64,000 bases of DNA. It comes from Bacillota bacterium (GTDB taxonomy: Bacteria; Bacillota; Sulfobacillia; Fermentithermobacillales; Fermentithermobacillaceae). The position numbers and the translations under genes were made by a program. Where the stretch lies: contig JAXGPX010000001.1 of NCBI GenBank assembly GCA_040766745.1, positions 187,950 to 251,949 of the forward strand, in the 5' to 3' direction. Below, in pieces: positions 1 through 64,000 of this stretch (positions are counted from its first letter, which is position 1; each line of letters begins with the position of its first letter). The notes below the pieces were generated by a model. The model did not search any database, was not told where the DNA came from, and worked only from the letters and a program-made list of their open reading frames with translations.

Positions 1-1723
1 TCTTGTTCTTGTAGTCGGTGGTAAGACAAGCGCCAATACAGGCCAGCTCCTGAGGATAGCCAGAGAATGCGGTGCAGAAGCTCATTTAGTAGAGTCGGTA
101 GATGATGTTTTGCCCCATTGGCTTGAGGGAAAACATATTGTAGGCGTAGCTGCAGGTGCGTCTACTCCCGACCGGGTTATAAAGGAGGTTGTAGGCAAGG
201 TGGAGGAATTGGAAAAGACCAATTTGGATGTGAAGCCAGAGGAACTACAAGAGGAACATGGACAGGATCAAGGTGGTGGCCTACCACCTGAGACTCTGGA
301 GACTTCTCCCGAAACGCCGGAAGAGGTTGTTCAACCTGAAGAGAAGACGGCCGAAGAGCTTTATGATGAGTCCTTCAAGACCCTACGTGAAGGTGATATC
401 GTTAAGGGAAAGGTAATGTCAGTAGACGAAAACGGGGCTCTGGTTGATGTAGGGTATAAGTCTGAAGGAATCATCTCTGCTCAAGAACTAGACCGTCGTG
501 GAGTAATCGGGTCTTTCGATTTGTCTCCCGGAGATGAGATCATGGTCTATGTCCTTAGTGTAGAGTCTGGCGAAGGGAGCCTACGACTCTCCAAGAGGAA
601 AGCTGATGAGGAAGCAGCATGGAAGAATCTAGAACAAGCTTATAGAGAGCAAAGCATAGTTGAGGCACCGGTTGCCCAGGAAGTAAAAGGTGGGCTTGTA
701 GTCGACGTAGGGGTCAGAGCCTTTGTTCCGGCATCGCAAGTTGAACGCGGCTATGTAAACGACCTTTCAAAATACGTTGGCCAGGCCCTGAGAATGCGAG
801 TTCTTGAACTGGATAGGTCCAAGAACCGGGTGATTCTGTCCCAAAGAGTTGTTCTTGAAGAAGAACACGAGAGACTCTGCAAAGAAACATGGGATACCAT
901 TGCCGAAGGCCAGGTGCGGACAGGTACTGTAAAGGGTATAACCGATTTCGGAGTATTTGTCGATTTAGGCGGAGTCGATGGCCTTTTGCACATATCAGAG
1001 ATCTCTTGGGGAAGGGTCAATCATCCATCAGAGGTGGTTCATGAAGGCCAGGAACTCGACGTCAAAGTTTTGAAAGTCGACAAGGAAAAAGGCAGGATCT
1101 CGTTAGGACGAAAGCAAGTTCTTCCTGATCCTTGGGACGATGTAGAAACAAAGTATCCTGTGGGGGCAGTCGTTAAGGGCGAAGTTACCCGTACCGCGCC
1201 TTTTGGTGCATTTGTTCAAATCGAACCCGGTGTGGAAGGGCTTGTTCACATATCGGAAATTTCTCAACAGCATATTGCCAAACCTGAGGAAGTAGTTAAT
1301 TCCGGCGATCAGCTGATGGTCAAGGTTCTACGGACCAGGCCTGATGAGCGGAAGATCAGCCTCAGCATAAAGCAAGCAGACCAGATGCTCTTGGAGGGTA
1401 CAGATTCCCAGGGCGATGCTCCGGAAGTTCAACCGGAAGTATCGCAACCGGACTCACCTGAACTGGCTGAGGCCCCGGAAGAGGCTCCGGAAGAAGTCCC
1501 CGAAGTGGCTCCTCAAGACATTCCCGAGGAGACTTCAGCCGAGGAGGTTCTCGAAGAGAGTAACCAAGAACAGGTTGAAGAAGCTGTGGAAATGCAAACA
1601 GCTGAAGCCTGTACACCAGACGGTTGTGATTCAGAGGCCAGCGAGGAACATGTCTGCGAAGAAGCAGCAGAACCCCTGAAATCTGAAGAGGATGAACCGG
1701 TGGCCCCTGAGGAACCCAAATAG
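1..1723 (+). CDS. ispH: IspH/LytB (4-hydroxy-3-methylbut-2-enyl diphosphate reductase) C-terminal region fused to a ribosomal-protein-S1-like segment with four S1 domains and an acidic PE-rich C-terminal tail; 5' end lies outside the window
   Basis: Frame 2 reads LVLVVGGKTSANTGQLLRIARECGAEAHLVESVDDVLPHWLEGKHIVGVAAGASTPDRVIKEV, which is the IspH C-terminus, from base 2 with no start codon. Repeated S1-type motifs (GxVxGxV...GAFV..G..GL.HISEIS) follow. IspH-S1 fusions are typical of Clostridia. Confidence 0.85.
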   Translation, partial: LVLVVGGKTSANTGQLLRIARECGAEAHLVESVDDVLPHWLEGKHIVGVAAGASTPDRVIKEVVGKVEELEKTNLDVKPEELQEEHGQDQGGGLPPETLETSPETPEEVVQPEEKTAEELYDESFKTLREGDIVKGKVMSVDENGALVDVGYKSEGIISAQELDRRGVIGSFDLSPGDEIMVYVLSVESGEGSLRLSKRKADEEAAWKNLEQAYREQSIVEAPVAQEVKGGLVVDVGVRAFVPASQVERGYVNDLSKYVGQALRMRVLELDRSKNRVILSQRVVLEEEHERLCKETWDTIAEGQVRTGTVKGITDFGVFVDLGGVDGLLHISEISWGRVNHPSEVVHEGQELDVKVLKVDKEKGRISLGRKQVLPDPWDDVETKYPVGAVVKGEVTRTAPFGAFVQIEPGVEGLVHISEISQQHIAKPEEVVNSGDQLMVKVLRTRPDERKISLSIKQADQMLLEGTDSQGDAPEVQPEVSQPDSPELAEAPEEAPEEVPEVAPQDIPEETSAEEVLEESNQEQVEEAVEMQTAEACTPDGCDSEASEEHVCEEAAEPLKSEEDEPVAPEEPK

Positions 1724-1795
1724 GCAATTCGCCCGGGCAGTGAATTGTATGTATGAGGTTCTTGCCCGGAAATAAGAAATATTGTGTAATAGTAG

Positions 1796-1840
1796 ACTCG
1801 CAGGGTAGCAGTAGTAGTCTGTACCTGCGAGTTTGCTTTT
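1796..1840 (+). terminator. Rho-independent terminator after the ispH-S1 gene
   Basis: 9-bp stem actcgcagg...cctgcgagt followed by ttgctttt. A second weaker hairpin (ccgggca...tgcccgg) lies just upstream at about 1731-1770. Confidence 0.5.
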
Positions 1841-1938
1841 AGATCTACAATCCTTTGCCAGGCATATCCGGTATGTCGAATAATCACCGAAAACTTCTGG
1901 AAACCATAGTTCATAGAGACGGCAAGGAGGGAGTTTTC

Positions 1939-2580
1939 GTGGGATTACCTATTGGCGTGATTCTTCTAATTATCGTAGCAATCCTGATTTTCTTTGGAGT
2001 TCTGCATAGAGTTTTGGACCGGATGAGGTTGTCTGATAGGGCAGCGCTGGCCATTATCGTGGCCATGGCTGCAGGAACTTTTCTCGATGTTACTCTTCTG
2101 AGGACTCCGGTTACTGTAAAAATGAATATCGGCGGAGGGGCTATTCCTATTATTGTGGCTATATGGCTAATCGCCACGTCTGATGAGGCTGGCGAGAAAA
2201 GCAGGAGTATTCTCTCGGCCCTTGTTACCGGAGGCGTAATCTGGGGATTATCTAAGGTTCTAAGCCCCGATGAGCAAGTTATGCGAGTGGCCCCTATGCT
2301 TATTTATGGGCTTGCCGCCGGAATAATAGCTGCCCTATCGGGCCGGTCAAGGCGGGCAGCATTTGTAGGTGGCTTGGGAGGCATAGTCATTGCAGACATA
2401 TTTCACTGGATTGAACTTGCAGTAACCAGGGTTCCGGGAACGGTCTTCTTTGGAGGGGCCGGGGCTTTTGACAGCTCAGTTTTAAGCGCTATTCTGGCAG
2501 TCGGGCTTGTTGAACTGGTAGGGGAAGCCAGAGAAAAGGCGATAAAGGTTCCTGGAGGTGACAAGCGAGATGAGGTCTAG
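1939..2580 (+). CDS. Integral membrane protein of unknown function (multi-TM)
   Basis: ORF 1855..2580. Start preferred at GTG 1939 because AAGGAGGG lies 8 nt upstream. Several hydrophobic helices (VILLIIVAILIFFGVL, IPIIVAIWLIA, GGVIWGL...). Sits immediately upstream of spoIIP. Confidence 0.55.
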   Translation: MGLPIGVILLIIVAILIFFGVLHRVLDRMRLSDRAALAIIVAMAAGTFLDVTLLRTPVTVKMNIGGGAIPIIVAIWLIATSDEAGEKSRSILSALVTGGVIWGLSKVLSPDEQVMRVAPMLIYGLAAGIIAALSGRSRRAAFVGGLGGIVIADIFHWIELAVTRVPGTVFFGGAGAFDSSVLSAILAVGLVELVGEAREKAIKVPGGDKRDEV

Positions 2581-3736
2581 CAAGAAAACTATTGCCCTGG
2601 TTATCCTGCTGGTCTTGGCTGCAAGCACCGGGGTTATCTATCTCTACCGGTCCATAGTGCCTGTAAGTTCCGAAGATACTACCGGACACGCTGAACGTGC
2701 CGGTAGCTATTTCACAGTGAAGGACGAAGCGGGAAACACCATTTTTGCCACGGGCCATATGGTATTTCCAGGTGATGAGTACGTCGACGAGGAAGACATG
2801 AAATACTCAATCATAGAGGTATCAGGCGACGAGGCTATTGCCAGGCCGGTAGGTAAGATGGAAGCATTATCTCCCATAATACCTGCGTTGGCCGGTGAGG
2901 CTGCTGCCAAGGGCGGGGCAGTAGGAATCTACCATACCCACTCTGCTGAGTCTTACGTCCCATCTGATGGCACAGAGTCAATCCCAGGCCACGGTGGAGT
3001 TTTCAAAGTGGGTTCAGCCATGGCAGACCAACTTAGCAAACTTGGTATAAACGCCATACACGATACGACCTCTCATGACCCTAATGATGCCCGGGCTTAC
3101 GACAGGTCACGAAGAACTGCCACAAGCTTACTCAAGCAGAAGAAGCCCCTTGCCATGTTTGATGTTCACAGAGATGCCGGCCCGGCAGAGCCATATATCA
3201 AGGAGATAGACGGCAAGGAAGTTGCCAAATGCATGATAGTCATTGGACGGCAAAACCCGAAAGCAGAGTCGAATCTCCAGTTTGCAAGGCGGCTCAAAGA
3301 TGAAGCCAACAGCCAATACCCCGGGCTTGTCAAAGGTATTTTCATGGGAAAAGCTGATTTCAATCAGGATCTGTTTGACAGGGCTCTCTTGCTTGAAATG
3401 GGTACTGAGCAGGTTTCGAGAGAGGCAGCGGAACGAGGTGCATCGCTAATTGCAAGCCTTGTTCCAGGTGTTTTGCCGGTTTCAGGCCCTGGTGCCACAC
3501 CGCAAAGCCGTGGTGCCGGCAGAACCATTGGCTGGTTGCTCGGAATTGCTGTGGCCGGTATTTTTGTATACCTTTGGATCTCTACAGGCAGCTGGGAAGA
3601 GATGAAGGCCAAAATACTTGGATGGTTTGGTACAGGCGGTATTAGGGTAGGTAGTGTTGATTCTGACAGCAGAGACGGTGGGGGAGGGCCCGATGCCGGT
3701 TCTTCCGGGCCTAATGGTGAAAGCGGGAAGCAGTAG
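2570..3736 (+). CDS. spoIIP: Stage II sporulation protein P (SpoIIP)
   Basis: N-terminal TM anchor followed by the conserved SpoIIP core (AVGIYHTHSAESYVPSDG...HGGVFKVG...FDVHRDAG...IVIGRQNP). ATG 2570 preferred over GTG 2558 because GGAGG is 11 nt upstream. Confidence 0.85.
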   Translation: MRSSKKTIALVILLVLAASTGVIYLYRSIVPVSSEDTTGHAERAGSYFTVKDEAGNTIFATGHMVFPGDEYVDEEDMKYSIIEVSGDEAIARPVGKMEALSPIIPALAGEAAAKGGAVGIYHTHSAESYVPSDGTESIPGHGGVFKVGSAMADQLSKLGINAIHDTTSHDPNDARAYDRSRRTATSLLKQKKPLAMFDVHRDAGPAEPYIKEIDGKEVAKCMIVIGRQNPKAESNLQFARRLKDEANSQYPGLVKGIFMGKADFNQDLFDRALLLEMGTEQVSREAAERGASLIASLVPGVLPVSGPGATPQSRGAGRTIGWLLGIAVAGIFVYLWISTGSWEEMKAKILGWFGTGGIRVGSVDSDSRDGGGGPDAGSSGPNGESGKQ

Positions 3737-4600
3737 ATGCCTTACGGAAAACCAATAGGCCTGGGGTTATTTGCTGGGGTGCTGGCAAGAGTCTTGTTAT
3801 TGCGTTCTGATTACCGCCAGTACCCCACTTACCCTCACGGTTATACATCCCACCTTTTTCTCGGAATCATTGCCGCCCTTGTAGGAGCAGTATCCATTCC
3901 GGCCTTATTGACGAATGAATGGACTGCAGTGACTTTTCTGGTACTTGTGGCACAGCAATTTAGAGATATCAGGAGTATGGAAAGGGATTCTTTGAAGGCT
4001 CTGGAAGATACGCAACTGGTTACAAGGGGAGCCGACTATATTGAGAACATCGCAAGGGTATTTGAGACCAGATACTATGTAGTAATATTCGTTGCAGTGT
4101 CAACGGCTTGGGGCAGCAGCTATGGTTCTGCCATAGTAGGCTTGTTGCTGGGAGCCGCATCTCTTGGTTTGAGCATGGTGATGACAAAGGTTGAGCATCT
4201 AGGCAGATCAGTACTGGCTGAAATTGCCCCGGTGGTTTTCAGAGATGCCGGCCTTTATGTTGGTGATATCTTCATTATGAACGTAGGACTGGAGGAATCA
4301 CGCCTGTATATTTCCGAGCATGGATTGGGTGCAATTCTTACCCCGCTAACAGAAACTGCAAGGGACACTATTGCCAGCCTTGGACAGAGGCAGGCAATAC
4401 TTCATGACGCTACAGGGATTCTTGGCGTTAAGAAAGACCTTGATACTCCTGAATTTACACCGATTGCAAGGAGGCATATAGAATCCGGGCGTGTAGGCTT
4501 GTTTATGGTACCTGAAGAGCGTGACGAGGAATTGCTCATCAGAATTGTCAAGCGTACTCCGGTGTTAGAGTCTTCGAGAGGCCGGACCTTACGCGGCTAG
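3737..4600 (+). CDS. YIEGIA-family membrane protein (sporulation-associated, found next to spoIIP in Clostridia)
   Basis: Contains the family signature here as GADYIENIARVFETRYY, plus hydrophobic helices. Its start codon directly abuts the spoIIP stop (cag tag ATG), suggesting translational coupling. Confidence 0.7.
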   Translation: MPYGKPIGLGLFAGVLARVLLLRSDYRQYPTYPHGYTSHLFLGIIAALVGAVSIPALLTNEWTAVTFLVLVAQQFRDIRSMERDSLKALEDTQLVTRGADYIENIARVFETRYYVVIFVAVSTAWGSSYGSAIVGLLLGAASLGLSMVMTKVEHLGRSVLAEIAPVVFRDAGLYVGDIFIMNVGLEESRLYISEHGLGAILTPLTETARDTIASLGQRQAILHDATGILGVKKDLDTPEFTPIARRHIESGRVGLFMVPEERDEELLIRIVKRTPVLESSRGRTLRG

Positions 4601-4636
4601 GCCAGTACGTTCATTTTTCTAAAGTGGTGAAAGCAA

Positions 4637-4825
4637 ATGGAAATCACGATTCAGAAGGCGATTTTATGCGCTGTTACCGGTGATCCAGGCATGATTCAGG
4701 ATATTCCTGCCATTATCGTTAAGGATAAGGATGCCCGCCAGGAGAAGGCTATGTTGCTTTCCCGTATTCTTCAGGGAGCCGTTCATGACATGGGCGATGG
4801 AGTCCTTATTGTGGTTAAGCATTAA
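4637..4825 (+). CDS. Small 62-aa protein co-operonic with the YIEGIA gene. Possibly the protein annotated in some genomes as the YIEGIA-associated capping subunit. Function unknown.
   Basis: ORF with its stop overlapping the next start (TAATG at 4823-4827). Lies between the YIEGIA gene and the next ORF. The name is recalled from memory and not verified. Confidence 0.4.
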   Translation: MEITIQKAILCAVTGDPGMIQDIPAIIVKDKDARQEKAMLLSRILQGAVHDMGDGVLIVVKH

Positions 4826-5595
4826 TGCAGAGAAGCCCGGAACTGCTTATAGCAAGAAGTAAACACAGGTTGCTGAAATATGCTCAAGATAAGGGGATTA
4901 TGCCCTGGGAAATTACATGGGGAAAACAGGGCTTTGGCGGGCGAGCAAATCAATTGTTCCTGGCATGGGGCGTTGACCCTTCGCCTCTTGCCGAACGGGC
5001 AATGGCTTCAGTAATAAGATTATATATTAATAGAAAACAGGCTGCGCCCAGTATATTCTATGTTTGCTATGCGGGAACCCACACTTCTGTTGTTGCCTCT
5101 GCCCTGCATTTAGACAGCATTTGCTTTGAGGATATTCAGAGCCGCGGCTACAAGGCCTTAACCTGTATTCCGTATTTTGACAGGCGTACAACCGCCGATA
5201 TCGGGGTTCCGGTATACATTGGAAGTGACCGAAACGGATCCGACATTTATGTTATGGGAACAGGATGGCTGGGTTTGCCTCTTGAGTTATGCCTGTGTGA
5301 CCTGATCGAGCTGGCGTGTCCCGGCACAAGGGCATGTATCTGCAATGTAAGGGGAATTCTTGATTTCCAGGCCAGACTGGGAGGCTTTCTTTCAAGGCGA
5401 TTCAACCTCGTTGTACCCGGGCGCCGCATTATCGCCCGGTCCTTGTCAAGGAAAGTTCCTATGTTGCGCCAGGCTGCCACATACTGTCTTGACCTCTCTG
5501 GCAAGTGGAAGGATAATGGGAGTCACACTGAAGGGGAGGTTACCTGGATTGACGGCTGCAAACAGGGGCGGATTGGTATGCCGGGTCGAACCTGA
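4825..5595 (+). CDS. Conserved hypothetical protein (256 aa), function unknown
   Basis: Long ORF translationally coupled to the preceding small gene. Its 3' end overlaps the probable DUF512 start by about 80 nt, so the true end or the downstream start is uncertain. Confidence 0.45.
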   Translation: MQRSPELLIARSKHRLLKYAQDKGIMPWEITWGKQGFGGRANQLFLAWGVDPSPLAERAMASVIRLYINRKQAAPSIFYVCYAGTHTSVVASALHLDSICFEDIQSRGYKALTCIPYFDRRTTADIGVPVYIGSDRNGSDIYVMGTGWLGLPLELCLCDLIELACPGTRACICNVRGILDFQARLGGFLSRRFNLVVPGRRIIARSLSRKVPMLRQAATYCLDLSGKWKDNGSHTEGEVTWIDGCKQGRIGMPGRT

Positions 5596-6889
5596 AAGCC
5601 TGGCTGAGTACCTGCAAATCCAACCGGGAGACAGAATCATATCGGTTAACGGCCACGAGCTCAGAGACGAGATCGATTATCGCTTTTACGCCTCTGAGGA
5701 GGACATTATTCTAGATATTGCAGCGGCCGACGGTACTGAAAAGAGTTATGATATAGAAAAAGATCCAGATGATCTCATGGGCATAACTTTCGACAACCCG
5801 ATTTTTGACGGAATGAAGACATGCAGGAACAATTGCTGCTTTTGCTTTATAGCTCAGCTGCCGAGAGGGTTACGCAAGAGTCTTTATGTGCGTGACGACG
5901 ATTACCGCCTTTCCTTTCTTTTTGGGAACTTCATATCTCTTACCAACCTCTCTGATAGTGATTGGCAGCGCATTGGCGAGCAAAGATTGTCTCCTTTGCG
6001 GGTATCACTCCATACTTCTGACCCTGGGGCACGGGCAATGCTAATGGGAAACCCGGCGGCTGCCCAGGCCATGGGCCACTTGACAAGATTGAAGCAGATG
6101 GGTATTGCGGTTCATGTTCAAATCGTTCTACTTAAGGGAGTAAACGACGGACAGAATCTCCTTCGTACACTTGAAAGCCTTGAATCTCTGGGAAGCACCG
6201 TTTTGTCAGTAGGTGTTGTACCTGCAGTCTACACACGTTACAGAGAAGTACTGCCGTCTCCTTACGGAGGACCTGAATGGGCTTGCGAAACCCTTTCTAT
6301 TCTTGAAAATTACGCTCGGAAGGTACATGAGAAACGTGGAGTTTACTGGGTCTACGGGGCTGATGAATTCTATTTCCTCTCTGGAAGAGAGTTTCCTAAG
6401 TACGAATTCTACGATGATTTTCCACAATTCGAAAACGGAATAGGCATGACTGCAGACTTCAGGGAAACCCTAAAAATGATTCGGGCAGAACTCAAGCCAT
6501 GCACAAATGTAGATGATCATGTGGGAAATGGCAGAATACTGGCAGTGACCGGAGTAATGGCTTATCCGGAAGTTGTCTCAGCCGTGAATACTCTGGGGAT
6601 TGAGAACAGGATTTCAGTATGCAAAGTGAGAAACAAGTTCTTTGGAGACACTGTTACTTGCTCAGGATTGCTGACAGGCCGGGATATTGTTGATACCATA
6701 CTGGATTTGAAAGGGGCCGGGAAGGAATTTGAGTGTGTGCTGATTCCGTCCTATTCCGTATTTGAAGGGAAATTCTTGGACGACATGACCACAGGCAACA
6801 TGGTGGAGATTACAGGGCTTCCTGTACAAGTGGTAGAACCTTCTCCTATGGGTCTGGTGGATGCGGTGTTTGAATCCGAAGGGGAGTAA
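5516..6889 (+). CDS. DUF512-family protein (N-terminal PDZ-like domain plus Cys-rich radical-SAM-like region), conserved immediately upstream of der in Clostridia
   Basis: Motifs GGLVCRVEPESLAEYLQIQPGDRIISVNG (PDZ) and CRNNCCFCFIAQLP. ATG 5516 is preceded by GGAAGGA. The longer 5360 start would overlap the upstream ORF in another frame. Confidence 0.65.
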   Translation: MGVTLKGRLPGLTAANRGGLVCRVEPESLAEYLQIQPGDRIISVNGHELRDEIDYRFYASEEDIILDIAAADGTEKSYDIEKDPDDLMGITFDNPIFDGMKTCRNNCCFCFIAQLPRGLRKSLYVRDDDYRLSFLFGNFISLTNLSDSDWQRIGEQRLSPLRVSLHTSDPGARAMLMGNPAAAQAMGHLTRLKQMGIAVHVQIVLLKGVNDGQNLLRTLESLESLGSTVLSVGVVPAVYTRYREVLPSPYGGPEWACETLSILENYARKVHEKRGVYWVYGADEFYFLSGREFPKYEFYDDFPQFENGIGMTADFRETLKMIRAELKPCTNVDDHVGNGRILAVTGVMAYPEVVSAVNTLGIENRISVCKVRNKFFGDTVTCSGLLTGRDIVDTILDLKGAGKEFECVLIPSYSVFEGKFLDDMTTGNMVEITGLPVQVVEPSPMGLVDAVFESEGE

Positions 6890-6893
6890 AGAT

Positions 6894-8231
6894 ATGGATT
6901 TTGTCGTAGCGATTGTAGGTAGGCCAAATGTAGGCAAATCAGCTCTTTTCAACCGGATAACAGGTACAGGTTCATCAATAGTTCACAAGCAGAGCGGCGT
7001 TACAAGAGATAGGCTTTATGCCCGGTGCGAATGGCAGGGGCATGAGTTTACGCTGCTTGATACAGGTGGATTTGACCTGTCCTCTTCAAGCGAACTGGCC
7101 ATGGCTATCAGAGCCCAAATTGAGCAAGCGATTGAAGAGGCAGATCTGCTTATTTTTGTGGTTGATGCGCGGACAGGAGTTTTGCCTGAAGACCTGGAAG
7201 TGGCCGAAATACTAAGGAGAACCAACAGGCCTGTCCTGGTTTCTCCCAACAAATGTGATGCCCCTGGCCACGACCACAAAGGGTTTGAGTTTTACACCCT
7301 TGGTTTTCCGGAAGTGTTTCCCATATCGGCTGCTCACGGCCTTGGGATTGGTGATTTGCTTGACCGGATCACAGAGGCCAAGGAACAAGGTGAGTCAAGG
7401 AATGAAAGAGTACAGGAAGCAGCCGGGGATTCTCAGCCCATAAGGGTAGCGATTGTGGGCAAGCCGAACGTAGGTAAATCGTCACTGGTAAACCGGCTTC
7501 TAGGGCAGGAAAGAATGACTGTGTCGGCCATGCCGGGTACAACTGTTGATGCTGTGGACACCAAAATCACTCACGATAATGCAGAGTTTGTTCTTGTTGA
7601 TACAGCGGGATTGAGAAGGCCGGCGCGGATCGGTGAACGACTTGAGGAATTGGCTGTAGGCCGATCACTCAGCGCAGTTAAGCGAGCCGATGTAGCCATA
7701 CTGGTTCTTGACGGAACTGAACCACCTACTGCCCAAGACCGTAGAATCGCAGGATATATCAGACGCAACGCAAAGGCTTCCATACTGCTGGTTAACAAAG
7801 TTGACCTTGGACTATACAACAATATGAGTCAGGAAGCGTTCACCAATTTGGTTCTACATGGGTGCAGGCCTGTTGGGTATTCAAACGTCCTCTTTGTTTC
7901 GTGCCTGACAGGGAAAGGAATCAACTTGGTTTTGCCTGAGGTTGTATGGACGTATCAGGAATATGACAAACGAATTGAAACTTCTTTACTAAACCAGGTA
8001 TTGAGCGAGATAACCGACTTTAGCCCTCCGCCAAGGGAGGGAAGGTTCTTCTACGGTACTCAGGTGGGTCAGAAGCCCCCTGAGATGGTGTTTTTCGTCA
8101 AGGATCCATCGAAGGTTCCAGATTCATATGTAAGATATCTTGAGGCTGAGATAAGGAGAAGGTTTGGATTCAGGGGTGTGCCAATTACCATGGAATTTCG
8201 GCCGCAAAGGCAAAAGGAGAAGTCAAAGTGA
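6894..8231 (+). CDS. der: Ribosome-biogenesis GTPase Der (EngA), with tandem GTPase domains and a KH-like C-terminus
   Basis: Two G-domains (VAIVGRPNVGKSALFNRITG and VAIVGKPNVGKSSLVNRLLG), each with DTGG/DTAG and NKxD motifs. ATG 6894 is preceded by AAGGGGAG. Confidence 0.9.
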   Translation: MDFVVAIVGRPNVGKSALFNRITGTGSSIVHKQSGVTRDRLYARCEWQGHEFTLLDTGGFDLSSSSELAMAIRAQIEQAIEEADLLIFVVDARTGVLPEDLEVAEILRRTNRPVLVSPNKCDAPGHDHKGFEFYTLGFPEVFPISAAHGLGIGDLLDRITEAKEQGESRNERVQEAAGDSQPIRVAIVGKPNVGKSSLVNRLLGQERMTVSAMPGTTVDAVDTKITHDNAEFVLVDTAGLRRPARIGERLEELAVGRSLSAVKRADVAILVLDGTEPPTAQDRRIAGYIRRNAKASILLVNKVDLGLYNNMSQEAFTNLVLHGCRPVGYSNVLFVSCLTGKGINLVLPEVVWTYQEYDKRIETSLLNQVLSEITDFSPPPREGRFFYGTQVGQKPPEMVFFVKDPSKVPDSYVRYLEAEIRRRFGFRGVPITMEFRPQRQKEKSK

Positions 8232-8845
8232 CAGTCGATTGGGGTTTGCTGATTTTCATATGTATGGCCGGGTATCTGGCTGGCTCAATCCCATCGGGAG
8301 TTATAATCTCCAAGCTTGCGGGCATTGACAATATAATGTCTTATGGTAGCGGAAATACCGGAGCTACCAACGTCTTCAGGGTATTGGGGCCCAAATATGC
8401 CGCCATCGTCCTGGTGATGGATATTCTCAAGGGCGCTTTGGCGGCCTATCTCGGGTTGAGGTATCTAGATATGGGTACCGTGGGTGCTTTTATAGCCGGA
8501 GTGTTTTCCATAGTGGGCCATAATTGGTCAGTGTTTCTCGGATTCAAAGGGGGAAAAGGAGTTGCCACCACAGCAGGGGTGGCACTAATAGTTTTCCCCA
8601 AGATATTGGCTGTAAGTGCTGCTGCTTTTCTTGTAGTTGTGGCATTATCCAGATATGTTTCTCTTGGAAGCTTGGTAGGTGTTTGGGCCGGTTTTGCCTA
8701 CTCGCTTCTTCCTGAGTTCACTGCTTTGGACAAATTAGCTGTCTTCGGATTGGCGGCAGTTGTCACTTACAGGCACAGATCCAATATTCAAAGGCTTGCC
8801 TCGGGAACAGAACTGAAGTTAGGGAAGAAAGGGGAACGAATCTGA
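8228..8845 (+). CDS. plsY: Glycerol-3-phosphate acyltransferase PlsY
   Basis: GTG start overlapping the der stop. Conserved PlsY motifs (GSGNTGATNVFRVLG, HNWSVFLGFKGGKGVAT). About 200 aa, multi-TM. Confidence 0.85.
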   Translation: MTVDWGLLIFICMAGYLAGSIPSGVIISKLAGIDNIMSYGSGNTGATNVFRVLGPKYAAIVLVMDILKGALAAYLGLRYLDMGTVGAFIAGVFSIVGHNWSVFLGFKGGKGVATTAGVALIVFPKILAVSAAAFLVVVALSRYVSLGSLVGVWAGFAYSLLPEFTALDKLAVFGLAAVVTYRHRSNIQRLASGTELKLGKKGERI

Positions 8846-8846
8846 G

Positions 8847-9875
8847 TTGAGAGAAGCGGCGAAGAGAGCATGTGTTATTGGTGCCGGTTCCTGGGCTTCG
8901 GCTCTGGCATTGGTTTTATCGGATAACGGATACCAGGTAACCCTCTGGGCCAGAAATTCCAACACTATACAGGATTTTGATTCTACCAGGCGTTTACCTA
9001 GGCTGCCCAACATCACTTTGCCGCCAGCTATTACTGCTACGACAGATGTATATGGGGCTCTGCACGGCGCGTCACTGATCGTGATTGCTATCCCTTCCTC
9101 GGCAGTATCTTCTGTGGCCAAGACTATTGCAAAAGGTTTTCCTGCTGATGCTTTAGTGGTTACAGCAACTAAGGGTTTTGATCCTGCAACGTTGAGGAGG
9201 CCTTCACAGGTCTGGGTTGATGCAAATCCTACCCTTGAGAGGCGAATCAGCGTTTTGTCAGGCCCTAACTTTGCTGCGGAAGTGGCACAGAGGCTACCTG
9301 CAGCCACAGTTGTGGCTTCCCAAGAGGAAGCAACACGGCTTGCTGTCCAACACGCCTTTATGACAGGCTATTTCAGGGTCTATACCCATGAGGACATAAT
9401 AGGTGTTGAAATCGGCGGTGCATTGAAGAACATAATCGCTCTGGCCTGCGGCATGGCTGAAGGAATGGCAATAGGTCACAATGCTCAAGCGGCCATCATC
9501 TCACGGGGCATTGCGGAAATAGCCAGGCTGGGCGTTTGCCTGGGTGCTGAACCGCTTACATTTTCGGGCTTGTCGGGACTTGGAGACCTGGTTCTTACCA
9601 GTACAGGCGGGCTTTCCCGAAACCGCCAGGCAGGTATAGCAGTAGGCAAAGGTGAGTTAATCAAAGATTTTCTACATAGGACAGGCTATACGGTGGAAGG
9701 ATTTGAGACAGTTAAGACAGCAAGGGAACTGTCCCTTATCCATAACGTACAGATGCCGATAACCAATGTAGTTTATAGGACTCTCTATCAGGGATTATCT
9801 GTTGGTGAAGGCCTTTCGGAAATGATGAGCCGTGAGCGAAAACCTGAGAAGGAGCCTTTCTTCAGAACACACTAG
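8847..9875 (+). CDS. gpsA: NAD(P)H-dependent glycerol-3-phosphate dehydrogenase GpsA
   Basis: N-terminal Rossmann motif CVIGAGSWASALALVL. The conserved der-plsY-gpsA synteny supports the call. TTG start. Confidence 0.85.
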   Translation: MREAAKRACVIGAGSWASALALVLSDNGYQVTLWARNSNTIQDFDSTRRLPRLPNITLPPAITATTDVYGALHGASLIVIAIPSSAVSSVAKTIAKGFPADALVVTATKGFDPATLRRPSQVWVDANPTLERRISVLSGPNFAAEVAQRLPAATVVASQEEATRLAVQHAFMTGYFRVYTHEDIIGVEIGGALKNIIALACGMAEGMAIGHNAQAAIISRGIAEIARLGVCLGAEPLTFSGLSGLGDLVLTSTGGLSRNRQAGIAVGKGELIKDFLHRTGYTVEGFETVKTARELSLIHNVQMPITNVVYRTLYQGLSVGEGLSEMMSRERKPEKEPFFRTH

Positions 9876-10126
9876 TACCGGCCCCTACCAGGCGTGACTT
9901 GATGGCGCCTTAGGGCCTGGCGCCCCTTTCGGAAGGGGCATATTCTGCGGAATTCTTCAGTCGGACACCTCTTATCCGGTAATGGTTCTATTCCGGCTTT
10001 GTCCCTCATAACCATTTATGAATTGCTCTTATTTGATGCCAGGACTTTTACCGGTATTCGTTATCAAGTTACAGGGTGGCTTGGCATATAGTTATCTTGA
10101 GCGTCCTCTCAAGGAGGGAGAATCAG

Positions 10127-11605
10127 GTGGAGAAGTTCGACATCTTCCGGGATATTGCGGAGCGTACAGGTGGCGATATTTACATCGGTGTAGTCGGCCC
10201 TATGCGGGCAGGGAAATCCACCTTCATCCGCCGGTTCATGGAACTGTTCGTAATCCCCAATATTACTGAGCCCTATGACAAACAGCGCACTATCGACGCT
10301 GTTCCACAGGCCGGCACCGGCAAGACCGTTATGACGGTTGAACCCAAGTTCGTGCCTGAAGAAGCGGTGCCTATAGACCTTAAGGAGAACCTCTCCCTAA
10401 ATGTCAGGGTCATAGACTGTACCGGATATCCGGTAGAAGGTGCGCAAGGGTACACAGAAGACGACGAGACTAGAATGGTCAGGACTTTGTGGTATGATGA
10501 GCCTATTCCATTTACCGAGGCGGCGGAGATTGGAACGGAAAAAGTGATATGTGACCATTCGACTATCGGGATTCTGGTTACAACTGATGGGACCATTGTT
10601 GATATCCCCCGTGAAAACTACGTAGAACCGGAAAGAAAAGTGGTTGAAAAACTTCAGGAAATCGGCAAACCTTTTGTTATAGTCCTAAATTCAACGGATC
10701 CATATTCCAAAGAAGTCTCTGATATTGCCACAGACATGGAGGAGGAGTACGGAGTGCCTGTCATTCCGGCTAATTGTTTGGAACTCACCCATGATGATGT
10801 GGTCCTTATTATGGAGCAGGTGCTCTACGAGTTTCCTGTTTCGGAGATGACTGTCAGGATCCCGAGATGGGTTCAGATGCTCAGCTCCGCACACTGGTTG
10901 AAAAGTGCAATAGAGTCAAGCATTAAGGAAGCGGTTAGCTCGGTAAAAAGGGTACGCGATATCGATGCTTGTGTAATGGCCCTCGAATCTGCCGACAATG
11001 TGGACAGAGTTGATGTTGAGCGAGTGGAAATGAGTACTGGCAGGGCAGCCCTAAGACTGGAAGCTACAGAGGAATCCTTCTTTAGGGTGCTCAGTGAGAG
11101 AGTAGGTTCCGGCATAGCCGACAAGTCGGATTTGATTGGACTCTTGAGCGATTTGGTAGTAGCCAAGAAAACCTACGACAAATTCGAACTGGCCTTGCGC
11201 GAACTCGAGGAGACAGGATATGGGGTTGTTGAGCCTACTCTCGATGACATGGAGTTTGAAGAGCCTGAGATTATCAGGCAGGGCAGAAACTATGGAGTTA
11301 GGCTTTCAGCCAAGGGGCCTGTCATACACTTGATAAGAACTGATGTAGATGCCGAAGTGAGCCCCATGATTGGTTCTGAAGAGCAGGGGCACGAACTTGT
11401 AGCCTACCTTATGGAGAAATTCGAGGATGATCCGAAGAAGATTTGGGGTACCGACCTATTCGGCAAGGCCTTGCAAGACATAGTTGTTGAAAGTGTATCA
11501 GGAAAGGTCGATAGGATGCCTGAGAATGTTAAAGCAAAGATGCAGGAAACAATGGCCAGGATACTGAATGAGGGTTCAGGTGGGCTTATCTGCATCATAC
11601 TGTAG
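10127..11605 (+). CDS. spoIVA: Stage IV sporulation protein A (SpoIVA, spore-coat morphogenetic ATPase)
   Basis: N-terminus VEKFDIFRDIAERTGGDIYIGVVGPMRAGKSTFIRRFMELFVIPNI matches the SpoIVA Walker-A region. GTG start with AGGAGGG 8 nt upstream. Confidence 0.9.
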   Translation: MEKFDIFRDIAERTGGDIYIGVVGPMRAGKSTFIRRFMELFVIPNITEPYDKQRTIDAVPQAGTGKTVMTVEPKFVPEEAVPIDLKENLSLNVRVIDCTGYPVEGAQGYTEDDETRMVRTLWYDEPIPFTEAAEIGTEKVICDHSTIGILVTTDGTIVDIPRENYVEPERKVVEKLQEIGKPFVIVLNSTDPYSKEVSDIATDMEEEYGVPVIPANCLELTHDDVVLIMEQVLYEFPVSEMTVRIPRWVQMLSSAHWLKSAIESSIKEAVSSVKRVRDIDACVMALESADNVDRVDVERVEMSTGRAALRLEATEESFFRVLSERVGSGIADKSDLIGLLSDLVVAKKTYDKFELALRELEETGYGVVEPTLDDMEFEEPEIIRQGRNYGVRLSAKGPVIHLIRTDVDAEVSPMIGSEEQGHELVAYLMEKFEDDPKKIWGTDLFGKALQDIVVESVSGKVDRMPENVKAKMQETMARILNEGSGGLICIIL

Positions 11606-11630
11606 CATCTAGTATCAGGTTAGTTTGTGC

Positions 11631-11662
11631 GGCGGAGGCTTCAGGTGGCTTCCGCCTTTTTG
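11631..11662 (+). terminator. Rho-independent terminator after spoIVA
   Basis: ggcggaggc-ttcaggtg-gcttccgcc stem-loop (9 bp with one G·U) followed by ttttt. Confidence 0.7.
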
Positions 11663-11881
11663 TTGTTATTAGCAAGAACAAGCGTCCTCCATACGCTGCC
11701 TCCACGACTGTTGAGGCTCCTATTCGGTGCCTAGAAGCGAATGTATGGCCTTCACTGAAAATACTGAGAAAGAAAAAGGAGTTTTCCCATCACTTTGTCG
11801 AAATGCCACTAGTGTAAGAACGTAAATGCAGAGCACGAGTTCTACGTTGATCTTCAATCTGAGGGAAAAGGAGCGCGGGCT

Positions 11882-13060
11882 ATGTTATACGATTTCGACA
11901 GAATATACAACAGAAAATCAACTTTGAGTGCAAAATGGTCTGTTGAAGAGGTTTTTGGCCACGATGATATCATACCGCTTTGGGTTGCAGACATGGATTT
12001 TCCTGTTGCCGAACCGATTGTGAGGGCACTGAAGGAGCGCGCTGATCACCCTATATTTGGTTATACCAGGGTTAGCCCCGGCCTGTATGAATCAATCATA
12101 AACCGGCTGGACGCAAAGTTCGGGTGGAAAATAGAGAAAGAGTGGATAGTCATAACGCCCGGTGTTATGCCTGCAGTAAATACATCAGTTGTTGCATTTA
12201 CGTCACCGGGTGACCTGGTGGCCCTGCAAAGCCCTGTTTATCCGCCTTTCTGGTCTTCGATTTCAGGCAATGGCCGTGAAGTCGCAGCTAACCGGTTGAA
12301 ACTTACCGGCGGCCGCCACGAGATTGATTTCAAAGATCTTGAGAGCAAGTTTCGCGGCCATAAAGCTCGAGCAATGATCTTGTGCAGTCCTCACAACCCT
12401 GGAGGGAGAGTGTGGAGTAAAGAGGAATTGGTGAGGATGGGAGAGATAGTGATTAGTTCGGGCGGTGTTATGATTGCAGATGAGATACACTGTGAACTTG
12501 TCATGAAGGGTTACTCTCATACCCCATTTGCTGCTATTAGCAAGGAGTTTGCCATGAACTCGGTCACGTGCTTTGCCCCCAGCAAAACATTTAACGTCCC
12601 AGGGTTCCATACATCTGTTGCCATTATTCCTAACGAGGAATTGAGGCAAAAGTTTGACAAGGCAAGGGGGAGGATCATGGGATCGCCCTGCCTTTTTGGG
12701 CTTGTTGCCATGGAGGCGGCATTTAAGTACGGAGACGAATGGCTGAGCCAGGCCATTGACTATATTGAGGGCAACATAGATTATGCAACGGAGTTTTTCG
12801 AAAATAGTGTGCCCGAGATAGTTCCTATGCGGCCAGAAGGCACATACCTAATTTGGCTGGATTGCAGGGGATTAGGATTGAAGCCTGAAGAACTGAAGCC
12901 TTTCTTTGTAGAAGAGGCAAGGGTAGGCTTAAATGACGGTATTACATTCGGTGCCGGGGGAGAAGGGTTTATGCGGCTCAACGTTGGATGTCCAAGGGCA
13001 ATTTTGCAGGAAGGCTTGAACAGAATAGAGAAAGCGGTAAAGGCACGCCGCAAGGTTTAG
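11882..13060 (+). CDS. PLP-dependent C-S lyase of the MalY/PatB family (class I/II aminotransferase fold; cystathionine beta-lyase-like)
   Basis: Characteristic N-terminus (YDFDRIYNRKSTLSAKW...DIIPLWVADMDFPVAEPI) and PLP-lysine region (SPSKTFNVPG). Confidence 0.8.
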   Translation: MLYDFDRIYNRKSTLSAKWSVEEVFGHDDIIPLWVADMDFPVAEPIVRALKERADHPIFGYTRVSPGLYESIINRLDAKFGWKIEKEWIVITPGVMPAVNTSVVAFTSPGDLVALQSPVYPPFWSSISGNGREVAANRLKLTGGRHEIDFKDLESKFRGHKARAMILCSPHNPGGRVWSKEELVRMGEIVISSGGVMIADEIHCELVMKGYSHTPFAAISKEFAMNSVTCFAPSKTFNVPGFHTSVAIIPNEELRQKFDKARGRIMGSPCLFGLVAMEAAFKYGDEWLSQAIDYIEGNIDYATEFFENSVPEIVPMRPEGTYLIWLDCRGLGLKPEELKPFFVEEARVGLNDGITFGAGGEGFMRLNVGCPRAILQEGLNRIEKAVKARRKV

Positions 13061-13073
13061 AAGCATCTTGCCT

Positions 13074-15038
13074 TTATGCGTTTTTCGTGGCTGCCATGGA
13101 TTTGGTGCCTGTATTGCTTGATCTTGGATTTAGCAGACTGCATTCTCTGTGGAGTTCTCGAAGATCCCAGCGATTCCTTGAGTATATAGAGTATGCCCGG
13201 TTTCTCAGCTGCTCTACACCTACCCTATCGCCGGTTTCTTCTAAGAGGTTGGATAGCCATAGAGATGCGCACGCAATTTCCCTACTGGATTCGTCTTGCT
13301 GGAACAATTCTATAGATCTTGCTGCCAGATTCTTTGCTTGCCTGTAGGCACCTCTAGATCGTTCCATACAGGCTCTTAGCAAGAGTACCCAGCCAAGTTC
13401 AGTACGCGCGCTGCTTTCTAACATAGCCGGGATTCGTTCAAGGAGCGCAGATGCTTCCTCTATACGGCCTTCACGCAATAGGGCCTTTGCGACCTCAACC
13501 CCTGCATATGCCCAATGGCTTTGCAGATTATCTTGTAAGTACAGTTTCTGGGCTTTGTAGAGGTATTCAAGGGATTCACCGGTACGATCCTCACGATACA
13601 GAATCATCCCGAGGTTATGGTAAGCTACGGCGAAGTCCACTTGATATCTTTCTGGAGCTTTCTTGATTGACGAAAGATAGTAGCCCTTTGCCATCTTCCA
13701 GTTTCTGCGCTTGAACTCAATCAGGCCTGACATTAGGTCTGCATGTGAAGCAAGTCTATTGGCTTCCGGAGGTTTTTGGGACCGTATCCATCCTCGAGCT
13801 TGGTTTAGGGCGCTTTCGGCCTGCTCGATCTTGCTCTGGGCAAAACTAGCAGTCGCCAGGTTCATTAGGAGGTGGCCATAGTTTGGAGAGGATGGTTCTG
13901 CCGATTCCAATCCTTTCTTATACCATGAGGCGGCTCTGGAATAGTCTTTACCAGAGTACATGTTTCCCATGGCCAGGCACACATAAACAAGCATGTCTTC
14001 GAGTTGGGCGTCTTGAAAAACCTGAAATGCACAGCCCCCCATTAGATCGGCTCCGTCAAAATCCCCGTTGTGTCCAAGGCACGCTGCATACTTGCATAAG
14101 CACTTGCCTCTTTCTCGCTGATCATTCAAGACCCCAAAGGCTATAGATGCCTCATGCCAGGCCCTGGCGGCCATATCCCATAATTGGCTCTTTTCGTATT
14201 CGTTTGCCGCTTTCTGAAAGTTATGGACTGCTTTTTGGGTTAATCCTGCTTTGACCATCACCCGGGCTAAATCCAGAAAGAACCGTGGCTCATCATCGGG
14301 AAAGGCCTCCATGGCTGCTGACAGGTCCAGGTACATCAGTCTCAATTTATCCTGCGTATATTGGGATGGCAGCACATCTTTCAGGTTTCTTCTGAGAAGC
14401 ACTCGGTTTCCTGCGATATCTTCAATAACTGACACAAGATCAAGGGCTGCAAGTTCTTCGATGCTATCTGCAAACAGGTCCTTCTCCATCTGGACTATAG
14501 ATTCTATCCATTCCATTCTGGCGTTGCTGCCCGCCAAGGAACAGGCCAGCAAGAGCCTTCTTTGATCTGCATTCAGTCTGAGGAGAACGAACTCACGGTC
14601 TTTGCTTCTTTCTGAATCACTTTGCTCGAAGTATCCAAGTATCCTTGAAAAGTATTTCTTCACAGAATGGGCCTCGTGGTCTGAGAGGGCAGCAAGTGCC
14701 AGGTAAAAGGGAACTTGCCTGGACTCAAGATTGGCCCTTTCAAGGAAAGCATCAATGAGGCCTTTGGTTTCTGTCCTGAGATGGCCTTCTGAAACCGGCT
14801 CAAAACCGGCGTTGTCATAAGAAGATGGGTTTTCCGTGTATAGGTAAGACATAGGCAACCCGAAAAAGGCTGCAATCCGGTCTTTGTATTCATCTCCGAG
14901 GTTTCTTTTTGTACCATTTAGTACCAGAGATAAGTACGACTCAGACAGGCCGATTATCTCTGCAAGATCCTTAAGCCTGAGATTCCTATGAGTTAGCAAC
15001 GCCCTAATGTTTTGGGCGAAGATCTCAAAAGAAGACAA
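13074..15038 (-). CDS. Large (654 aa) transcriptional regulator with an N-terminal XRE-type HTH and a long TPR-like alpha-helical repeat domain, resembling RNPP (Rap/NprR/PlcR/PrgX) architecture
   Basis: N-terminus NIRALLTHRNLRLKDLAEIIGLSESYLSLVLNGTKRN is an XRE HTH. The remainder is alpha-helical repeat sequence (e.g. AVAYHNLGMILYREDRTGESLEYLYKAQKLY). Probable TTG start at 15038 with AAGGGTG 7 nt upstream. Confidence 0.75.
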   Translation of the reverse strand: MSSFEIFAQNIRALLTHRNLRLKDLAEIIGLSESYLSLVLNGTKRNLGDEYKDRIAAFFGLPMSYLYTENPSSYDNAGFEPVSEGHLRTETKGLIDAFLERANLESRQVPFYLALAALSDHEAHSVKKYFSRILGYFEQSDSERSKDREFVLLRLNADQRRLLLACSLAGSNARMEWIESIVQMEKDLFADSIEELAALDLVSVIEDIAGNRVLLRRNLKDVLPSQYTQDKLRLMYLDLSAAMEAFPDDEPRFFLDLARVMVKAGLTQKAVHNFQKAANEYEKSQLWDMAARAWHEASIAFGVLNDQRERGKCLCKYAACLGHNGDFDGADLMGGCAFQVFQDAQLEDMLVYVCLAMGNMYSGKDYSRAASWYKKGLESAEPSSPNYGHLLMNLATASFAQSKIEQAESALNQARGWIRSQKPPEANRLASHADLMSGLIEFKRRNWKMAKGYYLSSIKKAPERYQVDFAVAYHNLGMILYREDRTGESLEYLYKAQKLYLQDNLQSHWAYAGVEVAKALLREGRIEEASALLERIPAMLESSARTELGWVLLLRACMERSRGAYRQAKNLAARSIELFQQDESSREIACASLWLSNLLEETGDRVGVEQLRNRAYSIYSRNRWDLRELHRECSLLNPRSSNTGTKSMAATKNA

Positions 15039-15322
15039 GACTAATCACCCTTTGAAATGAGATATATTTATTCCCATAGGCCATATCGTAAAACAGGGAA
15101 AATCTCTGATTGTTGAGACTATTGATTCGATTATAGGACGAGTTCACTTATTGAACCAGCTTCTTGGGAGAAGTTCTTGGTTATGGGTAATTGTGTCGTA
15201 ACTTATCTGGAAAGTATGAGGGGTGAATGCCCTGGGGCCCCTCATATTCCAGGGGGATAGAGACGGCCGGGAGCTTGAATCAAGATGCCCCCGGCTTTCT
15301 GGTGACTGACGCTGTTGACTTC

Positions 15323-15604
15323 CTATGCTGGCATGCCGTCTGCCGGCGCCCCATTAGCATTGGGCGGGTCGTCTTCCACAGGGGGAAGCGGCAGGGGCAA
15401 GCCAGGCCCGTCAGCCAGCAGCCCATCTTGTGGCGTCCCGTTAGCGTTGGGTGGGTCGTCTTCCACAGGAGGAAGGGGCAGGGGCAAACCAGGCCCGCCA
15501 GTTTGGTACAGCACTTTGGCTCTGTCATCCAGAGTTACTGTCATTCCCGACCCAAGGCTGATTACGAGAGCCAGGCAAATAAGAAGGTAACGGAATTTTT
15601 TCAC
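15323..15604 (-). CDS. Small secreted protein (93 aa from the second GTG) with an N-terminal signal peptide and two tandem 29-aa proline-rich repeats (GPGLPLPLPPVEDDPPNANG[T/A]P[Q/A]DG)
   Basis: MKKFRYLLICLALVISLGSG is a classic signal peptide. The second GTG (15604) has GGAGG 8 nt upstream. Two 87-bp DNA repeats give exact 29-codon protein repeats. Co-oriented with, and 285 bp upstream of, the HTH-TPR regulator. Confidence 0.6.
   Translation of the reverse strand: MKKFRYLLICLALVISLGSGMTVTLDDRAKVLYQTGGPGLPLPLPPVEDDPPNANGTPQDGLLADGPGLPLPLPPVEDDPPNANGAPADGMPA
15347..15520. repeat. Two tandem 87-bp direct repeats (about 85% identical) inside the small secreted-protein gene
   Basis: cgccccattagcattgggcgggtcgtcttccacaggggg... 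and cgtcccgttagcgttgggtgggtcgtcttccacaggagg... with an 87-nt period. Confidence 0.8.
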
Positions 15605-15630
15605 GCGAAGCACCTCCGTTTTGCAGTCTC

Positions 15631-15654
15631 GGAAAATCTCTGTTCAGATTTTCC
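15631..15654. promoter_or_regulatory. Perfect 9-bp inverted repeat GGAAAATCT-N6-AGATTTTCC immediately upstream of the RBS of the small secreted-protein gene (candidate operator)
   Basis: Read directly: ggaaaatctctgttcagattttcc. A copy of the half-site GGAAAATCTCTG recurs at 15097-15108 in the regulator's own upstream region. Confidence 0.55.
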
Positions 15655-16027
15655 GGAAGCAGATTCGCTTCGCTGTAGTGCTTCGGATTGGGATAGAATG
15701 ACTTCCTGGTAGTACATCCACCTTTGGAAAAAGCCCCTTTTCAGAAAAAGAAGGCAGACACATGAGCAGTGCTGCCTCTAGAGGTGGATGCCGGCTGAGT
15801 ACTCGGCCGATTCTTCGGTCAATACACAATTCTACGAATAGTCAGGTTATTCCTCTAGAAGTATGTATTAAATTTGACAAAATGTACTATAATTCTGGTT
15901 CGATGATCTGATGGTATAGATGAAACACATGTGTTCTTATTGGCCAGGCATTTCTTTTCTGGGAGGCCATTGAATTGGGCGCAAGACGCATCTTATGTTA
16001 ACAATAACTCCGAAAATATTCTACCGG

Positions 16028-16513
16028 TTAAAGATGACCCATGATTTCGTCAAATACCAGCCGTTCTAGGATTGACACCGAGTTGCTAATAGCAGGCGAT
16101 AGGCCAATTCCAGGATGGCAATGGAAAGGCTCAATACCGTAGATGATTACCTCGGTGGGCTTGCCTTTTTTCAGCCTGGCCAGTTCAATTGCATCCAAAA
16201 TCGAAAAGCCATGGGAGTCTCGTGCCGTATCAGTGCAATCTGAGAACCCACTCTTCAAGTGGCCGGACGGAATTACTTTGTGTATCGTTCCAGGCTGCGT
16301 TTTAGCTCTGATGGCATCAATGATGATTAGAGTGTCTACTTGCTCGAGTTCAGTGGCGTGATTGAGTACCGAGCACCCCATATTCAGGAGAGTTACATTC
16401 TCAGGCCATGTACGTAATTTCAGTTTGGCAATTACGTGTTCACTTAGGCCGTCGTCGCCCATTAATGGATTTCCGATACCTGCAACGAGGATTTTCTTAT
16501 GCTCCTTGGTCAT
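16028..16513 (-). CDS. [NiFe]-hydrogenase maturation endopeptidase (HyaD/HybD/HycI family)
   Basis: MTKEHKKILVAGIGNPLMGDDGLSEHV...LIIIDA...GIEP matches the protease family. The internal ATG at 16513 has GAGGTG 6 nt upstream. Divergent from the hydrogenase structural genes. Confidence 0.8.
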   Translation of the reverse strand: MTKEHKKILVAGIGNPLMGDDGLSEHVIAKLKLRTWPENVTLLNMGCSVLNHATELEQVDTLIIIDAIRAKTQPGTIHKVIPSGHLKSGFSDCTDTARDSHGFSILDAIELARLKKGKPTEVIIYGIEPFHCHPGIGLSPAISNSVSILERLVFDEIMGHL

Positions 16514-16699
16514 TGCCCACACCTCTCGCTTCAATCCCGTCCGGTTCATCTTATGTCACCGGTTCATATAATGCTTATAAGGTCTATGTGATGAATCAAG
16601 GAACATCTCCTTGGTTCACTGTATTCTGGTTATCCGCCCTGCTTTCTTGAGGCCGGGCACCGTGCACATTATTTCACAGCGAGAAAAGGAGCTAGAGCG

Positions 16700-17647
16700 T
16701 TGAACCAGATTGAGTTTGAGCGGCTTTGCACAGAGTTAAAACACAGCCCTGAGAACAAATTGTCGAAGGAGATTTTTCGAGTATTGAAGCCGGCCGCGAG
16801 ATTCCCCTCGGGCTCTGGTTTCTGCACGAGAAAACTCCCTGCAATTTGGATTGAAACTAATGACAGCGGTGATAACAATATTTCTTTCATGAATACTACC
16901 TATCCGTATCTGGATCAGGTTTTCCAGAACATAATCGATCTTTTGTACAGCAATACTTTTATGGCAGCCCAGGGCCAGGACGCTTTAGAGATTCTACGAA
17001 GTTCAGCCTTGCGGTACGCCGGAGAATTTGTCCTCATAGTAGAGGGCGCCATACCTGTACGGGACAACGGGCTATACAGCATCATAGCGTACGCCGGATA
17101 TGAACCTCTCACTGCTTTGAAAGTCGTATCGTGGCTGGGGCCTCTTGCAAAATACGTGGTAACCATAGGTACTTGTGCAAGTTACGGCGGCCCCTCTGCT
17201 GCCCGGCCTAATGTGGCGGGAAATGTTCCTGTTAGCCAGGTTATGAACAGGGAGGTCGTAAAAGTCAGCGGCTGTCCTGTAAATCCTGATTGGTTTGTTG
17301 GAACCCTGGCTCACCTGCTGTTGTTTGGGGTACCCCGGCTAGATGAGGTTGGGCGGCCTGCAATGTTTTATGAGTTCACCGTCCACCGTCATTGTCAGCG
17401 CCGTTCATACTTTGATAGAGACGATTTCGCCGAGAAACTAGGGGACATAGAGTGCATGTTTTCCCAGGGTTGTGTAGGGCCGAAGACAGGGTCCGATTGC
17501 CCTTATCGCCTTTGGGTAAATCATGTAAGCTGGCCTGTAAAAGTAAACACCCCTTGCATAGGCTGCACCAACCCGGATTTTCCTGACGGATCGGCGCCGT
17601 TTTTTACACCAATGCCCCAAAAGAGCCAAAGGAGGAATATGGTATGA
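16700..17647 (+). CDS. [NiFe]-hydrogenase small subunit (no Tat signal). The first two proximal-cluster Cys are replaced (DSGD instead of CxGC).
   Basis: Conserved GTCASYGG, GCPVNPD and C-terminal medial/distal cluster motifs (HRHCQRR..., GCVGP..DCPY, PCIGCTNPDFPDG). TTG start with AAAAGGAG 7 nt upstream. No RRxFxK motif. Confidence 0.75.
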   Translation: MNQIEFERLCTELKHSPENKLSKEIFRVLKPAARFPSGSGFCTRKLPAIWIETNDSGDNNISFMNTTYPYLDQVFQNIIDLLYSNTFMAAQGQDALEILRSSALRYAGEFVLIVEGAIPVRDNGLYSIIAYAGYEPLTALKVVSWLGPLAKYVVTIGTCASYGGPSAARPNVAGNVPVSQVMNREVVKVSGCPVNPDWFVGTLAHLLLFGVPRLDEVGRPAMFYEFTVHRHCQRRSYFDRDDFAEKLGDIECMFSQGCVGPKTGSDCPYRLWVNHVSWPVKVNTPCIGCTNPDFPDGSAPFFTPMPQKSQRRNMV

Positions 17648-19128
17648 ACCGGAAATATGTGATGTTCAGTCCGGTTACACGATTGAGCGGGCTTCTCTCA
17701 GTTGAAACCATAATGGAGAACAATCAGGTTACCGAAGCAAACGTGAAAGGTACGTTGTTTAGAGGGTTTGAATGGATTATGAAGGGCAGGCATATAAGAG
17801 ATGCCGTGTACATGACCCAAAGAATTTGCGGGATTTGTTCTATGGCTCACGGAGCGTGTGCTTCTTACCTACTAGATGAATTGTATGATAATGAAATCAG
17901 TGAAAATGGCCAACTGCTCAGGAACATAATGTACGCATCAGATTTTCTGCAGAACCATATACGCCACTATTACCTTTTCAGCATGCCTGATTTCGTGAGG
18001 ATGCCGGAGCGTGCTCCGTTTGAAGGCCAGGATGTAAGTGATTTACGACTGAACCCTCGAGACAATGATACACTCGTAGATCATTACTTCGAAGCCATCA
18101 AGGCAGCTCAGGAAAGCCACCAGATTCTTACTTTGTTTGGAGGAAAAGCTCCTCACCAGCATAGCTTCGTTGAAGGCGGAGTTGCCGTGATTCCTACTGC
18201 AGACAAAATAGGCCAGGCTTTGGCCTTGATAAACAATATCAGGGCATTCGTCAGAGACCGAATGGTTCCTGATACTGAACTTATCGCACGGGTTTACAGG
18301 GATTACTTTTCTATAGGTGTGACCCCGGCCCGGCTTTTGAGCTTTGGGCTTTTCCGGTTTGGCCCCAAGAATGAGGTGTTTGTGTGGCGTGGGGGAGTGC
18401 TTAACGATGGCTGGCTTAGTTCAGTGGACATAAGCAAAATTCATGAGACAGTAACAAGGTCATGGTTTAGAGAAGAGGGATACCAATTTGAAGAAGATGA
18501 TGGCGGTTCATATTGTGAGGGTAAGCCGGAGACCCCAGTGGCCGGGTTGGACATTGGCCTGACTCAGCTAATCCCAGACCCGAATAAGCCAGGTGGGTAT
18601 TCATGGGTAAAGTCGGTGCAGTATTCAGGAGAGCCGTTTGAGGTAGGGCCACTTGCGAGAATGACGATAAATGGCTTCTACAGAGGCGGCATGTCTACCA
18701 TGGACCGAATCTATGCCCGAACTGTTGAGACTCTGCTAATTGCAGACTTGGTTAAAGAATGGCTTTGCCGCCTTAGAACCGGCCCGGCTCCAATTAGCCA
18801 GAAGGAAGAGCCTGAAAAGAATAAGGCTACTGCACTGACCGATGCAATGCGAGGATCTCTCCTTCACAGCGTTGACATGGAAGACGAAAAGGTAATATCG
18901 TACAACATTATTACTCCTACTACTTGGAACTTTTCACCCAAAGACGATAGGGGCCAGATGGGCCCTGTAGAGAATGCCCTGGTAGGCACAAGGGTAAGCA
19001 GCCGGCAGAACATCTTGACAGTGCTTGGAAGAATAATCAGGTCCTTTGACCCATGCTTGTCGTGTGGAACACATGTGCTGAGCCGTGAAGATGGTCTGCT
19101 CTCATCGATTGGGCAAGTGATTTTGTAG
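17644..19128 (+). CDS. [NiFe]-hydrogenase large subunit (catalytic), with a C-terminal extension after His for proteolytic maturation
   Basis: N-terminal RICGICSMAH and C-terminal DPCLSCGTHV Ni-binding motifs. The start overlaps the small-subunit stop (ATGA). The L1 RxEGH motif is divergent (TRLSGLL). Confidence 0.85.
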   Translation: MNRKYVMFSPVTRLSGLLSVETIMENNQVTEANVKGTLFRGFEWIMKGRHIRDAVYMTQRICGICSMAHGACASYLLDELYDNEISENGQLLRNIMYASDFLQNHIRHYYLFSMPDFVRMPERAPFEGQDVSDLRLNPRDNDTLVDHYFEAIKAAQESHQILTLFGGKAPHQHSFVEGGVAVIPTADKIGQALALINNIRAFVRDRMVPDTELIARVYRDYFSIGVTPARLLSFGLFRFGPKNEVFVWRGGVLNDGWLSSVDISKIHETVTRSWFREEGYQFEEDDGGSYCEGKPETPVAGLDIGLTQLIPDPNKPGGYSWVKSVQYSGEPFEVGPLARMTINGFYRGGMSTMDRIYARTVETLLIADLVKEWLCRLRTGPAPISQKEEPEKNKATALTDAMRGSLLHSVDMEDEKVISYNIITPTTWNFSPKDDRGQMGPVENALVGTRVSSRQNILTVLGRIIRSFDPCLSCGTHVLSREDGLLSSIGQVIL

Positions 19129-19310
19129 GTAAAATGGCCCTCTATTCAACTCTTACCGTAGATTTTCTTTTTAGGCAAGTGCGTCTTGGAGATATCTTAG
19201 CGTAGAGCCCAAGCAGGTTTGAAGTTTGCCTTCGTCTTCTGATTCGTATAGTATGGCTCTGTACGTCGATGCAGATAATTTACTACCAAATGCAGAAAGG
19301 AGGACGGACA

Positions 19311-19652
19311 ATGAAAAAAGCAATATCGGTAGTTCTGTTACTAGGAGTAGTGTTGGTTTTCTCGGGATGCAGTTCTTCCAAATGGGAAAACGGTACTTTC
19401 TACGGAACCGGAACAGGCCATGGCGGCCCAATCAAAGTAGAAGTAGTCATAGAAAAAGGCAAGATTGCTAAGGTTGAAGCGGTTGAGCACAGCGAGACTC
19501 CCGGTTTGGGAGACGCAGCCCTTACCAAGATCTCTGCTGACGTGATTAAAGATCAGAAGGCTGAGGTAGACTCGGTAACCGGCGCAACCGTAACCAGCGA
19601 AGGTTTCAAGGCAGCTATTGCTGATGCCCTCTCACAGGCAGAGAAGAAGTAA
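19311..19652 (+). CDS. FMN-binding-domain lipoprotein (extracellular), with an ApbE flavinylation motif
   Basis: Signal peptide plus lipobox (LVFSGC). FMN_bind-type motif DSVTGATVTS. ATG 19311 is preceded by AAAGGAGG. Confidence 0.75.
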   Translation: MKKAISVVLLLGVVLVFSGCSSSKWENGTFYGTGTGHGGPIKVEVVIEKGKIAKVEAVEHSETPGLGDAALTKISADVIKDQKAEVDSVTGATVTSEGFKAAIADALSQAEKK

Positions 19653-19709
19653 AAGCACAATACGATGAGGCACTTATTGCTGGAGCGTACATAGGGGGAG
19701 GACTACTAA

Positions 19710-21149
19710 ATGAAGAAATTGGCTCAGGCCTTGGCGGTGGCTCTTATATGTATATTGTCTGTGGGATGTGCAGGCGGAGCAAAGTACAAGGCTGACGTAG
19801 TGGTAATAGGGGCGGGCGGTGCGGGGCTGGCCGCGGCCAATACAGCAGCGGACAATGGAGTAAAGGTAATCTTGATTGAGAAAATGCCCTTTGCAGGCGG
19901 AGCGACTACTCTGGCTGCCGGCTCTATTACAGGTACCGGAACCAAGCTTCAGACTGAAAACGGTGTAGAAGCTTCAGCAGAGGAATTTCAGGCTGAACTA
20001 GAGAGTGAAGCAGTATATGAATATGACAGGGAACTTGTATCTGCCCATGCTGGATACTCTGGCAAGGCCATTGACTTCATGGCTGATCTGGGAGTTGAGT
20101 TCTTCCCTGAACTTGAACAAGCTCCGTTTAGGCATAGAACAAAAGATCCGTACCAGGCGAAATTCGTTCAGCTTGCGCTGGACTCCTTAAAGAGCAAAGG
20201 CGGAGAGGCCCTTCTGAATACTAAGGCTACTGAGATATTGAAGGACAAAGACGGGTCGGTTTCAGGTGTCAAGGCCATATCTGATGGCAAGGAAATCACA
20301 ATAGCGGCAAAAGCCGTTATTATCGCTACAGGCGACTTTGGAGCAAATAAGGAAATGCTACCTGTCGAGTACAGAAATGCCCTCAATTTCGGCCCTGTCT
20401 CCAGCACCGGAGATGGTATCAAGATGGCCGAGAGCTTAGGAGCTGCCACTGTTAACATGGATAAGGTGGCACTCTGGGGCAATGGTATTGAGGCAGCCGA
20501 GGGGCTCGGTGAGTACAGCTGGGGCCGGCTTCTTTGTGAGTTTGGCGGAATTTACGTTAACACCGATGGGGTAAGGTTCTCTAAAGACGTTTTAGATGAT
20601 GAAGAGGTAGCCCAGGCAACATTTGAGCAAGAGCAGGCAGGCAAGTATGTTTGGGTGGTTTTTGACCAGAAAATCAAAGACGCTCTGCATGGGTTAGGTT
20701 TTCCTAGTGTTGTGGCAACCTGGGATGCAGCAAAAGAGGCTACAGAACTAGAGAAGAACCATAACGTAGCAAAAGCCGATTCGATAACAGATCTTGCAGC
20801 AAAGATTGGAGTACCTGCAGAAGCTCTTGAAGATACACTGAGCAAGTACAATTCCTATGTTGAAACTCAAAGCGATCCTGAGTTTGGGCGGCCTTTGTTC
20901 GCTAATCCCATTGCAGAAGGGCCGTACTATGCAATGATCCAGCGGGTGGGGATCTACCCGACAGTCGGCGGCTTGAAGATTGATGCAGAAGCTCGAGTGT
21001 TGAATACTTCAGGCGAGCCGATTCCAGGACTATATGCTGCAGGCGATGTCACTGGCGGAGTTAGCACTAACGGCCGTGACACTCTGGTTCCTGGCATGTC
21101 ATTTGGGATAATCGCAGGTGAAAACGCGGCTGAGCAGGCGAAGCAGTAA
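19710..21149 (+). CDS. FAD-dependent oxidoreductase of the fumarate-reductase/urocanate-reductase flavoprotein (FAD_binding_2) family, made as a lipoprotein (extracellular)
   Basis: Lipobox LSVGC. FAD dinucleotide motif DVVVIGAGGAGLAAA. C-terminal active-site-like region (GLYAAGDVTGG). Confidence 0.75.
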   Translation: MKKLAQALAVALICILSVGCAGGAKYKADVVVIGAGGAGLAAANTAADNGVKVILIEKMPFAGGATTLAAGSITGTGTKLQTENGVEASAEEFQAELESEAVYEYDRELVSAHAGYSGKAIDFMADLGVEFFPELEQAPFRHRTKDPYQAKFVQLALDSLKSKGGEALLNTKATEILKDKDGSVSGVKAISDGKEITIAAKAVIIATGDFGANKEMLPVEYRNALNFGPVSSTGDGIKMAESLGAATVNMDKVALWGNGIEAAEGLGEYSWGRLLCEFGGIYVNTDGVRFSKDVLDDEEVAQATFEQEQAGKYVWVVFDQKIKDALHGLGFPSVVATWDAAKEATELEKNHNVAKADSITDLAAKIGVPAEALEDTLSKYNSYVETQSDPEFGRPLFANPIAEGPYYAMIQRVGIYPTVGGLKIDAEARVLNTSGEPIPGLYAAGDVTGGVSTNGRDTLVPGMSFGIIAGENAAEQAKQ

Positions 21150-21378
21150 TAGCGGCCTCACCTGTTCAGTCTATATAATGGGCGTAATGCATATAACGCT
21201 TTCAGGTATTTGATCGCAAAGAGGCGGGCAAGCCGCACAGGCAAGACGGCAACTACACCATACGTTGTGACTGCCTGTGATGCCGGGGATAGTCATCCGT
21301 GGCAGAAACAAGACGGTTTGCCTGCCTGTATTATGTGATAGCAATTTAGCGCGTTGAGTGTAGGGCAGCTATAACCTG

Positions 21379-21423
21379 TTGACGCGCGGAATACCTCTGG
21401 TTATTATTTGATTAACATGTTAA
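21379..21423 (+). promoter_or_regulatory. Sigma-A-type promoter (TTGACG-17-TATTAT) followed by the perfect 12-bp palindrome TTAACATGTTAA (candidate operator) upstream of the epimerase gene
   Basis: ttgacg cgcggaatacctctggt tattat ttgat TTAACATGTTAA, read directly from the sequence. Confidence 0.5.
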
Positions 21424-21471
21424 CTAAGTGTTCAATACATCAAGGGGCCAACCGCTTGACAAGGGGGTAGG

Positions 21472-22464
21472 GTGATGATAGTTGTAACCGGTGCTCCAGG
21501 CCATCTGGGTAACAATTTGGTGAGGGCTCTGCTCAAGCGGAATTTCCGGGTAAGGTGCATGGTGCTTGCAGGAGAGAGCCTTGTTTCGCTGGAGGGGCTT
21601 GATGTTGAAATTGCAGAAGGCGATGTTCGAAATATTGATTCTTTGTACAGGGCTTTCGATGGAGCCGATGTTGTTTACCACCTTGCGTCGGTGATCAGCT
21701 TGTTGCCTGGCCGTTCCAGGCTTCTCGACGATGTGAATGTAAGAGGAGCCAGAAATGTAGCAGAAGCCTGCCTGAAAACAGGTGTTAGGCGGTTGGTATA
21801 TGCTAGTTCGATCCATGCTCTGGCTGAACCACCCCACGGCCATGTAGTTGATGAGTCATGTCCCTGCGATCCAAGTCGAATAGCCATGGCTTACAGCCGT
21901 TCAAAGGCCAGAGGCACTCTTGAAATCATGGAAGTCATGCAAAAAGGACTAGATGCGGTAGTTGTATTGCCAACCGGAATGATTGGCCCATATGATTTCA
22001 AACCTTCTGAGACAGGGAGGATGATTGTTGACTATGTTGCAGGCAGGATTCCTGCCCGGGTTGAAGGCGGGTATGATTTTGTTGATGTTAGGGATGTGGC
22101 AGAAGGCCATATTCTTGCAGCTGAAAATGGGAAGCCAGGGGAGAAATATATCCTGTCCGGTGAATGGATTTCCCTTGATGACATAATGAAGGAGATTTCC
22201 CTGGCAACCAATGTTCCGTTTCCTCGCTGGAGAGTACCGGTGGGCTTGGCATCTGCCATGGCTCTCGTATTTACCTCATACAGTATGATGACAGGTGCGA
22301 AAGTACTCCTAAACCAGGATTCTATCAGCACTCTTCGGAGCAATTCTCAGATATCATCTGAAAAGGCCCGAAGAGAACTTGGATATTCTTGCCGGCCTGT
22401 ACGAGAGAGTATTCGGGATACAGTGCGGTGGTTCCAAGAGGCACGGCTGCTGCCTAACAGATAG
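21472..22464 (+). CDS. NAD-dependent epimerase/dehydratase (extended SDR family; dihydroflavonol-reductase/HpnA-like)
   Basis: N-terminal VVTGAPGHLGNNLVRAL Rossmann motif. YxxxK-type SDR region (YSRSK). Confidence 0.75.
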   Translation: MMIVVTGAPGHLGNNLVRALLKRNFRVRCMVLAGESLVSLEGLDVEIAEGDVRNIDSLYRAFDGADVVYHLASVISLLPGRSRLLDDVNVRGARNVAEACLKTGVRRLVYASSIHALAEPPHGHVVDESCPCDPSRIAMAYSRSKARGTLEIMEVMQKGLDAVVVLPTGMIGPYDFKPSETGRMIVDYVAGRIPARVEGGYDFVDVRDVAEGHILAAENGKPGEKYILSGEWISLDDIMKEISLATNVPFPRWRVPVGLASAMALVFTSYSMMTGAKVLLNQDSISTLRSNSQISSEKARRELGYSCRPVRESIRDTVRWFQEARLLPNR

Positions 22465-22611
22465 GCGAGACGACCCTGGATACCGTCAGTCAGCAAGCGC
22501 CCCTAATGTTGCTTCTTTTACTGTGTTAAGCAGGCATGCTTCGTAGATAACCAGTTATGTATTATACTATGTGAAAATATCTTTTCAGAATAAAGGACTA
22601 GTGATTGTTCG

Positions 22612-23058
22612 ATGTATGATTTTCAGCTGATAGTAAGTTCTGCCGGGCGAGTTGTTCAAATTGGCAGAATATGTGTTAGCAATGCTTTAAAGGAGATCGG
22701 CTTGAGCAGTGCCGAAGCGGACGTTTTGATGTTTTTGTATATGAACGGGGATGGCATTCGCCAAGATGATATTGTTGCAGGGGTTGAGGTAAGCAAACCT
22801 GCAATTTCCAGGACAATTCATTCTTTGGAAAGCAAAGGTTATGTAATACGTAAGCAAAATACTGAAGACAAGAGATCTTATGTTGTATCGCTGACCGACA
22901 GAGCCAGAGAAGCTGAAGGGCTCGTCAAGAAGCAATACCGGGATCTTGTAAATGCAGCTTGTTTGGGAATTCCTGAAGAAAAAGTTAAGGAAGTAATCGA
23001 AGTATTCAAGGACGTTGTGAACAACATGGAGAAATACCGTATAGAGAGGTTTTCGTGA
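22612..23058 (+). CDS. MarR-family transcriptional regulator
   Basis: Winged-HTH core (DVLMFLYMNGDGIRQDDIVAGVEVSKPAISRTIHSLESKGYVIRKQNTEDKRS). Confidence 0.75.
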   Translation: MYDFQLIVSSAGRVVQIGRICVSNALKEIGLSSAEADVLMFLYMNGDGIRQDDIVAGVEVSKPAISRTIHSLESKGYVIRKQNTEDKRSYVVSLTDRAREAEGLVKKQYRDLVNAACLGIPEEKVKEVIEVFKDVVNNMEKYRIERFS

Positions 23059-23128
23059 ACCCATGCATTGGCGCTTCTGCCGATAAAGGTGGGCACAGGT
23101 ATTTTCTGCACCTTTAATGGAGGTTTTT

Positions 23129-24334
23129 ATGCTTACAGGGCAATTGCTTGAGCTTATTTATGAGGCTGCAAGTATTCAGCGTTGGAACGATCATATAAGG
23201 CCTGCTCAGGGGTTTACCGAACTCGACAAGCAGGCCCATAAAATGGTATATGCCTATGTACTCGGCAAATTTGAAGAAGCCGGTGGTACTTTGCAGTTCG
23301 ATTGGACCAAACTTATCGAAGGCGGATTGTTTGAGTTCCTTCATAGAATAAAGCTTACCGACATTAAGCCCCCGGTGTTTCACAAAATAATGGAAGAGAA
23401 AGGGCATGAGATTAACCGCTGGGTCCTTGGCCAGTATGAAGACCCTCTTAGCCGGATTGATTCTCATCTTTACTTGCGCTTTCGGGAGTATCTTGCCAAT
23501 GACAAGTACAGTTTCGGCGAAAAACAGATACTCAAGGCTTCTCATTACTTGGCGACTAATTGGGAGTTTCAACATATATACAGGCTAAATGCAGGTTTGT
23601 ATGGGCTTGAAGGCGAGAAAGAGAGCATAGAGGGCAGGTTAAGCGAACACGGTTCGCTTATCGGCGTCAGAACGCTGGCTTTGGATAGGAACATTCATAA
23701 TTTCATGGATCTTGTAGGCCAGCTCCGGTTTCAGCAAAGATGGGGGCAGTCGCCAAGAATACCTCAGACATCGGTCCTTGGGCATATGCTTATAGTTGCT
23801 CTAATTGCTTTCTTTGCTTCACTTGACCTGGGTGCTTGTCCCAAGCGGATGTACAATAACTACTTTTGTGGATTGTTTCACGATTTACCCGAAGTTTTGA
23901 CCCGGGATATTGTTGCTCCCGTAAAGCGGTCAATTCCTGATTTGGACAAGATAATCAAGGGCATTGAGTCTTCCTGGTTTGATGAGCGGATCTACCCGCT
24001 GCTGCCTGATTCATGGCACAACGAGATCAGGTACTTTGTAGAAGATGAATTTGCAGACCGCATTCGGGTTAATGGGAAGCGGGTCAATGCAACAATCACC
24101 TGTGAATATAACAGAGATTCCTACGACCCCCTGGACGGAACCGTGGTCAAAGCCTGTGACCAGCTTGCTGCTTATGCAGAGGCATTCCTTTCTATAAGGC
24201 ACGGTATCAGATCAAAGGCCCTAAAAGACGGCCTCTCAATCTATAGCCTCTACCGGGATCGGAAAAACATGGTCTCTGGAGTGGATTTCGGCACTGTCTT
24301 CAGTCACTTCAACCCCAACGAACTCGGCTTGTGA
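23129..24334 (+). CDS. HD-domain phosphohydrolase-like protein with a long N-terminal extension (YfbR/5'-deoxynucleotidase-like HD core)
   Basis: Motifs LGHMLIVALIA...GLFHDLPEVLTRD (H..HD...D). The second ATG (23129) has GGAGG 5 nt upstream. Confidence 0.6.
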   Translation: MLTGQLLELIYEAASIQRWNDHIRPAQGFTELDKQAHKMVYAYVLGKFEEAGGTLQFDWTKLIEGGLFEFLHRIKLTDIKPPVFHKIMEEKGHEINRWVLGQYEDPLSRIDSHLYLRFREYLANDKYSFGEKQILKASHYLATNWEFQHIYRLNAGLYGLEGEKESIEGRLSEHGSLIGVRTLALDRNIHNFMDLVGQLRFQQRWGQSPRIPQTSVLGHMLIVALIAFFASLDLGACPKRMYNNYFCGLFHDLPEVLTRDIVAPVKRSIPDLDKIIKGIESSWFDERIYPLLPDSWHNEIRYFVEDEFADRIRVNGKRVNATITCEYNRDSYDPLDGTVVKACDQLAAYAEAFLSIRHGIRSKALKDGLSIYSLYRDRKNMVSGVDFGTVFSHFNPNELGL

Positions 24335-24339
24335 AACAT

Positions 24340-24795
24340 TGGGGACGGTCTGGCCTTAGGTGGTCGGTTTTAGTACCAGGTTTGGTCCGAAGGTGGTCGA
24401 TTCTGGTACCGGGTTTGGCTGAAATCTGGCCGGTTTTGGGGCCAGTAAGGCCTCTGTGAGAACAAAAACGGGGGCTTTTTTACTGGATTTGGGCTGAGGT
24501 GGTCGATTTTAGTACCGGGTTTGGCTGAAACCTGGCGGATTTTGATACCAGGTTTGGTCCGAAGGTGGTCGATTCTGGTACCGGGTTGGGCTGAAATCTG
24601 GCCGGTTTTGGGGCCAGTAAGGCCTCTGTGAGAACAAAAACGGGGGCTTTTTTACTGGATTTGGGCTGAGGTGGTCGATTTTAGTACCGGGTTTGGCTGA
24701 AACCTGGCGGATTTTGATACCAGGTTTGGTCCGAAGGTGGTTGATTCTGGTACCGGGTTGGGCTGAAACCTGGCCGGTTTTGGGGCCAGTAATGC
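24340..24795. repeat. Tandem array of about 2.6 copies of a 172-bp unit. Each unit is built from two related ~86-bp halves sharing a ~35-bp core GGTGGTCGATTYTRGTACCRGGTTKGGYYGAAAYCTGG.
   Basis: Exact period of 172 bp: the same motif 'ggtccgaaggtgg' starts at 24384, 24556 and 24728. Contains the embedded inverted repeat ccagtaa...ttactgg. Lies about 270 bp upstream of tRNA-Pro. Confidence 0.85.
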
Positions 24796-25066
24796 TTTTA
24801 GAGGGGGCCAAAATTGCTTTGTAATGGAGGCCTAGTGGGCTAAGATGTTCAGCTACTGTCTTGATTGTCGATTTCTCCTCCAATACTTGTTCCATGACGT
24901 AAACTCTCCGTGTTCCTTTGGTGCTCAAGAAAATGTCTTCTCCTCTCATCATGGTGACATTTTCTCAGTCCGCTTACGAGGTGACAATATCACTGTCCGG
25001 TAACAAAGATTGCTGGTGTTCTAGACAAATGGAGTCGAAAAGGTTACAATAGTACCTGCATTGAGT

Positions 25067-25143
25067 CGGGCTGTGGCGCAGCTTGGTAGCGCGCTTGAAT
25101 GGGGTTCAAGAGGCCCCGCGTTCAAATCGCGGCAGCCCGACCA
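25067..25143 (+). tRNA. tRNA-Pro (anticodon GGG)
   Basis: Cloverleaf folded by hand: acceptor cgggctg/cagcccg, D-stem gcgc/gcgc, anticodon stem cttga/tcaag with loop ATGGGGT (anticodon GGG), T-stem ccgcg/cgcgg with TTCAAAT loop, 3' ACCA encoded. Confidence 0.85.
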
Positions 25144-25541
25144 ACAAAAACAGGGTTTTGGGATTCACGCTATACCTAAAGTAACGGAATTTGCTGAAGT
25201 TTGACTGCAATTCATTAAGGTAGAGAAGACCAGACGACGAAACGGGAAATCTGCGTAAACAAAGGGTTTCCATGGTTCGTCGTTGTTTTTTTGATTCCTT
25301 TTTAACATGAAAAGCCGAAATCACGCGGGAAAGCCGTGTATTATGTTAATATAGTGAAACGAGTTCTATACGTGCGACAAAGAAGGTATGCAATATAGTA
25401 TAAAACAATGAGTGGTATTACTGTTTTATGTTGATTATGGTCTAATTACACAGTACGACTTCAAGAATTATGGTTCTTGCAACCGCCGAATCTCCGAATG
25501 GGCCAGGGGTGGTGCGTTTCTACTGAGTGGGAGGTCATAGA

Positions 25542-26951
25542 ATGAGCCGGCTTAGAACTGTGAACGGGCGCATTCTCTCCGTTATCGGATTCTCCTTCCT
25601 CTTTGCTTATATCCTGTCTTTCCTGTTTGAGGGGCAGGTCCTCTACAGTCTCTTGGAGCTCCGTAAAGCCGAGGCCTCCGGTTACATACTGGCAGCTATT
25701 GTTTCACATTTTGTGGGACTGTTCTCTTGCGGCTATCTTGCGAAGTCTCCAATCGTGGCAAAATATACAATGTTTGGCGGTATGGGTGTATGTTTCATTG
25801 TGACTTTACCGTTCTTTTTTACTTCATCAGCGCTGTGGGCAATAGCGTTGCTCGTCAGTGGGTATGTGTCAGGCTGTGCCGTGGCGTCGTGGGGCTATTT
25901 CCTCAAGGCATTTACTCCAAAGAATGAACGCATCAAATCCTGCGCGGACGTTCTGATCTACTCTAATATTATAATGATTGCAGTCAATGTGGTGGCCATG
26001 AATCGGTCACCATTTTTCGGACTTGCTCTTTCTATGTTTTGCCTTGTGGCGGGTATGGCGTTCATTTGGGTGGTGCCTACCGATACGAACAATGGCTGGC
26101 GGAAGGAAGAAAGCAAACCGAGCGGCGACATACTAAAACCGTTGATGTTGCTATGCCTATTTGTCTTTATCATAACGATCGACTCTGGCCTTATGTATCA
26201 GGTCATAAATCCCAGTTTTGAGCATCTTACAGGCCTCGTGAGTTGGTATTGGGCCGTGCCATATATTGTAGCCCTCGCCATTATGCGGAACCTGCCAATG
26301 AAGGTCAAACGTTCAAGTATTTTGTATGTTGGTGTGGCAATGATTATGGGGGCATTCATAAGCTTTATGCTGCTCGGACGGAACGCTTCGGATTATCTTG
26401 TCGTGGATACCCTGATGCTCGGCGCATGCGGTATTTTCGATCTGTTCTGGTGGAGTATCATCGGGGAGATGCTGGACTATACTGAAAATCCGGTCAAGGT
26501 GTTTGGCATTGGGCTCTCATCAAATGTGTTCGGAGTGCTTTGCGGCGGTGTTGTCGGAATGGCGGTAACTTCCTTTCAACTCCCTGGCGCAGAGGTGGCG
26601 GTCATTGCCCTCACGATTGTATGTGTCACGCTAGTTATGCTACCGCCGCTCAACCGTCAGCTTATTATGCTGCTTAAGAATCATGCTTATCTTGCTGCCT
26701 ATGATAGCATGAGCGAAAACCAGCAGACGGCTATCCTTCATCAGATAAAAACCCTTGTTCCTCTGACCGACCGGGAGCAGGAGGTATTACAGCTTATCCT
26801 TTTCGGCAAATCCAACCGTGAAATTGCCGAAACGTTGTTCCTCAGCGAAAGTACTATCAAAACCCACACAAGAAATATTTTCTCAAAATATGATGTCCGC
26901 AGCCGTGCGGAGCTTATTAGCATCCTGCTTAGAAACCAATCCGATTCGTAA
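25542..26951 (+). CDS. Membrane-embedded LuxR-family regulator: N-terminal polytopic membrane domain (about 10-12 TM) fused to a C-terminal LuxR/GerE HTH
   Basis: The C-terminus LTDREQEVLQLILFGKSNREIAETLFLSESTIKTHTRNIFSKYDVRSRAEL is a LuxR HTH. The N-terminal 380 aa are hydrophobic helices. ATG 25542 has GGGAGG 7 nt upstream. Confidence 0.7.
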   Translation: MSRLRTVNGRILSVIGFSFLFAYILSFLFEGQVLYSLLELRKAEASGYILAAIVSHFVGLFSCGYLAKSPIVAKYTMFGGMGVCFIVTLPFFFTSSALWAIALLVSGYVSGCAVASWGYFLKAFTPKNERIKSCADVLIYSNIIMIAVNVVAMNRSPFFGLALSMFCLVAGMAFIWVVPTDTNNGWRKEESKPSGDILKPLMLLCLFVFIITIDSGLMYQVINPSFEHLTGLVSWYWAVPYIVALAIMRNLPMKVKRSSILYVGVAMIMGAFISFMLLGRNASDYLVVDTLMLGACGIFDLFWWSIIGEMLDYTENPVKVFGIGLSSNVFGVLCGGVVGMAVTSFQLPGAEVAVIALTIVCVTLVMLPPLNRQLIMLLKNHAYLAAYDSMSENQQTAILHQIKTLVPLTDREQEVLQLILFGKSNREIAETLFLSESTIKTHTRNIFSKYDVRSRAELISILLRNQSDS

Positions 26952-27090
26952 CTGCAAAAACCTCATAAATACTGATAATTCGGCCTCTCATACTAAAGTA
27001 TGAAAGCCTTTTTACTGCGATTTCATACTTTAGGTCGATGACTTACCCCTCATTTTGCGCTAACGCTTTATACAGGAGGCGTGATGGTAT

Positions 27091-27600
27091 ATGAGGGCGA
27101 TCCGGAAACTGCGCAATGGTTACGCCGTGCTTTTTGCAGCCGGTATTTGCTTGACAGTGTGGTTTGCAGTGAAGGTCATGGCGGGGGCTGCGCTCATTTT
27201 TGGAGCCTTAAGTATCGCCTTGTTCATATTCTTGGTAAGGCAAAGCCGTTTGCTTCATGACGCAAATCTTATCTGGGACAATCGCATCCTCGTGGTTCCG
27301 TCGGTTGTAGTCTCCATATCGGGAGGCAATGAAGAAACAGACCCTTGCGAAACCGTAGTGTCCACCTTCGGTATCCTTATTGGCAGCAAAATCTACAAAT
27401 GGGGTTGTGAAGGGGTGCGTGGAGTACGGCTGAATGCCATTGAAATTAATCGAACCCGGATCTATCTGACATTCGGTGACGGAGTCGAAACCATTCGGGT
27501 GGAGCTTCTCCACGGTATGGTCGACGAACAGGCGGTGATGGAGGTGAAGCAAAAACTATGGCGTGAAACCGGCGCGGAATCGGTCGTCAGCGGCTGGTAA
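27091..27600 (+). CDS. Hypothetical membrane-anchored protein (169 aa)
   Basis: ORF with two N-terminal TM helices, placed between the LuxR gene and the giant surface protein gene. No recognisable domain. Confidence 0.4.
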   Translation: MRAIRKLRNGYAVLFAAGICLTVWFAVKVMAGAALIFGALSIALFIFLVRQSRLLHDANLIWDNRILVVPSVVVSISGGNEETDPCETVVSTFGILIGSKIYKWGCEGVRGVRLNAIEINRTRIYLTFGDGVETIRVELLHGMVDEQAVMEVKQKLWRETGAESVVSGW

Positions 27601-27654
27601 AAGGGTAGTTCTTCTCACGTTGTTTGTAGGATCAGGAAAGAGGAGATGGTTATA

Positions 27655-30600
27655 ATGCAGAAAAACTACAGGAGAATACGAAGGCACCTATGTATCCTAT
27701 TGCTCGTGTGCATAGTGTCTACCTTTCCTATAGTGACAGTACCGGTGTTTGCGGCAGAAGGTACCGGAGTCACTGTAACTAATGTTCCAAGCATGCTCTG
27801 GGGAGGGCTTGGGCAGTATGTTGAATACGAAATGGACGGCATAAAATACCGTACTGACACGGCTTCCAGTGCGATAAACCGGTTGGCTTGGAGTCGCATG
27901 ACACAGGAAGATCGTCGCAAAACTTATGATAGGTTGTTTACCACGGCTGCAAGAAAGGCTGCCTTCGGAGAAGATGGGTTTGCCGATATCGTAAGCTGGA
28001 TTCGTGAAACCAACGAATGGTTCAAAGCCAATAGGCTTTGGAAGGACAGGATTGCCAACCGGGATTACCCTGAGCTACATGCGGTATTTAGCGATTCGGC
28101 GTCTTTGAGTACCGTCTATTCAGATTGGGACACGTTTAGGCTCTACTCTATCCCGCAGAATGTACCTCCGCGTAAACTGGAAGTAGAAGAGTTTGATAGG
28201 GCGCTGGCGGACGTAGAACTAAACTATGGGATCGGGCGACAATTCTATCAAAAAGTAGTGGATATGCACGCTAAGAATATCGGTGCTGCTGTGTCCTTTA
28301 CCATAATGCAATGTACCCAGATGCTCAGTGACATGCTTTTTGTTCCCAGCGTAGTCCAGGGAGCAAGTGTTGCTACCTCCGGCATGTTTGCTGATGTGAC
28401 AAATGTATTGTTGCAAGTTGTTGGGCTTGACGGCGGTTCCATCGCCGAAAAGGTAAACAAAGCTCTTGAGGGAGAGTCGGTGCAACTTACCGTGGGAGAG
28501 CAAATCAAGCTTCGCGCCGCGGTGATTGACACCTACGTTATTCTTGCACAGCGGAGCAAGAATGATATGGACGCGAGCATGAATGCTTTGCGTGCTGCCC
28601 ATACCAAAATAGAAGAGTTGTCTCAGGCAATTGAATACTATGACCGGCAACTTGAGCTAGAGAAGCAGCAGGCAAAGAAAAACTACCAGACAAATCTGGA
28701 TGAGACTCTTGTCAGCCCTACGCCAACTGAGCCGGGAGAAAGCGATGAGGTTTACAGCACCCTGGCTTTTATGTGGAAGACAGAAGCAGAGCTTAAACGG
28801 GATCTGTTTCATAATAATTTCAACGAATGGCTGTCCGAAAACAGTATTGAAGATGGTTATGCGTACCCTCAGGCGGCAGAACTGGTATTTGCCGAAGTGT
28901 TGGCACAAAAGGCAGTCTTGGATCAAGAAGTTGCAGAAAAGGTGGATATAATCTGCGATAAGATCAAGACCGCTTACACCAATGCAAACGGAAAGGTAGA
29001 AGCGTTAGAAGCAGAGCTTGGCGGGCTGCAGAACCAAGTGAATTCCAACTTGCCAGAAGATGAAACTGATCTCATCAGGGTTCCCGTGGGGGATACCTTC
29101 TTTTACGGCACAGAAGTTTTCGCCCCTGAGCTTGAAAACTACGCTAATTCTGGGCGGGCATATGATGACTATTTCCAGGAACTACAGGCCCACATTTCTG
29201 AATATAAGACGAAAGTCGCTGATCTGTTGGCGAGTGTTAAGGCATTAAAAGACGGGACTTCGGGGTTCTACGGAGAGATCGAAAAAGATGTTCAGGATGT
29301 GATGCTTTATCTTGATCTACTGGACAGCCTGGCGGAAAATTATTCGACTTTATATCTCAATGCAGTTTGGAAGTTATACAATGACTCAGGCCAAGACATC
29401 GATCCAAACTACGATCAAATTCCTTTTATCAACCCGTATAATGATGATGAAGGAGCATACCGCACAAACGGTTTTGAGATAGCAGTTGATCAAAATTGCC
29501 TGTCGGCTGAAGTGTATACACCTGATGCATTAGCGGTCACTCGTCCAACTGGGGTATATGATCAAGCGTACACGTTGTATCAGGAACTCTCGGATATGGA
29601 AGAGGAACTAGATAGTGCATATTCTGCAAGCTTTCAAAATGATGCAGCTTACAAGGCGGGAAGAACAAAGTACTACGAGGAAATGGACAACTGGCTTTTG
29701 GCATACAAGACGCTAGAACAGAAGATGGCCAACGCTCTTGGTAAGATAAAGAGTATCACAGACGCTTACGAGGCGTCATGGGATGGTACTTTCTTTCTCG
29801 GAAGCTATGACTACATCAGTTATCAGCCTTACCTTTACAACACCGGTTTGGTATCTGTTTCCGCCTTCGACGTGGCGGGCTTGCGCGAACATATTCGCGG
29901 CGGCGGGAATACTTCATCCCTATACACAAAACTCAAGGATATTGAGCGCAAAGCGGAGATTAATGAAGCGGTGGCGGCGGACCTTATCGGGCAGATTGGT
30001 GCTCTAAACATTGAAATGGAGCAGATGAGAGATGATACACTAGACAATTACGCAGTAAGCAAGGGAATGCCGTGCAAGAATTTCTACTCCCTTCGAAGTG
30101 AGTACGGCCTTGACGATAGATGGGGCAATTTGACTAGAAGCAGCGACGACGTCTTGGCCTACTTCAACACCTGCGATATCCCCCAAATCTGCGATATTTT
30201 GCAGGGAGAAACCGATGACGTTGTCTTCATGCAAAACGCCATTAAGGAAATTCGAGGCTATCTTGATGCCGATACGGTGGCCACCGTTCCCGTCAGTAAT
30301 CGCCTGTACGACATTTACCGGAAGGCTACGGGCATTAAGGACATATATACCGGCGGCACCTACAACAATTATGGCCTTCTGACCGAAGCACAGCATACGG
30401 AACTTCTGTATCTGTATGCAAATCCCAATGATGCCGATGACATTTACAACACGATGAATTCCGTCCGGTACAAACACGAAGACGTAAGTTACACCTATCC
30501 GCCTTCACCACATGATGGTGTGGATCAATTTGGCCCTGTTGGGGAGCCCACTTCTACTGCGGCATTTCCTGGAACGATGGCGGTGCAGGCGCCCATCTAC

Positions 30601-33237
30601 CATCCCCTGGCCGTTGAAGCAAAAAGCATTACCGCAACGCTGTATGTCTATGATGCCGGCTGGTCAAAGGTTCAAACCCTAAGCGGTACAGAAGATTTGC
30701 TAGACGGGATTATTGACACGGGAAACGACATGCTTAGAATGTCTTTTACGGGCCTGGAAGACGGAAGGGATTATCGAGTGGACTGGGACATCGTCCATGC
30801 CCCTTATGGTACGGCAGAGCACGAGGAAGGAAACTACTACTTTACATATACCGCTCCTGTTGGAGTTTTTACTACAGTCGAACTGAATGAGGAGACTTAT
30901 GATTCTGCCAGTGTGGCCGTTACCAACAATTCTGGCGAAGTGCTTAGCGACAAGTATGTATATCTAGATGGCTATGACGAAGATGAAAACCTCGTTTTGT
31001 CACAAAAGAAGACGCTGAGTCCTCTGGATACGGGACAAACAACGACGCTTGAGTTCACCTTTGACGACGCTGTCTACACTGTTGAAGCCTGCGTTGAGGG
31101 CGAGGGAGGGCAAAGGCCGGGGGCCCCTGTCCGGCTGGAGGTTGAAGGCGGAGACAGTATAATAGCAGTCCCCGGAGTCGGAGAAGCAGCCAATGATTCG
31201 GTTCCCTTTACCGCCACAGTGTACGATCAGTACGGAGAGGTCTACGAGGGGGGAACCATCGACTGGAGCCTTTCCCCACAGACGAATGGCGTTTCCATCG
31301 GTCAAGACGGGGTTGTCACAGTGACAAGCGCAGCGAGAAATGTAATTAGCGATGACTTGATTTGCACGGTTACCGCAACCCTTCGCGGTACAACGGTTTC
31401 AGGTACGAAAGTTTTCACGACAACTATTGATATCGTGAGTGAGGATGTAGTTGTGGATTGGACAGCCGTTGAGGATATGATTGGCAGCGCAAGTTATACA
31501 TACGGTGATAGAGACGATAAAGCCGGCCCTCTTGGAGAAGGTGCGGCGGCTGCAGGTGATATTCCTCTTCAGGGAACGTTTTCCTACAAAGACCCTGAAG
31601 GGATAAGGAATTCAGGAGAGCAAGTCATTACAGTGATTTTTACTGTAACTACTGCAGGAGACTACCAGGGGTTACAACTGGAGCATGACGTTGCGGTTAC
31701 AGTAACTAAGCGGGGAATTACCGGTACCTTGATGATAACCGGAAAAGGTGCTGTGGGTGAAATGCTGACCGCTGTCTTCACCTCTGAAATCGGCCCGGAA
31801 GAATATGCCATTGTATGGTTATCCGGAGGGAGTCCGGTTGTAACAGCGCCAACCTATACCGTGGCAGCGGGAGACCGGGGTAAGACGATTACTGTAAGGG
31901 TCGTGGGCAAGAGAAACTATACAGGAGAAGTTGCAGGCGAGAACGGAATATCCATTCCTTCTCTTATTCCCGAAACACCCGGGACAGGCGGAGACGAAGG
32001 TTCACCATCACCTGGGCCACGTCAGCCAGAGAACGGGAACGATATCACTGCCGAAACAACATCCGGCACAATTACAACTGCCGTAGTCGACAGAGTCAGG
32101 CTGGAAACCTATATTGAAACAGCAGAAAGAGGTTCGGGAATCGTCATTACCATATCAGAAAATGACACCTCAACCGCCGAGATTCCGCTAGACACTTTTG
32201 AAACCATGGCGGAAAGGGAAATGACTCTGACATTGCAAAGTGGCGCTACAGCCATTAGCATTCCCTCTGCCTCCATAGATTTCGGCGCGGTGAGAGAACT
32301 TTTCGGACCGGAAGCAGAGTACGGCGACATCCCCGTCTCCATCTCCATTTCACAGCTTTCCCCTGGTGAAACGGCTGCGCTGCACTCGGCAGCCGCGTCG
32401 GAAGGGCTGGGAATTCTAGGTACTCCTGTTGTGTTCAGTGTTTCCGCATCTTTCAATGAAAAGACTGTTGAAGTCGCCAGTTTTAAGCAGTATGTACAAA
32501 GGCGTTTTGAGGTTACGCAGGAGATCGCGGAAAACGTTTCAACAGCTCTTGTTTTCCAAGAAGATAACACCTTCCGGCCTGTACCGACTTCTGTATGCTT
32601 AGAGAATGGCAAATACTATGTCATCGTGGCTTCCCGCACCAACTCGGCCTATGTGCTTGTATCCCATACTGTCTTGTTTGGTGATACAGGCGGTAGGTGG
32701 TACGAGGATGTGGCGAAGGAGATGGCAGGCAGACAAATCATCCGGGGTACTGGCAACAATACCTTTGCCGGAGACAGAGAGATCACCAGAGCCGAATTTG
32801 CGGCCATCATTGTCCGCGCTTTGGGTCTTGCTGAAAAAGGCGTATCTGCATTCAATGATGTACCCAAAGATGCATGGTATAACGGAGCGGTTGCCGCAGC
32901 GGCAGAATACGAAATCGTGTCTGGGCGGGGTGAAAACAGGTTTGATCCGATGGCTAAGATCACCCGTGAGGAAGCAATGCAGATGGTATTTAACGCCTCG
33001 AAGCTTACTCCGTTTAGTGGAGTGGAGGGAGAAGTCAACAGCGAGGCCTTCAGCGACTACGAAGCGAAGTCCCAATGGGCTGCGGAAGCAGTTGACTTCA
33101 ATCTGATCAACGGCCTGATTGTTGGTTCAAACGGCAAGATCAATCCGAAGGCAAACATAACCCGCGGCGAGACTGCTGCAGTTGTCTTGAGACTATTGCA
33201 AGAAGCAAACCTGGTGAATGATAGAACCGAAATGTGA
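27655..33237 (+). CDS. Giant (about 1860 aa) cell-surface protein: signal peptide, long coiled-coil N-terminal region, central Ig-like (Big_2-type) domains, and three C-terminal SLH (S-layer homology) repeats
   Basis: Signal peptide ...PIVTVPVFA/AEG. Big_2-like segments (e.g. FTATVYDQYGEVYEGGTIDWSLSP...VVTVTSAA). Three SLH modules near the C-terminus (FGDTGGRWYEDVAKEMAGRQIIRGTGNNTFAGDREITRAEFAAIIVRALGL / FNDVPKDAWYNGAVAAAAEYEIVSG / FSDYEAKSQWAAEAVDFNLINGLIVG). The second ATG (27655) has better RBS spacing. Confidence 0.8.
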   Translation: MQKNYRRIRRHLCILLLVCIVSTFPIVTVPVFAAEGTGVTVTNVPSMLWGGLGQYVEYEMDGIKYRTDTASSAINRLAWSRMTQEDRRKTYDRLFTTAARKAAFGEDGFADIVSWIRETNEWFKANRLWKDRIANRDYPELHAVFSDSASLSTVYSDWDTFRLYSIPQNVPPRKLEVEEFDRALADVELNYGIGRQFYQKVVDMHAKNIGAAVSFTIMQCTQMLSDMLFVPSVVQGASVATSGMFADVTNVLLQVVGLDGGSIAEKVNKALEGESVQLTVGEQIKLRAAVIDTYVILAQRSKNDMDASMNALRAAHTKIEELSQAIEYYDRQLELEKQQAKKNYQTNLDETLVSPTPTEPGESDEVYSTLAFMWKTEAELKRDLFHNNFNEWLSENSIEDGYAYPQAAELVFAEVLAQKAVLDQEVAEKVDIICDKIKTAYTNANGKVEALEAELGGLQNQVNSNLPEDETDLIRVPVGDTFFYGTEVFAPELENYANSGRAYDDYFQELQAHISEYKTKVADLLASVKALKDGTSGFYGEIEKDVQDVMLYLDLLDSLAENYSTLYLNAVWKLYNDSGQDIDPNYDQIPFINPYNDDEGAYRTNGFEIAVDQNCLSAEVYTPDALAVTRPTGVYDQAYTLYQELSDMEEELDSAYSASFQNDAAYKAGRTKYYEEMDNWLLAYKTLEQKMANALGKIKSITDAYEASWDGTFFLGSYDYISYQPYLYNTGLVSVSAFDVAGLREHIRGGGNTSSLYTKLKDIERKAEINEAVAADLIGQIGALNIEMEQMRDDTLDNYAVSKGMPCKNFYSLRSEYGLDDRWGNLTRSSDDVLAYFNTCDIPQICDILQGETDDVVFMQNAIKEIRGYLDADTVATVPVSNRLYDIYRKATGIKDIYTGGTYNNYGLLTEAQHTELLYLYANPNDADDIYNTMNSVRYKHEDVSYTYPPSPHDGVDQFGPVGEPTSTAAFPGTMAVQAPIYHPLAVEAKSITATLYVYDAGWSKVQTLSGTEDLLDGIIDTGNDMLRMSFTGLEDGRDYRVDWDIVHAPYGTAEHEEGNYYFTYTAPVGVFTTVELNEETYDSASVAVTNNSGEVLSDKYVYLDGYDEDENLVLSQKKTLSPLDTGQTTTLEFTFDDAVYTVEACVEGEGGQRPGAPVRLEVEGGDSIIAVPGVGEAANDSVPFTATVYDQYGEVYEGGTIDWSLSPQTNGVSIGQDGVVTVTSAARNVISDDLICTVTATLRGTTVSGTKVFTTTIDIVSEDVVVDWTAVEDMIGSASYTYGDRDDKAGPLGEGAAAAGDIPLQGTFSYKDPEGIRNSGEQVITVIFTVTTAGDYQGLQLEHDVAVTVTKRGITGTLMITGKGAVGEMLTAVFTSEIGPEEYAIVWLSGGSPVVTAPTYTVAAGDRGKTITVRVVGKRNYTGEVAGENGISIPSLIPETPGTGGDEGSPSPGPRQPENGNDITAETTSGTITTAVVDRVRLETYIETAERGSGIVITISENDTSTAEIPLDTFETMAEREMTLTLQSGATAISIPSASIDFGAVRELFGPEAEYGDIPVSISISQLSPGETAALHSAAASEGLGILGTPVVFSVSASFNEKTVEVASFKQYVQRRFEVTQEIAENVSTALVFQEDNTFRPVPTSVCLENGKYYVIVASRTNSAYVLVSHTVLFGDTGGRWYEDVAKEMAGRQIIRGTGNNTFAGDREITRAEFAAIIVRALGLAEKGVSAFNDVPKDAWYNGAVAAAAEYEIVSGRGENRFDPMAKITREEAMQMVFNASKLTPFSGVEGEVNSEAFSDYEAKSQWAAEAVDFNLINGLIVGSNGKINPKANITRGETAAVVLRLLQEANLVNDRTEM

Positions 33238-33252
33238 GTGCAGGCTGCTGAT

Positions 33253-33293
33253 GAAAAACCCGTGGGCAGAATTATCGCGCCCACGGGTTTCTT
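33253..33293. terminator. Bidirectional rho-independent terminator between convergent genes
   Basis: aaaaa-acccgtgggc-agaattatcgc-gcccacgggt-ttctt: perfect 10-bp stem with A-run and T-run flanks. Confidence 0.7.
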
Positions 33294-33310
33294 AACGCGA
33301 TAAGCCCGCA

Positions 33311-34561
33311 CTATAACACCAATTTACTTAGTATCAGCACGATTACCACCTTGCAGAGCAACCCTAGGGGGTATGTTGCCCCATATCCGCCGGCAGCTTC
33401 ATTGCACCCGGTGGCGTCAATGGCTGCGCCCAGACCAGGGGTAGAGGTCATGCTACCGCAGATGGCTCCTGATAGGATGACCCAGTTCATCCCCAATACG
33501 TAACGTCCGAATAAGAAACCAACCAAGATCGAAGTAGCTGTAGTTAAGATGCCGACCAAGACTAGCATGGCATTTGGCCCGGATATGGCGGTTACAGCTT
33601 GATGACCATAATTGAGGCCTACGTAGGCCAAAAAGTAATACAGGGCTACCTGCTTAATTACGTTGAGGGCTCGTTCATCCATTCGGAAGCGGCCTCGACT
33701 ACCCAAGACCAGGGCTGTAACCAGTACTCCCCCTGTGGTACCCAGGCTAATCCTACCAATTGAGCCCAGGGGTATACTAATGCTACCCAGTAAATATCCA
33801 ATGATAGATACCAGCGCTAGGGTGGCCATACTGAATGGTGCAGGCTCTGGTTCAGCAGCCGTATCATTATTGCGATTAACTAGACCTCTATCTAACTGCA
33901 TGACCTCTCGCTGCAAATCCAACCCGAAAATTCGAGGCAATATCTGTATGCCGGTAATGACAGTTATCACACTAAAAGGATACGCAACAGCATAACCCAT
34001 ACCTACGCTCGCCTGGGCGGCTCGGGCTGCCGGCGATGACGGATCGGCAAACATACGGGCAGCAGATTCTAGGGCTACACCGAGTCCAGGCGAGCTGGTC
34101 AGCGCGCCGGTGTAAAGCCCGGTGATGGCACGCATATCGAGGGCGCCAATCAGGTGAAAGAGTGAATAAGCCACACTTGCGCCAGTAAGGGTGATAACGA
34201 TGGCTAGCAGCAAAAACTTAATGCCATTACCATGAAAGACTTTTGCTACGCTTTTTGAGGCAATCAAGCCTACTGAAGCAACAAACAGGAGAAGAAAAAA
34301 ATCGAAATATGCCTTATCTATTAATCCATTTTTCACTATACGCACTGCATACACAGGAACGTCAGAAGCTCCGTCAGCTACCGCGGTTTCGAATGGCGCC
34401 ACAAGGCGGCTGTAGACTAGCCAGCTTAGGGCCATGCCGGCAAACAGCGTGCCCGAAACACCGAGTTTGAAACGTGCTACATTTATCTTGCCAAGGTAAT
34501 GGCCGCACAAAATAGCCAGGCTCATTAAGAATAGTGGTTTAGTCAGCAAGACCATCTGCAA
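33311..34561 (-). CDS. Putative transporter with duplicated YidE/YbjL-type (AAE-family) membrane domains, lacking the TrkA_C insert
   Basis: N-terminus ...YLGKINVARFKLGVSGTLFAGMALSW resembles the YidE/YbjL N-terminal repeat. A second similar half follows. Polytopic. Confidence 0.5.
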   Translation of the reverse strand: MQMVLLTKPLFLMSLAILCGHYLGKINVARFKLGVSGTLFAGMALSWLVYSRLVAPFETAVADGASDVPVYAVRIVKNGLIDKAYFDFFLLLFVASVGLIASKSVAKVFHGNGIKFLLLAIVITLTGASVAYSLFHLIGALDMRAITGLYTGALTSSPGLGVALESAARMFADPSSPAARAAQASVGMGYAVAYPFSVITVITGIQILPRIFGLDLQREVMQLDRGLVNRNNDTAAEPEPAPFSMATLALVSIIGYLLGSISIPLGSIGRISLGTTGGVLVTALVLGSRGRFRMDERALNVIKQVALYYFLAYVGLNYGHQAVTAISGPNAMLVLVGILTTATSILVGFLFGRYVLGMNWVILSGAICGSMTSTPGLGAAIDATGCNEAAGGYGATYPLGLLCKVVIVLILSKLVL

Positions 34562-34735
34562 TTCATCTCCTGCCTGCTGGATTTCTCCTTAAGCTAGTAT
34601 AACTGATTACAGAATCCGTTGCCCGTTCATCACTATAGCTTCTATTTGGATCTGCAGTCCCAGCCTGGTGTAGATAACCCAGAACTTGATTGACAACATC
34701 TACCATCCCACGTATAGTGGGAAAAAGCGTGCGGG

Positions 34736-35731
34736 GTGATTCCGTTGGTCATCGCAACTAAGGCCCTCACAAAAACGTTTACCACCAAGATCAAGGAACC
34801 AGGGCTTAAGGGCTCAGTTCAAGCCATTTTCAGACCGGCAGCTGTAGATGTTCGCGCTGTCAAAGGAATCGACCTTTGTGTGGAACGCGGGGAGGTTGTG
34901 GCATTCATAGGCCCTAATGGCGCAGGCAAATCGACAACCATCAAGATGCTTACAGGCATACTACATCCTACTAGCGGAGAGGCGACCGTGCTGGGGCTTA
35001 CCCCATGGAAGGACCGTGAGCGGCTTTCATACAAGATAGGCTCTGTATTTGGCCAGAAATCGCAGCTGTGGTACCACCTGCCTCCAATCGATACTTTCAA
35101 TTTGCTCGGAAAGATATATGAAATGGACCAATCTGAGCAGATAAAGCGCCGTGATTTCCTGGTTGAAGCTTTCGAGATTGGGGATCTGATGAAGATTCCC
35201 GTGAGAAAACTCTCCCTGGGCCAAAGGATGCGGTGTGAAATTGCCGCGTCGCTGTTGCACAAACCTGAAGTCATTTTCCTTGATGAGCCGACTATCGGGT
35301 TGGACGTAGTTGCCCGCCAAAATGTGCGCCAGACTCTGAAACAATGGAACGACCAGGAAAAGGCCACGATATTTCTAACATCCCACGATGTTGGAGATAT
35401 TGAATACCTGGCCGGTAGGGTGGTCATCATCAACCACGGACAGATAGTGCTAGATGATCAGGTGAAGAACCTTAAATACCACTATCTGAGAAAAAAGATC
35501 GTTGATCTGAGATTTTCGGCTATACCTCCGGAACTGCACATTGCCGGTGTCAGAGTGCTTAAGTCTAAGGATACTGGGCTAAAGCTTGAGGTAGATACCG
35601 GCGTCGCCGGTATCGATGGAGTTATATCTGCTATCCTGAAGGAATACGAGGTTCAGGACATATCAATATCAGACCCCCCTCTTGAGGACATTATCGCAAG
35701 CATATTCACTGCAAAAGAGGAGGGGGCCTAG
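34736..35731 (+). CDS. ABC transporter ATP-binding protein
   Basis: Walker A GPNGAGKST, signature LSLGQRMR, Walker B IFLDEPTIGLD. GTG start. Confidence 0.8.
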   Translation: MIPLVIATKALTKTFTTKIKEPGLKGSVQAIFRPAAVDVRAVKGIDLCVERGEVVAFIGPNGAGKSTTIKMLTGILHPTSGEATVLGLTPWKDRERLSYKIGSVFGQKSQLWYHLPPIDTFNLLGKIYEMDQSEQIKRRDFLVEAFEIGDLMKIPVRKLSLGQRMRCEIAASLLHKPEVIFLDEPTIGLDVVARQNVRQTLKQWNDQEKATIFLTSHDVGDIEYLAGRVVIINHGQIVLDDQVKNLKYHYLRKKIVDLRFSAIPPELHIAGVRVLKSKDTGLKLEVDTGVAGIDGVISAILKEYEVQDISISDPPLEDIIASIFTAKEEGA

Positions 35732-36532
35732 ATGGGCCGGAAGATATCCAAGTATGTTGAAGTATTCAAGGTAGGCCTGCTTTCAAGGCTTGCCTATGTC
35801 TACGACGTGATATTCAGGCAGCTATTCCTGGTAATCGTCATGTATGTATTCGCCCAGCTTTGGCAGACCACCTACGCCTGGGAAGGTACAGCTGATATCT
35901 CCGGATTCACAATGAAGCAGATGATATGGTATTTGGCCCTGGCCGAGAGCATGGTTATGGGTATGCCTGCAGTAGGGAAGACCATCGACGAAGAGGTCAA
36001 ATCCGGTTCGCTTGCCTATAGCCTGAGCAGGCCTTACAACTATGGCCTGTTTCATTATGCAGGATATATGGCAGAGGTTTCCTTTCGTTTTCTGCTCAAT
36101 CTGCTGATTGCCGGCTCTGTGGCCTGGGCTATTGTCGGCCCGCCGGTTTTTTCTGCCGGCACTTTTTTGGCTGGACTACTGTGTGTGATAATCGGCTTCA
36201 CCATAGATTTCGGTGTACAGTTTGGCATAGGTCTTGGGGCCTTTTGGGTTGAAGATACCTGGGCTTTCCGGTTTCTCTACACGCGAATCGTCATGATCTT
36301 TGGCGGGATGATGCTTCCTTTGGATATTCTCCCTGATGCGGTTAGGCAAGTGGCTCGAGCACTTCCCACCAGCTTGATTGTTTACGGGCCGGTGCGTACC
36401 TTCATCTCGTTTTCGCCAGGCGAATGGGCAATTTTGGTGGGAAAACAAGTCGTGTGGTTGACGGTAGTAGTCTTCGTGGTCAAATTGGTTTTCAAGACTG
36501 GAGTGAAACAGGTTAATGTTCACGGAGGATAG
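35732..36532 (+). CDS. ABC-2-type transporter permease
   Basis: Six-TM hydrophobic protein immediately downstream of the ATPase gene. Confidence 0.6.
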   Translation: MGRKISKYVEVFKVGLLSRLAYVYDVIFRQLFLVIVMYVFAQLWQTTYAWEGTADISGFTMKQMIWYLALAESMVMGMPAVGKTIDEEVKSGSLAYSLSRPYNYGLFHYAGYMAEVSFRFLLNLLIAGSVAWAIVGPPVFSAGTFLAGLLCVIIGFTIDFGVQFGIGLGAFWVEDTWAFRFLYTRIVMIFGGMMLPLDILPDAVRQVARALPTSLIVYGPVRTFISFSPGEWAILVGKQVVWLTVVVFVVKLVFKTGVKQVNVHGG

Positions 36533-37334
36533 GAAGGGGGTGGCTGCCCTGGCCAGATATGTTTCATTTGTTTGGGAATACATGAAGGTAAACATGGCCA
36601 TGGAAATGGAGTACCGGGCTGCCTTCTTGGCACGTATGTTCGGCATGATCGTTAACGATTGCATGTGGCTTTGTTTCTGGGTAATGTATTTTACCCGATT
36701 TCCCGTAGTGCAAGGATGGACGAAGAATGATGTGATTACCCTGTGGGCAATATGCGGGATAGGGTATGGGTTGGCCGCAGGAATTTTCGGTAACGCATTG
36801 CGCCTCGCGGGCATCATATCCTCGGGCAATTTGGATTTTTACCTGAGTTATCCGAAGAATGTGCTTATTCATGCCTTGTGCAGCCGAGTTGACGTGTCTG
36901 GCCTGGGCGATGTGTTGTTCGGCCCCCTGGTGTTCATTTTGCTGGCCAGGCCGTCTTTGCATGCGACTGTCTTATTCTTGGTGTCAGGAATCCTGGTTGC
37001 GTGTATCTTCACAGGTTTTTCTGTGCTGGCAGGGTCACTCGCCTTTTTTATCGGTAATTCAGAGAACGTGGCGGCACAAGTTTTCAACTCACTGATTCAC
37101 TTTTCTACATACCCGTCAGTTATTTTCCACGGCACAATCAAAGTGGTGCTCTTTACCCTGATACCCGCAGGGTTCATAAACTCGGTGCCGGTGAAGGTTG
37201 TGCGTGACTTCGATCCGTTATTCTTCCTCGGTCTCATATGTGCGTCGATTTTCTTCCTGTCTGCAGCCAACTACGTATTCAACCTGGGACTCAGGCGCTA
37301 CGAGTCGGGGAATCTGGTGCAAGCAAGGATGTAG
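36516..37334 (+). CDS. ABC-2-type transporter permease (second subunit)
   Basis: Polytopic membrane protein overlapping the previous permease by 17 nt. Forms a three-gene ABC operon. Confidence 0.6.
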   Translation: MFTEDRKGVAALARYVSFVWEYMKVNMAMEMEYRAAFLARMFGMIVNDCMWLCFWVMYFTRFPVVQGWTKNDVITLWAICGIGYGLAAGIFGNALRLAGIISSGNLDFYLSYPKNVLIHALCSRVDVSGLGDVLFGPLVFILLARPSLHATVLFLVSGILVACIFTGFSVLAGSLAFFIGNSENVAAQVFNSLIHFSTYPSVIFHGTIKVVLFTLIPAGFINSVPVKVVRDFDPLFFLGLICASIFFLSAANYVFNLGLRRYESGNLVQARM

Positions 37335-38409
37335 TGTTACCTTGGCTACCTTGAAATCCTGACCCAAATCAATTCTTCTGAGCGAGGTGCAGGCGCATGA
37401 AAGAGAAAACTTTCAAAAAGCCCATGTTTCAATTCGCGTAGAGGTTTGCAGTTTTGCACACGGTTACCTATTTGATATTTGGCATATTGTTTATGCTCCT
37501 CACTGACTATTTCGGAGTCTTTGCCAGGGATCCCCTTCTAAGCGCTGTCATGAAACCTTCAGATGCACTGTCTGTAAGACTCGCTGCGCCGGTCCAGATT
37601 TCGGATCTAGCCATGTCAAGCCTGTACTTGCCTGTTGGAATGGCACTGTATGGCCAATTGTGTAAATAGACACATTTGGTTGAGTTGTGCGACGCAAGTA
37701 GTCTATATCTATTGTGGAAGATATGTGGAACCGGTAATGCTTGTTGGCTTGGTATTTGAATTAACCACATGTTAAGAAAGGAGAAGACATGGGTGTATTG
37801 CTAGAGAAGGTTACGGGCCTGTATAAGATGGGAGCTATCAAGAGGAGCATAGCAGTCTGGCTTGGATTTCAAGTCGCTCTATGTCGCTGGCACATTCCCG
37901 GCAAAACAGTGGTCTGAGGTGAGGAAGTTAAAAGACATAGTATTTAGCGCACCAGAGAAAATGCTGTTTGGCGCAAGCCTGATCTTGCTCGTAGTATCTG
38001 CATATGTAGAGGCATTCCTCATAATCTTGATATAGAGTCCTCCCATCGCGTTCTCGCAGAGGATTGCACTGCCCTGACCTCAGAGCGACAATCCTCATGT
38101 CAGAATGTTACATTACTTTTCTGTTTCTCATGTGTTCTTGTCGAATTGGCACCTTATCTGCCGAGGCCATACATGGAACTAATCTACAGTGGGCAAAGTA
38201 ACTGAGGCATGGCCAAAGTTGGTTCGCATGTTAACTAAAGTGGGGTTTAGCTGGTCTCTGTTGTTACAGGGGACTTACATTTTGCCGTGTGTCCTGAGAA
38301 AGTTTTCACAATCACAAAATTTCTAATGGAACCATAAAACGCTAGACCTTATAATAGACAAGTGGTAAATTTATAGGCGAGGCAAAAGCTTCAGAAAGGA
38401 AGAGGGGAT

Positions 38410-39498
38410 ATGAAAAGAGCGCTACCTGTTTTGCTTGTACTTATGTTAGTTCTGGTTTCCATAGCAGGCTGTACACCCAAAGAGCCCCCGGCACCTGTAG
38501 AACCCGCTGCGCCTACTATTGCCAAGATAGGCCTTGGACATGTCACTAGCATTGCTAAATCAAAAGATCTTACAGTCGGGGAAGATGGGACTGTTACGCC
38601 TCCGGCGGCTCAGGTAGATACAGTGTTTGCAGGGGTTGCTTTCGACAAAGACGGTAAAGTCCTAAAGGTGTCCATCGATACTGCTCAGACAAAGGTCAAC
38701 TACGACAAGGATCTTAAGGTTACCTCTGATCTGTCTGCCCCTGGCAAGACCAAGGTCGAACTTGGAGCGGACTACGGTATGAAGAAGGTTTCAACAATCG
38801 GCAAGGAATGGTACGAGCAGATTGCCGAACTCGAGAAATGGATGATTGGGAAGACTGTAGACGAAATTAAGGGTATGAAAGTCAAGGAGCGCGACGCTTC
38901 ACATCCGTCAGTACCTGATGTACCGGAACTTACTTCTCTTGTTACCATTACTGTTCAGGATTATCTTGCTGCCGTTGAGGAAGCCCACAAGAACGCAGTT
39001 GAGGTTCCTGAAGGAGCTGTAAAACTAGGCCTTGGAAGCGAAATATCCATTGCCAAGTCCAGAGGTTATTCTCAGGCTGATGGAAAAGAGACCCTTCCCC
39101 AGGCCCAGGTAGATACAACTATCGCTGTCAGCGCTTTTGACAAAGACGGCAAGGTTGTACGTAACATTATCGACGTTGTGCAGACCAGAGTTGCCTACGA
39201 TAAAGAGGGCAAAGTAACCTCAGACAAGACTGCCGAGATTAAGAGCAAGGTAGAACTTGGCGAAGAATACGGCATGAAGAAGGTATCCACCATAGGCAAG
39301 GAATGGTTCGAGCAAATTGCCGAACTGGAGAAATGGATGGCAGGCAAGACCGTAGCCGAGATCAAGGCTATGAAGGTCAAAGAGCGTGACGCTTCTCACC
39401 CGTCAGTACCTGATGTGCCAGAGCTTACTTCCACTGTAACCATTACTGTACAGGACTACATTGCTGCTGTCGCCAAGTCTTTTGACAACGCCAAGTAG
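38410..39498 (+). CDS. Lipoprotein of unknown function built from two tandem copies of a ~165-aa module
   Basis: Signal peptide plus lipobox (SIAGC). The two halves align end to end. Their C-terminal 55 aa (YGMKKVSTIGKEW[Y/F]EQIAELEKWM.GKTV.EIK.MKVKERDASHPSVPDVPELTS) are nearly identical in protein but differ at many synonymous DNA positions. Confidence 0.7.
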   Translation: MKRALPVLLVLMLVLVSIAGCTPKEPPAPVEPAAPTIAKIGLGHVTSIAKSKDLTVGEDGTVTPPAAQVDTVFAGVAFDKDGKVLKVSIDTAQTKVNYDKDLKVTSDLSAPGKTKVELGADYGMKKVSTIGKEWYEQIAELEKWMIGKTVDEIKGMKVKERDASHPSVPDVPELTSLVTITVQDYLAAVEEAHKNAVEVPEGAVKLGLGSEISIAKSRGYSQADGKETLPQAQVDTTIAVSAFDKDGKVVRNIIDVVQTRVAYDKEGKVTSDKTAEIKSKVELGEEYGMKKVSTIGKEWFEQIAELEKWMAGKTVAEIKAMKVKERDASHPSVPDVPELTSTVTITVQDYIAAVAKSFDNAK

Positions 39499-39637
39499 TA
39501 CCTGGCTCAGAAAATAGATTTTCAGGTACTCCCCCGTCATCAGATGGGGGAGTACTATGTAGTCCCTGAAGTCCTAATTATGTACTCACGGGAGAAAGGG
39601 TATTGTAACTATGATGTTTATTCGCTTAACATAAAGA

Positions 39638-40774
39638 GTGGTGATAAAAGTGATAAAGACAGATTCGAAATCTTTCCTGAGGCTGATAAGCTTATTTGTG
39701 GCCGTCGCCATATCTGCTTCTATTAGCGGATGTCAATTGCTAAATACCCGAACCAGATACACTACTCCGGTACATTACACAGATAGTTTTTTCAATACGT
39801 TTGACACTATAGTCACTTTGGTTGCGTATACCGAGAACGAAGACGAATTTGACACGTATTATAAAAGGGTTTACACACGTATGCATGAGTTTCACCGGTT
39901 ATATGACATATACAACGACTACGAAGGTGTAAATAACATTAAGACAATAAACGACAATGCAGGTGTGAAACCGGTTAAAGTAAATCAAGAGATAATAGAC
40001 CTGATTCTCTTTTCAAAAGATTGGTACCGTCGCACCGGTGGAAAGGTGAACATTGCCATGGGTGCGGTGTTACGCATATGGCACGAGTACCGGCAGGAAG
40101 GACTTGATGATCCCGCCAGTGCCAAGTTACCTCCTATGGAAACCCTTCAAGAAGCTGCTAAACACACTGATATTGACAAGGTTGTTGTAGACACTGTAAA
40201 CAATACAGTGTACCTGGATGACAAAGAGATGAGGCTGGATGTCGGTGCTGTGGCCAAAGGTTACGCAACTGAAATGGTGGCCCAGGAGATAATGGCCATG
40301 GGGCTCAAATCAGGTATGCTAAGTTCAGGCGGCAACATACGGGCAATAGGGAAACCTCTCGACGGTTTGCGCGCACGCTGGGGCGTAGGTGTACAAGATC
40401 CCAGGCAGTCAATAGTATCTGAACAGGGCCTTCTTGACGTTCTCTATTTCAACGATGGGTCAGCAGCAAGCAGCGGGGATTACCAGAGGTATTACACTGT
40501 AGAAGGTAAGCGGTACCACCACATCATTGACCCTGAGACTCTTATGCCGGCAGAATACTACCGTGCAGTGACCGTGGTGACGGAGGACTCTGGGGTTGCC
40601 GATTTCATGTCAACAACCTTGTTTCTGCTGCCCTATACTGAAGGCAAGTCACTGGTGGATGATCTTGACGGGGTAGAAGCGTTATGGGTGATGGTTGACG
40701 GGAAAATAGAGGCCTCAGACGGTATGAAACTCATTATGAAAAGCCAAGGAGCTACAGGGAAAGAGCCTAAATAA
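39638..40774 (+). CDS. apbE: FAD:protein FMN transferase (ApbE family), made as a lipoprotein
   Basis: Lipobox ISGC. ApbE motifs (RLDVGAVAKGYATE, GMLSSGGNIRAIG). Confidence 0.8.
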   Translation: MVIKVIKTDSKSFLRLISLFVAVAISASISGCQLLNTRTRYTTPVHYTDSFFNTFDTIVTLVAYTENEDEFDTYYKRVYTRMHEFHRLYDIYNDYEGVNNIKTINDNAGVKPVKVNQEIIDLILFSKDWYRRTGGKVNIAMGAVLRIWHEYRQEGLDDPASAKLPPMETLQEAAKHTDIDKVVVDTVNNTVYLDDKEMRLDVGAVAKGYATEMVAQEIMAMGLKSGMLSSGGNIRAIGKPLDGLRARWGVGVQDPRQSIVSEQGLLDVLYFNDGSAASSGDYQRYYTVEGKRYHHIIDPETLMPAEYYRAVTVVTEDSGVADFMSTTLFLLPYTEGKSLVDDLDGVEALWVMVDGKIEASDGMKLIMKSQGATGKEPK

Positions 40775-40813
40775 CTTAAGGGGCACTGAACCTAATGGTG
40801 CCGGCGAAAAAGG

Positions 40814-41866
40814 CTAGAGAGTTAATTCCCATATGCCTAATTCCGAGGTTCTTCCTGATGCGCCTACTTGCAGGCTGAACCCCTCTGAGATCAGAATGTC
40901 TATGGCGCTTTCTTGATGTTTTCCAAGGTGCATGAAAATCTCAATGCTGTAGTCCTGGTATCCTTCTTTGCGAAGTTCTTGGCCCCGGCGATATGCTTCT
41001 TGCTTGAAGAATCGTGCGATTGCCGCTACGCCTCTATCTTCACCGTATATGGCTCCTGTATGGAATGTTACCTTAACTGCTTTATCAGACTCTTTAGGTT
41101 CATCAACCCAGGGGTTGGCTGCAAAAGCTGCTGCCAACATTGTTTCAGGCAGCATGGCATTATCAGTCTTCTTGCTTTGCTGCTGTCTGACGGCTACGTA
41201 CACTGTTTCGTCTTCATGCGTCGTATTCAGACTTTCCACAGTCAGCGGACGCCATATGAAATCCGAGCCGACAAAGCGTACGTGTTTTGCACCCAACTGA
41301 TAAATATGGCCTGCGTCATGGGGATAGGCCTTGCGGACCAAAATACTTTGCGCCTGCATTTCGGCGTTTCCGTTGCTGCATTCTTGGGTTTTGCAGTGAC
41401 AAGCTGCAACGCCTGCTCTTTCAGAAGAATCGGACGGATGAAATCTTAAGTGCAGCTCTACTAGGGAATCTTTCAACTTGAATCCGACTGATTTTGCAAG
41501 TGATTGAGAGGCAAGGTTATCAGCATCAATTGCCGCGTAAGCGATTTTCGCTTGTCTGTTCCTGGCACCAACAATGGAAGTCTCTGTGAGTAGCTTGCCA
41601 ATGCCGAGTTTCCTGTATTCATGATGCACTCTGATTCCCTCAAACCACACATGGCTACCGGAGAGATAACGTACATGGGTTACGCCTACCGGCCTGCCGC
41701 CTAGATCGGCTACCCATACGTCGCCGTCTGCCTCAATCCAGCCGGCAACTTCCTCGGATACGTAATCACCCCATTCAAATGTGTTACGTGTAAATTCTTG
41801 TATGTACGGTATATCGGCGGCTGCCGCTTTCCTAATCACTACTTGATTCACGTGTAAAGCCTCCAT
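40814..41866 (-). CDS. GNAT-family N-acetyltransferase domain protein with a ~200-aa C-terminal extension of unknown function
   Basis: N-terminal GNAT core (IRVHHEYRKLGIGKLLTETSIVGA). The remainder is uncharacterised. Confidence 0.55.
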   Translation of the reverse strand: MEALHVNQVVIRKAAAADIPYIQEFTRNTFEWGDYVSEEVAGWIEADGDVWVADLGGRPVGVTHVRYLSGSHVWFEGIRVHHEYRKLGIGKLLTETSIVGARNRQAKIAYAAIDADNLASQSLAKSVGFKLKDSLVELHLRFHPSDSSERAGVAACHCKTQECSNGNAEMQAQSILVRKAYPHDAGHIYQLGAKHVRFVGSDFIWRPLTVESLNTTHEDETVYVAVRQQQSKKTDNAMLPETMLAAAFAANPWVDEPKESDKAVKVTFHTGAIYGEDRGVAAIARFFKQEAYRRGQELRKEGYQDYSIEIFMHLGKHQESAIDILISEGFSLQVGASGRTSELGIWELTL

Positions 41867-42087
41867 CAGTCCTGGTTACCAGGCGCACCTGGTTTGGCGT
41901 GGGTGCTAGAGCTTGCTCTATATTCCCGCCTCAGCACAGTGTTTGTGTCACCAGTGAATATACCCCATATATACCACCAAATCGATAGACAAGGCCATAA
42001 TCCCAGACAACAGACTTCAAACATCAAATATTCTGAACTAATGAAAACGGTAAAGAAGGATTTTCGAACAGACCGTCGAATAATATG

Positions 42088-42141
42088 AACTACCTGAAGG
42101 TAGACAACTGCCTGAAGAGTATGAATTGCCTGAAAGGTAGG
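42088..42141 (+). promoter_or_regulatory. Three phased 18-bp direct repeats (aaCTaCCTGAAGgtAg / aaCTgCCTGAAGagTA / aaTTgCCTGAAAggTAg) directly upstream of the RBS of the first gene of the membrane-protein operon
   Basis: Read directly at 42088-42141. The repeats are in phase with a possible 19-codon ORF (42085-42144, MNYLKVDNCLKSMNCLKGR) that lacks a convincing SD. Confidence 0.5.
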
Positions 42142-42149
42142 TGAACATT

Positions 42150-42923
42150 ATGACCATCGCAAAAGGACAGGTGTTTTCGACCATCACTTTGATCATCTAT
42201 TGTGCAGCTATCTTGATGATGATCTCCAGGGCTCGAAAAGGCATTAAGATCCCTGAACTGTATCAGGTTCCGGGACTGGATGCCCTCGATGAAGCCATCG
42301 GGCGTTGCACAGAGATGGGGCGGCCAGTTCACTTCTCACCGGGAATTGGGGGTGTTGATAACGCCCAGACCCTGGCGGCGCTGTCGATTCTTGGCTATGT
42401 AGCTCGCCAGTGCGCCAAGTACGACACTGACCTTATTGCTACTAACAGGATCACTGTGGTTTACCCTATAGCGGAAGAAATCGTAAAACAGGCTTTCATC
42501 GAGGAAGGGAAAGCTGGGAATTTCCAGCCGGAAAACGTCCGTTTCATTTCGGAAGACCAGTTTGCTTACGCAACGGGTGTAACCGGTATCATGCATCGCG
42601 AGAAGCCTGCAGCTAACCTGCTTCTTGGTGCTTTCTGGGCGGAGTCTCTTATCTTCGCTGAGGTAGGCGCTACTGCTGGAGCGATTCAGATTGCAGGTAC
42701 TGCCAACACGCACCAGATCCCCTTCTTTGTAGCAGCATGTGACTATGCTCTAATAGGCGAAGAGTTGTATGCTGCAAGTGCGTACCTCACGAAAGAGCCT
42801 ATCCTCATGGGCAGCCTTGTTGTTCAGGACTGGGGTAAGATGTTTGCAGCCGCCGCTATTATTATTGGCACTCTTCTGCAAACGGCAGGCGTGACCGCTC
42901 TAAAAGACATTATGGCCAAGTAG
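42150..42923 (+). CDS. Uncharacterised membrane-anchored protein (N-terminal TM, C-terminal hydrophobic region); first gene of a four-gene operon
   Basis: ORF 42141..42923. ATG 42150 preferred because AAAGGTAGGTG lies 6 nt upstream. No recognised domain. Confidence 0.55.
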   Translation: MTIAKGQVFSTITLIIYCAAILMMISRARKGIKIPELYQVPGLDALDEAIGRCTEMGRPVHFSPGIGGVDNAQTLAALSILGYVARQCAKYDTDLIATNRITVVYPIAEEIVKQAFIEEGKAGNFQPENVRFISEDQFAYATGVTGIMHREKPAANLLLGAFWAESLIFAEVGATAGAIQIAGTANTHQIPFFVAACDYALIGEELYAASAYLTKEPILMGSLVVQDWGKMFAAAAIIIGTLLQTAGVTALKDIMAK

Positions 42924-42995
42924 GTATGGTATCAACCACTATTGTTTTGAGATTAGTTCACATTGAAAGTGTTCCTATGAGAGGGGGGACAACTG

Positions 42996-43631
42996 TTGAA
43001 AAAGGAATTTCCAGTATTGATTGGGCTTCTCTTTGGCTTGTTCGTCATAATCGCCGTGTTTGTATCCGGTGTTCCAGGCCTTACTGAATGGAAAGACACA
43101 GTGGACGACTGGTTCTTGATGGCTTCGGCATGGGCAGTTGCAGTAGGCGTAGTTAACCTGACCCAGATTCATGGCAGGCGGGTTCAAATGAAGCGCGAGG
43201 GCTATGCATATAGTATATGGCTCATGGTTTGCATGTTTGGCATGGCATTCTTTGGTATCTTCATAGCCAAGAATGCAAATCACGCAGGCTGGAAGTTTAT
43301 GTACAACCAGTTAATCGCGCCAATGAACGCAACGGTTTACTCAACCCTGGTGTTCTATATCGGTGCAGCCGCTTACAGAGCCTTTAGGGTAAGAAACCTG
43401 GAAGCCAGCGTTCTTCTGGTCGCAGCTGTTCTCATGATGCTCGGCCGGGTGCCTCTGGGTAAGGTTCTTCTTGGCGATTGGGTCGGCGAGGCAGCCGACT
43501 GGATTCTCAACGTACCCAACTCTGCAGGTATGAGAGGAATTCAGATCGGCGCTACCCTGGGCGGTATTGCTACTGCTTTGAGGATTCTTGTTGGAATTGA
43601 GCGTGGCCACCTTGGTGGTACCGGTGAATGA
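42996..43631 (+). CDS. Uncharacterised polytopic membrane protein (211 aa)
   Basis: ORF with five to six hydrophobic helices, tightly linked in the operon. Confidence 0.5.
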   Translation: MKKEFPVLIGLLFGLFVIIAVFVSGVPGLTEWKDTVDDWFLMASAWAVAVGVVNLTQIHGRRVQMKREGYAYSIWLMVCMFGMAFFGIFIAKNANHAGWKFMYNQLIAPMNATVYSTLVFYIGAAAYRAFRVRNLEASVLLVAAVLMMLGRVPLGKVLLGDWVGEAADWILNVPNSAGMRGIQIGATLGGIATALRILVGIERGHLGGTGE

Positions 43632-43664
43632 TATCCGACTTCATGATAAGGGAGGTGAATCATA

Positions 43665-44483
43665 GTGTGGCAAAAACTGGCTAACATTGACAGGCGGGTT
43701 ATCTACGCTCTAATGATACTTGTAATTGCACTGTCGCTCATAAAGCCCGTAGGGCTTGCTATTGTACCGTCTCCAGAGACCAAGAGAGTATACGAATTTG
43801 TCGACTCTTTGCCTTCAGGCAGCATTGTGTATCTTGGTTTCGACCACTCTGCAGGGGGAATTCCTGAACTTATGCCTGCGGCCCAGTCGTTGGTTAGGCA
43901 GGGGTTCAGGAAAGATCTTCGCTTTGTATGCGCAGGTATGTGGGTTATGGCCGGAGATATGGCTGACACAGCCTTTTCCATTGCTAAAAATGAGTTTCCT
44001 GAGAAGGAATACGGTGTCGACTGGGTCAATGTAGGGTACAAACCCGGAGGCGAGGTATTGCTTCAGAAGATGCTTTCAAGCATTTACGATGCGGCTGTAG
44101 GGGTTGACCATTACGGCAATGACCTGAAAACTTTGCCCCTTATGGCCGAAGTTCCGACCATTAAGGATGCAGATGCGATATTCATATTTGTTACCGGTAC
44201 TCCCGGTGAGAAGGAATATATCAGGCACGTAACCTCACCTCATAACATCCCCTTCATAGTGTCTACTGTATCAGTAAGTGTGCCTGAACTGATGCCGTTG
44301 ATCCAGTCACGCCAGGTTTTGGCAGGAGTGCTCGGAATGAAGGGTGCAGCCGAGTATGAGGTTTTGGTTGGAAATCCCGGCAGCGCAACAGCGGGTATGG
44401 ACGCACAGTCGTTTTCCCACGCATTGATTATCTTGTTTATTATTCTTGGAAACCTGGGTTATATCTTGACCCGTGAGAAATAA
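43665..44483 (+). CDS. Uncharacterised protein with N- and C-terminal TM helices flanking a ~200-aa soluble domain
   Basis: ORF with an RBS (GGGAGGTG) upstream. No recognised domain. Confidence 0.5.
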   Translation: MWQKLANIDRRVIYALMILVIALSLIKPVGLAIVPSPETKRVYEFVDSLPSGSIVYLGFDHSAGGIPELMPAAQSLVRQGFRKDLRFVCAGMWVMAGDMADTAFSIAKNEFPEKEYGVDWVNVGYKPGGEVLLQKMLSSIYDAAVGVDHYGNDLKTLPLMAEVPTIKDADAIFIFVTGTPGEKEYIRHVTSPHNIPFIVSTVSVSVPELMPLIQSRQVLAGVLGMKGAAEYEVLVGNPGSATAGMDAQSFSHALIILFIILGNLGYILTREK

Positions 44484-44523
44484 CGCAAGCTTGGCCGTAA
44501 CGGCTGACAGGAGGTGAAAAACA

Positions 44524-45144
44524 GTGGATCTATTCGGTACCTGGCTTCAGGCTGTATTTACGATACTGCTGCTTTCAGTAGTATTTAAAGATAACCCAGC
44601 TTACCGTTTTGCCGAGAACACTTATGTTGGCCTGTATGCCGGCTACACCGTGGCGGTACAGTGGTTCAACTATATAAGGCCGAGCTTTCAGTTGAAGATT
44701 ATGCAAGAAGGCAAATGGTGGTATATTGTTCCCATCATTGTCGGCCTTATGATTTACACAAGGTATATAAAGCCCATTGCATGGGTCAGCCGGTATCACA
44801 TCTGCTTCCTATTGGGAATCGGATCCGGTTATATCTTGTCGACGACATTTAAGCCTATGTTTATCGACCAGATTAGGGCTACCTTCCTGCCCCTTTGGGT
44901 TGCAGGTGATTGGTGGAAGAGCGTTTCCAACATCATCTATGTTGTCGGCACCTTTTCGGCTCTAGTGTACTTCTTGTTTACCCTTGAGAAGAAGGGTGTC
45001 CAAGGTAAGATATCCGGCATGGGACGTTGGGTTATGATGGTAGCTTTCGGAGCAGCATTCGGCAACACTGTGATGGCCCGTGTATCATTGTTCCTTGGCA
45101 GAATGCAGTTTTTGCTGGGTGACTGGTTGAACATGATTAAGTAG
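44524..45144 (+). CDS. Uncharacterised polytopic membrane protein (206 aa)
   Basis: ORF with GGAGGTG upstream and multiple hydrophobic helices. Last gene of the operon. Confidence 0.5.
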   Translation: MDLFGTWLQAVFTILLLSVVFKDNPAYRFAENTYVGLYAGYTVAVQWFNYIRPSFQLKIMQEGKWWYIVPIIVGLMIYTRYIKPIAWVSRYHICFLLGIGSGYILSTTFKPMFIDQIRATFLPLWVAGDWWKSVSNIIYVVGTFSALVYFLFTLEKKGVQGKISGMGRWVMMVAFGAAFGNTVMARVSLFLGRMQFLLGDWLNMIK

Positions 45145-45292
45145 CCTAACGGCATTCTTCGGATCTGCATTAATTGGAAAACATGCGAATGAGGCAGCGG
45201 AGCAATCCGCTGCCTCATTTTGCGGTAATATTCAACGTCCAAACAATGCGGGTAAGACCCCATGGCAGATGCCGGGAAAGAGCCAAAAATCA

Positions 45293-46501
45293 TTACCTGA
45301 GAATCTCCTCTAGGATTTCATCCAAAGCATCTGCTAACACACGATAATCGTCTATTGTATTGTAGGCTTGTGCAGATATCCTGACTAATCTATTTTGGCA
45401 ACCTGCAAATGTGACGATTGGTACTTCGATCTTGTACCGGTGATAAAGAATATCATGTATAGGGTCAAAACTTTTGAGGTCAGGGTTTGCTGGAGACAAA
45501 TCAGGTGGCAGGAGTGGAATGCACGCCATTGAGCCAATCATTTCTTGAGGAGCAGGTTCAGCCACACTGAATTTCTCGCATAGCATTCGTCTTGCTCGCA
45601 GAACCAGTTCGTGGTTTCGCCGCGACAGTTCAGCCCAGCCTCCGGGAAACAGCGAATCCATAAAGTCAATGCAATCGGCAATCATGATATACGGTGTATA
45701 ATCTCCGGTTCCGGTCCAATCAAACTCAAGATGAAGAAAACTTTTATCTTTCCTCGCCGAGTTTGCGCCATGGCTTGTTACCAGGGGACGGACCAGGTTT
45801 CTGCGGTCGTTTCTAATATAAAGAAAGGCCGAGCCTTTGGGAGCGCAAATCCACTTGTGGCAGTTGCCTGTATAATATGCAGCCTGTAATGTTTCCATGT
45901 TCAAAGGAACCATTCCCGGGGCATGTGCTCCATCGATTAGTACATCTACTCCGCGTTTGGACAGGATAGAAACTAACTCTTCTACTGGGAAGATAAGGGC
46001 AGTAGGGCTCGTAATGTGGTCAAGGATCACAAGCTTTGTAAGGTTAGTCACCTGCTCAAGAACCAGTTCTGTTACTACAGATTTGGATTCTATGGGAAAG
46101 GGTACCTTTACTATTCTTACTGTTATTCGGTCTCTGTCTACCAGTGTGTCTACGGCGTTCCTACATGCGTTGTAGATGTGGTCTGTAATTACCAATTCGT
46201 CTTTTGCACAGAAGGACAAGGATTTCAAGACCGTGTTTACTCCGGTGGTAGCGTTTGGGACAAACACCAGCCCTTTGGAGTCTGCACCTATGAACGAGGC
46301 TAACCGCCCCCTTGCTTTTTCAAGCATATCTTCGATTTCCCGTGCAAAAAAGCGTACAGGCTGGCTTTCAATGTGAAGATGAAGTTTGTACTGTTCCTTT
46401 AGAATTTCAATGGGGACTGCGCCAAATGAACCGTGGTTAAGAAACGTAAACGATGGGTCCAGGGCCCATAGTTTACGCAGGCTGTCTACTTCGGGTATCA
46501 T
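45293..46501 (-). CDS. Class V aminotransferase-fold PLP-dependent enzyme (cysteine-desulfurase / isopenicillin-N-epimerase-like)
   Basis: LNHGSFGAVP N-terminus. PLP-lysine region (YYTGNCHKWICAPKGSAFLY). Confidence 0.75.
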   Translation of the reverse strand: MIPEVDSLRKLWALDPSFTFLNHGSFGAVPIEILKEQYKLHLHIESQPVRFFAREIEDMLEKARGRLASFIGADSKGLVFVPNATTGVNTVLKSLSFCAKDELVITDHIYNACRNAVDTLVDRDRITVRIVKVPFPIESKSVVTELVLEQVTNLTKLVILDHITSPTALIFPVEELVSILSKRGVDVLIDGAHAPGMVPLNMETLQAAYYTGNCHKWICAPKGSAFLYIRNDRRNLVRPLVTSHGANSARKDKSFLHLEFDWTGTGDYTPYIMIADCIDFMDSLFPGGWAELSRRNHELVLRARRMLCEKFSVAEPAPQEMIGSMACIPLLPPDLSPANPDLKSFDPIHDILYHRYKIEVPIVTFAGCQNRLVRISAQAYNTIDDYRVLADALDEILEEILR

Positions 46502-46583
46502 GTCCGATCATACCTCCTTTAGCTGCATGGGATATTTCAATACTACTTAACCAACTCCTTCTCGCAAAGAAAAGGAATTTTGC

Positions 46584-46611
46584 TTGCCTCGAAGAATAAC
46601 GTATATATAAT
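46584..46611 (+). promoter_or_regulatory. Sigma-A-type promoter (TTGCCT-16-TATAAT) for the CNNM transporter genes
   Basis: ttgcct cgaagaataacgtata tataat, read directly. Confidence 0.45.
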
Positions 46612-46703
46612 GGCCTAACCAGACACGCAATCCGTATGATATTGTCAGATCTGCCGGTATGGGTTAAAATGTAATAAATACGGTTCTCGGAAGGTGATGA
46701 TGA

Positions 46704-48005
46704 GTGGACGACCCTGGAGGTAGTAGTTACCTTATAGCGTTGCTTTGCCTGTTGCTATCTGCGTTTTTTTCCGGGTCAGAAAGTGCCATATTTTCTTCAG
46801 ATGAGGCTAAACTGAAGAGCGCCTACTCAGGCAGCAAGAAAGTTCAGAGAGTTCTTGGCTTGAAGAAGAACCCTGATTGTTTTCTCTCGAGCATCCTCTT
46901 TGGTAATACCCTTGTCAATATCACATTCTCCTCAGTTGTTGCCATGATTGTTTATTCATGGTTTCCACAGTCAAAAGGGGTAGCTGAGTTGATCACCACT
47001 GCTGTTGGAACCCTTCTTATCCTGCTATTTGGCGAAATCACACCGAAGTTCATGATGGGGTCTAATCCTGAGAGCAGCGCGCTGAAGGTGGTAACCGGGC
47101 TCTCATGGTTCCAGGCAATCATGAGCCCCTTTTCCAGGGTGCTTGTGGTAGTGGCCGCTTTCTTTTCAAGGTTCCTTCCTGACAATAGCGAGCATATAGA
47201 GGACTTGTCTGAAGCCAGGGTTATGGCAGCCCTTGATTATGGTGAGGATACCGGAGCTATAGGGAACGCTGAAAAGGAGATAATTACCGGGGTCATAGAC
47301 TCCCAGGATCTTGACGCGTCAGAGATTATGGTTCCCCGGCCAAGGATGGTGGCAATACAGGAAGACAAGAGCGGGCTCGATGTTCTTAAACTAATGTTAA
47401 AACACGGGTTTTCCCGTATTCCAGTCTATTCAGATTCGAAGGACAACATAACCGGAATCGTAAACATAAAAGACCTTGCAGTGTTTATCGGCGGTGGATC
47501 GATTGAGAGGGATGGGCTGAGCGCCCTAACAGATGTCCCTGCAAGACATTTTGCATCTGCCCCTTATTTCATACCCGAAAGCAAGAACGTTTCTGATTTG
47601 CTGTACGAGATGAAGGCCAGAGGAGTGCACATGGCCATTGTCATTGATGAGTTTGACGGAGTGTCAGGGCTAGTGACTCTTGAAGACGTTATTGAGGAAA
47701 TCGTAGGGGACATACAGGATGAATACGACCTTGAAAACCGCGAATCCGTGAATCTTGGCAATGGACGATGGCGGGTACCGGGAAGTATTAGCCTTGCTGA
47801 TTTTGAGGACTTGACCGGCATGGAAATAGACAGCGAAGATTGCGATTCTGTTGCAGGCCTTGTGATGACTTTTCTCGATAGAGTACCGTTTGCCGGCGAC
47901 GCCTTTTGTCTTATTGAACCGAAGGTGTGCTTTACTGTGCAAGAGGTTAAAGGGCCTAGGATTAGAAAGGTATTAGTAGAAAGAATCGAGGGAGAAACCA
48001 AGTAA
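46704..48005 (+). CDS. CNNM/CorC/HlyC-family transporter (DUF21 TM domain + CBS pair + CorC_HlyC C-terminal domain)
   Basis: N-terminal DUF21 (LLSAFFSGSESAIFS), CBS region, C-terminal transporter-associated domain. GTG start. Confidence 0.75.
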   Translation: MDDPGGSSYLIALLCLLLSAFFSGSESAIFSSDEAKLKSAYSGSKKVQRVLGLKKNPDCFLSSILFGNTLVNITFSSVVAMIVYSWFPQSKGVAELITTAVGTLLILLFGEITPKFMMGSNPESSALKVVTGLSWFQAIMSPFSRVLVVVAAFFSRFLPDNSEHIEDLSEARVMAALDYGEDTGAIGNAEKEIITGVIDSQDLDASEIMVPRPRMVAIQEDKSGLDVLKLMLKHGFSRIPVYSDSKDNITGIVNIKDLAVFIGGGSIERDGLSALTDVPARHFASAPYFIPESKNVSDLLYEMKARGVHMAIVIDEFDGVSGLVTLEDVIEEIVGDIQDEYDLENRESVNLGNGRWRVPGSISLADFEDLTGMEIDSEDCDSVAGLVMTFLDRVPFAGDAFCLIEPKVCFTVQEVKGPRIRKVLVERIEGETK

Positions 48006-48006
48006 T

Positions 48007-49092
48007 ATGGATACCGAGGTATCAGTAGTATCGATTTTGATACGAGTAGTTCTGTTTCTCTTGTCGCTTTTGTCAGTAGGTTTCTTTGCCGGAGCTGAGA
48101 CAGCGTTCTTGGCAATGGACAAGTGGGTTATCGACAACCTTTCAAGCGAAGGAGACCAACGAGCTGCGCTCCTCAAGAGTATGAAACAGAACTCTAAAAA
48201 CACCCTGGCTGCTGTACTGGTAGGAACAAATGTATTTACCATTTTGGCTTCAGTGACTGCATTGTCAGTAGCCTATTCTCTTGGATTTAAGGGGCCGCTT
48301 AACGTAGCCGTAGTATCACTTATTACTACTGCGTTCGTTTTCGTGTTTTCAGAACTTATTCCTAAGACCTACGCTGCAAAGGCTCCCACCCGGGTAGCTC
48401 TTTCAGTAGCAGTGTTGCTGAATTTTGCTGTCAGAGTTTTGGGGCCGGCCTCATATCTGATAGGGGCTATTCCGTCTTTGCTAACATCGTTTTTCTCGCG
48501 TAGGAGAAAAGAGGCATCACAGAAACCTGAAACCGAGGTTCTGGCTGTGTTTGAAATGGCTGAAGAAGACGGGTACGTTAAGCCTGAAGACAGGGATGTT
48601 ATTGACAGTGTATTTAGTTCAAAGGACAAGAAGGTCCTGGATATACTAGTGCCCCTAAAGAATGTAGTTACTTACAGCCCTTCCACTACGCTTTCAGAAG
48701 GAATTGACTTGTTCAGAGAATACAGGTACAGCCGGGTTCCGGTCCTTTCTGATTCAGGCCGCAAAGTCACCGGTATTGTATATATAAAGGATGCTATACG
48801 GGAAGTTGTATCAAATCCCAAGAAGGGTTCTCTTCCTGTTACGGCTGTGATGCGTTCACCGTACTTGGTGCAGGCTGGAGAGAACATACTGAGAGTGTTT
48901 TCCAGGCTCAAGCGGGACCGAGTCCACCTGGCAGTAGCGGTACAAGGTAATTCTCCGGTAGGCATCATAACTATGGATGATCTGCTAGAGGAGCTTGTAG
49001 GAGAGATACCTGAGGAAGCCTATGCTGACAATACTACTTTAGTGGCCGGCAAGGCCTATTCTTCGTCAAGGATAACGGTTTCCAGTGACTAA
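48007..49092 (+). CDS. CNNM/CorC/HlyC-family transporter paralogue (DUF21 + CBS pair)
   Basis: Same architecture (FFAGAETAFLAM...). Directly follows the first copy, 1 nt after its stop. Confidence 0.7.
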   Translation: MDTEVSVVSILIRVVLFLLSLLSVGFFAGAETAFLAMDKWVIDNLSSEGDQRAALLKSMKQNSKNTLAAVLVGTNVFTILASVTALSVAYSLGFKGPLNVAVVSLITTAFVFVFSELIPKTYAAKAPTRVALSVAVLLNFAVRVLGPASYLIGAIPSLLTSFFSRRRKEASQKPETEVLAVFEMAEEDGYVKPEDRDVIDSVFSSKDKKVLDILVPLKNVVTYSPSTTLSEGIDLFREYRYSRVPVLSDSGRKVTGIVYIKDAIREVVSNPKKGSLPVTAVMRSPYLVQAGENILRVFSRLKRDRVHLAVAVQGNSPVGIITMDDLLEELVGEIPEEAYADNTTLVAGKAYSSSRITVSSD

Positions 49093-49287
49093 GATGACTG
49101 ATCGGTATTCTGCAGGTTAGCACTCCTGTTTTCCCACGGTCCCAAACCCACCTTTAGGTGGGTTTTGTGTTTTTCACTGAAAAGTGTTTAGTAAAAGTGA
49201 ACACTATCACAAGATTTGTGTTATAATTCACTGGGACTTTGTACTTTAGTGCACAATTATTACGGAAGTTGAAAGGAGCACTCTCAG

Positions 49288-51126
49288 GTGAGCAGACTTA
49301 CGGTCTATACGCCAGATGATGCCGAAATCGTAATGGAACGTATGGTCCAGGAGATGGAGCGGCGATTGGCTGCCGCCCCGCCAGGTATATGCCCGGTGGA
49401 CATGGCTTCTGTTTTTTTGAGGCTTTGCCATGCTCAGACCTGCGGCAAGTGTGTGCCGTGCAGGATAGGGCTTAATCGGTTGGGGGACCTTCTGGACACA
49501 ATACTCGATGGCAATGGCGATGAAGAAACAATCAAACTGTTAGAAGAAGTATCTCAATCAGTAATGGATACCGCTGACTGCGTTATCGGCTCTGATGCTG
49601 CGGCTATGGTTTTGAGGTCCGCCAGAGAGTTTAAGCAAGATTATGTTTCACATATAGAAGAGGGGCATTGTCTTGGAACGTTTTCAGCGCCGGTTCCATG
49701 CCGCTCGGCATGTCCGGCAGGTGTGGATGTTCCAGGCTATATAGCTCTAATTAGGTCAGGCAGGCCGCAGGATGCTGTTAGGCTCATAAGGCGGGACAAT
49801 CCTTTTCCGTCGGCCTGCGCCCTTGTATGCGAGCATCCGTGTGAGACCCACTGCAGGCGTTCTATGCTTGATGACGCCATAAATATCAGGGGGCTTAAGC
49901 GGTATGCTGTAGAAGCTGCAGGAGATGTACCTGTTCCTGAGCCAATGCCATTTACCGGCAAGAAGGTGGCCATTATCGGCGGAGGGCCATCAGGCCTAAC
50001 GGCTGCATATTATTTGGCTCTAATGGGCCATGATGTAACAGTATTCGAAAAGCAGCCCAAACTCGGAGGCATGCTCAGATATGGTATTCCCGAATACAGG
50101 CTTCCCAAGAGCATATTGGACAGGGAGATCGAGACAATACTGAGCCTGGGAGTTACTGTTCATACCAATTTTGAAGTGGGCCGTGACGGGACGTTGGAAA
50201 GCCTGAAGAAGACCTACGACGCTGTATATGTTGCCATAGGTGCTCATGGAGATCGCAAAATGAGGGTCTCAGGCGAGGAAGCAAAAGGTGTAATTCCAGC
50301 TGTAAAGATGCTTCGTGACATTGCTTTGGACAACCCTGTGGACCTAAAAGGGAAAAAGGTAGTAGTTATAGGCGGTGGCAACGTCGCAATGGACGCAGCC
50401 CGTAGTTCTGTACGGCTTGGTGCGTTGGAAGTCAGTGTAGCCTACAGGCGTAGAATGCAGGACATGACTGCCCAGCGTGAGGAAATTGAAGGAGCCCTTG
50501 CTGAGGGTGTTGATATTCTTGAACTTATGGCCCCAGGGAAAGTCGAACAGGATGAGAATGGACAAGTCGCTGCAATATGGTTGCAGGAGATGACTGTAGG
50601 TGCAATAGACGCATCTGGAAGGCCTAAGCCTGTCCCATCCGGCGCTCCTGATCAGAGGCTTGCCTGTGATGTAGTCATTGTTGCTATAGGGCAGGACATA
50701 GAATCAGGGTTCCTGGCCAAGGATGGCATTCCTTGTTCAAGAAATGCAGTAGTTGCTGAGGACGACCTTTCGATTAAGGGAAGTTCCGGGATTTTTGCAG
50801 GTGGAGACTGTGTTACCGGCCCTGCTACGGCAATCAAAGCAATAGGTGCAGGTAAGGTAGCTGCCTTCAATATTGATCTGCATCTTGGAGGGCAGGCGCG
50901 TACTCCCGAAGAGGAGATTAATGTGCCTGCAGCAATTCCAGGAGACTTGTCTCCTACAGGCAGGGTCAATATGAGAGAGAGGCCCGGTTCTGAGAGAATT
51001 CATGACTGGAAACAGTTTGAGCTTAACATGGATTTCAAAGAGGCCCTGCACGAAGCCAGGCGCTGCCTCAGGTGTGACCACTACGGATCCGGTTCCATAG
51101 AAGGAGGTAGGCTTGCAAGATGGTAA
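49288..51126 (+). CDS. Electron-transfer subunit of the [FeFe]-hydrogenase: N-terminal NuoF-C-terminal-like 4Fe-4S region fused to a GltD-like (glutamate-synthase small-subunit type) FAD/NAD(P)-binding oxidoreductase
   Basis: Cys motifs CGKCVPCRIG, CRSACPAGVDVPGYIALIRSG (typical GltD N-terminus), dinucleotide motifs VAIIGGGPSGLTAAYYLA and VVVIGGGNVAMDAAR. Confidence 0.75.
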   Translation: MSRLTVYTPDDAEIVMERMVQEMERRLAAAPPGICPVDMASVFLRLCHAQTCGKCVPCRIGLNRLGDLLDTILDGNGDEETIKLLEEVSQSVMDTADCVIGSDAAAMVLRSAREFKQDYVSHIEEGHCLGTFSAPVPCRSACPAGVDVPGYIALIRSGRPQDAVRLIRRDNPFPSACALVCEHPCETHCRRSMLDDAINIRGLKRYAVEAAGDVPVPEPMPFTGKKVAIIGGGPSGLTAAYYLALMGHDVTVFEKQPKLGGMLRYGIPEYRLPKSILDREIETILSLGVTVHTNFEVGRDGTLESLKKTYDAVYVAIGAHGDRKMRVSGEEAKGVIPAVKMLRDIALDNPVDLKGKKVVVIGGGNVAMDAARSSVRLGALEVSVAYRRRMQDMTAQREEIEGALAEGVDILELMAPGKVEQDENGQVAAIWLQEMTVGAIDASGRPKPVPSGAPDQRLACDVVIVAIGQDIESGFLAKDGIPCSRNAVVAEDDLSIKGSSGIFAGGDCVTGPATAIKAIGAGKVAAFNIDLHLGGQARTPEEEINVPAAIPGDLSPTGRVNMRERPGSERIHDWKQFELNMDFKEALHEARRCLRCDHYGSGSIEGGRLARW

Positions 51127-52910
51127 AATTCTCTATTGACGGAAGGCCTTTTGAGGTTCCGGAAGGAACCACCATCCTTGCTGCTGCAAGGCAATCGCGG
51201 CTGAGAATACCTACCCTTTGTTACCTTGAAGGGATTAATGAAATAGGGGCTTGCAGAGTATGTGTTGTGGAACTGAAGGGTTCACACAAACTGGTAACTG
51301 CTTGCAACACTGTTGTGCAAGAGGGCATGGAAGTGCTTACTGTCAGCACCAGGGCTCGCCATGCCCGTAGAATGGCGGTTGAACTCTTGCTCACACAGCA
51401 TGATTGCAACTGTCCGACTTGCCCCAGAAACGGGAACTGCAAGCTTCAGAACCTGGCTCATGACTTGGGTGTACGTGATGTAAGACTTAATAAGGAATTG
51501 CCTTCTCAGAGAAAAGATGAAAGCACTCCTTCAATAGTCAGGGATCCCAAGAAATGCATTATGTGCTATAGGTGCGTAAGCTTCTGTGACAAGGTCCAGT
51601 CACTCGGAGTATGGAGAATATCAGGTACCGGTGCAAGGACTGCTATAGAGCCTGCGTATGGGCAGCGCCTCGGTGAATCGGATTGTGCTTTCTGTGGCCA
51701 GTGTGTCACCCATTGCCCAGTAGGGGCTTTGAGCGAAAAGGACCAGACAGATCGTGCGTGGGAACTGGTTTCAGACCCTGACAAGATTACAGTTGTTCAA
51801 GTAGCCCCTGCAGTTCGTGCTGCATGGGGAGAGGGTTTAGGAATGTCCCCTGAGGTAGCAACTCCAGGGCGCATGGTTGCAACCCTAAAGCACCTTGGTT
51901 TCAAGTATGTGTTTGATACTTGTTTTACGGCGGATCTTACGATAATGGAGGAAGGCACTGAACTCCTTGAGAGGCTTGGAGTAAAAGAGAGCCACCATAA
52001 GCCCGGCCCTCTGCCTCTTTTTACGTCATGCTGTCCGGGATGGGTCAGGTTTGCAAAGACCCAGTATCCTGAACTGGTGCCTAACATATCAAGCACTAAG
52101 TCTCCTCAGCAAATGTTTGGCGCAGTAGCCAAGACATACTATGCTCAGTTGCTGGGAGTGCCGGCTGACAAGATCGCAGTGATCTCAATAATGCCTTGCA
52201 CTGCAAAGAAATATGAAGCAGGGCTTTCTGTTATGAACCAGGCAGCCGCTGGGCAAGACGTTGACCTGGTTCTTACGACTCGTGAGCTGTGTGCCATGAT
52301 CAAGGAAGAGGGAGTACAGGCCGAAAGATTGGCAGAAGAAGAATGGGATACTCCTTTGGGCGTTTCAACCGGAGCAGCAGTAATCTTTGGAGCTACCGGG
52401 GGAGTAATGGAGGCAGCCCTAAGATCTGCATATTACCTGGTTACCGGTAAGAACCCTGAACCAACTGCATTCTCCGAAGTAAGAGGCCTTGACGGTTGGA
52501 AAGAGGCTAAATTCGTGCTTCCCGGGAAGACTCTGAGAGTAGCAGTTGCTCACGGTTTAGGGAATGCCCGCAAGCTAATTGAGGCCATAAAGCAAGGCCA
52601 GGCAGAATACGATTTTGTCGAAATCATGGCGTGCCCGGGCGGCTGCGCAGGTGGTGGCGGACAGCCGATCTGTGTCGACGATGAAGAACTGGCTGGAGAG
52701 CGGGCACAGATATTGTATGGGCTTGATGATCATGCAGATTTGAGGTTTTCTCATGAGAACCCAGCAGTTCAGGATATATACAAGGAATTCCTGGGCGAAC
52801 CTGGTTCTGAGATTGCCCATAAACTGCTTCACACCAAGCAGGGTAGTTGGGAAATAGCTACGGCTAAGCCGCGTAGGAAAAGGGTTTTCAACGCTGCTGA
52901 TTCCGATTAG
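51120..52910 (+). CDS. hydA: [FeFe]-hydrogenase catalytic subunit HydA with an N-terminal 2Fe-2S and ferredoxin-like FeS domains
   Basis: H-cluster signatures TSCCPGW, MPCTAKKYE, EIMACPGGCAGGGGQP. N-terminal 2Fe-2S (CYLEG...CRVC...C) and two CxxCxxCxxxCP motifs. Confidence 0.9.
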   Translation: MVKFSIDGRPFEVPEGTTILAAARQSRLRIPTLCYLEGINEIGACRVCVVELKGSHKLVTACNTVVQEGMEVLTVSTRARHARRMAVELLLTQHDCNCPTCPRNGNCKLQNLAHDLGVRDVRLNKELPSQRKDESTPSIVRDPKKCIMCYRCVSFCDKVQSLGVWRISGTGARTAIEPAYGQRLGESDCAFCGQCVTHCPVGALSEKDQTDRAWELVSDPDKITVVQVAPAVRAAWGEGLGMSPEVATPGRMVATLKHLGFKYVFDTCFTADLTIMEEGTELLERLGVKESHHKPGPLPLFTSCCPGWVRFAKTQYPELVPNISSTKSPQQMFGAVAKTYYAQLLGVPADKIAVISIMPCTAKKYEAGLSVMNQAAAGQDVDLVLTTRELCAMIKEEGVQAERLAEEEWDTPLGVSTGAAVIFGATGGVMEAALRSAYYLVTGKNPEPTAFSEVRGLDGWKEAKFVLPGKTLRVAVAHGLGNARKLIEAIKQGQAEYDFVEIMACPGGCAGGGGQPICVDDEELAGERAQILYGLDDHADLRFSHENPAVQDIYKEFLGEPGSEIAHKLLHTKQGSWEIATAKPRRKRVFNAADSD

Positions 52911-53184
52911 GCTGTTTGGTACAGCCGGAAGCCAGATCTCGGTATGCGAGTAATGGCCGGATTCGGCGGCTCCCGGCTGGGTTCCAGGCAAACCAGATAA
53001 TGCGATAGCCTGCTAAATAGGGAAGCTCCGGGATTTTCCGGGGCTTCCTGTAATATAGCAGTCTTGGATCGTTGCAGTGACTTCGCCTGGTTGGATATTG
53101 AACAGTGGCGCCGATGAGGTAGAATAGAGAACAGTATTTTGCAGCCATAGAATTTGGAAACTGACATTCTGGAGGTCCTTATAG

Positions 53185-54207
53185 ATGAAAGTGGGAATAG
53201 CAGGCAGCCCTCAGTCTGGGAAAACTACCCTGTTCAGGCTGCTTACCGACGCAGGCTTGGCGGCCAGCCAAAGCAGCATAGGTGTTATGGAAGTACCTGA
53301 CCAACGAGTGAATATACTCTCCGGGATATATCAGCCTCGGAAAACCACTTATGCAAGAATAGATCTTGTGGACATTCAGGCACACAAAGGGCAAGAACTA
53401 CTCAATGCTGTGCGCAACCTTGATGTTCTCATTGTTGTCCTGGGATCTTTCATGGGCGACCTAGGAGTTAGGGATTCCATCGAGTTCGTAAGCGCAATGG
53501 AAACTGATTTCTACGTGGCTGACCTGGTCTCAGTTGAGAACAGGCTAGAGAAACTGAAGGCCAACAAGGCCAAGCCCATCAGCCAGATGGAATTGCCGTT
53601 TCTCGAAAAGTGCAAAGATGCACTGGATAAGGAGTTGCCCTTAAGGGATGTAGAATATCAGCCCTACGAGGCAGATCTGCTATCCAATTTCGCGTTTTAT
53701 ACAAACAAACCTGTAATTTTGGCACCCAACGTATCAGATGAACAGCTGTCGACAGGCAGTTATGCTGCAATGGAGCAGGTTCGCCGGCTGTCTGAAAGTA
53801 AAGGTTACAAAGTAGTTGTGTATTCGGGTATGGTCGAAGAAGAGATAGGTTCTTTGAGTGAAGAAGACAGGGTGCCGTTTTTGGAGGAGTATGGGCTTAC
53901 TGAGTCAGGGGTTGCAAGAATCGCCCGGGCGGCCTACAGCACGCTTGGCCTAATATCGTTCTTTACAGTTGGTTCAGATGAAGTCAGGGCCTGGACAATC
54001 CGCCAGGGCACTGCAGCTAAAGAGGCTGCCGGCAAGATCCATACAGACCTGGAGCGCGGGTTTATTAGAGCAGAGGTTGTGTCTTTCCAAGATTTCTCGG
54101 CCCTTGGTTCTATGAAAGTTTGCAGAGATAAAGGCCTTGTTAGGCTTGAAGGAAAAGATTATGTAGTAAGAGACGGTGACATAATGAACGTTAGATTCAA
54201 TGTTTGA
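53185..54207 (+). CDS. Divergent YchF/Ola1-family P-loop ATPase paralogue with a TGS-like C-terminus
   Basis: Clear YchF-like C-terminus (AWTIRQGTAAKEAAGKIHTDLERGFIRAEVV...KDYVVRDGDIMNVRFNV). Degenerate G motifs (G1 GSPQSGKT, no Gly in the G3 DxxG position). Confidence 0.65.
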   Translation: MKVGIAGSPQSGKTTLFRLLTDAGLAASQSSIGVMEVPDQRVNILSGIYQPRKTTYARIDLVDIQAHKGQELLNAVRNLDVLIVVLGSFMGDLGVRDSIEFVSAMETDFYVADLVSVENRLEKLKANKAKPISQMELPFLEKCKDALDKELPLRDVEYQPYEADLLSNFAFYTNKPVILAPNVSDEQLSTGSYAAMEQVRRLSESKGYKVVVYSGMVEEEIGSLSEEDRVPFLEEYGLTESGVARIARAAYSTLGLISFFTVGSDEVRAWTIRQGTAAKEAAGKIHTDLERGFIRAEVVSFQDFSALGSMKVCRDKGLVRLEGKDYVVRDGDIMNVRFNV

Positions 54208-54281
54208 AAGAATGGAATGGCAAAGAAGTCGTAAACAGCAAGATAAATGGCAAGGCTGAGATGTGAAGCTGAACCAGGTAC

Positions 54282-55436
54282 TTACCGGACTGTGCGCACC
54301 TGATTTTTTCCTTTTCTTTTGGCCTGATGATTTGCTTCCTCCACTACTCTGATTAGGCCCTCCATATCAGAGGCATCGTCGGGGTAGGTTGCCACTCCTA
54401 TGGTTACTGTTACAGGATAGGGCCATGATTGAGTGGTGTCCTTTACCGCGCAACGCAGATTTTGTGCTATTTCAATGGCTGATGTTTTTGAACAATCAGG
54501 TATAACTATCATAAACTCGTCTCCTGAAAGCCATCGTGATACCAGTACACTGCGGGGAACCCTTGAGGCCAGTGTGGCTCCTAAGTCTTGTATCATGGCA
54601 TTGCCATGTGCATAGCCCAGGTTATCGTTGTACTGCCTGAGGTTGTCGCCGTCGATGAAAAGAAGGCTCATGGGAGTTCTGTTTTCCATGCTTGTTTCAA
54701 GTGATTTCTTAATAACATGTCTTGCAGCCCTGTGGTTGGGCAATTGTGAAATGTCATCTGTGTACGCCAGTTTCATTGTGTCTCTCAAGATCATGGCTGC
54801 TTCATGAATCTCTGAAATCATGAAGCGGGCCTTATCTGCCAGACCATGTTGTGAGTCCGGCACACTGGAACACACCTCAGGACACAAGTGAGTCTCTTTT
54901 GTCTCCAGGGTGTTCCAAAGGTTAACCAGCAAGTTTGGCATGTCCGGAAAGCCATTCTTGTAGAGTTCAACTGCCCAGGCGAATCTTGACTCGGCAGCGT
55001 ATGTGCTATGCTGGTTACGCACCTGGCTTGATAACTCAGAAACAAAGTGTTCTGCTATGTCTTTCTTGTCAGGAATTACAACAACGAATTCAGCAGCTCC
55101 TGTTGTGAAAATCCTTGTGCCGTCAAGGTTAAGGGACGAAATGGTATTACGGAGAATCTGCGCGAACAACCTGGCAGCATTTCCATGGCTGTGGCGTTCT
55201 TGCTCAGAGTCCTGTTGTTTGGCTAAATACAAATCTTGATGGCCTGCATTAAGAATCGACAAAGCAATCATGGTGCCTTCTGATGCCGAAATAATCCCCG
55301 GTAACCCGGTTACCAGGGCAAGAAAATTCGGCAACCCTGTTACCGGGTCTGTGTCCATCTGTGGCCATGGTTCCATTAACATGGTATATCTTTTTCCATA
55401 ATTCATGTAATCACCTATTAATTCTATCGATCCCAA
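54282..55436 (-). CDS. Tandem GGDEF-domain protein: degenerate N-terminal GGDEF-like domain plus C-terminal diguanylate-cyclase domain with an SGDEF active-site variant
   Basis: C-terminal domain LFIDGDNLRQYNDNLGYAHGNAMIQ...RWLSGDEFMIVIP. N-terminal pseudo-domain DPVTGLPN...TGAAEFVVVIP. Confidence 0.7.
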   Translation of the reverse strand: MGSIELIGDYMNYGKRYTMLMEPWPQMDTDPVTGLPNFLALVTGLPGIISASEGTMIALSILNAGHQDLYLAKQQDSEQERHSHGNAARLFAQILRNTISSLNLDGTRIFTTGAAEFVVVIPDKKDIAEHFVSELSSQVRNQHSTYAAESRFAWAVELYKNGFPDMPNLLVNLWNTLETKETHLCPEVCSSVPDSQHGLADKARFMISEIHEAAMILRDTMKLAYTDDISQLPNHRAARHVIKKSLETSMENRTPMSLLFIDGDNLRQYNDNLGYAHGNAMIQDLGATLASRVPRSVLVSRWLSGDEFMIVIPDCSKTSAIEIAQNLRCAVKDTTQSWPYPVTVTIGVATYPDDASDMEGLIRVVEEANHQAKRKGKNQVRTVR

Positions 55437-55650
55437 TCTGAGAGCGTAGATACCGGCGCTTGTAAAAGATTATATATGCTATCTTGAGAATCTGCCATGG
55501 CGTGTTCATACTACTGTGTTAACATGGAGTATAAGAGATAGAAGATGTATGGTGAGTAAGGGAAGTATGAAGGAGTATTGTACAGCAATGTTGAATATGT
55601 TGGGTCAGGTGTTTTCATGTTTGGTTACCAAAAATGGTTGGTGGTAAGCT

Positions 55651-56445
55651 ATGCACATTATCTCGCTGTCAAGTTCAAGTAATCATGGAAACGCATATAT
55701 CGTATGGGAAGGCTCAAAGAGGCCTTTGCTCATTGACTGTGGTATGTCGCTAAGGCGGCTTGTTCAAGGATTGAGTAGTATAGGTATGGTTCCCGAGGAT
55801 CTGGCCGGTGTTTTTATAACCCACGAGCACATAGATCATGTTCGCGCCATGTGCCTGAAAACTCCGTTTCCACAGAAGTTTGGCATTCCGGTATACGCAT
55901 CAGCCGGCTTTTGGACGTGGTTTGATTCATGCCAGTGCAGCTACATAGATCCTTGCCTGATCAACTGCGTAAATAATGGCTGGAAAGGGAGCATTGCAGG
56001 CTACACGGTTCAGGCCTTCTTGAAGCCCCACGATGCCAGAGAACCAATGGGTTACAGAGTAGATGGGTCTTCTTCCAGCGCCGGTTTCGTCATGGACCTT
56101 GGGCATGTACCTCCTCAAGTGGAGGGCGTACTAAAAGGGGCCGAGTACCTTGTCTTTGAGGCGAACCATGACATCGACATGGAGATCAACTCAGGCAGGC
56201 CCAGGTTTTTGATTCAGAGGGTGATGGGGGAGTTAGGCCACCTTTCTAACGATCAAGCCGCTGATTCTTTGGGTAGATTGGTTACATCTGAAACAAAGCA
56301 GGTAATTCTTGCCCACCTGAGCATAGACTGTAACTGCCCTGAAACAGCAGTTGAAGTCATAGGCCAGAAGCTTGGCCAACTAGGGCACTGTCCGGATTTG
56401 GCCGCTGCCCCTCCGGGAAGTATCGCAGCTTATGGGAAGAAGTAA
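55651..56445 (+). CDS. MBL-fold metallo-hydrolase
   Basis: ITHEHIDHVRA (HxHxDH) motif and downstream His/Asp ligands. Confidence 0.75.
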   Translation: MHIISLSSSSNHGNAYIVWEGSKRPLLIDCGMSLRRLVQGLSSIGMVPEDLAGVFITHEHIDHVRAMCLKTPFPQKFGIPVYASAGFWTWFDSCQCSYIDPCLINCVNNGWKGSIAGYTVQAFLKPHDAREPMGYRVDGSSSSAGFVMDLGHVPPQVEGVLKGAEYLVFEANHDIDMEINSGRPRFLIQRVMGELGHLSNDQAADSLGRLVTSETKQVILAHLSIDCNCPETAVEVIGQKLGQLGHCPDLAAAPPGSIAAYGKK

Positions 56446-56460
56446 CAGAACGACCGCAGT

Positions 56461-57876
56461 TTATGCCGGAATTATGACTTCAACGTTTGCTTCGGCGACA
56501 GTTACCAGTTGTCCGTCGTCTAGCCGGACCCTAATCGCTTCCATTAGCCCCTCAGATTCAACAGGTATTTTTCCGGTTATTACCTCTTCTATGGTACCCC
56601 ATTGGCCAAAATACGGCTGACGCAGACACCTAATCCGGTCACCGGGTATTAGGTGAGCTCTCGCGATTGCCGCTGGCCGGCCTTTTGTACTCACCGGCTC
56701 AGTGCCTGGCTCAAGGGGCTCATCTGCACAGAGCTGCCTTGGGGATCCGTGGCTAACAAAAATCCATGGGCGTTTTACGCCTCCTGAGAGCCTAGTTGTC
56801 CCATCAATTGAGGCCAGACAGCCGTTGCCTTCCTTCAGAACTTGCCATGCCATATCATTCATGGGCATGAAGCCTGAGCCTTCTGTCATTATCATTGTGA
56901 ATACCAGGCCGTCAATAGCCGTATCTTGCGGATCTATTTCTTGCCCGGCGATCAAGGCCAGATCTTTTTGGTTCAGCCCCCCGGCCACAAGCCCACGGGC
57001 TCCCGAGGCCATTGCCTTTCTCATTGCCTGGTAGGTGGCACCTGCTCCTGCAGCCAGGATCTTGCCTTCAACTTCAGGACCTATGCCAGCTTCTTCCAGT
57101 ATATCCATGGGACTATCAGACATTACAGCAAGGCTTCCGTAACTCTCAGAGCCTACGCCAAACACTCCTTCCACTAAGCTTCCATAACCCTGGATGACTG
57201 CCCCTAAGTTCTCTACCGGTTTTACGATCTTACCTGGTACGTGGGCAAGTACTTTCAAGGTTTTCATAGGACGGACGATCGTTACGGTTCCTACCTTGGG
57301 GCAGATTCTCGCCACAATACCGCTTATTGGCGAGTAGACCAGTTCCAGTTCTCCTGCGTGGGGGGACCCGGCAATAATTTGGCCTTCTTGAACGTATTGT
57401 CCTTCTCTGACAGTTGTCTGAGTCCTCAACCATCGCGGGTTCATATTTAGAACTGAGCTTACCGGAACTACGGCCATGGGTTTCATAGAGTCTGGATCTT
57501 CGCTGAAGACTATTTTTGCCCCGAGCCTTGAAATGTATTGGATCATTCCATTACACGGAGCCGGTATTTCGGTAACCAGGCCTGTCGTTTCATCCTTGAA
57601 CCTGGCAACCGGTTCGCCGAAAGACACTCTTTCGCCAGGTTGTTTGATCATTGCCTTGTCAACAATATAGGGTGTTATTTTTGTCTTCAGCTCAGCCTGA
57701 AGGTCAATCACTCTAGGGCTTTCCTTTAGGTAGTCCGTCTTTGCTATGATGGCCGAAGGGCCTACAACATCTCCTGCCTTCACCAGAACCTTACCGGGGG
57801 AAGGAAGTGTCCGGGTTTTCAAGATATGTGTGTTCTTCCTGATTACGATTCTAGAGAATATGGCCATATCAATCAT
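56461..57876 (-). CDS. Uncharacterised 471-aa protein with hybrid-barrel/biotinyl-like segments; partner of the GlmL-like ATPase
   Basis: Long ORF overlapping the upstream gene's stop by 4 nt (operon). No confidently recognised domain. Confidence 0.5.
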   Translation of the reverse strand: MIDMAIFSRIVIRKNTHILKTRTLPSPGKVLVKAGDVVGPSAIIAKTDYLKESPRVIDLQAELKTKITPYIVDKAMIKQPGERVSFGEPVARFKDETTGLVTEIPAPCNGMIQYISRLGAKIVFSEDPDSMKPMAVVPVSSVLNMNPRWLRTQTTVREGQYVQEGQIIAGSPHAGELELVYSPISGIVARICPKVGTVTIVRPMKTLKVLAHVPGKIVKPVENLGAVIQGYGSLVEGVFGVGSESYGSLAVMSDSPMDILEEAGIGPEVEGKILAAGAGATYQAMRKAMASGARGLVAGGLNQKDLALIAGQEIDPQDTAIDGLVFTMIMTEGSGFMPMNDMAWQVLKEGNGCLASIDGTTRLSGGVKRPWIFVSHGSPRQLCADEPLEPGTEPVSTKGRPAAIARAHLIPGDRIRCLRQPYFGQWGTIEEVITGKIPVESEGLMEAIRVRLDDGQLVTVAEANVEVIIPA

Positions 57877-59693
57877 CCTTCACTGCCGGAATAAGTCTGT
57901 TTCCTGGCATCTGCCATTATTGCTTCTCCTGGGTATATACCCAATGTTTCATACCAGTTTCCAAGCGTTGCCTTGCGTATGCTATTATCCTGGGGCAGGG
58001 AAAGGGGCCTGCCTCTCCCGTCAAGAATTAAGCCCATATGACTGTTCAACACTGTGGCTTGCACGGGGTTGCCTTTTCCGGCTCCTGCGTCAAAGTCTCT
58101 TCTTGGCGTGATTTCCACCTCTATACTCGATGGACTCTCAAAGCGGACAACTGAAATCTCGCCGGCAACAATGTCATGGCTTGAACCGCCAAACCGTACC
58201 GTGGCAATAGGTGTTCCTAATTTGATGCGGGGCCCCACAGGAGCAATACATGTGGCGGCAAAACTTAGTGCATCAATGCCTGGGACTGGTTCTTCGGTGC
58301 AACTGAGTGCACAAAGAGTGCCTGCATAGGGGAGAAAGGCTCCTTCGTCCAGGTAAATATCGGTAACACCTTCAGGTTGAATTCCGTCAAGCACCATCGA
58401 TACAGCCTGGCTGCGCCTGGGAGCATTTGATATGACACCTCCCAAACCTACTACGGCACCGGTTCTTAATAGGTCTACCAGTGTGTTTCCGGTGCCGTGC
58501 TGAGTAAAGACGTCGCCTACTTGCCTCTGGATTTTTATGCCTTTAAGTCCTGTTACAAGAGAACGGTGGTGCTTCAGGGACAATCTAATGGCTTCTCTTG
58601 CAAAAGCCTGCTCAAGCATAAGTTCTTCCATGGTTTGGGGCAGGGTGGTCGGCCTGATCATCTTGTTAAGGTGCCAATTACGTACAAGGCCGTCATCTTC
58701 GTCCATTGGAAGCCACCGGCTTATGAACTCAGGCTTTGTTTCCTGGAGTATGCTGCCCATACTGTGAGACATCCCGACGTTTGCAAGGACGCTGCGGTAA
58801 AATTGGCCATTGATCATGGAAAAAACATCAGTTGTGGCGCCTCCTACGTCGACTGCCAGGACGTCTTGATTGCTTCTTGACGCCAGGCGGGTAAGGGCTG
58901 ATCCGATTGCCACAGGAGTTGGCTTTACCTTGCCCCGGGCCCAAAGGGCTAAAGTCTTGAACCCAGGGGCATTTGACATAACGTGCTCAAGAAAAATCTT
59001 CTGGATTGCCTCGCGTACAGGTTGAAGTGATTCCCTTTCCATTGTTGGGCGGATATTTTCAACACATATGACGTCCATTGAATCTCCGATTATCTCTTTC
59101 AGGTAAGGTTGGGCATCGATGTTGCCTGCATAAACCAACGGAGTCCTCGTTTGGCCCTTGAAACGAGGTTCCGGTGCAGCCAAAGATATAAATTCTGCCA
59201 GGGCCAGAACGTCTGATATGTTGCCTCCGTCTGTTCCGCCTGTAACCAGAATCATGTCGCATGGTATGTTCCTAACTTGCTCAAGGTTTCTCAACGCGGT
59301 ATTGGCCTTATTAAGGGATATTACGTTGGTAACGACGGCACCTGCTCCAAGGGCCGCTCTGTGGCCCGATTCTGCAGTGATCTTCTCAGTAAGCCCGGCC
59401 ACAAGTACCTGAAGTCCACCTCCGGCACTGGAAGTTGAGGCGAACCAATCAACACCCCCTGAATCACCTGAGGGAGAAACAAGGTGCCTTCCGGAAAGGA
59501 GTTCAACTCCGGTCCAGGATTCGAGTTTCTGAATAGCCCTTCGTAAACCGCTCATTACATCAAGCTCAGGTACGTCTACTGTAGTAGGCGCTGTTGCCCT
59601 ATGAACGATGTGCCATTTACCTGCGTTTCTCTCCAGAAGGGACACTTTGGTAAAGGTAGTGCCAACATCTGCAATAAGTATGCGTTCAGGCAT
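57873..59693 (-). CDS. GlmL/MutL (glutamate-mutase accessory protein)-family ASKHA-fold ATPase with a ~160-aa C-terminal extension
   Basis: N-terminal ILIADVGTTFTKVSL and DVGGATTDVFS actin-like ATPase motifs typical of GlmL. Internal ATG 59693 has GGAGGG 9 nt upstream. No mutase E/S genes nearby. Confidence 0.6.
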   Translation of the reverse strand: MPERILIADVGTTFTKVSLLERNAGKWHIVHRATAPTTVDVPELDVMSGLRRAIQKLESWTGVELLSGRHLVSPSGDSGGVDWFASTSSAGGGLQVLVAGLTEKITAESGHRAALGAGAVVTNVISLNKANTALRNLEQVRNIPCDMILVTGGTDGGNISDVLALAEFISLAAPEPRFKGQTRTPLVYAGNIDAQPYLKEIIGDSMDVICVENIRPTMERESLQPVREAIQKIFLEHVMSNAPGFKTLALWARGKVKPTPVAIGSALTRLASRSNQDVLAVDVGGATTDVFSMINGQFYRSVLANVGMSHSMGSILQETKPEFISRWLPMDEDDGLVRNWHLNKMIRPTTLPQTMEELMLEQAFAREAIRLSLKHHRSLVTGLKGIKIQRQVGDVFTQHGTGNTLVDLLRTGAVVGLGGVISNAPRRSQAVSMVLDGIQPEGVTDIYLDEGAFLPYAGTLCALSCTEEPVPGIDALSFAATCIAPVGPRIKLGTPIATVRFGGSSHDIVAGEISVVRFESPSSIEVEITPRRDFDAGAGKGNPVQATVLNSHMGLILDGRGRPLSLPQDNSIRKATLGNWYETLGIYPGEAIMADARKQTYSGSEG

Positions 59694-59713
59694 TCTATGT
59701 TCCCTCCATCTGG

Positions 59714-60937
59714 TCAAATACCTCCGCAAAGGCCACAATTTGCGCATGAGGGATTTGAGACCACATATACCGGCCTATTGCTCAGAAGCTGGTCGCAATT
59801 TGCGTTTCTTACTAGCCTGAGCGGCAGCCAGACTCCTGCAGCTAGAGTGAGGGCCCCGATAATAGATGCTACTGCATAAGCGCCCCAGGGCAAAACCGAT
59901 CCTGTGTCAAGGAAACGAACCAGGTACTTTCCGGCAAAGATTCCCAGGATGATACTGGGGGTACCAAGATAGGCTGCTTCTAGTGACATTGTCCGCCGCA
60001 GGTCTGCGACCGTGCTTCCAAGTACCCTGAGAATCCCCAGTGAGCGCTTCCTGCCAAGGAAAGAAACTGTTAGAACGCATGTAATTGCTGTAGCTGCAGC
60101 CAGCAACACTATCAACGATATGAATTGCCAGTAGGAGAAAGCGCCTTTTGTTGCATTTTCAAGGGATACTTTGCCTGAAAACGGCGTGATCACCCTTGCT
60201 CCGCGGGCAGAGTTTTCAAGTTCCCGGAAAAGCCTATCTCTTAGGGGTGATGTTGAGTATGTCTTAGAAGCTGTAATCAATAAACCAGGGGCCTGCCCTG
60301 GCAGTTTCTCCAGTACAGACGGGTTTACCGATGCCCACCCATAAAGGCTGTAAGGAGCCGGTGCCTTATCCCCTTTGCTTGTTTCCGGTGCAATCACATT
60401 TTTCCATTGGAACCTGGTGGCCGGATTGCCAGGGCTCCACGCTATCAGTTCATGATTGGTTTTGTCTGCATCTGTCTCTCGTACAAACGGAAAAAGAAAC
60501 TCAATTGTGTCCTCTGGTAAATGGGTGCCCGTGCCGATTAGGAATAACCGGCCACATCCGGCTTCAACTTCTCCACATAGGACCGGCTCAAGGGTTGCCC
60601 TGTGTGAAAGAGTTCTGCTTCTCTTCATGAAATCATCTGCATCTTCCTGGTTTGAAAAGACCACGAACCCATCGAAAGGCAGGCCTGCTTCATGTACTTT
60701 GGCAGACAGGACTTCTACGTTCCTGGCAATTATTGTGGTGATAAGGAAAGAGACTGTGACGCTGAGAAATACTGAGCATGCCACGAAAATCGCAAATGCC
60801 GGCGTGTACCGGATTCTGCGGCCGGCAATCAGCCTGTATACAGGAAACGCGTTGGCCTTGGGACGCTTGATTGTAAGGGGCTGCCCAAGAGAGTACGAAG
60901 GCCGCGGGTTAGCCGGGCTGTTAGATGAGCGTGCCAT
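59714..60937 (-). CDS. ABC transporter permease, FtsX/MacB-like
   Basis: C-terminal FtsX-type four-helix bundle region (LGILRVLGSTVADLRRTMSLEAAYLG). The large extracytoplasmic loop sits between TM1 and TM2. Confidence 0.7.
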   Translation of the reverse strand: MARSSNSPANPRPSYSLGQPLTIKRPKANAFPVYRLIAGRRIRYTPAFAIFVACSVFLSVTVSFLITTIIARNVEVLSAKVHEAGLPFDGFVVFSNQEDADDFMKRSRTLSHRATLEPVLCGEVEAGCGRLFLIGTGTHLPEDTIEFLFPFVRETDADKTNHELIAWSPGNPATRFQWKNVIAPETSKGDKAPAPYSLYGWASVNPSVLEKLPGQAPGLLITASKTYSTSPLRDRLFRELENSARGARVITPFSGKVSLENATKGAFSYWQFISLIVLLAAATAITCVLTVSFLGRKRSLGILRVLGSTVADLRRTMSLEAAYLGTPSIILGIFAGKYLVRFLDTGSVLPWGAYAVASIIGALTLAAGVWLPLRLVRNANCDQLLSNRPVYVVSNPSCANCGLCGGI

Positions 60938-61631
60938 GGCTATCGCTCCTCTCGTAGACCTCGCCGTCTCTTAGCTGTATCACAACGTCTGCATACTCCA
61001 AGAATGCCGGGTCATGGGTGGCAATAATGAAAGTTTGCTTTTCTTCCTTGTTGAACTTAGAGAAAAGCTCCATGATCTCTCTTGAGCGAGTTGAATCAAG
61101 GTTGCCGGTTGGTTCGTCTGCCAGGACCACTGCCGGCCTTGTTGAGAGAGCTCTGCATATGGCGACTCGCTGTTGCTCGCCTCCGCTGAGTTCTGACGGG
61201 TAATGTTTTTGCCTTTCGAGAAGGCCCACTGAACCAAGCAGATATGAAGTTCTTTCTGAGATTTCGTTGTCTTTGTAACCGGCAAGCCTCATAGGTAAGC
61301 CGATGTTTTCCACTGCCGTCAGTTCAGGAAGCAGGTTGAAGAACTGAAATACCATACCGATTTCTGTCCTTCTCAATATGGCAAGATCATCTTCTGAAAG
61401 TCGCGAAAACTTTCTACCCTTCAAGATGACCTCGCCGTGGCTTGGCCTGTCTATGCCTCCCAAAATGTTTAGAAGAGTGCTTTTGCCTGAGCCTGAAGGG
61501 CCCATGATAACCACAAACCAGCCTTCCTGAACATCTACCTCCACGTCTCTCAATGCAAACAACCCGTCGCCAACGGGGTAAAATTTCGATATTTCATGGC
61601 AACTTATGATAGGGCCGGTCCATCTATTCAC
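60921..61631 (-). CDS. ABC transporter ATP-binding protein (MacB/LolD-like)
   Basis: Walker A GPSGSGKST, signature LSGGEQQRVAICRAL, Walker B VVLADEPTGNLD. Start set at the internal GTG (61631) with GGAGGTG 8 nt upstream. Confidence 0.8.
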   Translation of the reverse strand: MNRWTGPIISCHEISKFYPVGDGLFALRDVEVDVQEGWFVVIMGPSGSGKSTLLNILGGIDRPSHGEVILKGRKFSRLSEDDLAILRRTEIGMVFQFFNLLPELTAVENIGLPMRLAGYKDNEISERTSYLLGSVGLLERQKHYPSELSGGEQQRVAICRALSTRPAVVLADEPTGNLDSTRSREIMELFSKFNKEEKQTFIIATHDPAFLEYADVVIQLRDGEVYERSDSHGTLI

Positions 61632-63084
61632 GGCTAAGCACCTCCGAACAGGATAGTCGGGACGCCCATGAAGCGATTCCGAAGCCAATTGCTAAAGATA
61701 TGCCAAGTGAAATACATGTAATTTTGGCAAAATCGCTAAGGGCTTGAGCAAACCATTCTCCAATTGAAAGATCTGATCCGAGAAGAGTCACAAGATAGAG
61801 GAGGTTGCCAAGGACAGCCCCTGAAACAGTTCCAATGGCCGAAACATAGGCAACCAGCGTAAGGACGTATTGTATGATATCTCTTGATGTAGCGCCTACT
61901 ACTCTCAACAGGCCGATTTTCCGTTTTTGCTGTACAACTGTGATGTAGATATTGCCTGCAACCACCACGCTTGCAAACCCAATTATGAGTGAAGTGAAGA
62001 CTGAATGAAGGTCAGGGGGCATTACTACGTGGTTGCGGGCTTTTGCAGTATATGATAATGCCTCAGGTACTGCATATACCCCATAGTCACTTCCAAGGGC
62101 CTCTCTTACAAGCCTTGTGGTTTCCCGCAGTTGAGACATTCTGTCAACTGTTAAAGTGATCTGGTAACTTGGAAAGTTCAGGCCAAAAGATTCTAGGTAC
62201 TCATTTTTGAGCCTGGGGTTCAGATCCTCGATTATGCTTTCAAATGCCTCTACAGGGATGATAACTTCGGGCCGGATCCAAAACACCGGGATCATCGGGG
62301 GAGGGTCAGGTGAATTCCTTGCTGCTTCATAGTCTGGCGTTTCACCTACCTGGATCTGATACCCTCCTGTAACCGTGAACGAGTATTGTTTTGCTTCATC
62401 CCATGAGATGCCTGCATATAAAAAGGGCTTTCCGGCAGGAGAAACAGATTTGGTGATAACGGCGTTTGGGACAGATATGGTCAATTTGTCATCAGGCTTT
62501 ACTTTCTCAAAGCCTTTGATTTGAAGAGGAATAAGAGCCTGATGGCTTTCTGCGCTTGTATTGGTTAAAGGATCTCCTAATGCCACATGGGGGTCCAGAG
62601 GATACTCAGACTCAAGATCATATCCCCTGAGTATGGCCGGAATCCTTCTGTTATCAACAGTCACGATACATGGCAGTGAACGGTAGGCCGAAATACCCTT
62701 TATATTGGGAATATCCCTGATTTCCTCGAGAATTTGATTGGGAACCATGGCCCGCCATCCTGCACATTCCTCTTCTGTAAGATATCCGGTTGAGCCAGTC
62801 TCAGGAAAGTAGTAGAGGAGGTGAGACTGCCAATCGCTGCCTTGCCAGTTTCGCCAAACCAGCATGGGAGTGTCTGTCGACGATAAGGGAGTGTGGGCAG
62901 GAAAAATAACGATGTCTCCTCCCGAGAATGTTCGTTCAGGCAAGGCAACCCCCAGGTTATAGCCTTCTGGGATGACCCGGAGCAGGATTACGATCATGGC
63001 CGCCAGGGCAGATGCTATGACAGCCACAAGCGTCCGCGTTGGGTTTCGCCGGACTTCGGCCATAGCAAGTCTTGCAAAATCCAA
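61624..63084 (-). CDS. ABC transporter permease, FtsX/MacB-like with a large extracytoplasmic domain
   Basis: N-terminus MDFARLAMAEVRRNPTRTLVAVIA is typical of FtsX-family permeases. C-terminal FtsX region (IGLLRVVGATSRDIIQYV). Confidence 0.7.
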   Translation of the reverse strand: MDFARLAMAEVRRNPTRTLVAVIASALAAMIVILLRVIPEGYNLGVALPERTFSGGDIVIFPAHTPLSSTDTPMLVWRNWQGSDWQSHLLYYFPETGSTGYLTEEECAGWRAMVPNQILEEIRDIPNIKGISAYRSLPCIVTVDNRRIPAILRGYDLESEYPLDPHVALGDPLTNTSAESHQALIPLQIKGFEKVKPDDKLTISVPNAVITKSVSPAGKPFLYAGISWDEAKQYSFTVTGGYQIQVGETPDYEAARNSPDPPPMIPVFWIRPEVIIPVEAFESIIEDLNPRLKNEYLESFGLNFPSYQITLTVDRMSQLRETTRLVREALGSDYGVYAVPEALSYTAKARNHVVMPPDLHSVFTSLIIGFASVVVAGNIYITVVQQKRKIGLLRVVGATSRDIIQYVLTLVAYVSAIGTVSGAVLGNLLYLVTLLGSDLSIGEWFAQALSDFAKITCISLGISLAIGFGIASWASRLSCSEVLSRE

Positions 63085-63311
63085 ATGTTCTCACCTACCT
63101 CGATGCTTGATGTTCACAGGGTTGATATGCTGTCGCTACTTACTCTCTTTTCGATGCTGCGGGGAATACTCCTTCTGTACCCGAAAATTCTTCCCTGCAA
63201 CGGGGGGAACGGGGGGACGGTTCGCGCGTTCCACATTCAGTGAAAACACACCGACAAAACACGGGGAAGCAAACACCAATCACATTGCTTCAACAGACTG
63301 TATACATTTTA

Positions 63312-63340
63312 TTGACACAGGGTGCTGGCTCACCTAGAAT
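63312..63340 (+). promoter_or_regulatory. Strong sigma-A-type promoter (TTGACA-17-TAGAAT) upstream of speH
   Basis: ttgaca cagggtgctggctcacc tagaat, read directly. Confidence 0.55.
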
Positions 63341-63402
63341 GGCATTGGTTCAGTTTTATCTGGTCCTCGGGATTTTATTCCTGAAAGGGGGCTGAGACAA
63401 AT

Positions 63403-63774
63403 ATGCAGGGGCTGGGCCGTCATGTTCTGGCTGAGGTCTACGGGTGTGGGTTCGACATCCTAAATGACCTCGAGAGGATCCGAGAGATCTTGGTCAGTGC
63501 GGCTCTCTCCGCCGGAGCGGAAGTGTTAGAAACAACCTTCCACCGGTTTTCGCCCCAGGGAATAAGCGGCGTTGTGGTCATATCAGAGTCACACCTGGCG
63601 ATTCATACATGGCCTGAGCTGGGTTACGCTGCTGTAGACGTGTTCACATGCGGTGATCATGTTGATCCCTGGGTTGCAGTGGAGGCCATAGTCAAGGAGT
63701 TCGGAGCGACGTCAGTAACGGCAACTGAAGTAAAGCGAGGGGTTTTTTCAAAGTCCGTAGAAGCGGCCAGTTAG
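63403..63774 (+). CDS. speH: S-adenosylmethionine decarboxylase proenzyme (class 1b, pyruvoyl-dependent)
   Basis: GRHVLAEVYGC...VVVISESHLAIHTWPE, with the ES/S self-cleavage site. Confidence 0.85.
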   Translation: MQGLGRHVLAEVYGCGFDILNDLERIREILVSAALSAGAEVLETTFHRFSPQGISGVVVISESHLAIHTWPELGYAAVDVFTCGDHVDPWVAVEAIVKEFGATSVTATEVKRGVFSKSVEAAS

Positions 63775-64000
63775 CCAATAAGCTACGGGAAAGGTGATGG
63801 CATATTGTAGGTTCAGATGAGGACGGAACGCTAAAAGAGTAGGCCCTGCGAGGAATCTAAGAACGCAGGGTCTAGTCTTTTTATACAGGCATTTCGAGCC
63901 CTATGTGGTAAGTGGAGTGCCTTTAGATATTTTGAGTGCCATAATGGTTTAGTAATCCCGAAATTCAAGGAGATTGGAAGTATACTATAGAGGGATCACC

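What the first reader, a model, noticed from the sequence alone, without database searches (positions are those of the whole stretch)
13074..15660. Secreted proline-rich tandem-repeat pro-peptide gene, palindromic operator and 654-aa HTH-TPR regulator: a candidate peptide-signalling cassette
A 93-aa protein (15323-15604, minus strand) has a canonical signal peptide and a mature part that is almost entirely two exact-phase 29-aa proline-rich repeats (GPGLPLPLPPVEDDPPNANG[T/A]P[Q/A]DG). It is preceded by a perfect 9-bp inverted repeat (GGAAAATCT-N6-AGATTTTCC) abutting its RBS. It lies 285 bp upstream of, and is co-oriented with, a very large XRE-HTH + TPR regulator (13074-15038). That combination of a secreted repeat pro-peptide and an RNPP-like HTH-TPR receptor resembles the logic of Gram-positive peptide quorum sensing, but with an unusual gene order, receptor size and multi-copy pro-peptide.
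Basis: partly seen in the sequence, partly recalled or inferred. Interest (0 to 1): 0.75.

Follow-up and report, generated by a model that had tools for sequence, protein, structure and literature searches.

The report
Secreted repeat peptide with cytoplasmic receptor
A small secreted proline-rich repeat peptide gene is always paired with a large DNA-binding, peptide-binding-type regulator in an uncultured class of spore-forming bacteria, which most likely makes it an undescribed cell-to-cell peptide signalling system that standard detectors miss.

Summary
A 93-aa ORF encodes a signal peptide followed by two proline-rich repeats. A perfect 10-bp inverted repeat lies in front of it. A 654-aa HTH+TPR regulator lies 284 bp downstream on the same strand.

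Comparative genomics supports the peptide-regulator pairing. About 20 distinct loci of Candidatus Fermentithermobacillia, in at least three genomic contexts and with regulators down to 32% identity, all carry a homologous small gene directly upstream. Repeat number varies from 1 to 4. No copy was found without the regulator. Repeat copies differ mostly at synonymous sites. Two more distant receptor relatives carry unrelated small signal-peptide genes immediately downstream, which is the commonest order in known RRNPP systems.

The likeliest function is peptide quorum sensing of the RRNPP type (cytoplasmic TPR receptors of Gram-positive bacteria for secreted peptides). The receptor is not a typical RRNPP member. 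It is too long, and it carries a lid-like helical domain, a winged helix and a TPR module homologous to the post-ATPase part of STAND proteins.

The "palindromic operator" idea is not supported. The inverted repeat occurs only in the closest group, has a 5-7 nt loop, and keeps pairing through a compensatory change and a G·U pair. It looks like a 5'-UTR RNA hairpin.

I also found conserved control elements: a sigma-H-type promoter, an invariant 27-nt leader, an intrinsic terminator, and a fixed-length upstream region. No experiment supports any function.

The parts
16014..16038 (-). Left boundary motif GTCATCTTTAACCGGTAGAATATTT. This is where conservation of the cassette begins. It overlaps the stop codon of the upstream HycI protease gene.
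   Evidence: The pattern GTCnnCTTTAAC-N6-[A/C]ATATTT is present in 18 of 19 leaders, with ATC in place of GTC in L017. It always lies 238-241 nt upstream of the core. Its function is unknown.
15855..16013 (-). Fixed-length, variable-sequence upstream region. In the other groups it contains a long imperfect inverted repeat.
   Evidence: The length is constant in 19 loci. The long hairpin, tested on the 13 loci outside the window's group, has 71% of cells paired against 32-44% in slid controls, but shuffles reach this value 39-64 times in 500, so the test is inconclusive. No ORF is conserved on either strand. Rfam has no match.
15829..15854 (-). Sigma-H-type promoter boxes AGGA (15851-15854) and GAAT (15829-15832), separated by an 18-nt spacer.
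   Evidence: AGG[A/G/T]-N17-18-GAA[T/A/C/G] lies at position -54/-55 from the core in 19 of 19 loci, with a variable spacer sequence. The SigH motif AGGA/GAAT with a 17-18 nt spacer is taken from PMC12456013. This is an inferred promoter, not a mapped one.
15783..15809 (-). Invariant leader core CGGCCGAGTACTCAGCCGGCATCCACC. It contains the palindrome GAGTACTC and an anti-SD-like CCACCUC.
   Evidence: It is nearly invariant in 19 loci. RNAalifold pairs CACCU(U/C) with the SD GGAGGUG. In the window it pairs with a downstream GGUGGAUG. Its role, as an RNA element or as a DNA operator, is not resolved.
15744..15778 (-). Leader hairpin followed by a U-run (intrinsic terminator or attenuator), upstream of the peptide gene.
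   Evidence: A GC-rich hairpin followed by TTTTT(T) is present in all loci. Compensatory pairs occur in the stem: GC:10/AU:4 at one position and GC:12/CG:3 at another. The window copy is weaker and was not picked up by the simple scan.
15630..15655 (-). It is most likely a 10-bp RNA hairpin in the 5'-UTR.
   Evidence: Searches show its presence. It is conserved only in WIN and L014-L017, with a loop of 5-7 nt, one compensatory change and one U·G pair. It forms a hairpin in the MFE and centroid folds.
15611..15617 (-). Shine-Dalgarno GGAGGTG of the peptide gene.
   Evidence: GGAGGTG (GGAGGTT in L028) lies 6-9 nt before the start codon in all 17 loci examined.
15323..15604 (-). Pro-peptide gene (93 aa). 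It encodes a signal peptide (about aa 1-25, 15530-15604), repeat 1 (aa 37-65, 15410-15496) and repeat 2 (aa 66-93, 15326-15409).
   Evidence: The family has 22 members in 5.8 billion proteins, with 1-4 repeats. Between repeat copies, synonymous differences outnumber amino-acid changes (126 versus 83 codons in 13 loci).
15266..15295 (-). Hairpin GCCGGGGGC...GCTCCCGGC after the peptide gene. It is a terminator in other groups and lacks a good U-run in the window.
   Evidence: A CCGGGA..TCCCGG hairpin follows the stop codon in all loci. In groups 2 and 3 and in L028 it has a U-run that ends about 20 nt before the regulator start codon.
15130..15135 (-). TATAAT box, a candidate promoter of its own for the regulator gene.
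   Evidence: cCTATAATc is conserved in WIN and L014-L016, within the 165-377 nt gap. This is inferred only.
13074..15038 (-). Receptor/regulator gene (654 aa). Domains: XRE HTH (aa 1-66, 14841-15038); helical bundle plus winged helix (aa 86-215, 14394-14783); about 10 TPR-like repeats (aa 229-634, 13137-14354).

Best explanation
This is a two-gene cell-cell peptide signalling cassette of the RRNPP type in logic, belonging to an undescribed family. All steps below are inferred.
1. A sigma-H-type promoter transcribes a short leader that ends in an intrinsic terminator. Transcripts that read through express the pro-peptide gene.
2. The 93-aa pre-pro-peptide is exported by the Sec pathway through its signal peptide.
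3. Extracellular proteases release one peptide per repeat. Each repeat has a conserved Pro-rich part and a species-variable tail.
4. At high density the peptide is re-imported, presumably by an oligopeptide permease.
5. The peptide binds the concave face of the roughly 10-repeat TPR superhelix of the cytoplasmic 654-aa regulator. This changes DNA binding by its N-terminal XRE helix-turn-helix, and possibly by the winged helix.
6. The regulator gene is expressed at a lower level, either by read-through of the hairpin or terminator after the peptide gene (obligatory in the other groups) or from its own TATAAT box in the window's group.

The receptor appears to be built from a STAND-like lid, winged-helix and TPR sensor module without the ATPase, fused to an XRE HTH.
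For: Shown:
1. The pairing is conserved beyond synteny. There are three contexts: SIR2|pep|reg|aminotransferase|SpoIVA; NYN|pep|reg|adh_short; and glmS-glmM-ybbR-cdaA|pep|reg|PK_C-GPI-rapZ-cofD-whiA. Regulator identities range from 98% down to 32%.
2. The small-protein profile finds only 22 proteins in 5.8 billion. Every one I could place, including all three new ones whose contigs I looked up, lies directly upstream of the regulator.
3. The small ORF is a real gene. All 17 loci examined have a GGAGGTG-type SD at fixed spacing. All have a conserved signal-peptide anatomy. Repeat copies diverge mainly at synonymous sites: window 10 versus 4, L016 11 versus 1, total 126 versus 83.
4. Repeat number varies from 1 to 4, even with an identical regulator (L009 has 4, L010 has 2). 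This fits a dosage-type polyprotein precursor.
5. Distant receptor relatives carry non-homologous small genes with signal peptides immediately downstream, the commonest RRNPP order. L156 has MKRLAYLFLIFTLFSIIALGHGNASSSYQVAGEQWPTVSYVG, with an RBS and a terminator. L160 has ...AAPVYAATSVDPIWPTPPQVDPIWP, with VDPIWP twice.
7. Sigma-H-type boxes are present in 19 of 19 loci. B. subtilis phr genes are sigma-H controlled (McQuade 2001, listed in PMC8236291).
8. Four of the five computational RRNPP criteria of PMC10075063 are met.
Against: - There is no experimental evidence of expression, secretion, processing, import or binding.
- The structural similarity of the TPR domain is generic. Eukaryotic Pins/LGN and designed TPRs score as high as NprR.
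- No RRNPP-specific family model is matched. NCBIfam AimR scores E 0.056, far below its cut-off.
- The receptor is 654 aa, against 285-473 aa for validated receptors, and it has an extra winged-helix domain.
- The window's own repeat tails (TPQDGLLAD / APADGMPA) are less hydrophobic than typical pheromones.
- No oligopeptide permease was seen in the parts of the window that I annotated.
- Two distant relatives (L157, L159) have no obvious neighbouring peptide gene.
- All close family members belong to one class-level lineage, so part of the co-occurrence may be inherited linkage.
- The regulator's DNA target is unknown.
Confidence: 0.6

Rival explanations
1. The small secreted proline-rich protein is an effector or target of the regulator, not its ligand. 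It could be an envelope, spore-surface or matrix spacer protein whose expression the HTH-TPR protein controls in stationary phase. The TPR domain would then sense something else, such as a protein partner or a metabolite.
For: - Pro-rich acidic repeats are common in wall-associated and surface proteins (general knowledge).
- The window lies beside spoIVA.
- The sigma-H-type promoter fits a stationary-phase or sporulation product.
- TPR similarity is generic.
- No import system was identified.
Against: - The mature part is only about 30-100 aa, and it has no anchoring motif such as LPXTG, SLH or a lipobox.
- Repeat number ranges from 1 to 4, and single-copy 53-60 aa forms exist.
- Distant receptor homologues are paired with completely different small secreted peptides of 42-45 aa that are not plausible structural proteins.
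- The small gene is never found away from the receptor.
Confidence: 0.2
2. The small ORF is a cis-acting regulatory upstream ORF. Polyproline stretches (PPP, PPG, DPP) stall ribosomes, and with the N-terminal export signal the nascent chain would act like SecM, MifM or VemP. This would tune read-through or translation of the downstream regulator according to EF-P or secretion status.
For: - The ORF is rich in known EF-P-dependent stalling motifs, visible directly in the sequence.
- It has an N-terminal signal sequence, as monitoring substrates do.
- It sits upstream of and co-oriented with the regulated gene.
- In the other groups the regulator can only be expressed by read-through of the terminator after the ORF.
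Against: - The terminator hairpin starts about 40 nt or more after the stop codon, beyond the reach of a ribosome stalled inside the ORF.
- The gap is 165-377 nt in the window's group, which has its own TATAAT box.
- Repeat number and the position of the Pro tracts relative to the stop codon vary.
- The downstream gene is not a secretion factor.
- Distant relatives have the peptide gene downstream of the receptor, where it cannot act as a uORF.
Confidence: 0.07
3. The small protein is a multi-core precursor of a ribosomally synthesised, post-translationally modified peptide, or of a secreted antimicrobial peptide. The regulator would be its pathway-specific activator.
For: The tandem units, each with a conserved part and a variable part, resemble multi-core RiPP precursors (general knowledge).
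Against: - No modifying enzyme, dedicated transporter or immunity gene is conserved next to the cassette in any of the three contexts.
- The precursor has a Sec signal peptide rather than a RiPP leader.
Confidence: 0.05

Closest known systems
RRNPP/RRNPPA peptide quorum-sensing systems, especially NprR-NprX, PlcR-PapR and Rap-Phr
   Same: - An adjacent pair of a small Sec-exported pro-peptide gene and a cytoplasmic TPR receptor.
- An N-terminal XRE-type HTH on the receptor, as in NprR, PlcR, Rgg and AimR.
- Tandemly duplicated pheromone units within the pro-peptide, known for Rap, NprR, PlcR and AimR (PMC11343458, PMC9765709).
- A sigma-H-type promoter in front of the peptide gene, as for B. 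subtilis phr genes.
- NprR and Rap are among the best structural matches.
   Different: - The receptor is 654 aa, against 285-473 aa.
- A helical bundle and a winged helix lie between the HTH and the TPR domain.
- The TPR domain has about 10 repeats.
- No RRNPP-specific profile is matched.
- The peptide gene lies upstream of the receptor and is separated from it by a hairpin or terminator.
- The repeat units are long (22-32 aa) and Pro-rich.
- A conserved leader with a terminator lies upstream.
- The family is confined to Candidatus Fermentithermobacillia plus a few distant relatives.
STAND-type regulators with a TPR sensor (MalT-like AAA_16-TPR proteins, AfsR)
   Same: - The winged-helix plus TPR_MalT-like module (profile positions about 145-620) aligns with the region following the AAA_16 ATPase in many 1000-2000 aa proteins.
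- The N-terminal model matches ORC/Cdc6 lid+WH and NB-ARC winged-helix domains.
- AfsR is among the PDB sequence matches.
   Different: - There is no P-loop NTPase domain, and an XRE HTH is present instead.
- The gene is paired with a secreted small peptide gene, which is not a known feature of STAND regulators.
Polyprotein pheromone precursors such as yeast alpha-factor (MF-alpha1)
   Same: A signal peptide is followed by several tandem copies of a unit, and copy number differs between strains (general knowledge).
   Different: This is an analogy only. There is no homology, no Kex2-type dibasic sites, and the system is bacterial with a cytoplasmic receptor.
Secretion-monitoring arrest peptides (SecM, MifM, VemP)
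   Same: A small upstream ORF with an N-terminal export signal, containing stalling-prone residues.
   Different: The geometry does not allow a stalled ribosome to affect the downstream hairpin. The downstream gene is a transcription factor. The repeats are variable.

Membership tests
RRNPP(A) quorum-sensing system (criteria of PMC10075063) | A small pro-peptide gene (10-100 aa) directly adjacent to the receptor gene | tested here: met
   The ORF is 93 aa and lies 284 nt from the receptor with no gene in between. The same arrangement is seen in about 20 distinct related loci.
RRNPP(A) quorum-sensing system (criteria of PMC10075063) | The pro-peptide carries a Sec-type signal sequence | tested here: met
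   The N-terminus has 2-3 K/R residues followed by a hydrophobic core of at least 13 aa (KD 2.6-3.3), conserved in all homologues. SignalP was not available, so this is a crude test.
RRNPP(A) quorum-sensing system (criteria of PMC10075063) | Receptor length about 250-500 aa (validated receptors: 285-473 aa) | tested here: not met
   The receptor is 654 aa, and family members are 616-680 aa.
RRNPP(A) quorum-sensing system (criteria of PMC10075063) | The receptor contains TPR-type peptide-binding repeats | tested here: met
RRNPP(A) quorum-sensing system | Sequence or profile homology to a recognised subfamily (Rap, Rgg, NprR, PlcR, PrgX, AimR, ComR...) | tested here: inconclusive
   No subfamily model passes its threshold. 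NCBIfam AimR scores E 0.056 and 12.5 bits against a cut-off of 70. Rap chains appear in the PDB profile search at 2e-6 to 1.6e-3, but among generic TPR proteins.
RRNPP(A) quorum-sensing system | The mature peptide is re-imported (Opp) and binds the receptor, changing its activity | not testable with these tools
   This needs biochemistry or genetics. No opp genes were seen in the annotated parts of the window, and the rest of the genome is unavailable.
STAND NTPase regulators (MalT/AfsR-like) | A P-loop NTPase (NOD / AAA_16 / NB-ARC) domain | tested here: not met
   There is no ATPase family hit. Residues 86-153 are a three-helix bundle only.
STAND NTPase regulators (MalT/AfsR-like) | A winged-helix arm followed by a TPR/SUPR sensor domain | tested here: met
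   A winged helix spans aa 157-215. TPR_MalT hits occur in homologues. Positions 145-620 align to the post-AAA_16 region of P0075, P0108, P0120 and P0150.
Translation-arrest monitoring peptides (SecM/MifM/VemP type) | The stall site lies close enough to a downstream hairpin that sequesters the SD of, or terminates before, the regulated gene | tested here: not met
   The hairpin begins about 40 nt or more after the stop codon. The gap is 284 nt in the window.
RiPP precursor | Conserved neighbouring tailoring enzyme or dedicated exporter | tested here: not met
   The neighbours differ between the three contexts and are housekeeping genes.
Known RNA families (Rfam 15) for the conserved leader | A match to a covariance model | tested here: not met
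   The only hit is a chance Ocean-VII match at E 0.026, inside the regulator gene. Nothing matches in 15600-16100. No tRNA or tmRNA was found.

The most novel reading that the evidence does not exclude
The receptor family arose independently of classical RRNPP proteins. A STAND-type lid, winged-helix and TPR sensor lost its ATPase, gained an XRE HTH, and became a cytoplasmic receptor for unusually long (about 20-30 aa) polyproline-type pheromones. These are cut from a polyprotein precursor with a variable number of units. The whole system is gated by a sigma-H promoter and a conserved leader/attenuator RNA that is not in Rfam. That would be a new class of bacterial peptide signalling, and a second evolutionary route to cytoplasmic peptide sensing.
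Probability: 0.25. Interest if true: 0.8.

Novelty: new variant of a known kind. Interest (0 to 1): 0.6.

Why it matters
If the cassette is a working signalling system, three things follow.
- Cytoplasmic peptide quorum sensing would extend to a deep, uncultured, thermophilic and spore-forming class of Bacillota (Candidatus Fermentithermobacillia, found in biogas reactors and coal-fire vents).
- Current detectors miss such systems by design. RRNPP_detector keeps receptors of 250-500 aa, and this family is 616-680 aa.
- It would show that a STAND-like winged-helix plus TPR sensor, without an ATPase, can serve as a peptide receptor.

The long Pro-rich repeat units would be an unusual pheromone chemistry. 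The conserved leader (sigma-H boxes, invariant 27-mer, terminator, fixed-length upstream region) offers a compact and testable example of layered transcriptional and RNA control of a signalling peptide.

In practice, the finding gives a defined ligand-receptor pair to test in vitro without cultivating the organism.

Tried and rejected
1. I scanned metagenome contigs for the leader core (CGAGTNCTCAGCCGGNA). None had the extended element. The pattern was too short for that collection, and the scan was wasted.
2. Rfam in E-value mode over 14900-16200 gave no family for the leader. ARAGORN found nothing.
3. I tested the leader and upstream region as a structured RNA. RNAalifold on all groups recovers only the terminator, a small invariant hairpin and the anti-SD/SD pairing. 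The long hairpin is better than slid controls but not better than shuffles. RNA versus DNA is therefore unresolved.
4. I looked for a protein-coding explanation of the fixed-length 239-nt region. No conserved ORF exists on the reverse strand, and the forward-strand ORFs are inconsistent.
5. The third half-site AGATTTTCC near the regulator start is not conserved in L014-L016. I treat it as chance.
6. Tandem Repeats Finder reported nothing for the two-copy repeat. The repeat finder did find it.
7. The simple promoter/terminator scan missed the leader terminator and the TATAAT box. I defined these from the alignments instead.
8. Foldseek against afdb50 was not available.
9. A lipoprotein reading of the conserved Cys in the signal peptide is rejected. 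The Cys sits at position 10-11 with V/I at -1, which is not a lipobox.
10. A mobile-element reading of the cassette is rejected. There is no room for a right-end repeat: 13 nt separate the regulator stop from the convergent aminotransferase stop, and in group 2 the regulator overlaps the next gene.

Full report
**1. The observation**

- **Small ORF.** It lies at 15323-15604 on the minus strand. It starts with GTG, seven bases after a GGAGGTG Shine-Dalgarno. The 93-aa product has an MKKFR n-region and a 13-residue hydrophobic core.
- **Repeats.** There are two in-phase repeats, aa 37-65 and 66-93. At DNA level they form an 87-nt direct repeat with 83% identity. The first 20 residues of the two copies are identical. 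The copies differ at 10 synonymous and 4 amino-acid-changing codons.
- **Inverted repeat.** It is 10 bp and perfect (15630-15639 / 15646-15655) with a 6-nt spacer. It is unique in the window, where 0.06 matches are expected. It ends 13 nt before the SD.
- **Regulator.** It lies at 13074-15038 (minus strand) and is 654 aa. Pfam finds HTH_3 at residues 11-66 and several TPR families. It has no transmembrane-like segment.
- **Neighbours.** These are an aminotransferase and spoIVA on one side, and a HycI-type protease and [NiFe] hydrogenase genes on the other.

**2. Conservation of the pairing**

A single-sequence search with the small protein found only five relatives. The regulator found 18, down to 31% identity.

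Looking up the contigs showed the same arrangement in close relatives that share synteny (L001, L004). It also appeared in regulators of 37-47% identity sitting in two entirely different neighbourhoods:
- between an NYN-domain gene and a short-chain dehydrogenase (L007);
- between cdaA-ybbR-glmM-glmS and PK_C-GPI-rapZ-cofD-whiA (L009-L011).

In each case a small co-oriented ORF lies directly upstream. It encodes a signal peptide followed by tandem proline-rich repeats.

A scan of one genome per species found 18 loci, most of those that are named belonging to Candidatus Fermentithermobacillaceae. Sixteen have enough upstream DNA, and all 16 carry such an ORF with a GGAGGTG-type SD at constant spacing. 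The truncated contig L013 and the most divergent member L027 (32% identity) also have it. L030 matches only the N-terminal 206 residues and was not counted.

The small proteins are homologous to each other, aligning through the signal peptide and an (A)DGPxYPxPIxPP...NNxI unit. A profile of them retrieves only 22 proteins from 5.8 billion. The three new ones whose contigs I looked up all lie next to a 638-645 aa HTH-TPR gene.

Repeat number ranges from one (53-60 aa proteins) to four. Two samples with the identical regulator protein differ in having two or four repeats. Over 13 loci, repeat copies within a gene differ at 126 synonymous against 83 amino-acid-changing codons. The copies are therefore old and individually under purifying selection. 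The ORF is translated and each copy matters.

**3. Distant relatives**

An exhaustive HMM search of 1.84 billion representative proteins found only 25 proteins at E ≤ 1e-30. They include a few full-length but distant relatives.
- **P0049** (680 aa; locus L156) has, 22 nt after its stop, a 42-aa gene with its own RBS and terminator. It encodes MKRLAYLFLIFTLFSIIALGHGNASSSYQVAGEQWPTVSYVG.
- **P0052** (639 aa; L160 and L161) has, 3 nt after its stop, a 43-aa gene. It encodes a signal peptide followed by ATS-VDPIWP-TPPQ-VDPIWP.
- **P0050 and P0051** show no obvious partner.

Homologous receptors paired with non-homologous small secreted peptides, here in the commonest receptor-then-peptide order, are the hallmark of RRNPP-type systems. 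This is hard to reconcile with the small protein being a structural product. A P-x-W-P / PP(V/I)WPP theme recurs in several of the peptides.

**4. The receptor**

The AlphaFold model has mean pLDDT 85. It shows:
- an XRE HTH (aa 1-66);
- a disordered linker;
- a three-helix bundle (aa 86-153);
- a winged helix (aa 157-215);
- about ten TPR-like helix pairs (aa 229-634).

No curated RRNPP model is matched.

A separate model of the first 228 residues (pLDDT 77.6) matches ORC/Cdc6 lid plus winged-helix modules, NB-ARC winged-helix domains, MarR/ArsR winged helices and small XRE repressors.

In the HMM search, many 1000-2000 aa proteins align to profile positions of about 145-620, starting near their residue 400. 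Four that I checked have an AAA_16 ATPase at about residues 140-300 just before that region.

The receptor therefore looks like the arm-plus-sensor part of a STAND (MalT-like) protein with an XRE HTH in place of the ATPase. It is not a typical RRNPP architecture. This step is inferred from homology, not demonstrated by phylogeny.

**5. Control region**

Aligning the DNA upstream of the small gene from 15-19 loci revealed conserved non-coding elements shared by all three genomic contexts.
- **Promoter boxes.** The two boxes AGG[A/G/T] and GAA[T/A/C/G] are separated by 17-18 variable bases. They lie at the same position in 19 of 19 loci. This matches the SigH promoter motif (AGGA / GAAT, 17-18 nt spacer; PMC12456013). 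In Bacillus subtilis the phr pheromone genes are sigma-H controlled (McQuade et al. 2001, as listed in PMC8236291).
- **Core.** About 20 nt downstream lies an almost invariant 27-mer (window 15783-15809), CGGCCGAGTACTCAGCCGGCATCCACC.
- **Leader terminator.** Next comes a GC-rich hairpin with compensatory substitutions, followed by a U-run.
- **Rest of the 5'-UTR.** A further 40-130 nt follow, and then the SD.
- **Possible anti-SD.** RNAalifold pairs the CCACCU(U/C) of the core with the SD. In the window the same bases pair with a downstream GGUGGAUG around the terminator.
- **Hairpin after the small gene.** A second hairpin (CCGGGA..TCCCGG) follows the stop codon in every locus. In the other groups it carries a U-run ending about 20 nt before the regulator's start codon, so the regulator must be expressed by read-through there. 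In the window's group the gap is longer and contains a conserved TATAAT box.
- **Upstream region.** Upstream of the promoter boxes, the distance to a left-boundary motif (GTCnnCTTTAAC-N6-MATATTT; window 16014-16038, overlapping the HycI stop codon) is constant at 238-241 nt, although the sequence varies.

A long imperfect inverted repeat in this upstream region is better paired than slid controls but not better than shuffles. It has no Rfam match and no conserved ORF. I could not decide whether this region acts as DNA or as RNA.

**6. The palindrome**

It is deleted in the others, although the HTH recognition region (SESYLSLVLNG) is invariant family-wide. Three further observations bear on it:
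- its loop is 5, 6 or 7 nt;
- pairing is maintained by a two-sided change (T-A in the window, C-G in L017);
- pairing is also maintained by a U·G pair in L015.

It forms a hairpin in the predicted fold of the 5'-UTR. A lineage-specific mRNA hairpin explains this better than an operator does. The family-wide invariant elements (the core and the left motif) are better operator candidates.

**7. Interpretation and rivals**

The best-supported reading is a peptide signalling cassette that works like an RRNPP system. The steps would be sigma-H-dependent and attenuated transcription, Sec export, release of one peptide per repeat, re-import, and binding to the TPR superhelix of the HTH regulator. My confidence is about 0.6. 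Every mechanistic step is inferred.

The main rivals are these.
- **The small protein is a regulated secreted product rather than the ligand (about 0.2).** The distant relatives' unrelated mini-peptides and the absence of any anchoring motif argue against it.
- **A polyproline/secretion-monitoring upstream ORF (about 0.07).** The geometry after the stop codon, and the downstream position of the peptide gene in distant relatives, argue against it.
- **A RiPP precursor (about 0.05).** No tailoring genes are present.

**8. Comparison and novelty**

Four of the five computational RRNPP criteria (PMC10075063) are met. The receptor-length criterion is not, which also explains why such systems would escape RRNPP_detector. 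Multi-copy pro-peptides are already known (PMC11343458, PMC9765709).

The new aspects are:
- the receptor architecture (HTH, lid-like bundle, winged helix and a long TPR domain, related to STAND sensors);
- the long Pro-rich units;
- the peptide-first gene order with terminators on both sides of the peptide gene;
- the conserved leader;
- the phylogenetic home in an uncultured class.

I found no paper describing this family. I rate it a new variant of a known kind, with interest 0.6.

Noticed in passing
window 15744-16038 (minus strand); the same element occurs in L014-L029, L151, L153 and L154: A conserved non-coding module lies upstream of the peptide gene in all three genomic contexts. It consists of a left motif, a region of constant length (238-241 nt) but variable sequence, sigma-H-type boxes, an invariant 27-mer, and an intrinsic terminator. 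It has no Rfam match. It may be an attenuator or small RNA together with upstream binding sites. The left motif overlaps the HycI stop codon in the window.
   Followed up: partly
L009 5539-5949 versus L010 5683-5949: Two metagenome samples encode the identical 659-aa regulator (P0016). The peptide gene has four repeats in one sample and two in the other, so repeat copy number is polymorphic within a species.
   Followed up: partly
L020 (DUUV01000052) and L029 (DUUV01000023): Two different cassettes, with different repeat peptides, are assigned to the same MAG (AS08sgBPME_276). This is either two paralogous systems in one genome or a mixture of strains in the bin.
   Followed up: no
L156 4334-4462; L160 2127-2258 (also L161 2064-2195): Distant full-length relatives of the regulator (P0049, P0052) have unrelated 42-45 aa genes with signal peptides immediately downstream. 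One of them contains a tandem VDPIWP motif. P0051 (L157) is instead followed by FtsX/ABC transporter genes.
   Followed up: partly
L009-L011, L153 and L154: the genes after the regulator: In the cdaA-context group the regulator's stop overlaps or nearly abuts a 185-188 aa protein with only a PK_C domain. This is followed by GPI, rapZ, cofD/yvcK and whiA. These may be co-transcribed and therefore candidate targets.
   Followed up: no
window 16028-19128: A HycI-type maturation protease and [NiFe] hydrogenase small and large subunit genes sit between the cassette and the genes that flank it in relatives (SIR2, DUF1232, epimerase, HD/YfbR-like). In the window the epimerase and HD genes are at 21472-24334. 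This looks like an insertion or rearrangement specific to this genome.
   Followed up: no
window 27646-33237 (+): A very large ORF (1863 aa) whose only Pfam match is C-terminal SLH domains. It is a giant S-layer or cell-surface protein that is otherwise unannotated.
   Followed up: no
window 25527-26951 (+) and 49288-52910 (+): A 474-aa protein with only a C-terminal GerE/LuxR HTH and an unassigned N-terminal 400 aa. Further along is an NADH-dependent [FeFe] hydrogenase pair (NuoF-like plus Fe_hyd_lg_C).
   Followed up: no
window 15610-15700 (minus strand): In the predicted fold of the window's 5'-UTR, GAAGCAC upstream of the hairpins pairs with GUGCUUC between the SD and the start codon. Related loci have different upstream sequences complementary to their SD region. 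This may be SD sequestration, but it has not been tested statistically.
   Followed up: partly

What the first reader, a model, noticed from the sequence alone, without database searches (positions are those of the whole stretch)
16028..19128. [NiFe] hydrogenase with non-canonical proximal-cluster and L1 motifs
The small subunit has no Tat signal. At the position of the universal N-terminal CxGC that ligates the proximal [4Fe-4S] cluster it reads ...AIWIETNDSGDNN..., i.e. Cys to Asp/Ser. The downstream GTCASYGG and GCPVNP Cys are retained. The large subunit keeps both Ni-binding pairs (RICGICSMAH, DPCLSCGTHV), but the conserved N-terminal R-x-E-G-H element reads TRLSGLL, so the Glu implicated in proton transfer and the His are lost. 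A maturation protease gene is adjacent (divergent), arguing that the enzyme is matured and functional. This looks like an unusual, possibly sensory or mechanistically divergent, cytoplasmic [NiFe] hydrogenase.
Basis: partly seen in the sequence, partly recalled or inferred. Interest (0 to 1): 0.6.

Follow-up and report, generated by a model that had tools for sequence, protein, structure and literature searches.

The report
Cytoplasmic hydrogenase with rebuilt electron/proton relay
These genes encode a real, well-conserved nickel-iron hydrogenase from a large group of anaerobic Firmicutes in which two normally universal features, half of the cysteines that hold the first iron-sulfur cluster and the glutamate that carries protons away, were replaced together, so the enzyme probably moves electrons and protons in a way not yet described.

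Summary
Window 16028-19128 encodes a HycI-type maturation protease (-), a Tat-less 315-aa small subunit and a 494-aa large subunit.

- **Small subunit:** in ungapped register against solved structures, the canonical E-C-T-G-C reads D55-S56-G57-D58-N59. Both N-terminal proximal-cluster Cys are lost. Cys159 and Cys192, the 3Fe-type medial ligands and the His/Cys3 distal ligands are kept.
- **Large subunit:** all four Ni-Fe cysteines, the catalytic Arg and a 17-aa cleavable tail are kept, but RxEGH reads RLSGLL.
- **Conservation:** 171 distinct small subunits from many Bacillota carry the same loop, essentially invariant. They include Halothermothrix orenii, Sporomusa ovata, Heliobacterium, Desulfotomaculum and Pelotomaculum. 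Large subunits carry RLSGLL in 95 of 120; Ser replaces the Glu in about 114.
- **Relatives:** sister clades, including Clostridium acetobutylicum pSOL1 HupSL, show an intermediate state (C-S-G-D/N plus RxSGxL). HydDB files that type under group 1a.
- **One change, not two:** in the D. vulgaris Miyazaki structure the lost Glu touches Thr18/Glu16 of the same small-subunit loop.
- **Context:** no signalling or redox partner gene is conserved; only hyp, protease and transporter genes recur.

Best reading: an active cytoplasmic hydrogenase with a Cys2 plus O/N-ligated proximal centre. A sensor role is not supported by gene context. I found no published description.

The parts
16028..16549 (-). HycI/HybD-type [NiFe]-hydrogenase maturation endopeptidase, divergent from the structural genes
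   Evidence: Pfam PF01750 2.6e-14; TIGR00072 2.7e-31. In relatives the protease is present where the large subunit has a C-terminal tail. It is absent in the 12 Negativicutes loci whose large subunit ends at the His.
16700..17647 (+). Small (electron-transfer) subunit, 315 aa, TTG start with an AAGGAG ribosome-binding site upstream, no Tat signal
   Evidence: PF01058 plus PF14720. Best PDB matches are group 1a/1b small subunits, E=1e-54. Exact match to MGI6162599.1, 'MAG: Bacillota bacterium'.
16700..16834 (+). Family-specific N-terminal extension of about 45 aa that replaces the Tat signal peptide. Predicted as two helices. Cys10 is present in 148 of 171 relatives.
   Evidence: Alignment A1. 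AF2 helices at 3-13 and 21-29; mean pLDDT of residues 1-30 is 77-90 by 10-residue block. Conservation.
16847..16882 (+). Loop W50-IETNDSGDNN-I61 at the position of the canonical proximal-cluster CxxC (Cys17->Ser56, Cys20->Asn59; Asp55 and Asp58 flank them)
   Evidence: Ungapped register. E52, S56 and D58 are invariant in all 171 relatives; T53 and N59 170/171; N60 169/171; D55 168/171 (Cys in 2). W50 and G57 are at least 99% conserved.
17033..17050 (+). LIVEGA; Glu115 is equivalent to HybO Asp81, a carboxylate next to the proximal cluster
   Evidence: Glu115 is 171/171. Hyd-2 Asp81 can ligate a shifted proximal-cluster Fe (PMC5902676). The equivalence was counted on the alignment.
17168..17191 (+). 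GTCASYGG: Cys159, the retained third proximal-cluster ligand
   Evidence: 171/171 conserved.
17267..17287 (+). SGCPVNP: Cys192, the retained fourth proximal-cluster ligand
   Evidence: 171/171 conserved.
17384..17566 (+). Distal cluster ligands (His229, Cys232, Cys252, Cys258) within the invariant basic motif HRHCQRRSYFD, and medial 3Fe-type ligands (Cys267, Cys286, Cys289, with Pro279 at the fourth position)
   Evidence: All are 171/171. The medial pattern WPV...PCIGC matches the D. gigas 3Fe type, not the NiFeSe WCV type.
17644..19128 (+). Large (catalytic) subunit, 494 aa
   Evidence: PF00374 5.4e-93. Best PDB hits are [NiFeSe]/group 1a, E=2e-96, 38% identity. Exact match to MGI6162600.1.
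17671..17697 (+). PVTRLSGLL in place of PVTRIEGHL: proton-gate Glu->Ser15, His->Leu17
   Evidence: Family-wide: RLSGLL in 95 of 120 large subunits; Ser replaces the Glu in about 114, Glu is retained in 3, and 2 N-terminally truncated sequences give no match. Also present in sister clades and in C. acetobutylicum (RISGFL).
17821..17850 (+). L1 motif RICGICSMAH (Ni-Fe ligands Cys62 and Cys65). Ile64 sits at the gas-channel gate.
   Evidence: Ile in 120/120.
17956..17982 (+). HIRHYYLFS (canonical HxxHFYHL). Phe112 is at the second gas-gate position; the third His is lost.
   Evidence: Phe in 111 of 115; constant 47-residue offset from Cys65; alignment.
18139..18165 (+). GGKAPHQHS: the His next to the proximal cluster (Hyd-1 His229 equivalent, by my recollection) plus a clade-specific second His173
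   Evidence: The second His is 120/120; the first position is His in 106, Asn in 13, Glu in 1. Canonical enzymes have Gln/Asn at the second position.
18841..18867 (+). DAMRGSLLH: the catalytic Arg is retained; Pro->Met before it is specific to the DSGDNN family
   Evidence: Sister clade L069-L076 keeps APRG; L078 has VLRG.
19048..19125 (+). L2 motif DPCLSCGTH (Cys471, Cys474) followed by a 17-aa C-terminal tail, the substrate of the protease

Best explanation
The locus encodes a mature, functional, cytoplasmic two-subunit [NiFe]-hydrogenase. It belongs to a large clade restricted to Bacillota that branches from what HydDB calls group 1a.

In this clade the contact zone between the active-site proton gate and the proximal electron-relay site was rebuilt as one unit:
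- Large subunit: R-x-E-G-H became R-L-S-G-L.
- Small subunit: E16-C17-T18-G19-C20 became D55-S56-G57-D58-N59.

Shown:
- The Ni-Fe site ligands, the catalytic Arg, the C-terminal tail with its protease, the medial 3Fe-type ligands and the distal His/Cys3 ligands are intact.
- The whole gene pair is under purifying selection.
- The two remaining proximal Cys (159, 192) and the new loop are invariant.

Inferred:
- A redox centre is still bound at the proximal site. It would be held by Cys159 and Cys192 plus oxygen/nitrogen donors: most likely Asp55 and Asp58, possibly Ser56, Asn59, Glu115 or large-subunit His173.
- Protons leave the Ni-bound Cys through the small-subunit carboxylates instead of the lost Glu.
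- Electrons pass through the medial and distal clusters to an acidic soluble acceptor, of ferredoxin or flavodoxin type, that docks on the invariant basic HRHCQRRSYFD patch.
- A narrowed Ile/Phe gas gate limits access of O2 and CO.

The direction is most likely H2 uptake or recycling at modest turnover.

My sub-confidences: real, matured, cytoplasmic hydrogenase 0.95; proximal site still holds a redox metal centre 0.7; Asp ligation plus proton relay through the loop 0.4; uptake direction 0.55.
For: - Fold, family and motifs.
- Loop conservation: W50, E52, S56, D58, I61 100%; D55 168/171; N59 170/171; Cys159, Cys192, Glu115 and all medial and distal ligands 171/171.
- Asp55 is swapped for Cys in two lineages (ETNCSGDNN in L031; ETNCSCDNN in L065 and P0258). 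Such swaps are typical of metal-ligand positions.
- Stepwise series on the NJ tree: CTGC -> CSG[DN] (C. acetobutylicum, Syntrophomonadaceae, L069-76) -> DSGDN, with the DSGDNN family monophyletic and nested.
- The large-subunit Glu->Ser change is already present in the sister clades.
- Structural link: Glu34(L) is 2.52 A from Thr18(S), which H-bonds Glu16(S) in DvMF (PMC10498676).
- The Glu is not universally essential: T. roseopersicina Hyn E14Q keeps about 50% activity, and an Arg-Asp-His route exists (PMC3325256).
- Maturation: divergent protease; hypABFCDE directly downstream in H. orenii and D. defluvii; tail and protease co-vary across loci.
- dN/dS 0.14-0.15.
- Expression: H. modesticaldum hupSL is 34-49x higher in light than in dark, in step with nif genes (PMC2887804). 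Family membership of that gene pair is inferred from three other heliobacteria.
- Uptake hint from the sister clade: hupCBA knock-down in C. saccharoperbutylacetonicum, as cited in PMC3044671.
Against: - No biochemical or structural data exist for any member that I could find.
- A natural Fe-S cluster with only two Cys ligands in this fold is unprecedented to my knowledge, so the site might be empty or hold another metal.
- In strict sequence register Ser56 and Asn59, not the Asp residues, replace the Cys.
- AF2 gives pLDDT below 50 exactly at the loop and around the clusters, and it returns no coordinates, so no geometry could be checked.
- No acceptor gene is conserved in the neighbourhood.
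- The C. acetobutylicum sister enzyme was not expressed in chemostats (PMC4669385).
- 8 of 72 loci have a disrupted large subunit.
Confidence: 0.5

Rival explanations
1. It is an H2 sensor, a regulatory hydrogenase. It would bind and slowly split H2, and report through a conformational or redox change to a partner encoded elsewhere, rather than sustaining catalytic flux.
For: - No Tat signal.
- Ile and Phe at the two gas-gate positions, as in the R. eutropha and R. capsulatus H2 sensors (PMC6695573).
- Loss of the proton-gate Glu predicts low turnover.
- No redox partner gene is nearby.
- Negativicutes members lack the C-terminal tail, as the R. eutropha sensor does by my recollection.
- This window has an HTH-TPR regulator upstream.
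Against: - No signalling partner is conserved. The regulator is part of a 2.6-kb insertion that is absent from the closest relatives.
- Kinase / response regulator pairs occur near only about 9 of 72 loci, which is no more than expected.
- There is no small-subunit C-terminal docking extension.
- The full medial and distal clusters and a basic docking patch are invariant.
- The enzyme often sits with a complete hyp operon.
- It groups with group 1a, not group 2b.
Confidence: 0.15
2. The proximal site holds no redox centre. The protein would be a crippled or re-purposed hydrogenase, for example one that only binds H2 or exchanges H/D, or one whose large subunit hands electrons directly to a partner.
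For: - Only two of the four Cys remain.
- The strict-register replacements are Ser and Asn, which are poor Fe-S ligands.
- The loop is rich in Asp/Asn/Ser/Gly, like a cation-binding or structural turn.
Against: - Cys159, Cys192 and Glu115 are 171/171 conserved, and the loop is more conserved than the rest of the protein.
- Asp55<->Cys swaps occur.
- The medial and distal clusters would be pointless without a proximal relay, because the Ni-Fe site is too far from the medial cluster for tunnelling (established distances in group 1 structures, from my own knowledge).
Confidence: 0.12
3. Same architecture, but the physiological direction is H2 evolution from reduced ferredoxin or flavodoxin. It would act as a cytoplasmic redox valve.
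For: - Cytoplasmic location, and hosts rich in ferredoxin.
- The basic patch at the distal cluster suits an acidic low-potential donor.
- CA_P0141-0142 is up-regulated in C. acetobutylicum biofilms that evolve more H2 (PMC8209462).
Against: - The hosts already carry several [FeFe] hydrogenases for this task (for example PMC4148979).
- A 3Fe-type medial cluster and a narrowed gas gate are typical of uptake enzymes.
- There is co-expression with nitrogenase in a heliobacterium.
- Uptake phenotype of the hupCBA knock-down.
Confidence: 0.15
4. Artefact: either a mis-registered alignment hides Cys ligands nearby, or the genes are decaying pseudogenes.
For: 8 of 72 related loci have frameshifts or in-frame stops in the large subunit.
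Against: - The register is ungapped in HMMER and MAFFT.
- The only other Cys in the N-terminal 150 residues are Cys10 (87% conserved, in a separate helix) and window-specific Cys42.
- More than 60 loci are intact.
- dN/dS is about 0.14.
- 82 of 315 small-subunit positions are at least 99% conserved.
Confidence: 0.02

Closest known systems
HydDB group 1a [NiFe]/[NiFeSe] hydrogenases (D. vulgaris Hildenborough 5jsu, Dm. baculatum 1cc1)
   Same: - Best sequence matches: large subunit E=2e-96 at 38% identity; small subunit E=2e-53.
- Same two-subunit core, L1/L2 motifs, catalytic Arg, C-terminal processing, and His-ligated distal cluster.
   Different: - No Tat signal; a helical N-terminal extension instead.
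- Proximal Cys17 and Cys20 are lost.
- Proton-gate Glu and the following His are lost.
- Ile/Phe gas gate instead of Val/Leu.
- 3Fe-type medial site (the NiFeSe enzymes have 4Fe).
- Cys, not Sec, at the active site.
- No cytochrome partner gene.
Tat-less clostridial 'group 1a' HupSL (C. acetobutylicum pSOL1 CA_P0141/0142; C. autoethanogenum CAETHG_0861-0862)
   Same: - Same wider clade on the tree.
- Small subunit 48% identical.
- No Tat signal (noted in PMC9431212).
- Large subunit RISGFL, i.e. Glu->Ser.
- Cys20 already replaced (CSGN).
- Ile at the first gas-gate position.
   Different: - The clostridial enzymes keep Cys17, so they have three Cys.
- They have Leu, not Phe, at the second gas-gate position.
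- Their protease lies downstream, and a cytochrome b5-like gene follows.
- The window's family has gone one step further (Cys17->Ser, Gly19->Asp, Glu/Gly16->Asp, Pro->Met before the catalytic Arg).
Group 2b regulatory H2 sensors (R. eutropha HoxBC, R. capsulatus HupUV)
   Same: Cytoplasmic, Tat-less, with bulky Ile/Phe at the gas gate (PMC6695573).
   Different: - Sensors sit next to their histidine kinase, have a small-subunit C-terminal extension, and lack the large-subunit tail (from my own knowledge).
- None of these is a family trait here.
- Sequence affinity is to group 1a.
Hydrogenases with one non-Cys proximal ligand (group 3a FrhG Asp; group 1h Asp; three-[3Fe-4S] Huc, group 2a) - recalled from the literature, not tested here
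   Same: - There is precedent that position 20 of the CxxC can be Asp, Asn or Glu.
- Many representatives in the 50%-identity library show C-x-G-[DNEH].
   Different: Those enzymes keep three Cys. This family keeps only two, and it also lacks the proton-gate Glu.

Membership tests
[NiFe]-hydrogenase (catalytic heterodimer) | Large subunit with the two Ni-Fe binding pairs RxCGxCxxxH and DPCxxCxxH | tested here: met
   RICGICSMAH (aa 60-69) and DPCLSCGTH (aa 469-477). PF00374 5e-93.
[NiFe]-hydrogenase (catalytic heterodimer) | Small subunit of the Oxidored_q6 / NiFe_hyd_SSU_C fold encoded next to the large subunit | tested here: met
   PF01058 1.8e-21 and PF14720 2e-29. The genes overlap by 4 nt.
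[NiFe]-hydrogenase (catalytic heterodimer) | Four Cys ligands for the proximal Fe-S cluster (CxxC ... GxC ... GCP) | tested here: not met
   Only Cys159 and Cys192 remain. Cys17->Ser56 and Cys20->Asn59 in ungapped register. Invariant across the family.
[NiFe]-hydrogenase (catalytic heterodimer) | Proton-gate Glu in the N-terminal RxEGH element | tested here: not met
   PVTRLSGLL. Ser replaces the Glu in about 114 of 120 family large subunits.
[NiFe]-hydrogenase (catalytic heterodimer) | Maturation: C-terminal tail cleaved by a dedicated endopeptidase, and Hyp proteins | tested here: met
   17-aa tail plus adjacent protease. Tail and protease co-vary across loci. hyp genes are adjacent in relatives. 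No hyp genes lie in this 64-kb window, so their presence in this genome is not testable.
[NiFe]-hydrogenase (catalytic heterodimer) | H2-converting activity | not testable with these tools
   I found no biochemical data for any family member.
HydDB group 1a (respiratory, periplasmic H2 uptake) | Closest sequence neighbours are group 1a references | tested here: met
   Top PDB hits are [NiFeSe]/1a. The sister enzyme WP_010890826.1 is used as a 1a best hit in PMC9431212. HydDB itself could not be run.
HydDB group 1a (respiratory, periplasmic H2 uptake) | Tat signal peptide on the small subunit (periplasmic export) | tested here: not met
   No RRxFxK motif, and the ORF cannot be extended upstream. 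Absent in all relatives inspected.
HydDB group 1a (respiratory, periplasmic H2 uptake) | Cytochrome or membrane-anchor partner gene | tested here: not met
   No such gene is conserved in 72 loci.
Group 2b H2-sensing regulatory hydrogenase | Adjacent cognate histidine kinase / response regulator | tested here: not met
   Kinase / response regulator genes lie near only about 9 of 72 loci, at variable distance. There are none in this window next to the genes.
Group 2b H2-sensing regulatory hydrogenase | Bulky Ile/Phe at the end of the gas channel | tested here: met
   Ile64 (120/120) and Phe112 (111/115). The positions were assigned from the alignment and a constant 47-residue offset. The sensor residues are given in PMC6695573.
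Group 2b H2-sensing regulatory hydrogenase | Large subunit without a C-terminal extension; small subunit with a C-terminal docking extension | tested here: not met
   The window's large subunit has a 17-aa tail and a protease. Only the Negativicutes members are tail-less. Small-subunit C-termini are short and variable.

The most novel reading that the evidence does not exclude
The family carries a new kind of proximal relay centre in a [NiFe] hydrogenase. It would be a metal or Fe-S site bound by only two cysteines plus carboxylate, amide or hydroxyl ligands (Asp55, Asp58, Ser56, Asn59, Glu115, or a large-subunit His). The same site would also serve as the proton exit, replacing the 'universal' gate glutamate. 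In effect this is a fused proton/electron relay that evolved stepwise: CTGC -> CSG(D/N) -> DSGDN.
Probability: 0.4. Interest if true: 0.85.

Novelty: new variant of a known kind. Interest (0 to 1): 0.65.

Why it matters
The four-Cys proximal cluster and the gate glutamate are treated as near-universal parts of the [NiFe]-hydrogenase mechanism. Engineering studies tune O2 tolerance and catalytic bias by changing exactly these two elements.

Here nature has replaced both, in a clade found in at least 157 GTDB species. That count includes the sister clades. The clade includes tractable organisms: Sporomusa ovata, Heliobacterium, Halothermothrix orenii and Desulfotomaculum.

- **If the enzyme is active:** it offers a natural experiment on how proton and electron relays can be rebuilt. 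It may also reveal a new Fe-S ligation type.
- **For annotation:** genome surveys currently label these genes 'periplasmic [NiFeSe]' or 'quinone-reactive' hydrogenase, or HydDB group 1a respiratory uptake. That is almost certainly the wrong location and partner, and it distorts metabolic models of acetogens, syntrophs and sulfate reducers.

Tried and rejected
- **AF2 model of the small subunit (28-sequence alignment).** Mean pLDDT was 64 and fell below 50 at the loop, after Cys159 and across the whole C-terminal cluster domain. No coordinates are returned, so ligand geometry could not be examined. I did not pursue a fold search, because the sequence matches to PDB are already decisive.
- **Heterodimer modelling.** Not possible with the tool.
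- **Regulator link.** The HTH-TPR gene upstream is part of an insertion that the closest relatives lack. Rejected as a partner.
- **Kinase / response regulator enrichment.** About 9 of 72 loci, which is not above expectation.
- **Sporulation link.** This was suggested by recurrent DUF421/YetF and CotJC-like Mn-catalase neighbours. Regex scans for sigma-F/G, E and K promoters upstream of 70 small-subunit genes found no enrichment over shuffles. I kept it only as an observation.
- **Selenocysteine as the reason for split large subunits.** Rejected. The breaks are frameshifts or TAG stops at varied positions.
- **Flavodoxin-like FMN loop or Ca-binding loop at the proximal site.** I considered this because the domain has a flavodoxin-like fold. 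There is no signature match, and the retained invariant Cys159 and Cys192 argue for a metal or Fe-S centre.
- **N-terminal Cys10 or Cys42 as substitute ligands.** Cys10 is present in only 87% of relatives, and Cys42 is specific to the window's lineage.
- **Literature.** Ten full-text searches found no description of this loop or of the Glu loss in these enzymes. The only related remarks are that clostridial 'group 1a' enzymes lack Tat signals (PMC9431212) and that 'simple dimeric' [NiFe] enzymes exist in Desulfotomaculum (PMC4148979).

Full report
**1. What is there.**

The interval holds three genes:
- a protease on the minus strand (16028-16549);
- a small subunit (SSU, 16700-17647);
- a large subunit (LSU, 17644-19128), whose start overlaps the SSU stop by 4 nt.

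Pfam and NCBIfam assign them to HycI/hydrogenase maturation protease, Oxidored_q6 plus NiFe_hyd_SSU_C, and NiFeSe_Hases. The best solved-structure relatives are the periplasmic [NiFeSe]/[NiFe] enzymes of Desulfovibrio and Desulfomicrobium. The LSU matches at E=2e-96 and 38% identity; the SSU matches at E=2e-54. Both proteins are exact matches to database entries from a 'MAG: Bacillota bacterium'. There are no hyp genes in the 64-kb window.

**2.

HMMER aligns the SSU loop to D. gigas and Dm. baculatum without gaps, and MAFFT gives the same register. YLHNAE-C17-T-G-C20-SESLL corresponds to WIETND-S56-G-D-N59-NISFM. Both N-terminal proximal-cluster cysteines are therefore gone, replaced in register by Ser and Asn, each preceded by an Asp (Asp55, Asp58).

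The following are kept:
- the other two proximal ligands, Cys159 in GTCASYGG and Cys192 in SGCPVNP;
- the medial ligands, in the 3Fe pattern with Pro279;
- the distal His229, Cys232, Cys252 and Cys258.

There is no twin-arginine motif, and the ORF cannot be extended upstream. The first ~45 residues form a family-specific extension that AF2 predicts as two helices.

The LSU keeps RICGICSMAH, DPCLSCGTH, the catalytic Arg (DAMRGSLLH) and a 17-residue tail. PVTRIEGHL, however, reads PVTRLSGLL.

**3. It is a family trait under strong selection.**

The SSU search returned 556 hits with E below 1e-20. The best 120 (61-98% identity) all carry the motif W[ILV]ET[NSC]DSGDNNI or a one-residue variant of it.

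A scan of one genome per GTDB species found 157 species with relatives. These include Halothermothrix orenii, Halanaerobacter, Orenia, Sporomusa ovata/malonica/silvacetica, Pelosinus, Heliobacterium, Desulfotomaculum/Desulfoscipio, Pelotomaculum, Syntrophaceticus and Thermacetogenium.

In 171 distinct full-length SSUs:
- E52, S56, D58, Glu115, Cys159, Cys192 and every medial and distal ligand are 100% conserved;
- T53 and N59 are 170/171, N60 is 169/171, and W50 and G57 are at least 99% conserved;
- Asp55 is 168/171, with Cys in two lineages;
- 82 of 315 positions are at least 99% conserved, although overall identity is only about 60-65%.

Among 120 LSUs:
- RLSGLL occurs in 95, and Ser replaces the Glu in about 114 (Glu is retained in 3);
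- Ile at the RxCG-I-C position occurs in 120;
- Phe at the HxxHxYx-F position occurs in 111 of 115;
- P[H/N]QH, with an invariant second His, occurs in 120.

Against the closest relative (91% identical SSU), dN/dS is 0.14 for the SSU and 0.15 for the LSU. Eight of 72 loci have frameshifts or in-frame TAG stops in the LSU. The rest are intact, so this is not a decaying gene family.

**4. Evolutionary series.**

The genome scan and a search of 50%-identity representatives reveal sister clades with intermediate loops:
- WVECNA-C-S-G-D-K (L069-L076);
- WLETNG-C-S-G-N-S and C-G-G-N/D (Syntrophomonadaceae, L078-L085).

The C. acetobutylicum pSOL1 enzyme CA_P0141/0142 reads WLEVTG-C-S-G-N-I in the SSU and PITRISGFL in the LSU, and it also lacks a Tat signal.

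On a neighbour-joining tree these sequences form one clade. The DSGDNN family is monophyletic and nested inside it. The sister clades already have Ser in place of the gate Glu.

The order of events was therefore:
1. Loss of Glu(L) together with Cys20(S)->Asp/Asn.
2. Then, in this family, Cys17->Ser, Thr/Ser18->Gly, Gly19->Asp, residue 16->Asp, and Pro->Met before the catalytic Arg.

A paper on clostridial acetogens shows that HydDB files the C. acetobutylicum type under 'group 1a, respiratory periplasmic uptake'. The same paper notes that no Tat signal can be found (PMC9431212). It does not mention the proximal ligands or the Glu.

**5. The two anomalies are one site.**

In the D. vulgaris Miyazaki neutron and X-ray structures, the gate Glu34(L) accepts the proton from Cys546(L). 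It lies 2.52 A from the hydroxyl of Thr18(S), which in turn H-bonds Glu16(S) (PMC10498676). Glu16, Thr18 and the two cluster cysteines all belong to the same E-C-T-G-C loop.

The family has therefore rebuilt both faces of a single subunit interface, one that serves proton exit and proximal-cluster binding at once.

In E. coli Hyd-2 a nearby carboxylate, Asp81(S), can ligate a displaced proximal Fe (PMC5902676). Its equivalent here is the invariant Glu115.

The Glu is not always indispensable. T. roseopersicina Hyn E14Q retains about half its activity, and an Arg-Asp-His route has been proposed (PMC3325256).

**6. Is there still a centre at the proximal site?**

Arguments for:
- Cys159, Cys192, Glu115 and the new loop are perfectly conserved.
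- Asp55<->Cys exchanges occur in L031 and in the Halanaerobiales (ETNCSGDNN and ETNCSCDNN; the latter appears in two diverged sequences).
- The invariant medial and distal clusters would have no purpose without a proximal relay.

Arguments against:
- Only two Cys remain.
- The register replacements are Ser and Asn.
- I know of no precedent.

I rate a retained redox centre at about 0.7. I rate the specific Cys2-Asp2 (DxxD) ligation, shifted by one residue from the canonical positions, at about 0.4.

**7. Maturation and context.**

The protease is divergent in most loci. hypA-B-(F)-C-D-E(-F) follows directly in H. orenii and D. defluvii.

Twelve Negativicutes loci have an LSU that ends exactly at the His of DPCxxCxxH, and they lack the adjacent protease. 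Tailed LSUs usually have the divergent protease at -1. This co-variation argues that the normal Ni-Fe insertion pathway is in use.

Clustering the neighbours of 72 loci found only hyp genes, ABC/ECF-type ATPases, Mrp/NUBPL-type ATPases and scattered others. No cytochrome, diaphorase, Hdr or kinase gene is conserved.

The invariant, strongly basic HRHCQRRSYFD segment around the distal cluster suggests an acidic soluble partner. This is an inference.

**8. Function.**

Direct evidence is thin:
- In H. modesticaldum, hupS and hupL transcripts are 34- and 49-fold higher in the light than in the dark, in parallel with nifDK (PMC2887804).
- The S. ovata member (WP_021170382.1) is only listed, not studied (PMC9253864). 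The membrane activity there belongs to a different, Tat-dependent HupSLC (PMC9430772).
- The C. acetobutylicum sister enzyme was silent in chemostats (PMC4669385) but up-regulated in biofilm (PMC8209462).
- Knock-down of hupCBA in C. saccharoperbutylacetonicum reduced butanol formation, which was attributed to lower H2 uptake (cited in PMC3044671).

Taken together with the 3Fe-type medial cluster and the Ile/Phe gate, I favour cytoplasmic H2 uptake or recycling. Evolution and sensing remain as rivals.

**9. Sensor hypothesis.**

The Ile/Phe gas gate is the same pair that restricts O2 access in the R. eutropha and R. capsulatus sensors (PMC6695573). The enzyme is Tat-less and probably slow. Against a sensor role:
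- No signalling partner is conserved.
- The window's HTH-TPR regulator lies in a 2.6-kb insertion that is absent from the closest relatives.
- The complete electron-transfer chain is kept.

I give this hypothesis 0.15.

**10. Novelty.**

The genes are annotated everywhere simply as hydrogenase subunits, often wrongly as 'periplasmic [NiFeSe]' or 'quinone-reactive'.

Ten full-text searches found nothing on the loss of the proximal cysteines or of the gate Glu in these enzymes.

I classify it as a new variant of a known kind. It is certainly a [NiFe] hydrogenase of group 1a ancestry, but it fails two features usually taken as defining of the mechanism.

Noticed in passing
window 13074-15613 (- strand): A 654-aa regulator (HTH_3 plus TPR) lies just downstream of a 96-aa ORF on the same strand. 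The small ORF has a signal-peptide-like N-terminus and two copies of DGPGLPLPLPPVEDDPPNANG. Together they form a ~2.6-kb insertion between the aminotransferase and the protease, and the syntenic loci L004/L005/L006 lack it. The pair resembles an RNPP-type (PlcR/NprR-like) regulator with its pro-peptide.
   Followed up: partly
window 16700-19128 versus flanks 11882-13060 and 16028-16549; L004: Synonymous divergence from the closest relative is 0.36 for both structural genes, but it is saturated (about 3.3) for the adjacent protease and aminotransferase. The SSU-LSU cassette looks much younger than its flanks. This suggests recombination or horizontal replacement, or else unusual synonymous constraint.
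   Followed up: no
L025, L028, L029, L032, L035, L039, L044-L047, L050, L068 (Sporomusa, Pelosinus and other Negativicutes): In these loci the large subunits end exactly at the His of DPCxxCxxH, with no C-terminal tail, and there is no adjacent maturation protease. This is a protease-independent sub-branch of the family.
   Followed up: partly
L001, L011, L013, L033, L053, L086 (DUF421/YetF); L009, L010, L019, L020, L041, L068, L001 (Mn-catalase/CotJC-like): Genes for DUF421/YetF membrane proteins and for ferritin-like Mn-catalase/CotJC proteins recur next to the hydrogenase in distant lineages. This hints at a link to spores or oxidative stress. No sporulation-sigma promoter motif was enriched upstream.
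   Followed up: partly
L065 (Halanaerobacter jeridensis) about 11885; L030 about 12001; L024 (Syntrophaceticus schinkii) about 7022: The large subunit has in-frame TAG stops in L065 and L030, and frameshifts in L007, L012, L024, L033 and L040. It is unclear whether these are assembly errors, pseudogenes or recoding. Halanaerobacter also has the unusual loop ETNCSCDNN.
   Followed up: partly
window 16563-16578 (and the equivalent positions in L004, L006): A conserved element TTCATA[TC]AATGCTTA lies about 120 nt upstream of the small-subunit start, beside the protease start. It may be an extended -10 promoter with a long 5' leader.
   Followed up: no
window 18520-18620 (large subunit aa ~293-325): The window's large subunit and its nearest relatives carry an acidic insertion of ~25 aa (YQFEEDDGGSYCEGKPETPVAGLDIGLTQ) that most family members lack. 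They are 464-470 aa against 494 aa here.
   Followed up: no
window 19269-21149 (+): Directly downstream lie an FMN_bind-domain lipoprotein and a FAD_binding_2 flavoprotein, which has a lipoprotein-like signal sequence and resembles fumarate or urocanate reductases. They are probably extracytoplasmic, so they are unlikely partners of the cytoplasmic hydrogenase.
   Followed up: partly
P0242-P0244, P0259, P0264, P0323, P0357, P0390 (50%-identity representatives): Other small-subunit lineages show further natural variants of the proximal CxxC. Some are Tat-bearing with C-[TA]-G-[DN], and others have S-D-[TS]-G-C, where the first Cys is replaced by Asp. Non-Cys ligation at this site seems more widespread than the textbook motif suggests.
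   Followed up: no

Follow-up and report, generated by a model that had tools for sequence, protein, structure and literature searches.

A 172-bp tandem repeat array upstream of a tRNA-Pro gene in a Bacillota bacterium: part of a truncated MITE-like element probably derived from the IS1202 family

The locus and its repeat array

The window analysed here is a 64,000-nucleotide stretch of DNA from a Bacillota bacterium (GCA_040766745.1 JAXGPX010000001.1:187950-251949). An HD-domain gene and a gene for tRNA-Pro(GGG) flank a tandem repeat array, which is followed by the remnant of a transposase gene and by IRL, one of the two inverted-repeat ends of a mobile element (Table 1). Pfam and tRNA calls confirm this placement of the array between the two genes, as given by the initial annotation, and a LuxR-type gene is also among its neighbours.

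Table 1. Features between the HD-domain gene and tRNA-Pro(GGG), in window coordinates
Feature	Position	Strand	Basis or remark
HD-domain gene	23117-24334		Pfam HD_3
Left boundary marker GGGGACGGTCTGG, host sequence	24341-24353	.	Lineage-specific REP/terminator-like motif
Tandem array, ~2.5 units of 172 bp	24359-24789	+	Repeat detection, core positions, unit alignment
Partial unit (B/A hybrid, C, D)	24359-24497		
D-module hairpin, first copy, CCAGTAAGGCCTC...GGGGGCTTTTTTACTGG	24442-24486	+	Terminator-like
Full unit	24498-24669		A 24498-24533, B 24534-24563, C 24564-24599, D 24600-24669
D-module hairpin/T-run, second copy	24614-24658	+	
Partial unit (A, B, C, head of D)	24670-24789		
Conserved junction CCAGTAATGCTTTTAGAGGGGG... 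at array end	24786-24820	.	Common to all family copies
Remnant, first ~44 codons of transposase gene (ATG at 24952)	24821-24952	-	Register match to ISKpn21 HTH
Inner ~20-bp repeat of IRL, CGGACTGAGAAAATGTCACC on minus strand	24953-24972	-	Presumed transposase-binding site
Inward-facing promoter-like site TTGTCA-17-GAAAAT inside IRL	24959-24987	-	
Terminal part of IRL, minus strand TGTTACCGGACAGTGATATTGTCACC	24980-25005	-	Element terminus at 25005
16-bp spacer AAGATTGCTGGTGTTC, terminus to -35 hexamer	25006-25021	.	Position of target duplication in complete copies
tRNA-Pro promoter TAGACA-17-TACAAT	25022-25050	+	
tRNA-Pro(GGG)	25067-25143	+	Gene whose promoter is the insertion target

Tandem Repeats Finder reports a period of 172 bp over 24374-24792 (score 817; 2.4 copies with 98% matches) and, nested within it, a period of 33 bp. 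Repeat copies lie at 24361-24532 and 24533-24704 (97%) and are followed by a partial third; in ungapped comparison of the 172-bp frames, the first two agree at 166 of 172 positions and the partial third at 88 of 91. A 21-nt core motif occurs eight times, always inside 24362-24759, with an expectation of zero in a shuffled 64-kb window. The array is real and lies where the initial annotation had put it, in about 2.5 copies that are 96-98% identical, and the reported inverted repeat CCAGTAA...TTACTGG with its G5/T6 tract is present in both D-module copies. The proposed division of the unit into two 86-bp halves requires correction, as the spacing between cores is 33, 33 and 106 and each unit comprises four sub-repeats, A, B, C and D (36, 30, 36 and 70 nt), the last being a sub-repeat split by a hairpin/T-run of ~37 nt. 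The 33-bp sub-repeats are palindromic, each of the form CCRGGTTT-N6-AAAYCTGG. The D hairpin is terminator-like on the plus strand only, because its folding requires G-U pairs. A CRISPR array, already excluded at first reading, was rejected for want of unique spacers: the segments between cores are themselves repeated and the neighbours include no cas-like genes.

To the left, homology to other copies of the element starts at ~24354, directly after GGGGACGGTCTGG, a motif also found at the 3' end of the HD gene in a relative with an uninterrupted locus (discussed below). It belongs to a short lineage-specific motif, GGGGACGGTYCTKG, which often follows GGAACRSC and recurs just downstream of genes, sometimes in palindromic form. 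Besides the site in Table 1, it was seen at L163 ~4183-4196, L030 13140-13205 (three copies) and L032 2760-2810 (as a hairpin), and its sequence suggests a repeat of the REP or terminator type; in the window, host DNA meets the truncated element at this motif. Upstream of the region, comparison of L003 (44-1441), a metagenome variant of the window locus, with L001 (1-2012) shows a UPF0236-family (transposase-like) gene where the window has NiFe-hydrogenase genes, which looks like a strain-level rearrangement.

A dispersed element with IS1202-type ends

The minus-strand open reading frame (ORF) at 24509-24952 noted by the initial annotation exists and runs into the repeats, although it is spurious within the array. 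Its beginning had been likened to the helix-turn-helix (HTH) of an IS3-type OrfA; the recognition of an HTH-type transposase N-terminus holds, whereas the family matched is IS1202. Residues 16-37 of the remnant are in register with residues 16-37 of the transposase of ISKpn21 (IS1202 family), within the HTH_28/HTH_23 domain, and over residues 9-38 of both proteins the pairwise E value is 1e-6 with a consensus of three copies and 2e-4 with the sequence of the window copy. A tblastn search of plasmids gave weak matches, almost all to ISNCY/ISKpn21 transposases (IS1202 family, formerly ISNCY); Pfam and NCBIfam searches with remnant fragments gave nothing significant (top match HTH_Tnp_ISL3, E=0.099) and no IS3 match. 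Only the N-terminal ~38 residues survive, and these align with the HTH region. Since the remnants carry stops and frameshifts in other copies and the DDE domain is absent from the element, it is non-autonomous. No parent transposase came from a word-indexed search in which three aligned remnants were the query, HMMER with the 44-aa remnant against 1.84 billion representatives returned only another remnant (P0012) and junk repeat proteins, and no search made recovered a full-length parent with these ends or this N-terminus.

The array, the remnant and the sequence as far as 25005 constitute a single dispersed element that is present at no fewer than seven loci among related uncultured Bacillota; its copies contain between 0.5 and 3.7 array units. 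A scan with the core motif of one genome per species gave 13 matches, among which L009, a Candidatus Fermentithermobacillaceae MAG (Bacillota), is the sole true relative; it has the same A-B-C-D layout at 92% identity but at a different locus, with its array just upstream of a seven-tRNA cluster. The other 12 were rejected as single chance matches. A metagenome scan contributed four further contigs, L028-L031, with 3.7, 1.7, 0.5 and 1.7 units, and more copies (L032-L037) were recovered by using the spurious array ORF as a protein query, because the array is often mis-called as a gene. Viral contigs scanned with the motif GGCCGGTTTTGGGGCCA and an IRL 14-mer gave chance matches only. The flanks of L037 were discarded as those of a chimeric ENA metagenome contig with Nextera adaptor sequence; at 460-490, 640-660 and 1020-1060 of this contig, an element fragment is bracketed by the adaptors CTGTCTCTTATACACATCT / AGATGTGTATAAGAGACAG.

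The conserved region extends beyond the array on both sides. Window positions 24786-25005, the ~210 bp to the right of the array, recur in L029, L031, L033 and L034 and, shortened, in L030; this right arm includes the start of the transposase remnant and the sequence GGTGACATTTTCTCAGTCCGC...GGTGACAATATCACTGTCCGGTAACA. On the other side, L009, L028, L029, L031, L032 and L034 share a conserved left arm ahead of the array. Both ends are present in L029, L031 and L034, and the element spans ~0.45-1.1 kb depending on the number of array units. Complete copies have TGT...ACA inverted ends with two ~20-bp sites per end. The left arm starts with TGTCAACGGACTAYGATTCTGTCACC, an inverted copy of the right terminus, and reads TGTCAAC... 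in L009, L029 and L031. The paired sites (24953-24972 and 24980-24999 in the window; the left end of L028, L029 and L032) occur only at element ends, always in inverted orientation and nowhere else in the loci. The 50-nt end of the window copy (24956-25005) matches the IRL of ISCde4 at 43/50 positions and that of ISTna1 at 41/50, compared with 18/50 for ISAba32, and the left end of L028 matches the IRR of ISCde4 at 38/50. L029 and L034 contain a 17-bp direct repeat (14/17) flush with both termini, with flanks GGCTACTATCAAACAGC and GACTACTATCCGACAGC; this clean target duplication was seen at one insertion, present in the two assemblies, and was looked for and not found at the tRNA-cluster locus L009/L031.

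Members of the ISTde1 subgroup of the IS1202 family are distinguished by TGT ends, compound ends and a 16-17-bp duplication (bioRxiv 10.1101/2022.12.17.520857; PMC10132070), and the two-site layout is also seen in the published inverted repeats (supplementary table, bioRxiv 10.1101/2022.12.17.520857). The element has 5'-TGT inverted repeats with a second block at about position 20, a duplication in the 16-17-bp range (L029/L034) and two sub-terminal repeats. Based on these ends, one target duplication and a match of ~30 residues, it is probably a derivative belonging to this subgroup. In the manner of MITEs, it is short, lacks a transposase gene, carries the inverted repeats of a parent IS at both edges, and is dispersed over at least seven loci in several assemblies with presence/absence polymorphism (empty site in L163/L164). 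Two of the possibilities raised by the initial annotation are supported: the array with its right flank is a family of dispersed genomic repeats, and its inverted ends, target duplication, recurrence at no fewer than seven loci and empty site in a relative mark it as a decayed mobile element. A Tn7-like or CRISPR-associated transposon was rejected; the ends are Tn7-like, but the neighbours include no tnsABC, tniQ or cas12k and the array has no unique spacers.

The empty site is found in the relative L163/L164, whose HD protein is 73% identical and which has the same gene order of epimerase, MarR and HD. The distance from the HD stop codon to tRNA-Pro(GGG) is 100 bp in L163/L164, compared with 732 bp in the window, and the empty site carries a TAGACA-17-TAAACT promoter, of which the tRNA-Pro promoter of the window is the homologue. 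The window contains IRL, and no IRR was found anywhere in its 64 kb; the second copy of the target duplication was lost together with this end. Insertion at the locus is inferred from the other copies and the empty site, because the window has neither IRR nor the second duplication copy. The window copy is truncated on one side and immobile, unable to transpose because IRR and the adjoining host DNA are gone. To judge from its sequence, the inward-facing site in IRL would be the expected driver of the former transposase gene, and it would direct antisense transcripts (24987-24959) through the array toward the HD gene. The insertion also placed IRL DNA over positions -40 to -60 of the tRNA-Pro promoter, the region of UP elements and activator sites.

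Insertion next to promoters

Three of the seven distinct loci are directly upstream of tRNA genes (tRNA-Pro, a Gly-to-Leu cluster, and tRNA-Ala in L033), and the remainder are upstream of MATE and imuB-like genes. In five unrelated flanks, the IRL terminus is positioned 16, 16, 17, 18 and 17 bp from the hexamers TAGACA, TTGACC, TTGAAA, TTGACT and TTGACT, each of which, as a -35 element, is separated by 17 bp from a downstream -10 element TAnnnT (window 25006-25050; L009 2832-2885; L029 2404-2460; L030 ~12880-12945, minus strand; L033 ~4900-4960, minus strand). L032, which has a degenerate right end, was left out of this measurement. The same IRL is located 17 bp from TTGACA-17-TAAACT in the Thermovirga lienii plasmid pTLIE01 (CP003097.1; L158 2960-3030). 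This plasmid copy (L158 2976-3070) is a mini-element of ~70 bp with little beyond IRL (TGTTACCGGACAGTGATATTGTCACC) and an IRR-like end (...ATAACA), and its promoter faces an unannotated region resembling a structured RNA.

The same arrangement is apparent in published flanks of ISTde1-group elements, for which 34 rows with a duplication of at least 15 bp were transcribed by hand from the supplementary table of bioRxiv 10.1101/2022.12.17.520857. In 22 of the 34 rows, the last bases of the flank on the IRL side, immediately ahead of the duplication, are CAA, in most cases as TGTCAA. Strict promoter matches flush with the duplication are present in 18/34 rows for the IRL side and in 3/34 for the IRR side, with 0-1 matches at each of the other 44 offsets, and in several rows the adjacent promoter is that of a tRNA gene. 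In the IS1202 subgroup, which has a 24-28-bp duplication, the promoter match is at offset 0 in 10 of 15 rows. The main text of the preprint (bioRxiv 10.1101/2022.12.17.520857) contains no mention of TTGACA, GTCAA or sigma and uses "promoter" in other contexts only; no description of promoter adjacency was found in the literature searched, a scope that stopped short of the journal version and of ISfinder/TnPedia.

These observations lean, by a little more than an even chance, toward recognition of the -35 hexamer of sigma-70-type promoters by the ISTde1 and IS1202 subgroups and by this MITE, with insertion one duplication length upstream and usually with IRL nearest the promoter. Recognition would perhaps occur while RNA polymerase is bound to the promoter. 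An alternative to promoter recognition is recognition of a pseudo-end, because TGTCAA is also the tip of IRR. In the supplementary table, the duplication lengths of the IS1202 family (5-6, 16-17 and 27-28 bp) differ by about one helical turn, and in each subgroup the IS lies one duplication length from the recognised feature, either a Xer site or a -35 hexamer (bioRxiv 10.1101/2022.12.17.520857). This spacing suggests that all of them capture their targets beside a bound protein in the same geometry. The ISAba32 subgroup targets XerC/D sites (xrs, dif), and in its partial copies it is mostly IRR that is lost and IRL that is retained (bioRxiv 10.1101/2022.12.17.520857). Its IRL abuts the feature at duplication-length distance and in fixed orientation, the same geometry as described here, and the window copy fits the pattern of a retained IRL and a lost IRR; in contrast, the present element adjoins a promoter -35 hexamer and not a Xer site, at a distance of 16-18 bp where that of the ISAba32 subgroup is 5-6 bp.

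ISCde4 of Candidatus Desulforudis audaxviator and ISTna1 of Thermodesulfobium narugense, both of the ISTde1 subgroup of the IS1202 family (Siguier et al., bioRxiv 10.1101/2022.12.17.520857; Microb Genom PMC10132070), are the closest comparison. Like the element, they have TGT termini with two ~20-bp sub-terminal repeats ending AATGTCACC, a 17-bp target duplication and an IRL one duplication length from a promoter -35 hexamer; ISCde4, like the window copy, adjoins a tRNA promoter. Unlike them, the element has no DDE transposase gene, only ~45 decayed N-terminal codons, and the rest of its interior is replaced by the 172-bp array, which is not reported for those IS, and in the window copy IRR is missing as well. 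The feature belongs, as a truncated copy, to a MITE-like family that had no name before and that derives from an ISCde4/ISTna1-like parent.

Array variation, alternative readings and significance

The number of units varies within a locus. The window has 2.49 units, compared with 1.49 at the same locus in six metagenome contigs (L001-L006, ~99.4% identical), a difference of exactly 172 bp that could alternatively be a collapse in short-read assembly, and L035 has 2.73 units where L009/L031 have 1.71. Units are 94-97% identical within arrays and 87% identical on average between loci, which from the sequences points to local expansion and homogenisation. The array is concluded to be a variable-number repeat within a MITE-like element, with no evidence of a function of its own. 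At most, the D-module hairpins and T-runs may terminate transcription incidentally on the plus strand, in the stretch from the HD gene to the tRNA promoter; a selected role is conceivable in view of the constant module order (A-B-C-D), the palindromes of the 33-bp sub-repeats and a single symmetric double change.

Such a role could be that of a protein-binding array, in which a dimeric protein, either the transposase or a host factor, binds phased 33-bp palindromes; the array would then enhance transposition, act as a sink for transposase or work in the manner of iterons. The palindromic sub-repeats recur at ~three helical turns, the module order is kept across loci and species at ~87% identity, the symmetric double change in L029/L034 preserves the palindrome, and the array starts directly inside IRR, where the sequence is already sub-repeat-like. 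However, the number of units varies from 0.5 to 3.7 and is down to roughly half a unit in L030, no candidate for the binding protein is encoded, the 70-bp Thermovirga mini-element has ends without an array, and on inspection the sub-repeat gives no convincing alignment with the terminal ~20-bp sites, the half-site spacing being off by 3 bp. A selected binding array, which is compatible with a place inside a MITE, is on balance unlikely. Derivation of the sub-repeat from the terminal sites, or the reverse, is not claimed, as the likeness is loose and the spacing differs by 3 bp. Slightly more doubtful is a structured non-coding RNA, or a series of intrinsic terminators shielding the tRNA promoter from HD-gene read-through. 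One unit folds as plus-strand RNA at -66.3 kcal/mol (z = -3.1), a value reached by none of 200 shuffles; the D hairpin precedes a T-run, one-sided changes keep its pairs (G-U to A-U, U-G to U-A), and a terminator-like site lies at 24770-24789. Yet G/T-rich strands fold well through G-U pairs (the minus strand has z = -1.9), compensatory change affects one of 58 predicted pairs across 11 units with a covariation term of -1, and the terminator scan did not call the D hairpin, because of its 15-nt loop. Apart from the tRNA, nothing in the window matches an Rfam family at its gathering score.

The two further readings attribute the locus to an integrated island or to a protein. That the region is the att-site scar of an integrase-type island using tRNA-Pro, close to the integration scar envisaged by the initial annotation, is very improbable: the region adjoins a tRNA gene and its D modules share the 13-nt string AACAAAAACRGGG with the sequence immediately following the tRNA, but this string is short, imperfect, outside the tRNA and judged a chance match. 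A search for att-like direct repeats of the tRNA 3' end found none flanking the element. The element lies upstream of the tRNA promoter rather than at the 3' end of the gene, no integrase gene is nearby, other copies precede the protein-coding MATE and imuB-like genes, and the inverted-repeat ends and target duplication indicate transposition. Hardly any credence attaches to the minus-strand ORF as a real gene for a repeat protein. It is open for 147 codons and similar ORFs are called as genes in several assemblies, but it has no Pfam match, its database relatives are other element copies only, its N-terminal part has stops or frameshifts in other copies, and the T-poor minus strand is open by composition. 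Because 172 is not a multiple of three, each repeat shifts the reading frame and none is maintained through the array. Gene prediction has repeatedly turned the minus strand of the array, with its few T residues, into a 'hypothetical protein' of 110-200 aa (the window ORF, L002 7254-7664 and equivalents, P0001-P0010 and P0012), and these database entries are artefacts.

The features of the locus are very probably explained jointly by a MITE-like non-autonomous derivative of the IS1202 family, of which the array is the internal copy-number-variable segment and which inserted here and then lost IRR. Its parent would be an ISCde4/ISTna1-like IS of the ISTde1 subgroup, and its layout is IRR, array, ~160 bp with the first ~45 transposase codons, and IRL. 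A TnsB/MuA-like DDE transposase, acting in trans, would bind the two ~20-bp sites at each end and make a 16-17-bp staggered cut. The insertion puts IRL one target-duplication length (16-18 bp) upstream of a sigma-A/sigma-70 -35 hexamer, that of the tRNA-Pro promoter in the window. tRNA genes would often be hit owing to their strong consensus promoters and not to a tRNA att site. The window copy later lost IRR and neighbouring host DNA, and local growth and shrinkage of the array would come from slippage during replication or from unequal recombination among the 172-bp units, so that units are more alike within arrays than between loci and the same locus differs by exactly one unit.

Among bacterial MITEs and modular dispersed repeats, the pneumococcal BOX element (boxA, a variable number of boxB, boxC), RUP and the Correia elements are likewise short, non-autonomous, multi-copy and intergenic with IS-derived inverted ends, and BOX also contains an internal module in a variable number of tandem copies. 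The element has no sequence relationship to them; its parent, an IS of the IS1202 family, has compound ends of the Tn7/Mu type and duplicates 17 bp of target, and its repeated module is long (172 bp) and built from 33-bp palindromes. Yeast Ty1/Ty3 and Dictyostelium TRE5, which target DNA upstream of Pol III genes, insert just upstream of tRNA genes by homing on the transcription machinery or promoter and not on the gene sequence. These are unrelated eukaryotic retrotransposons and the likeness is one of mechanism only, with recognition of promoter-bound RNA polymerase by the element being a hypothesis.

The array itself is of little importance, the conspicuous repeat beside the tRNA being a transposon remnant, and the region should be annotated as such rather than as a hypothetical protein, as in several assemblies. 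As a variable-number locus, it may be of use for strain typing in this uncultured Bacillota lineage. Much of the value for further work lies in the promoter-adjacent insertion geometry. If confirmed and previously undescribed, this pattern would offer a bacterial example on which promoter-directed transposition can be tested; it would explain the enrichment of insertions next to tRNA genes, represent a bacterial counterpart of the promoter-homing eukaryotic retrotransposons, and bear on how insertions avoid genes, on the rewiring of upstream promoter regions and on tools for targeted insertion.
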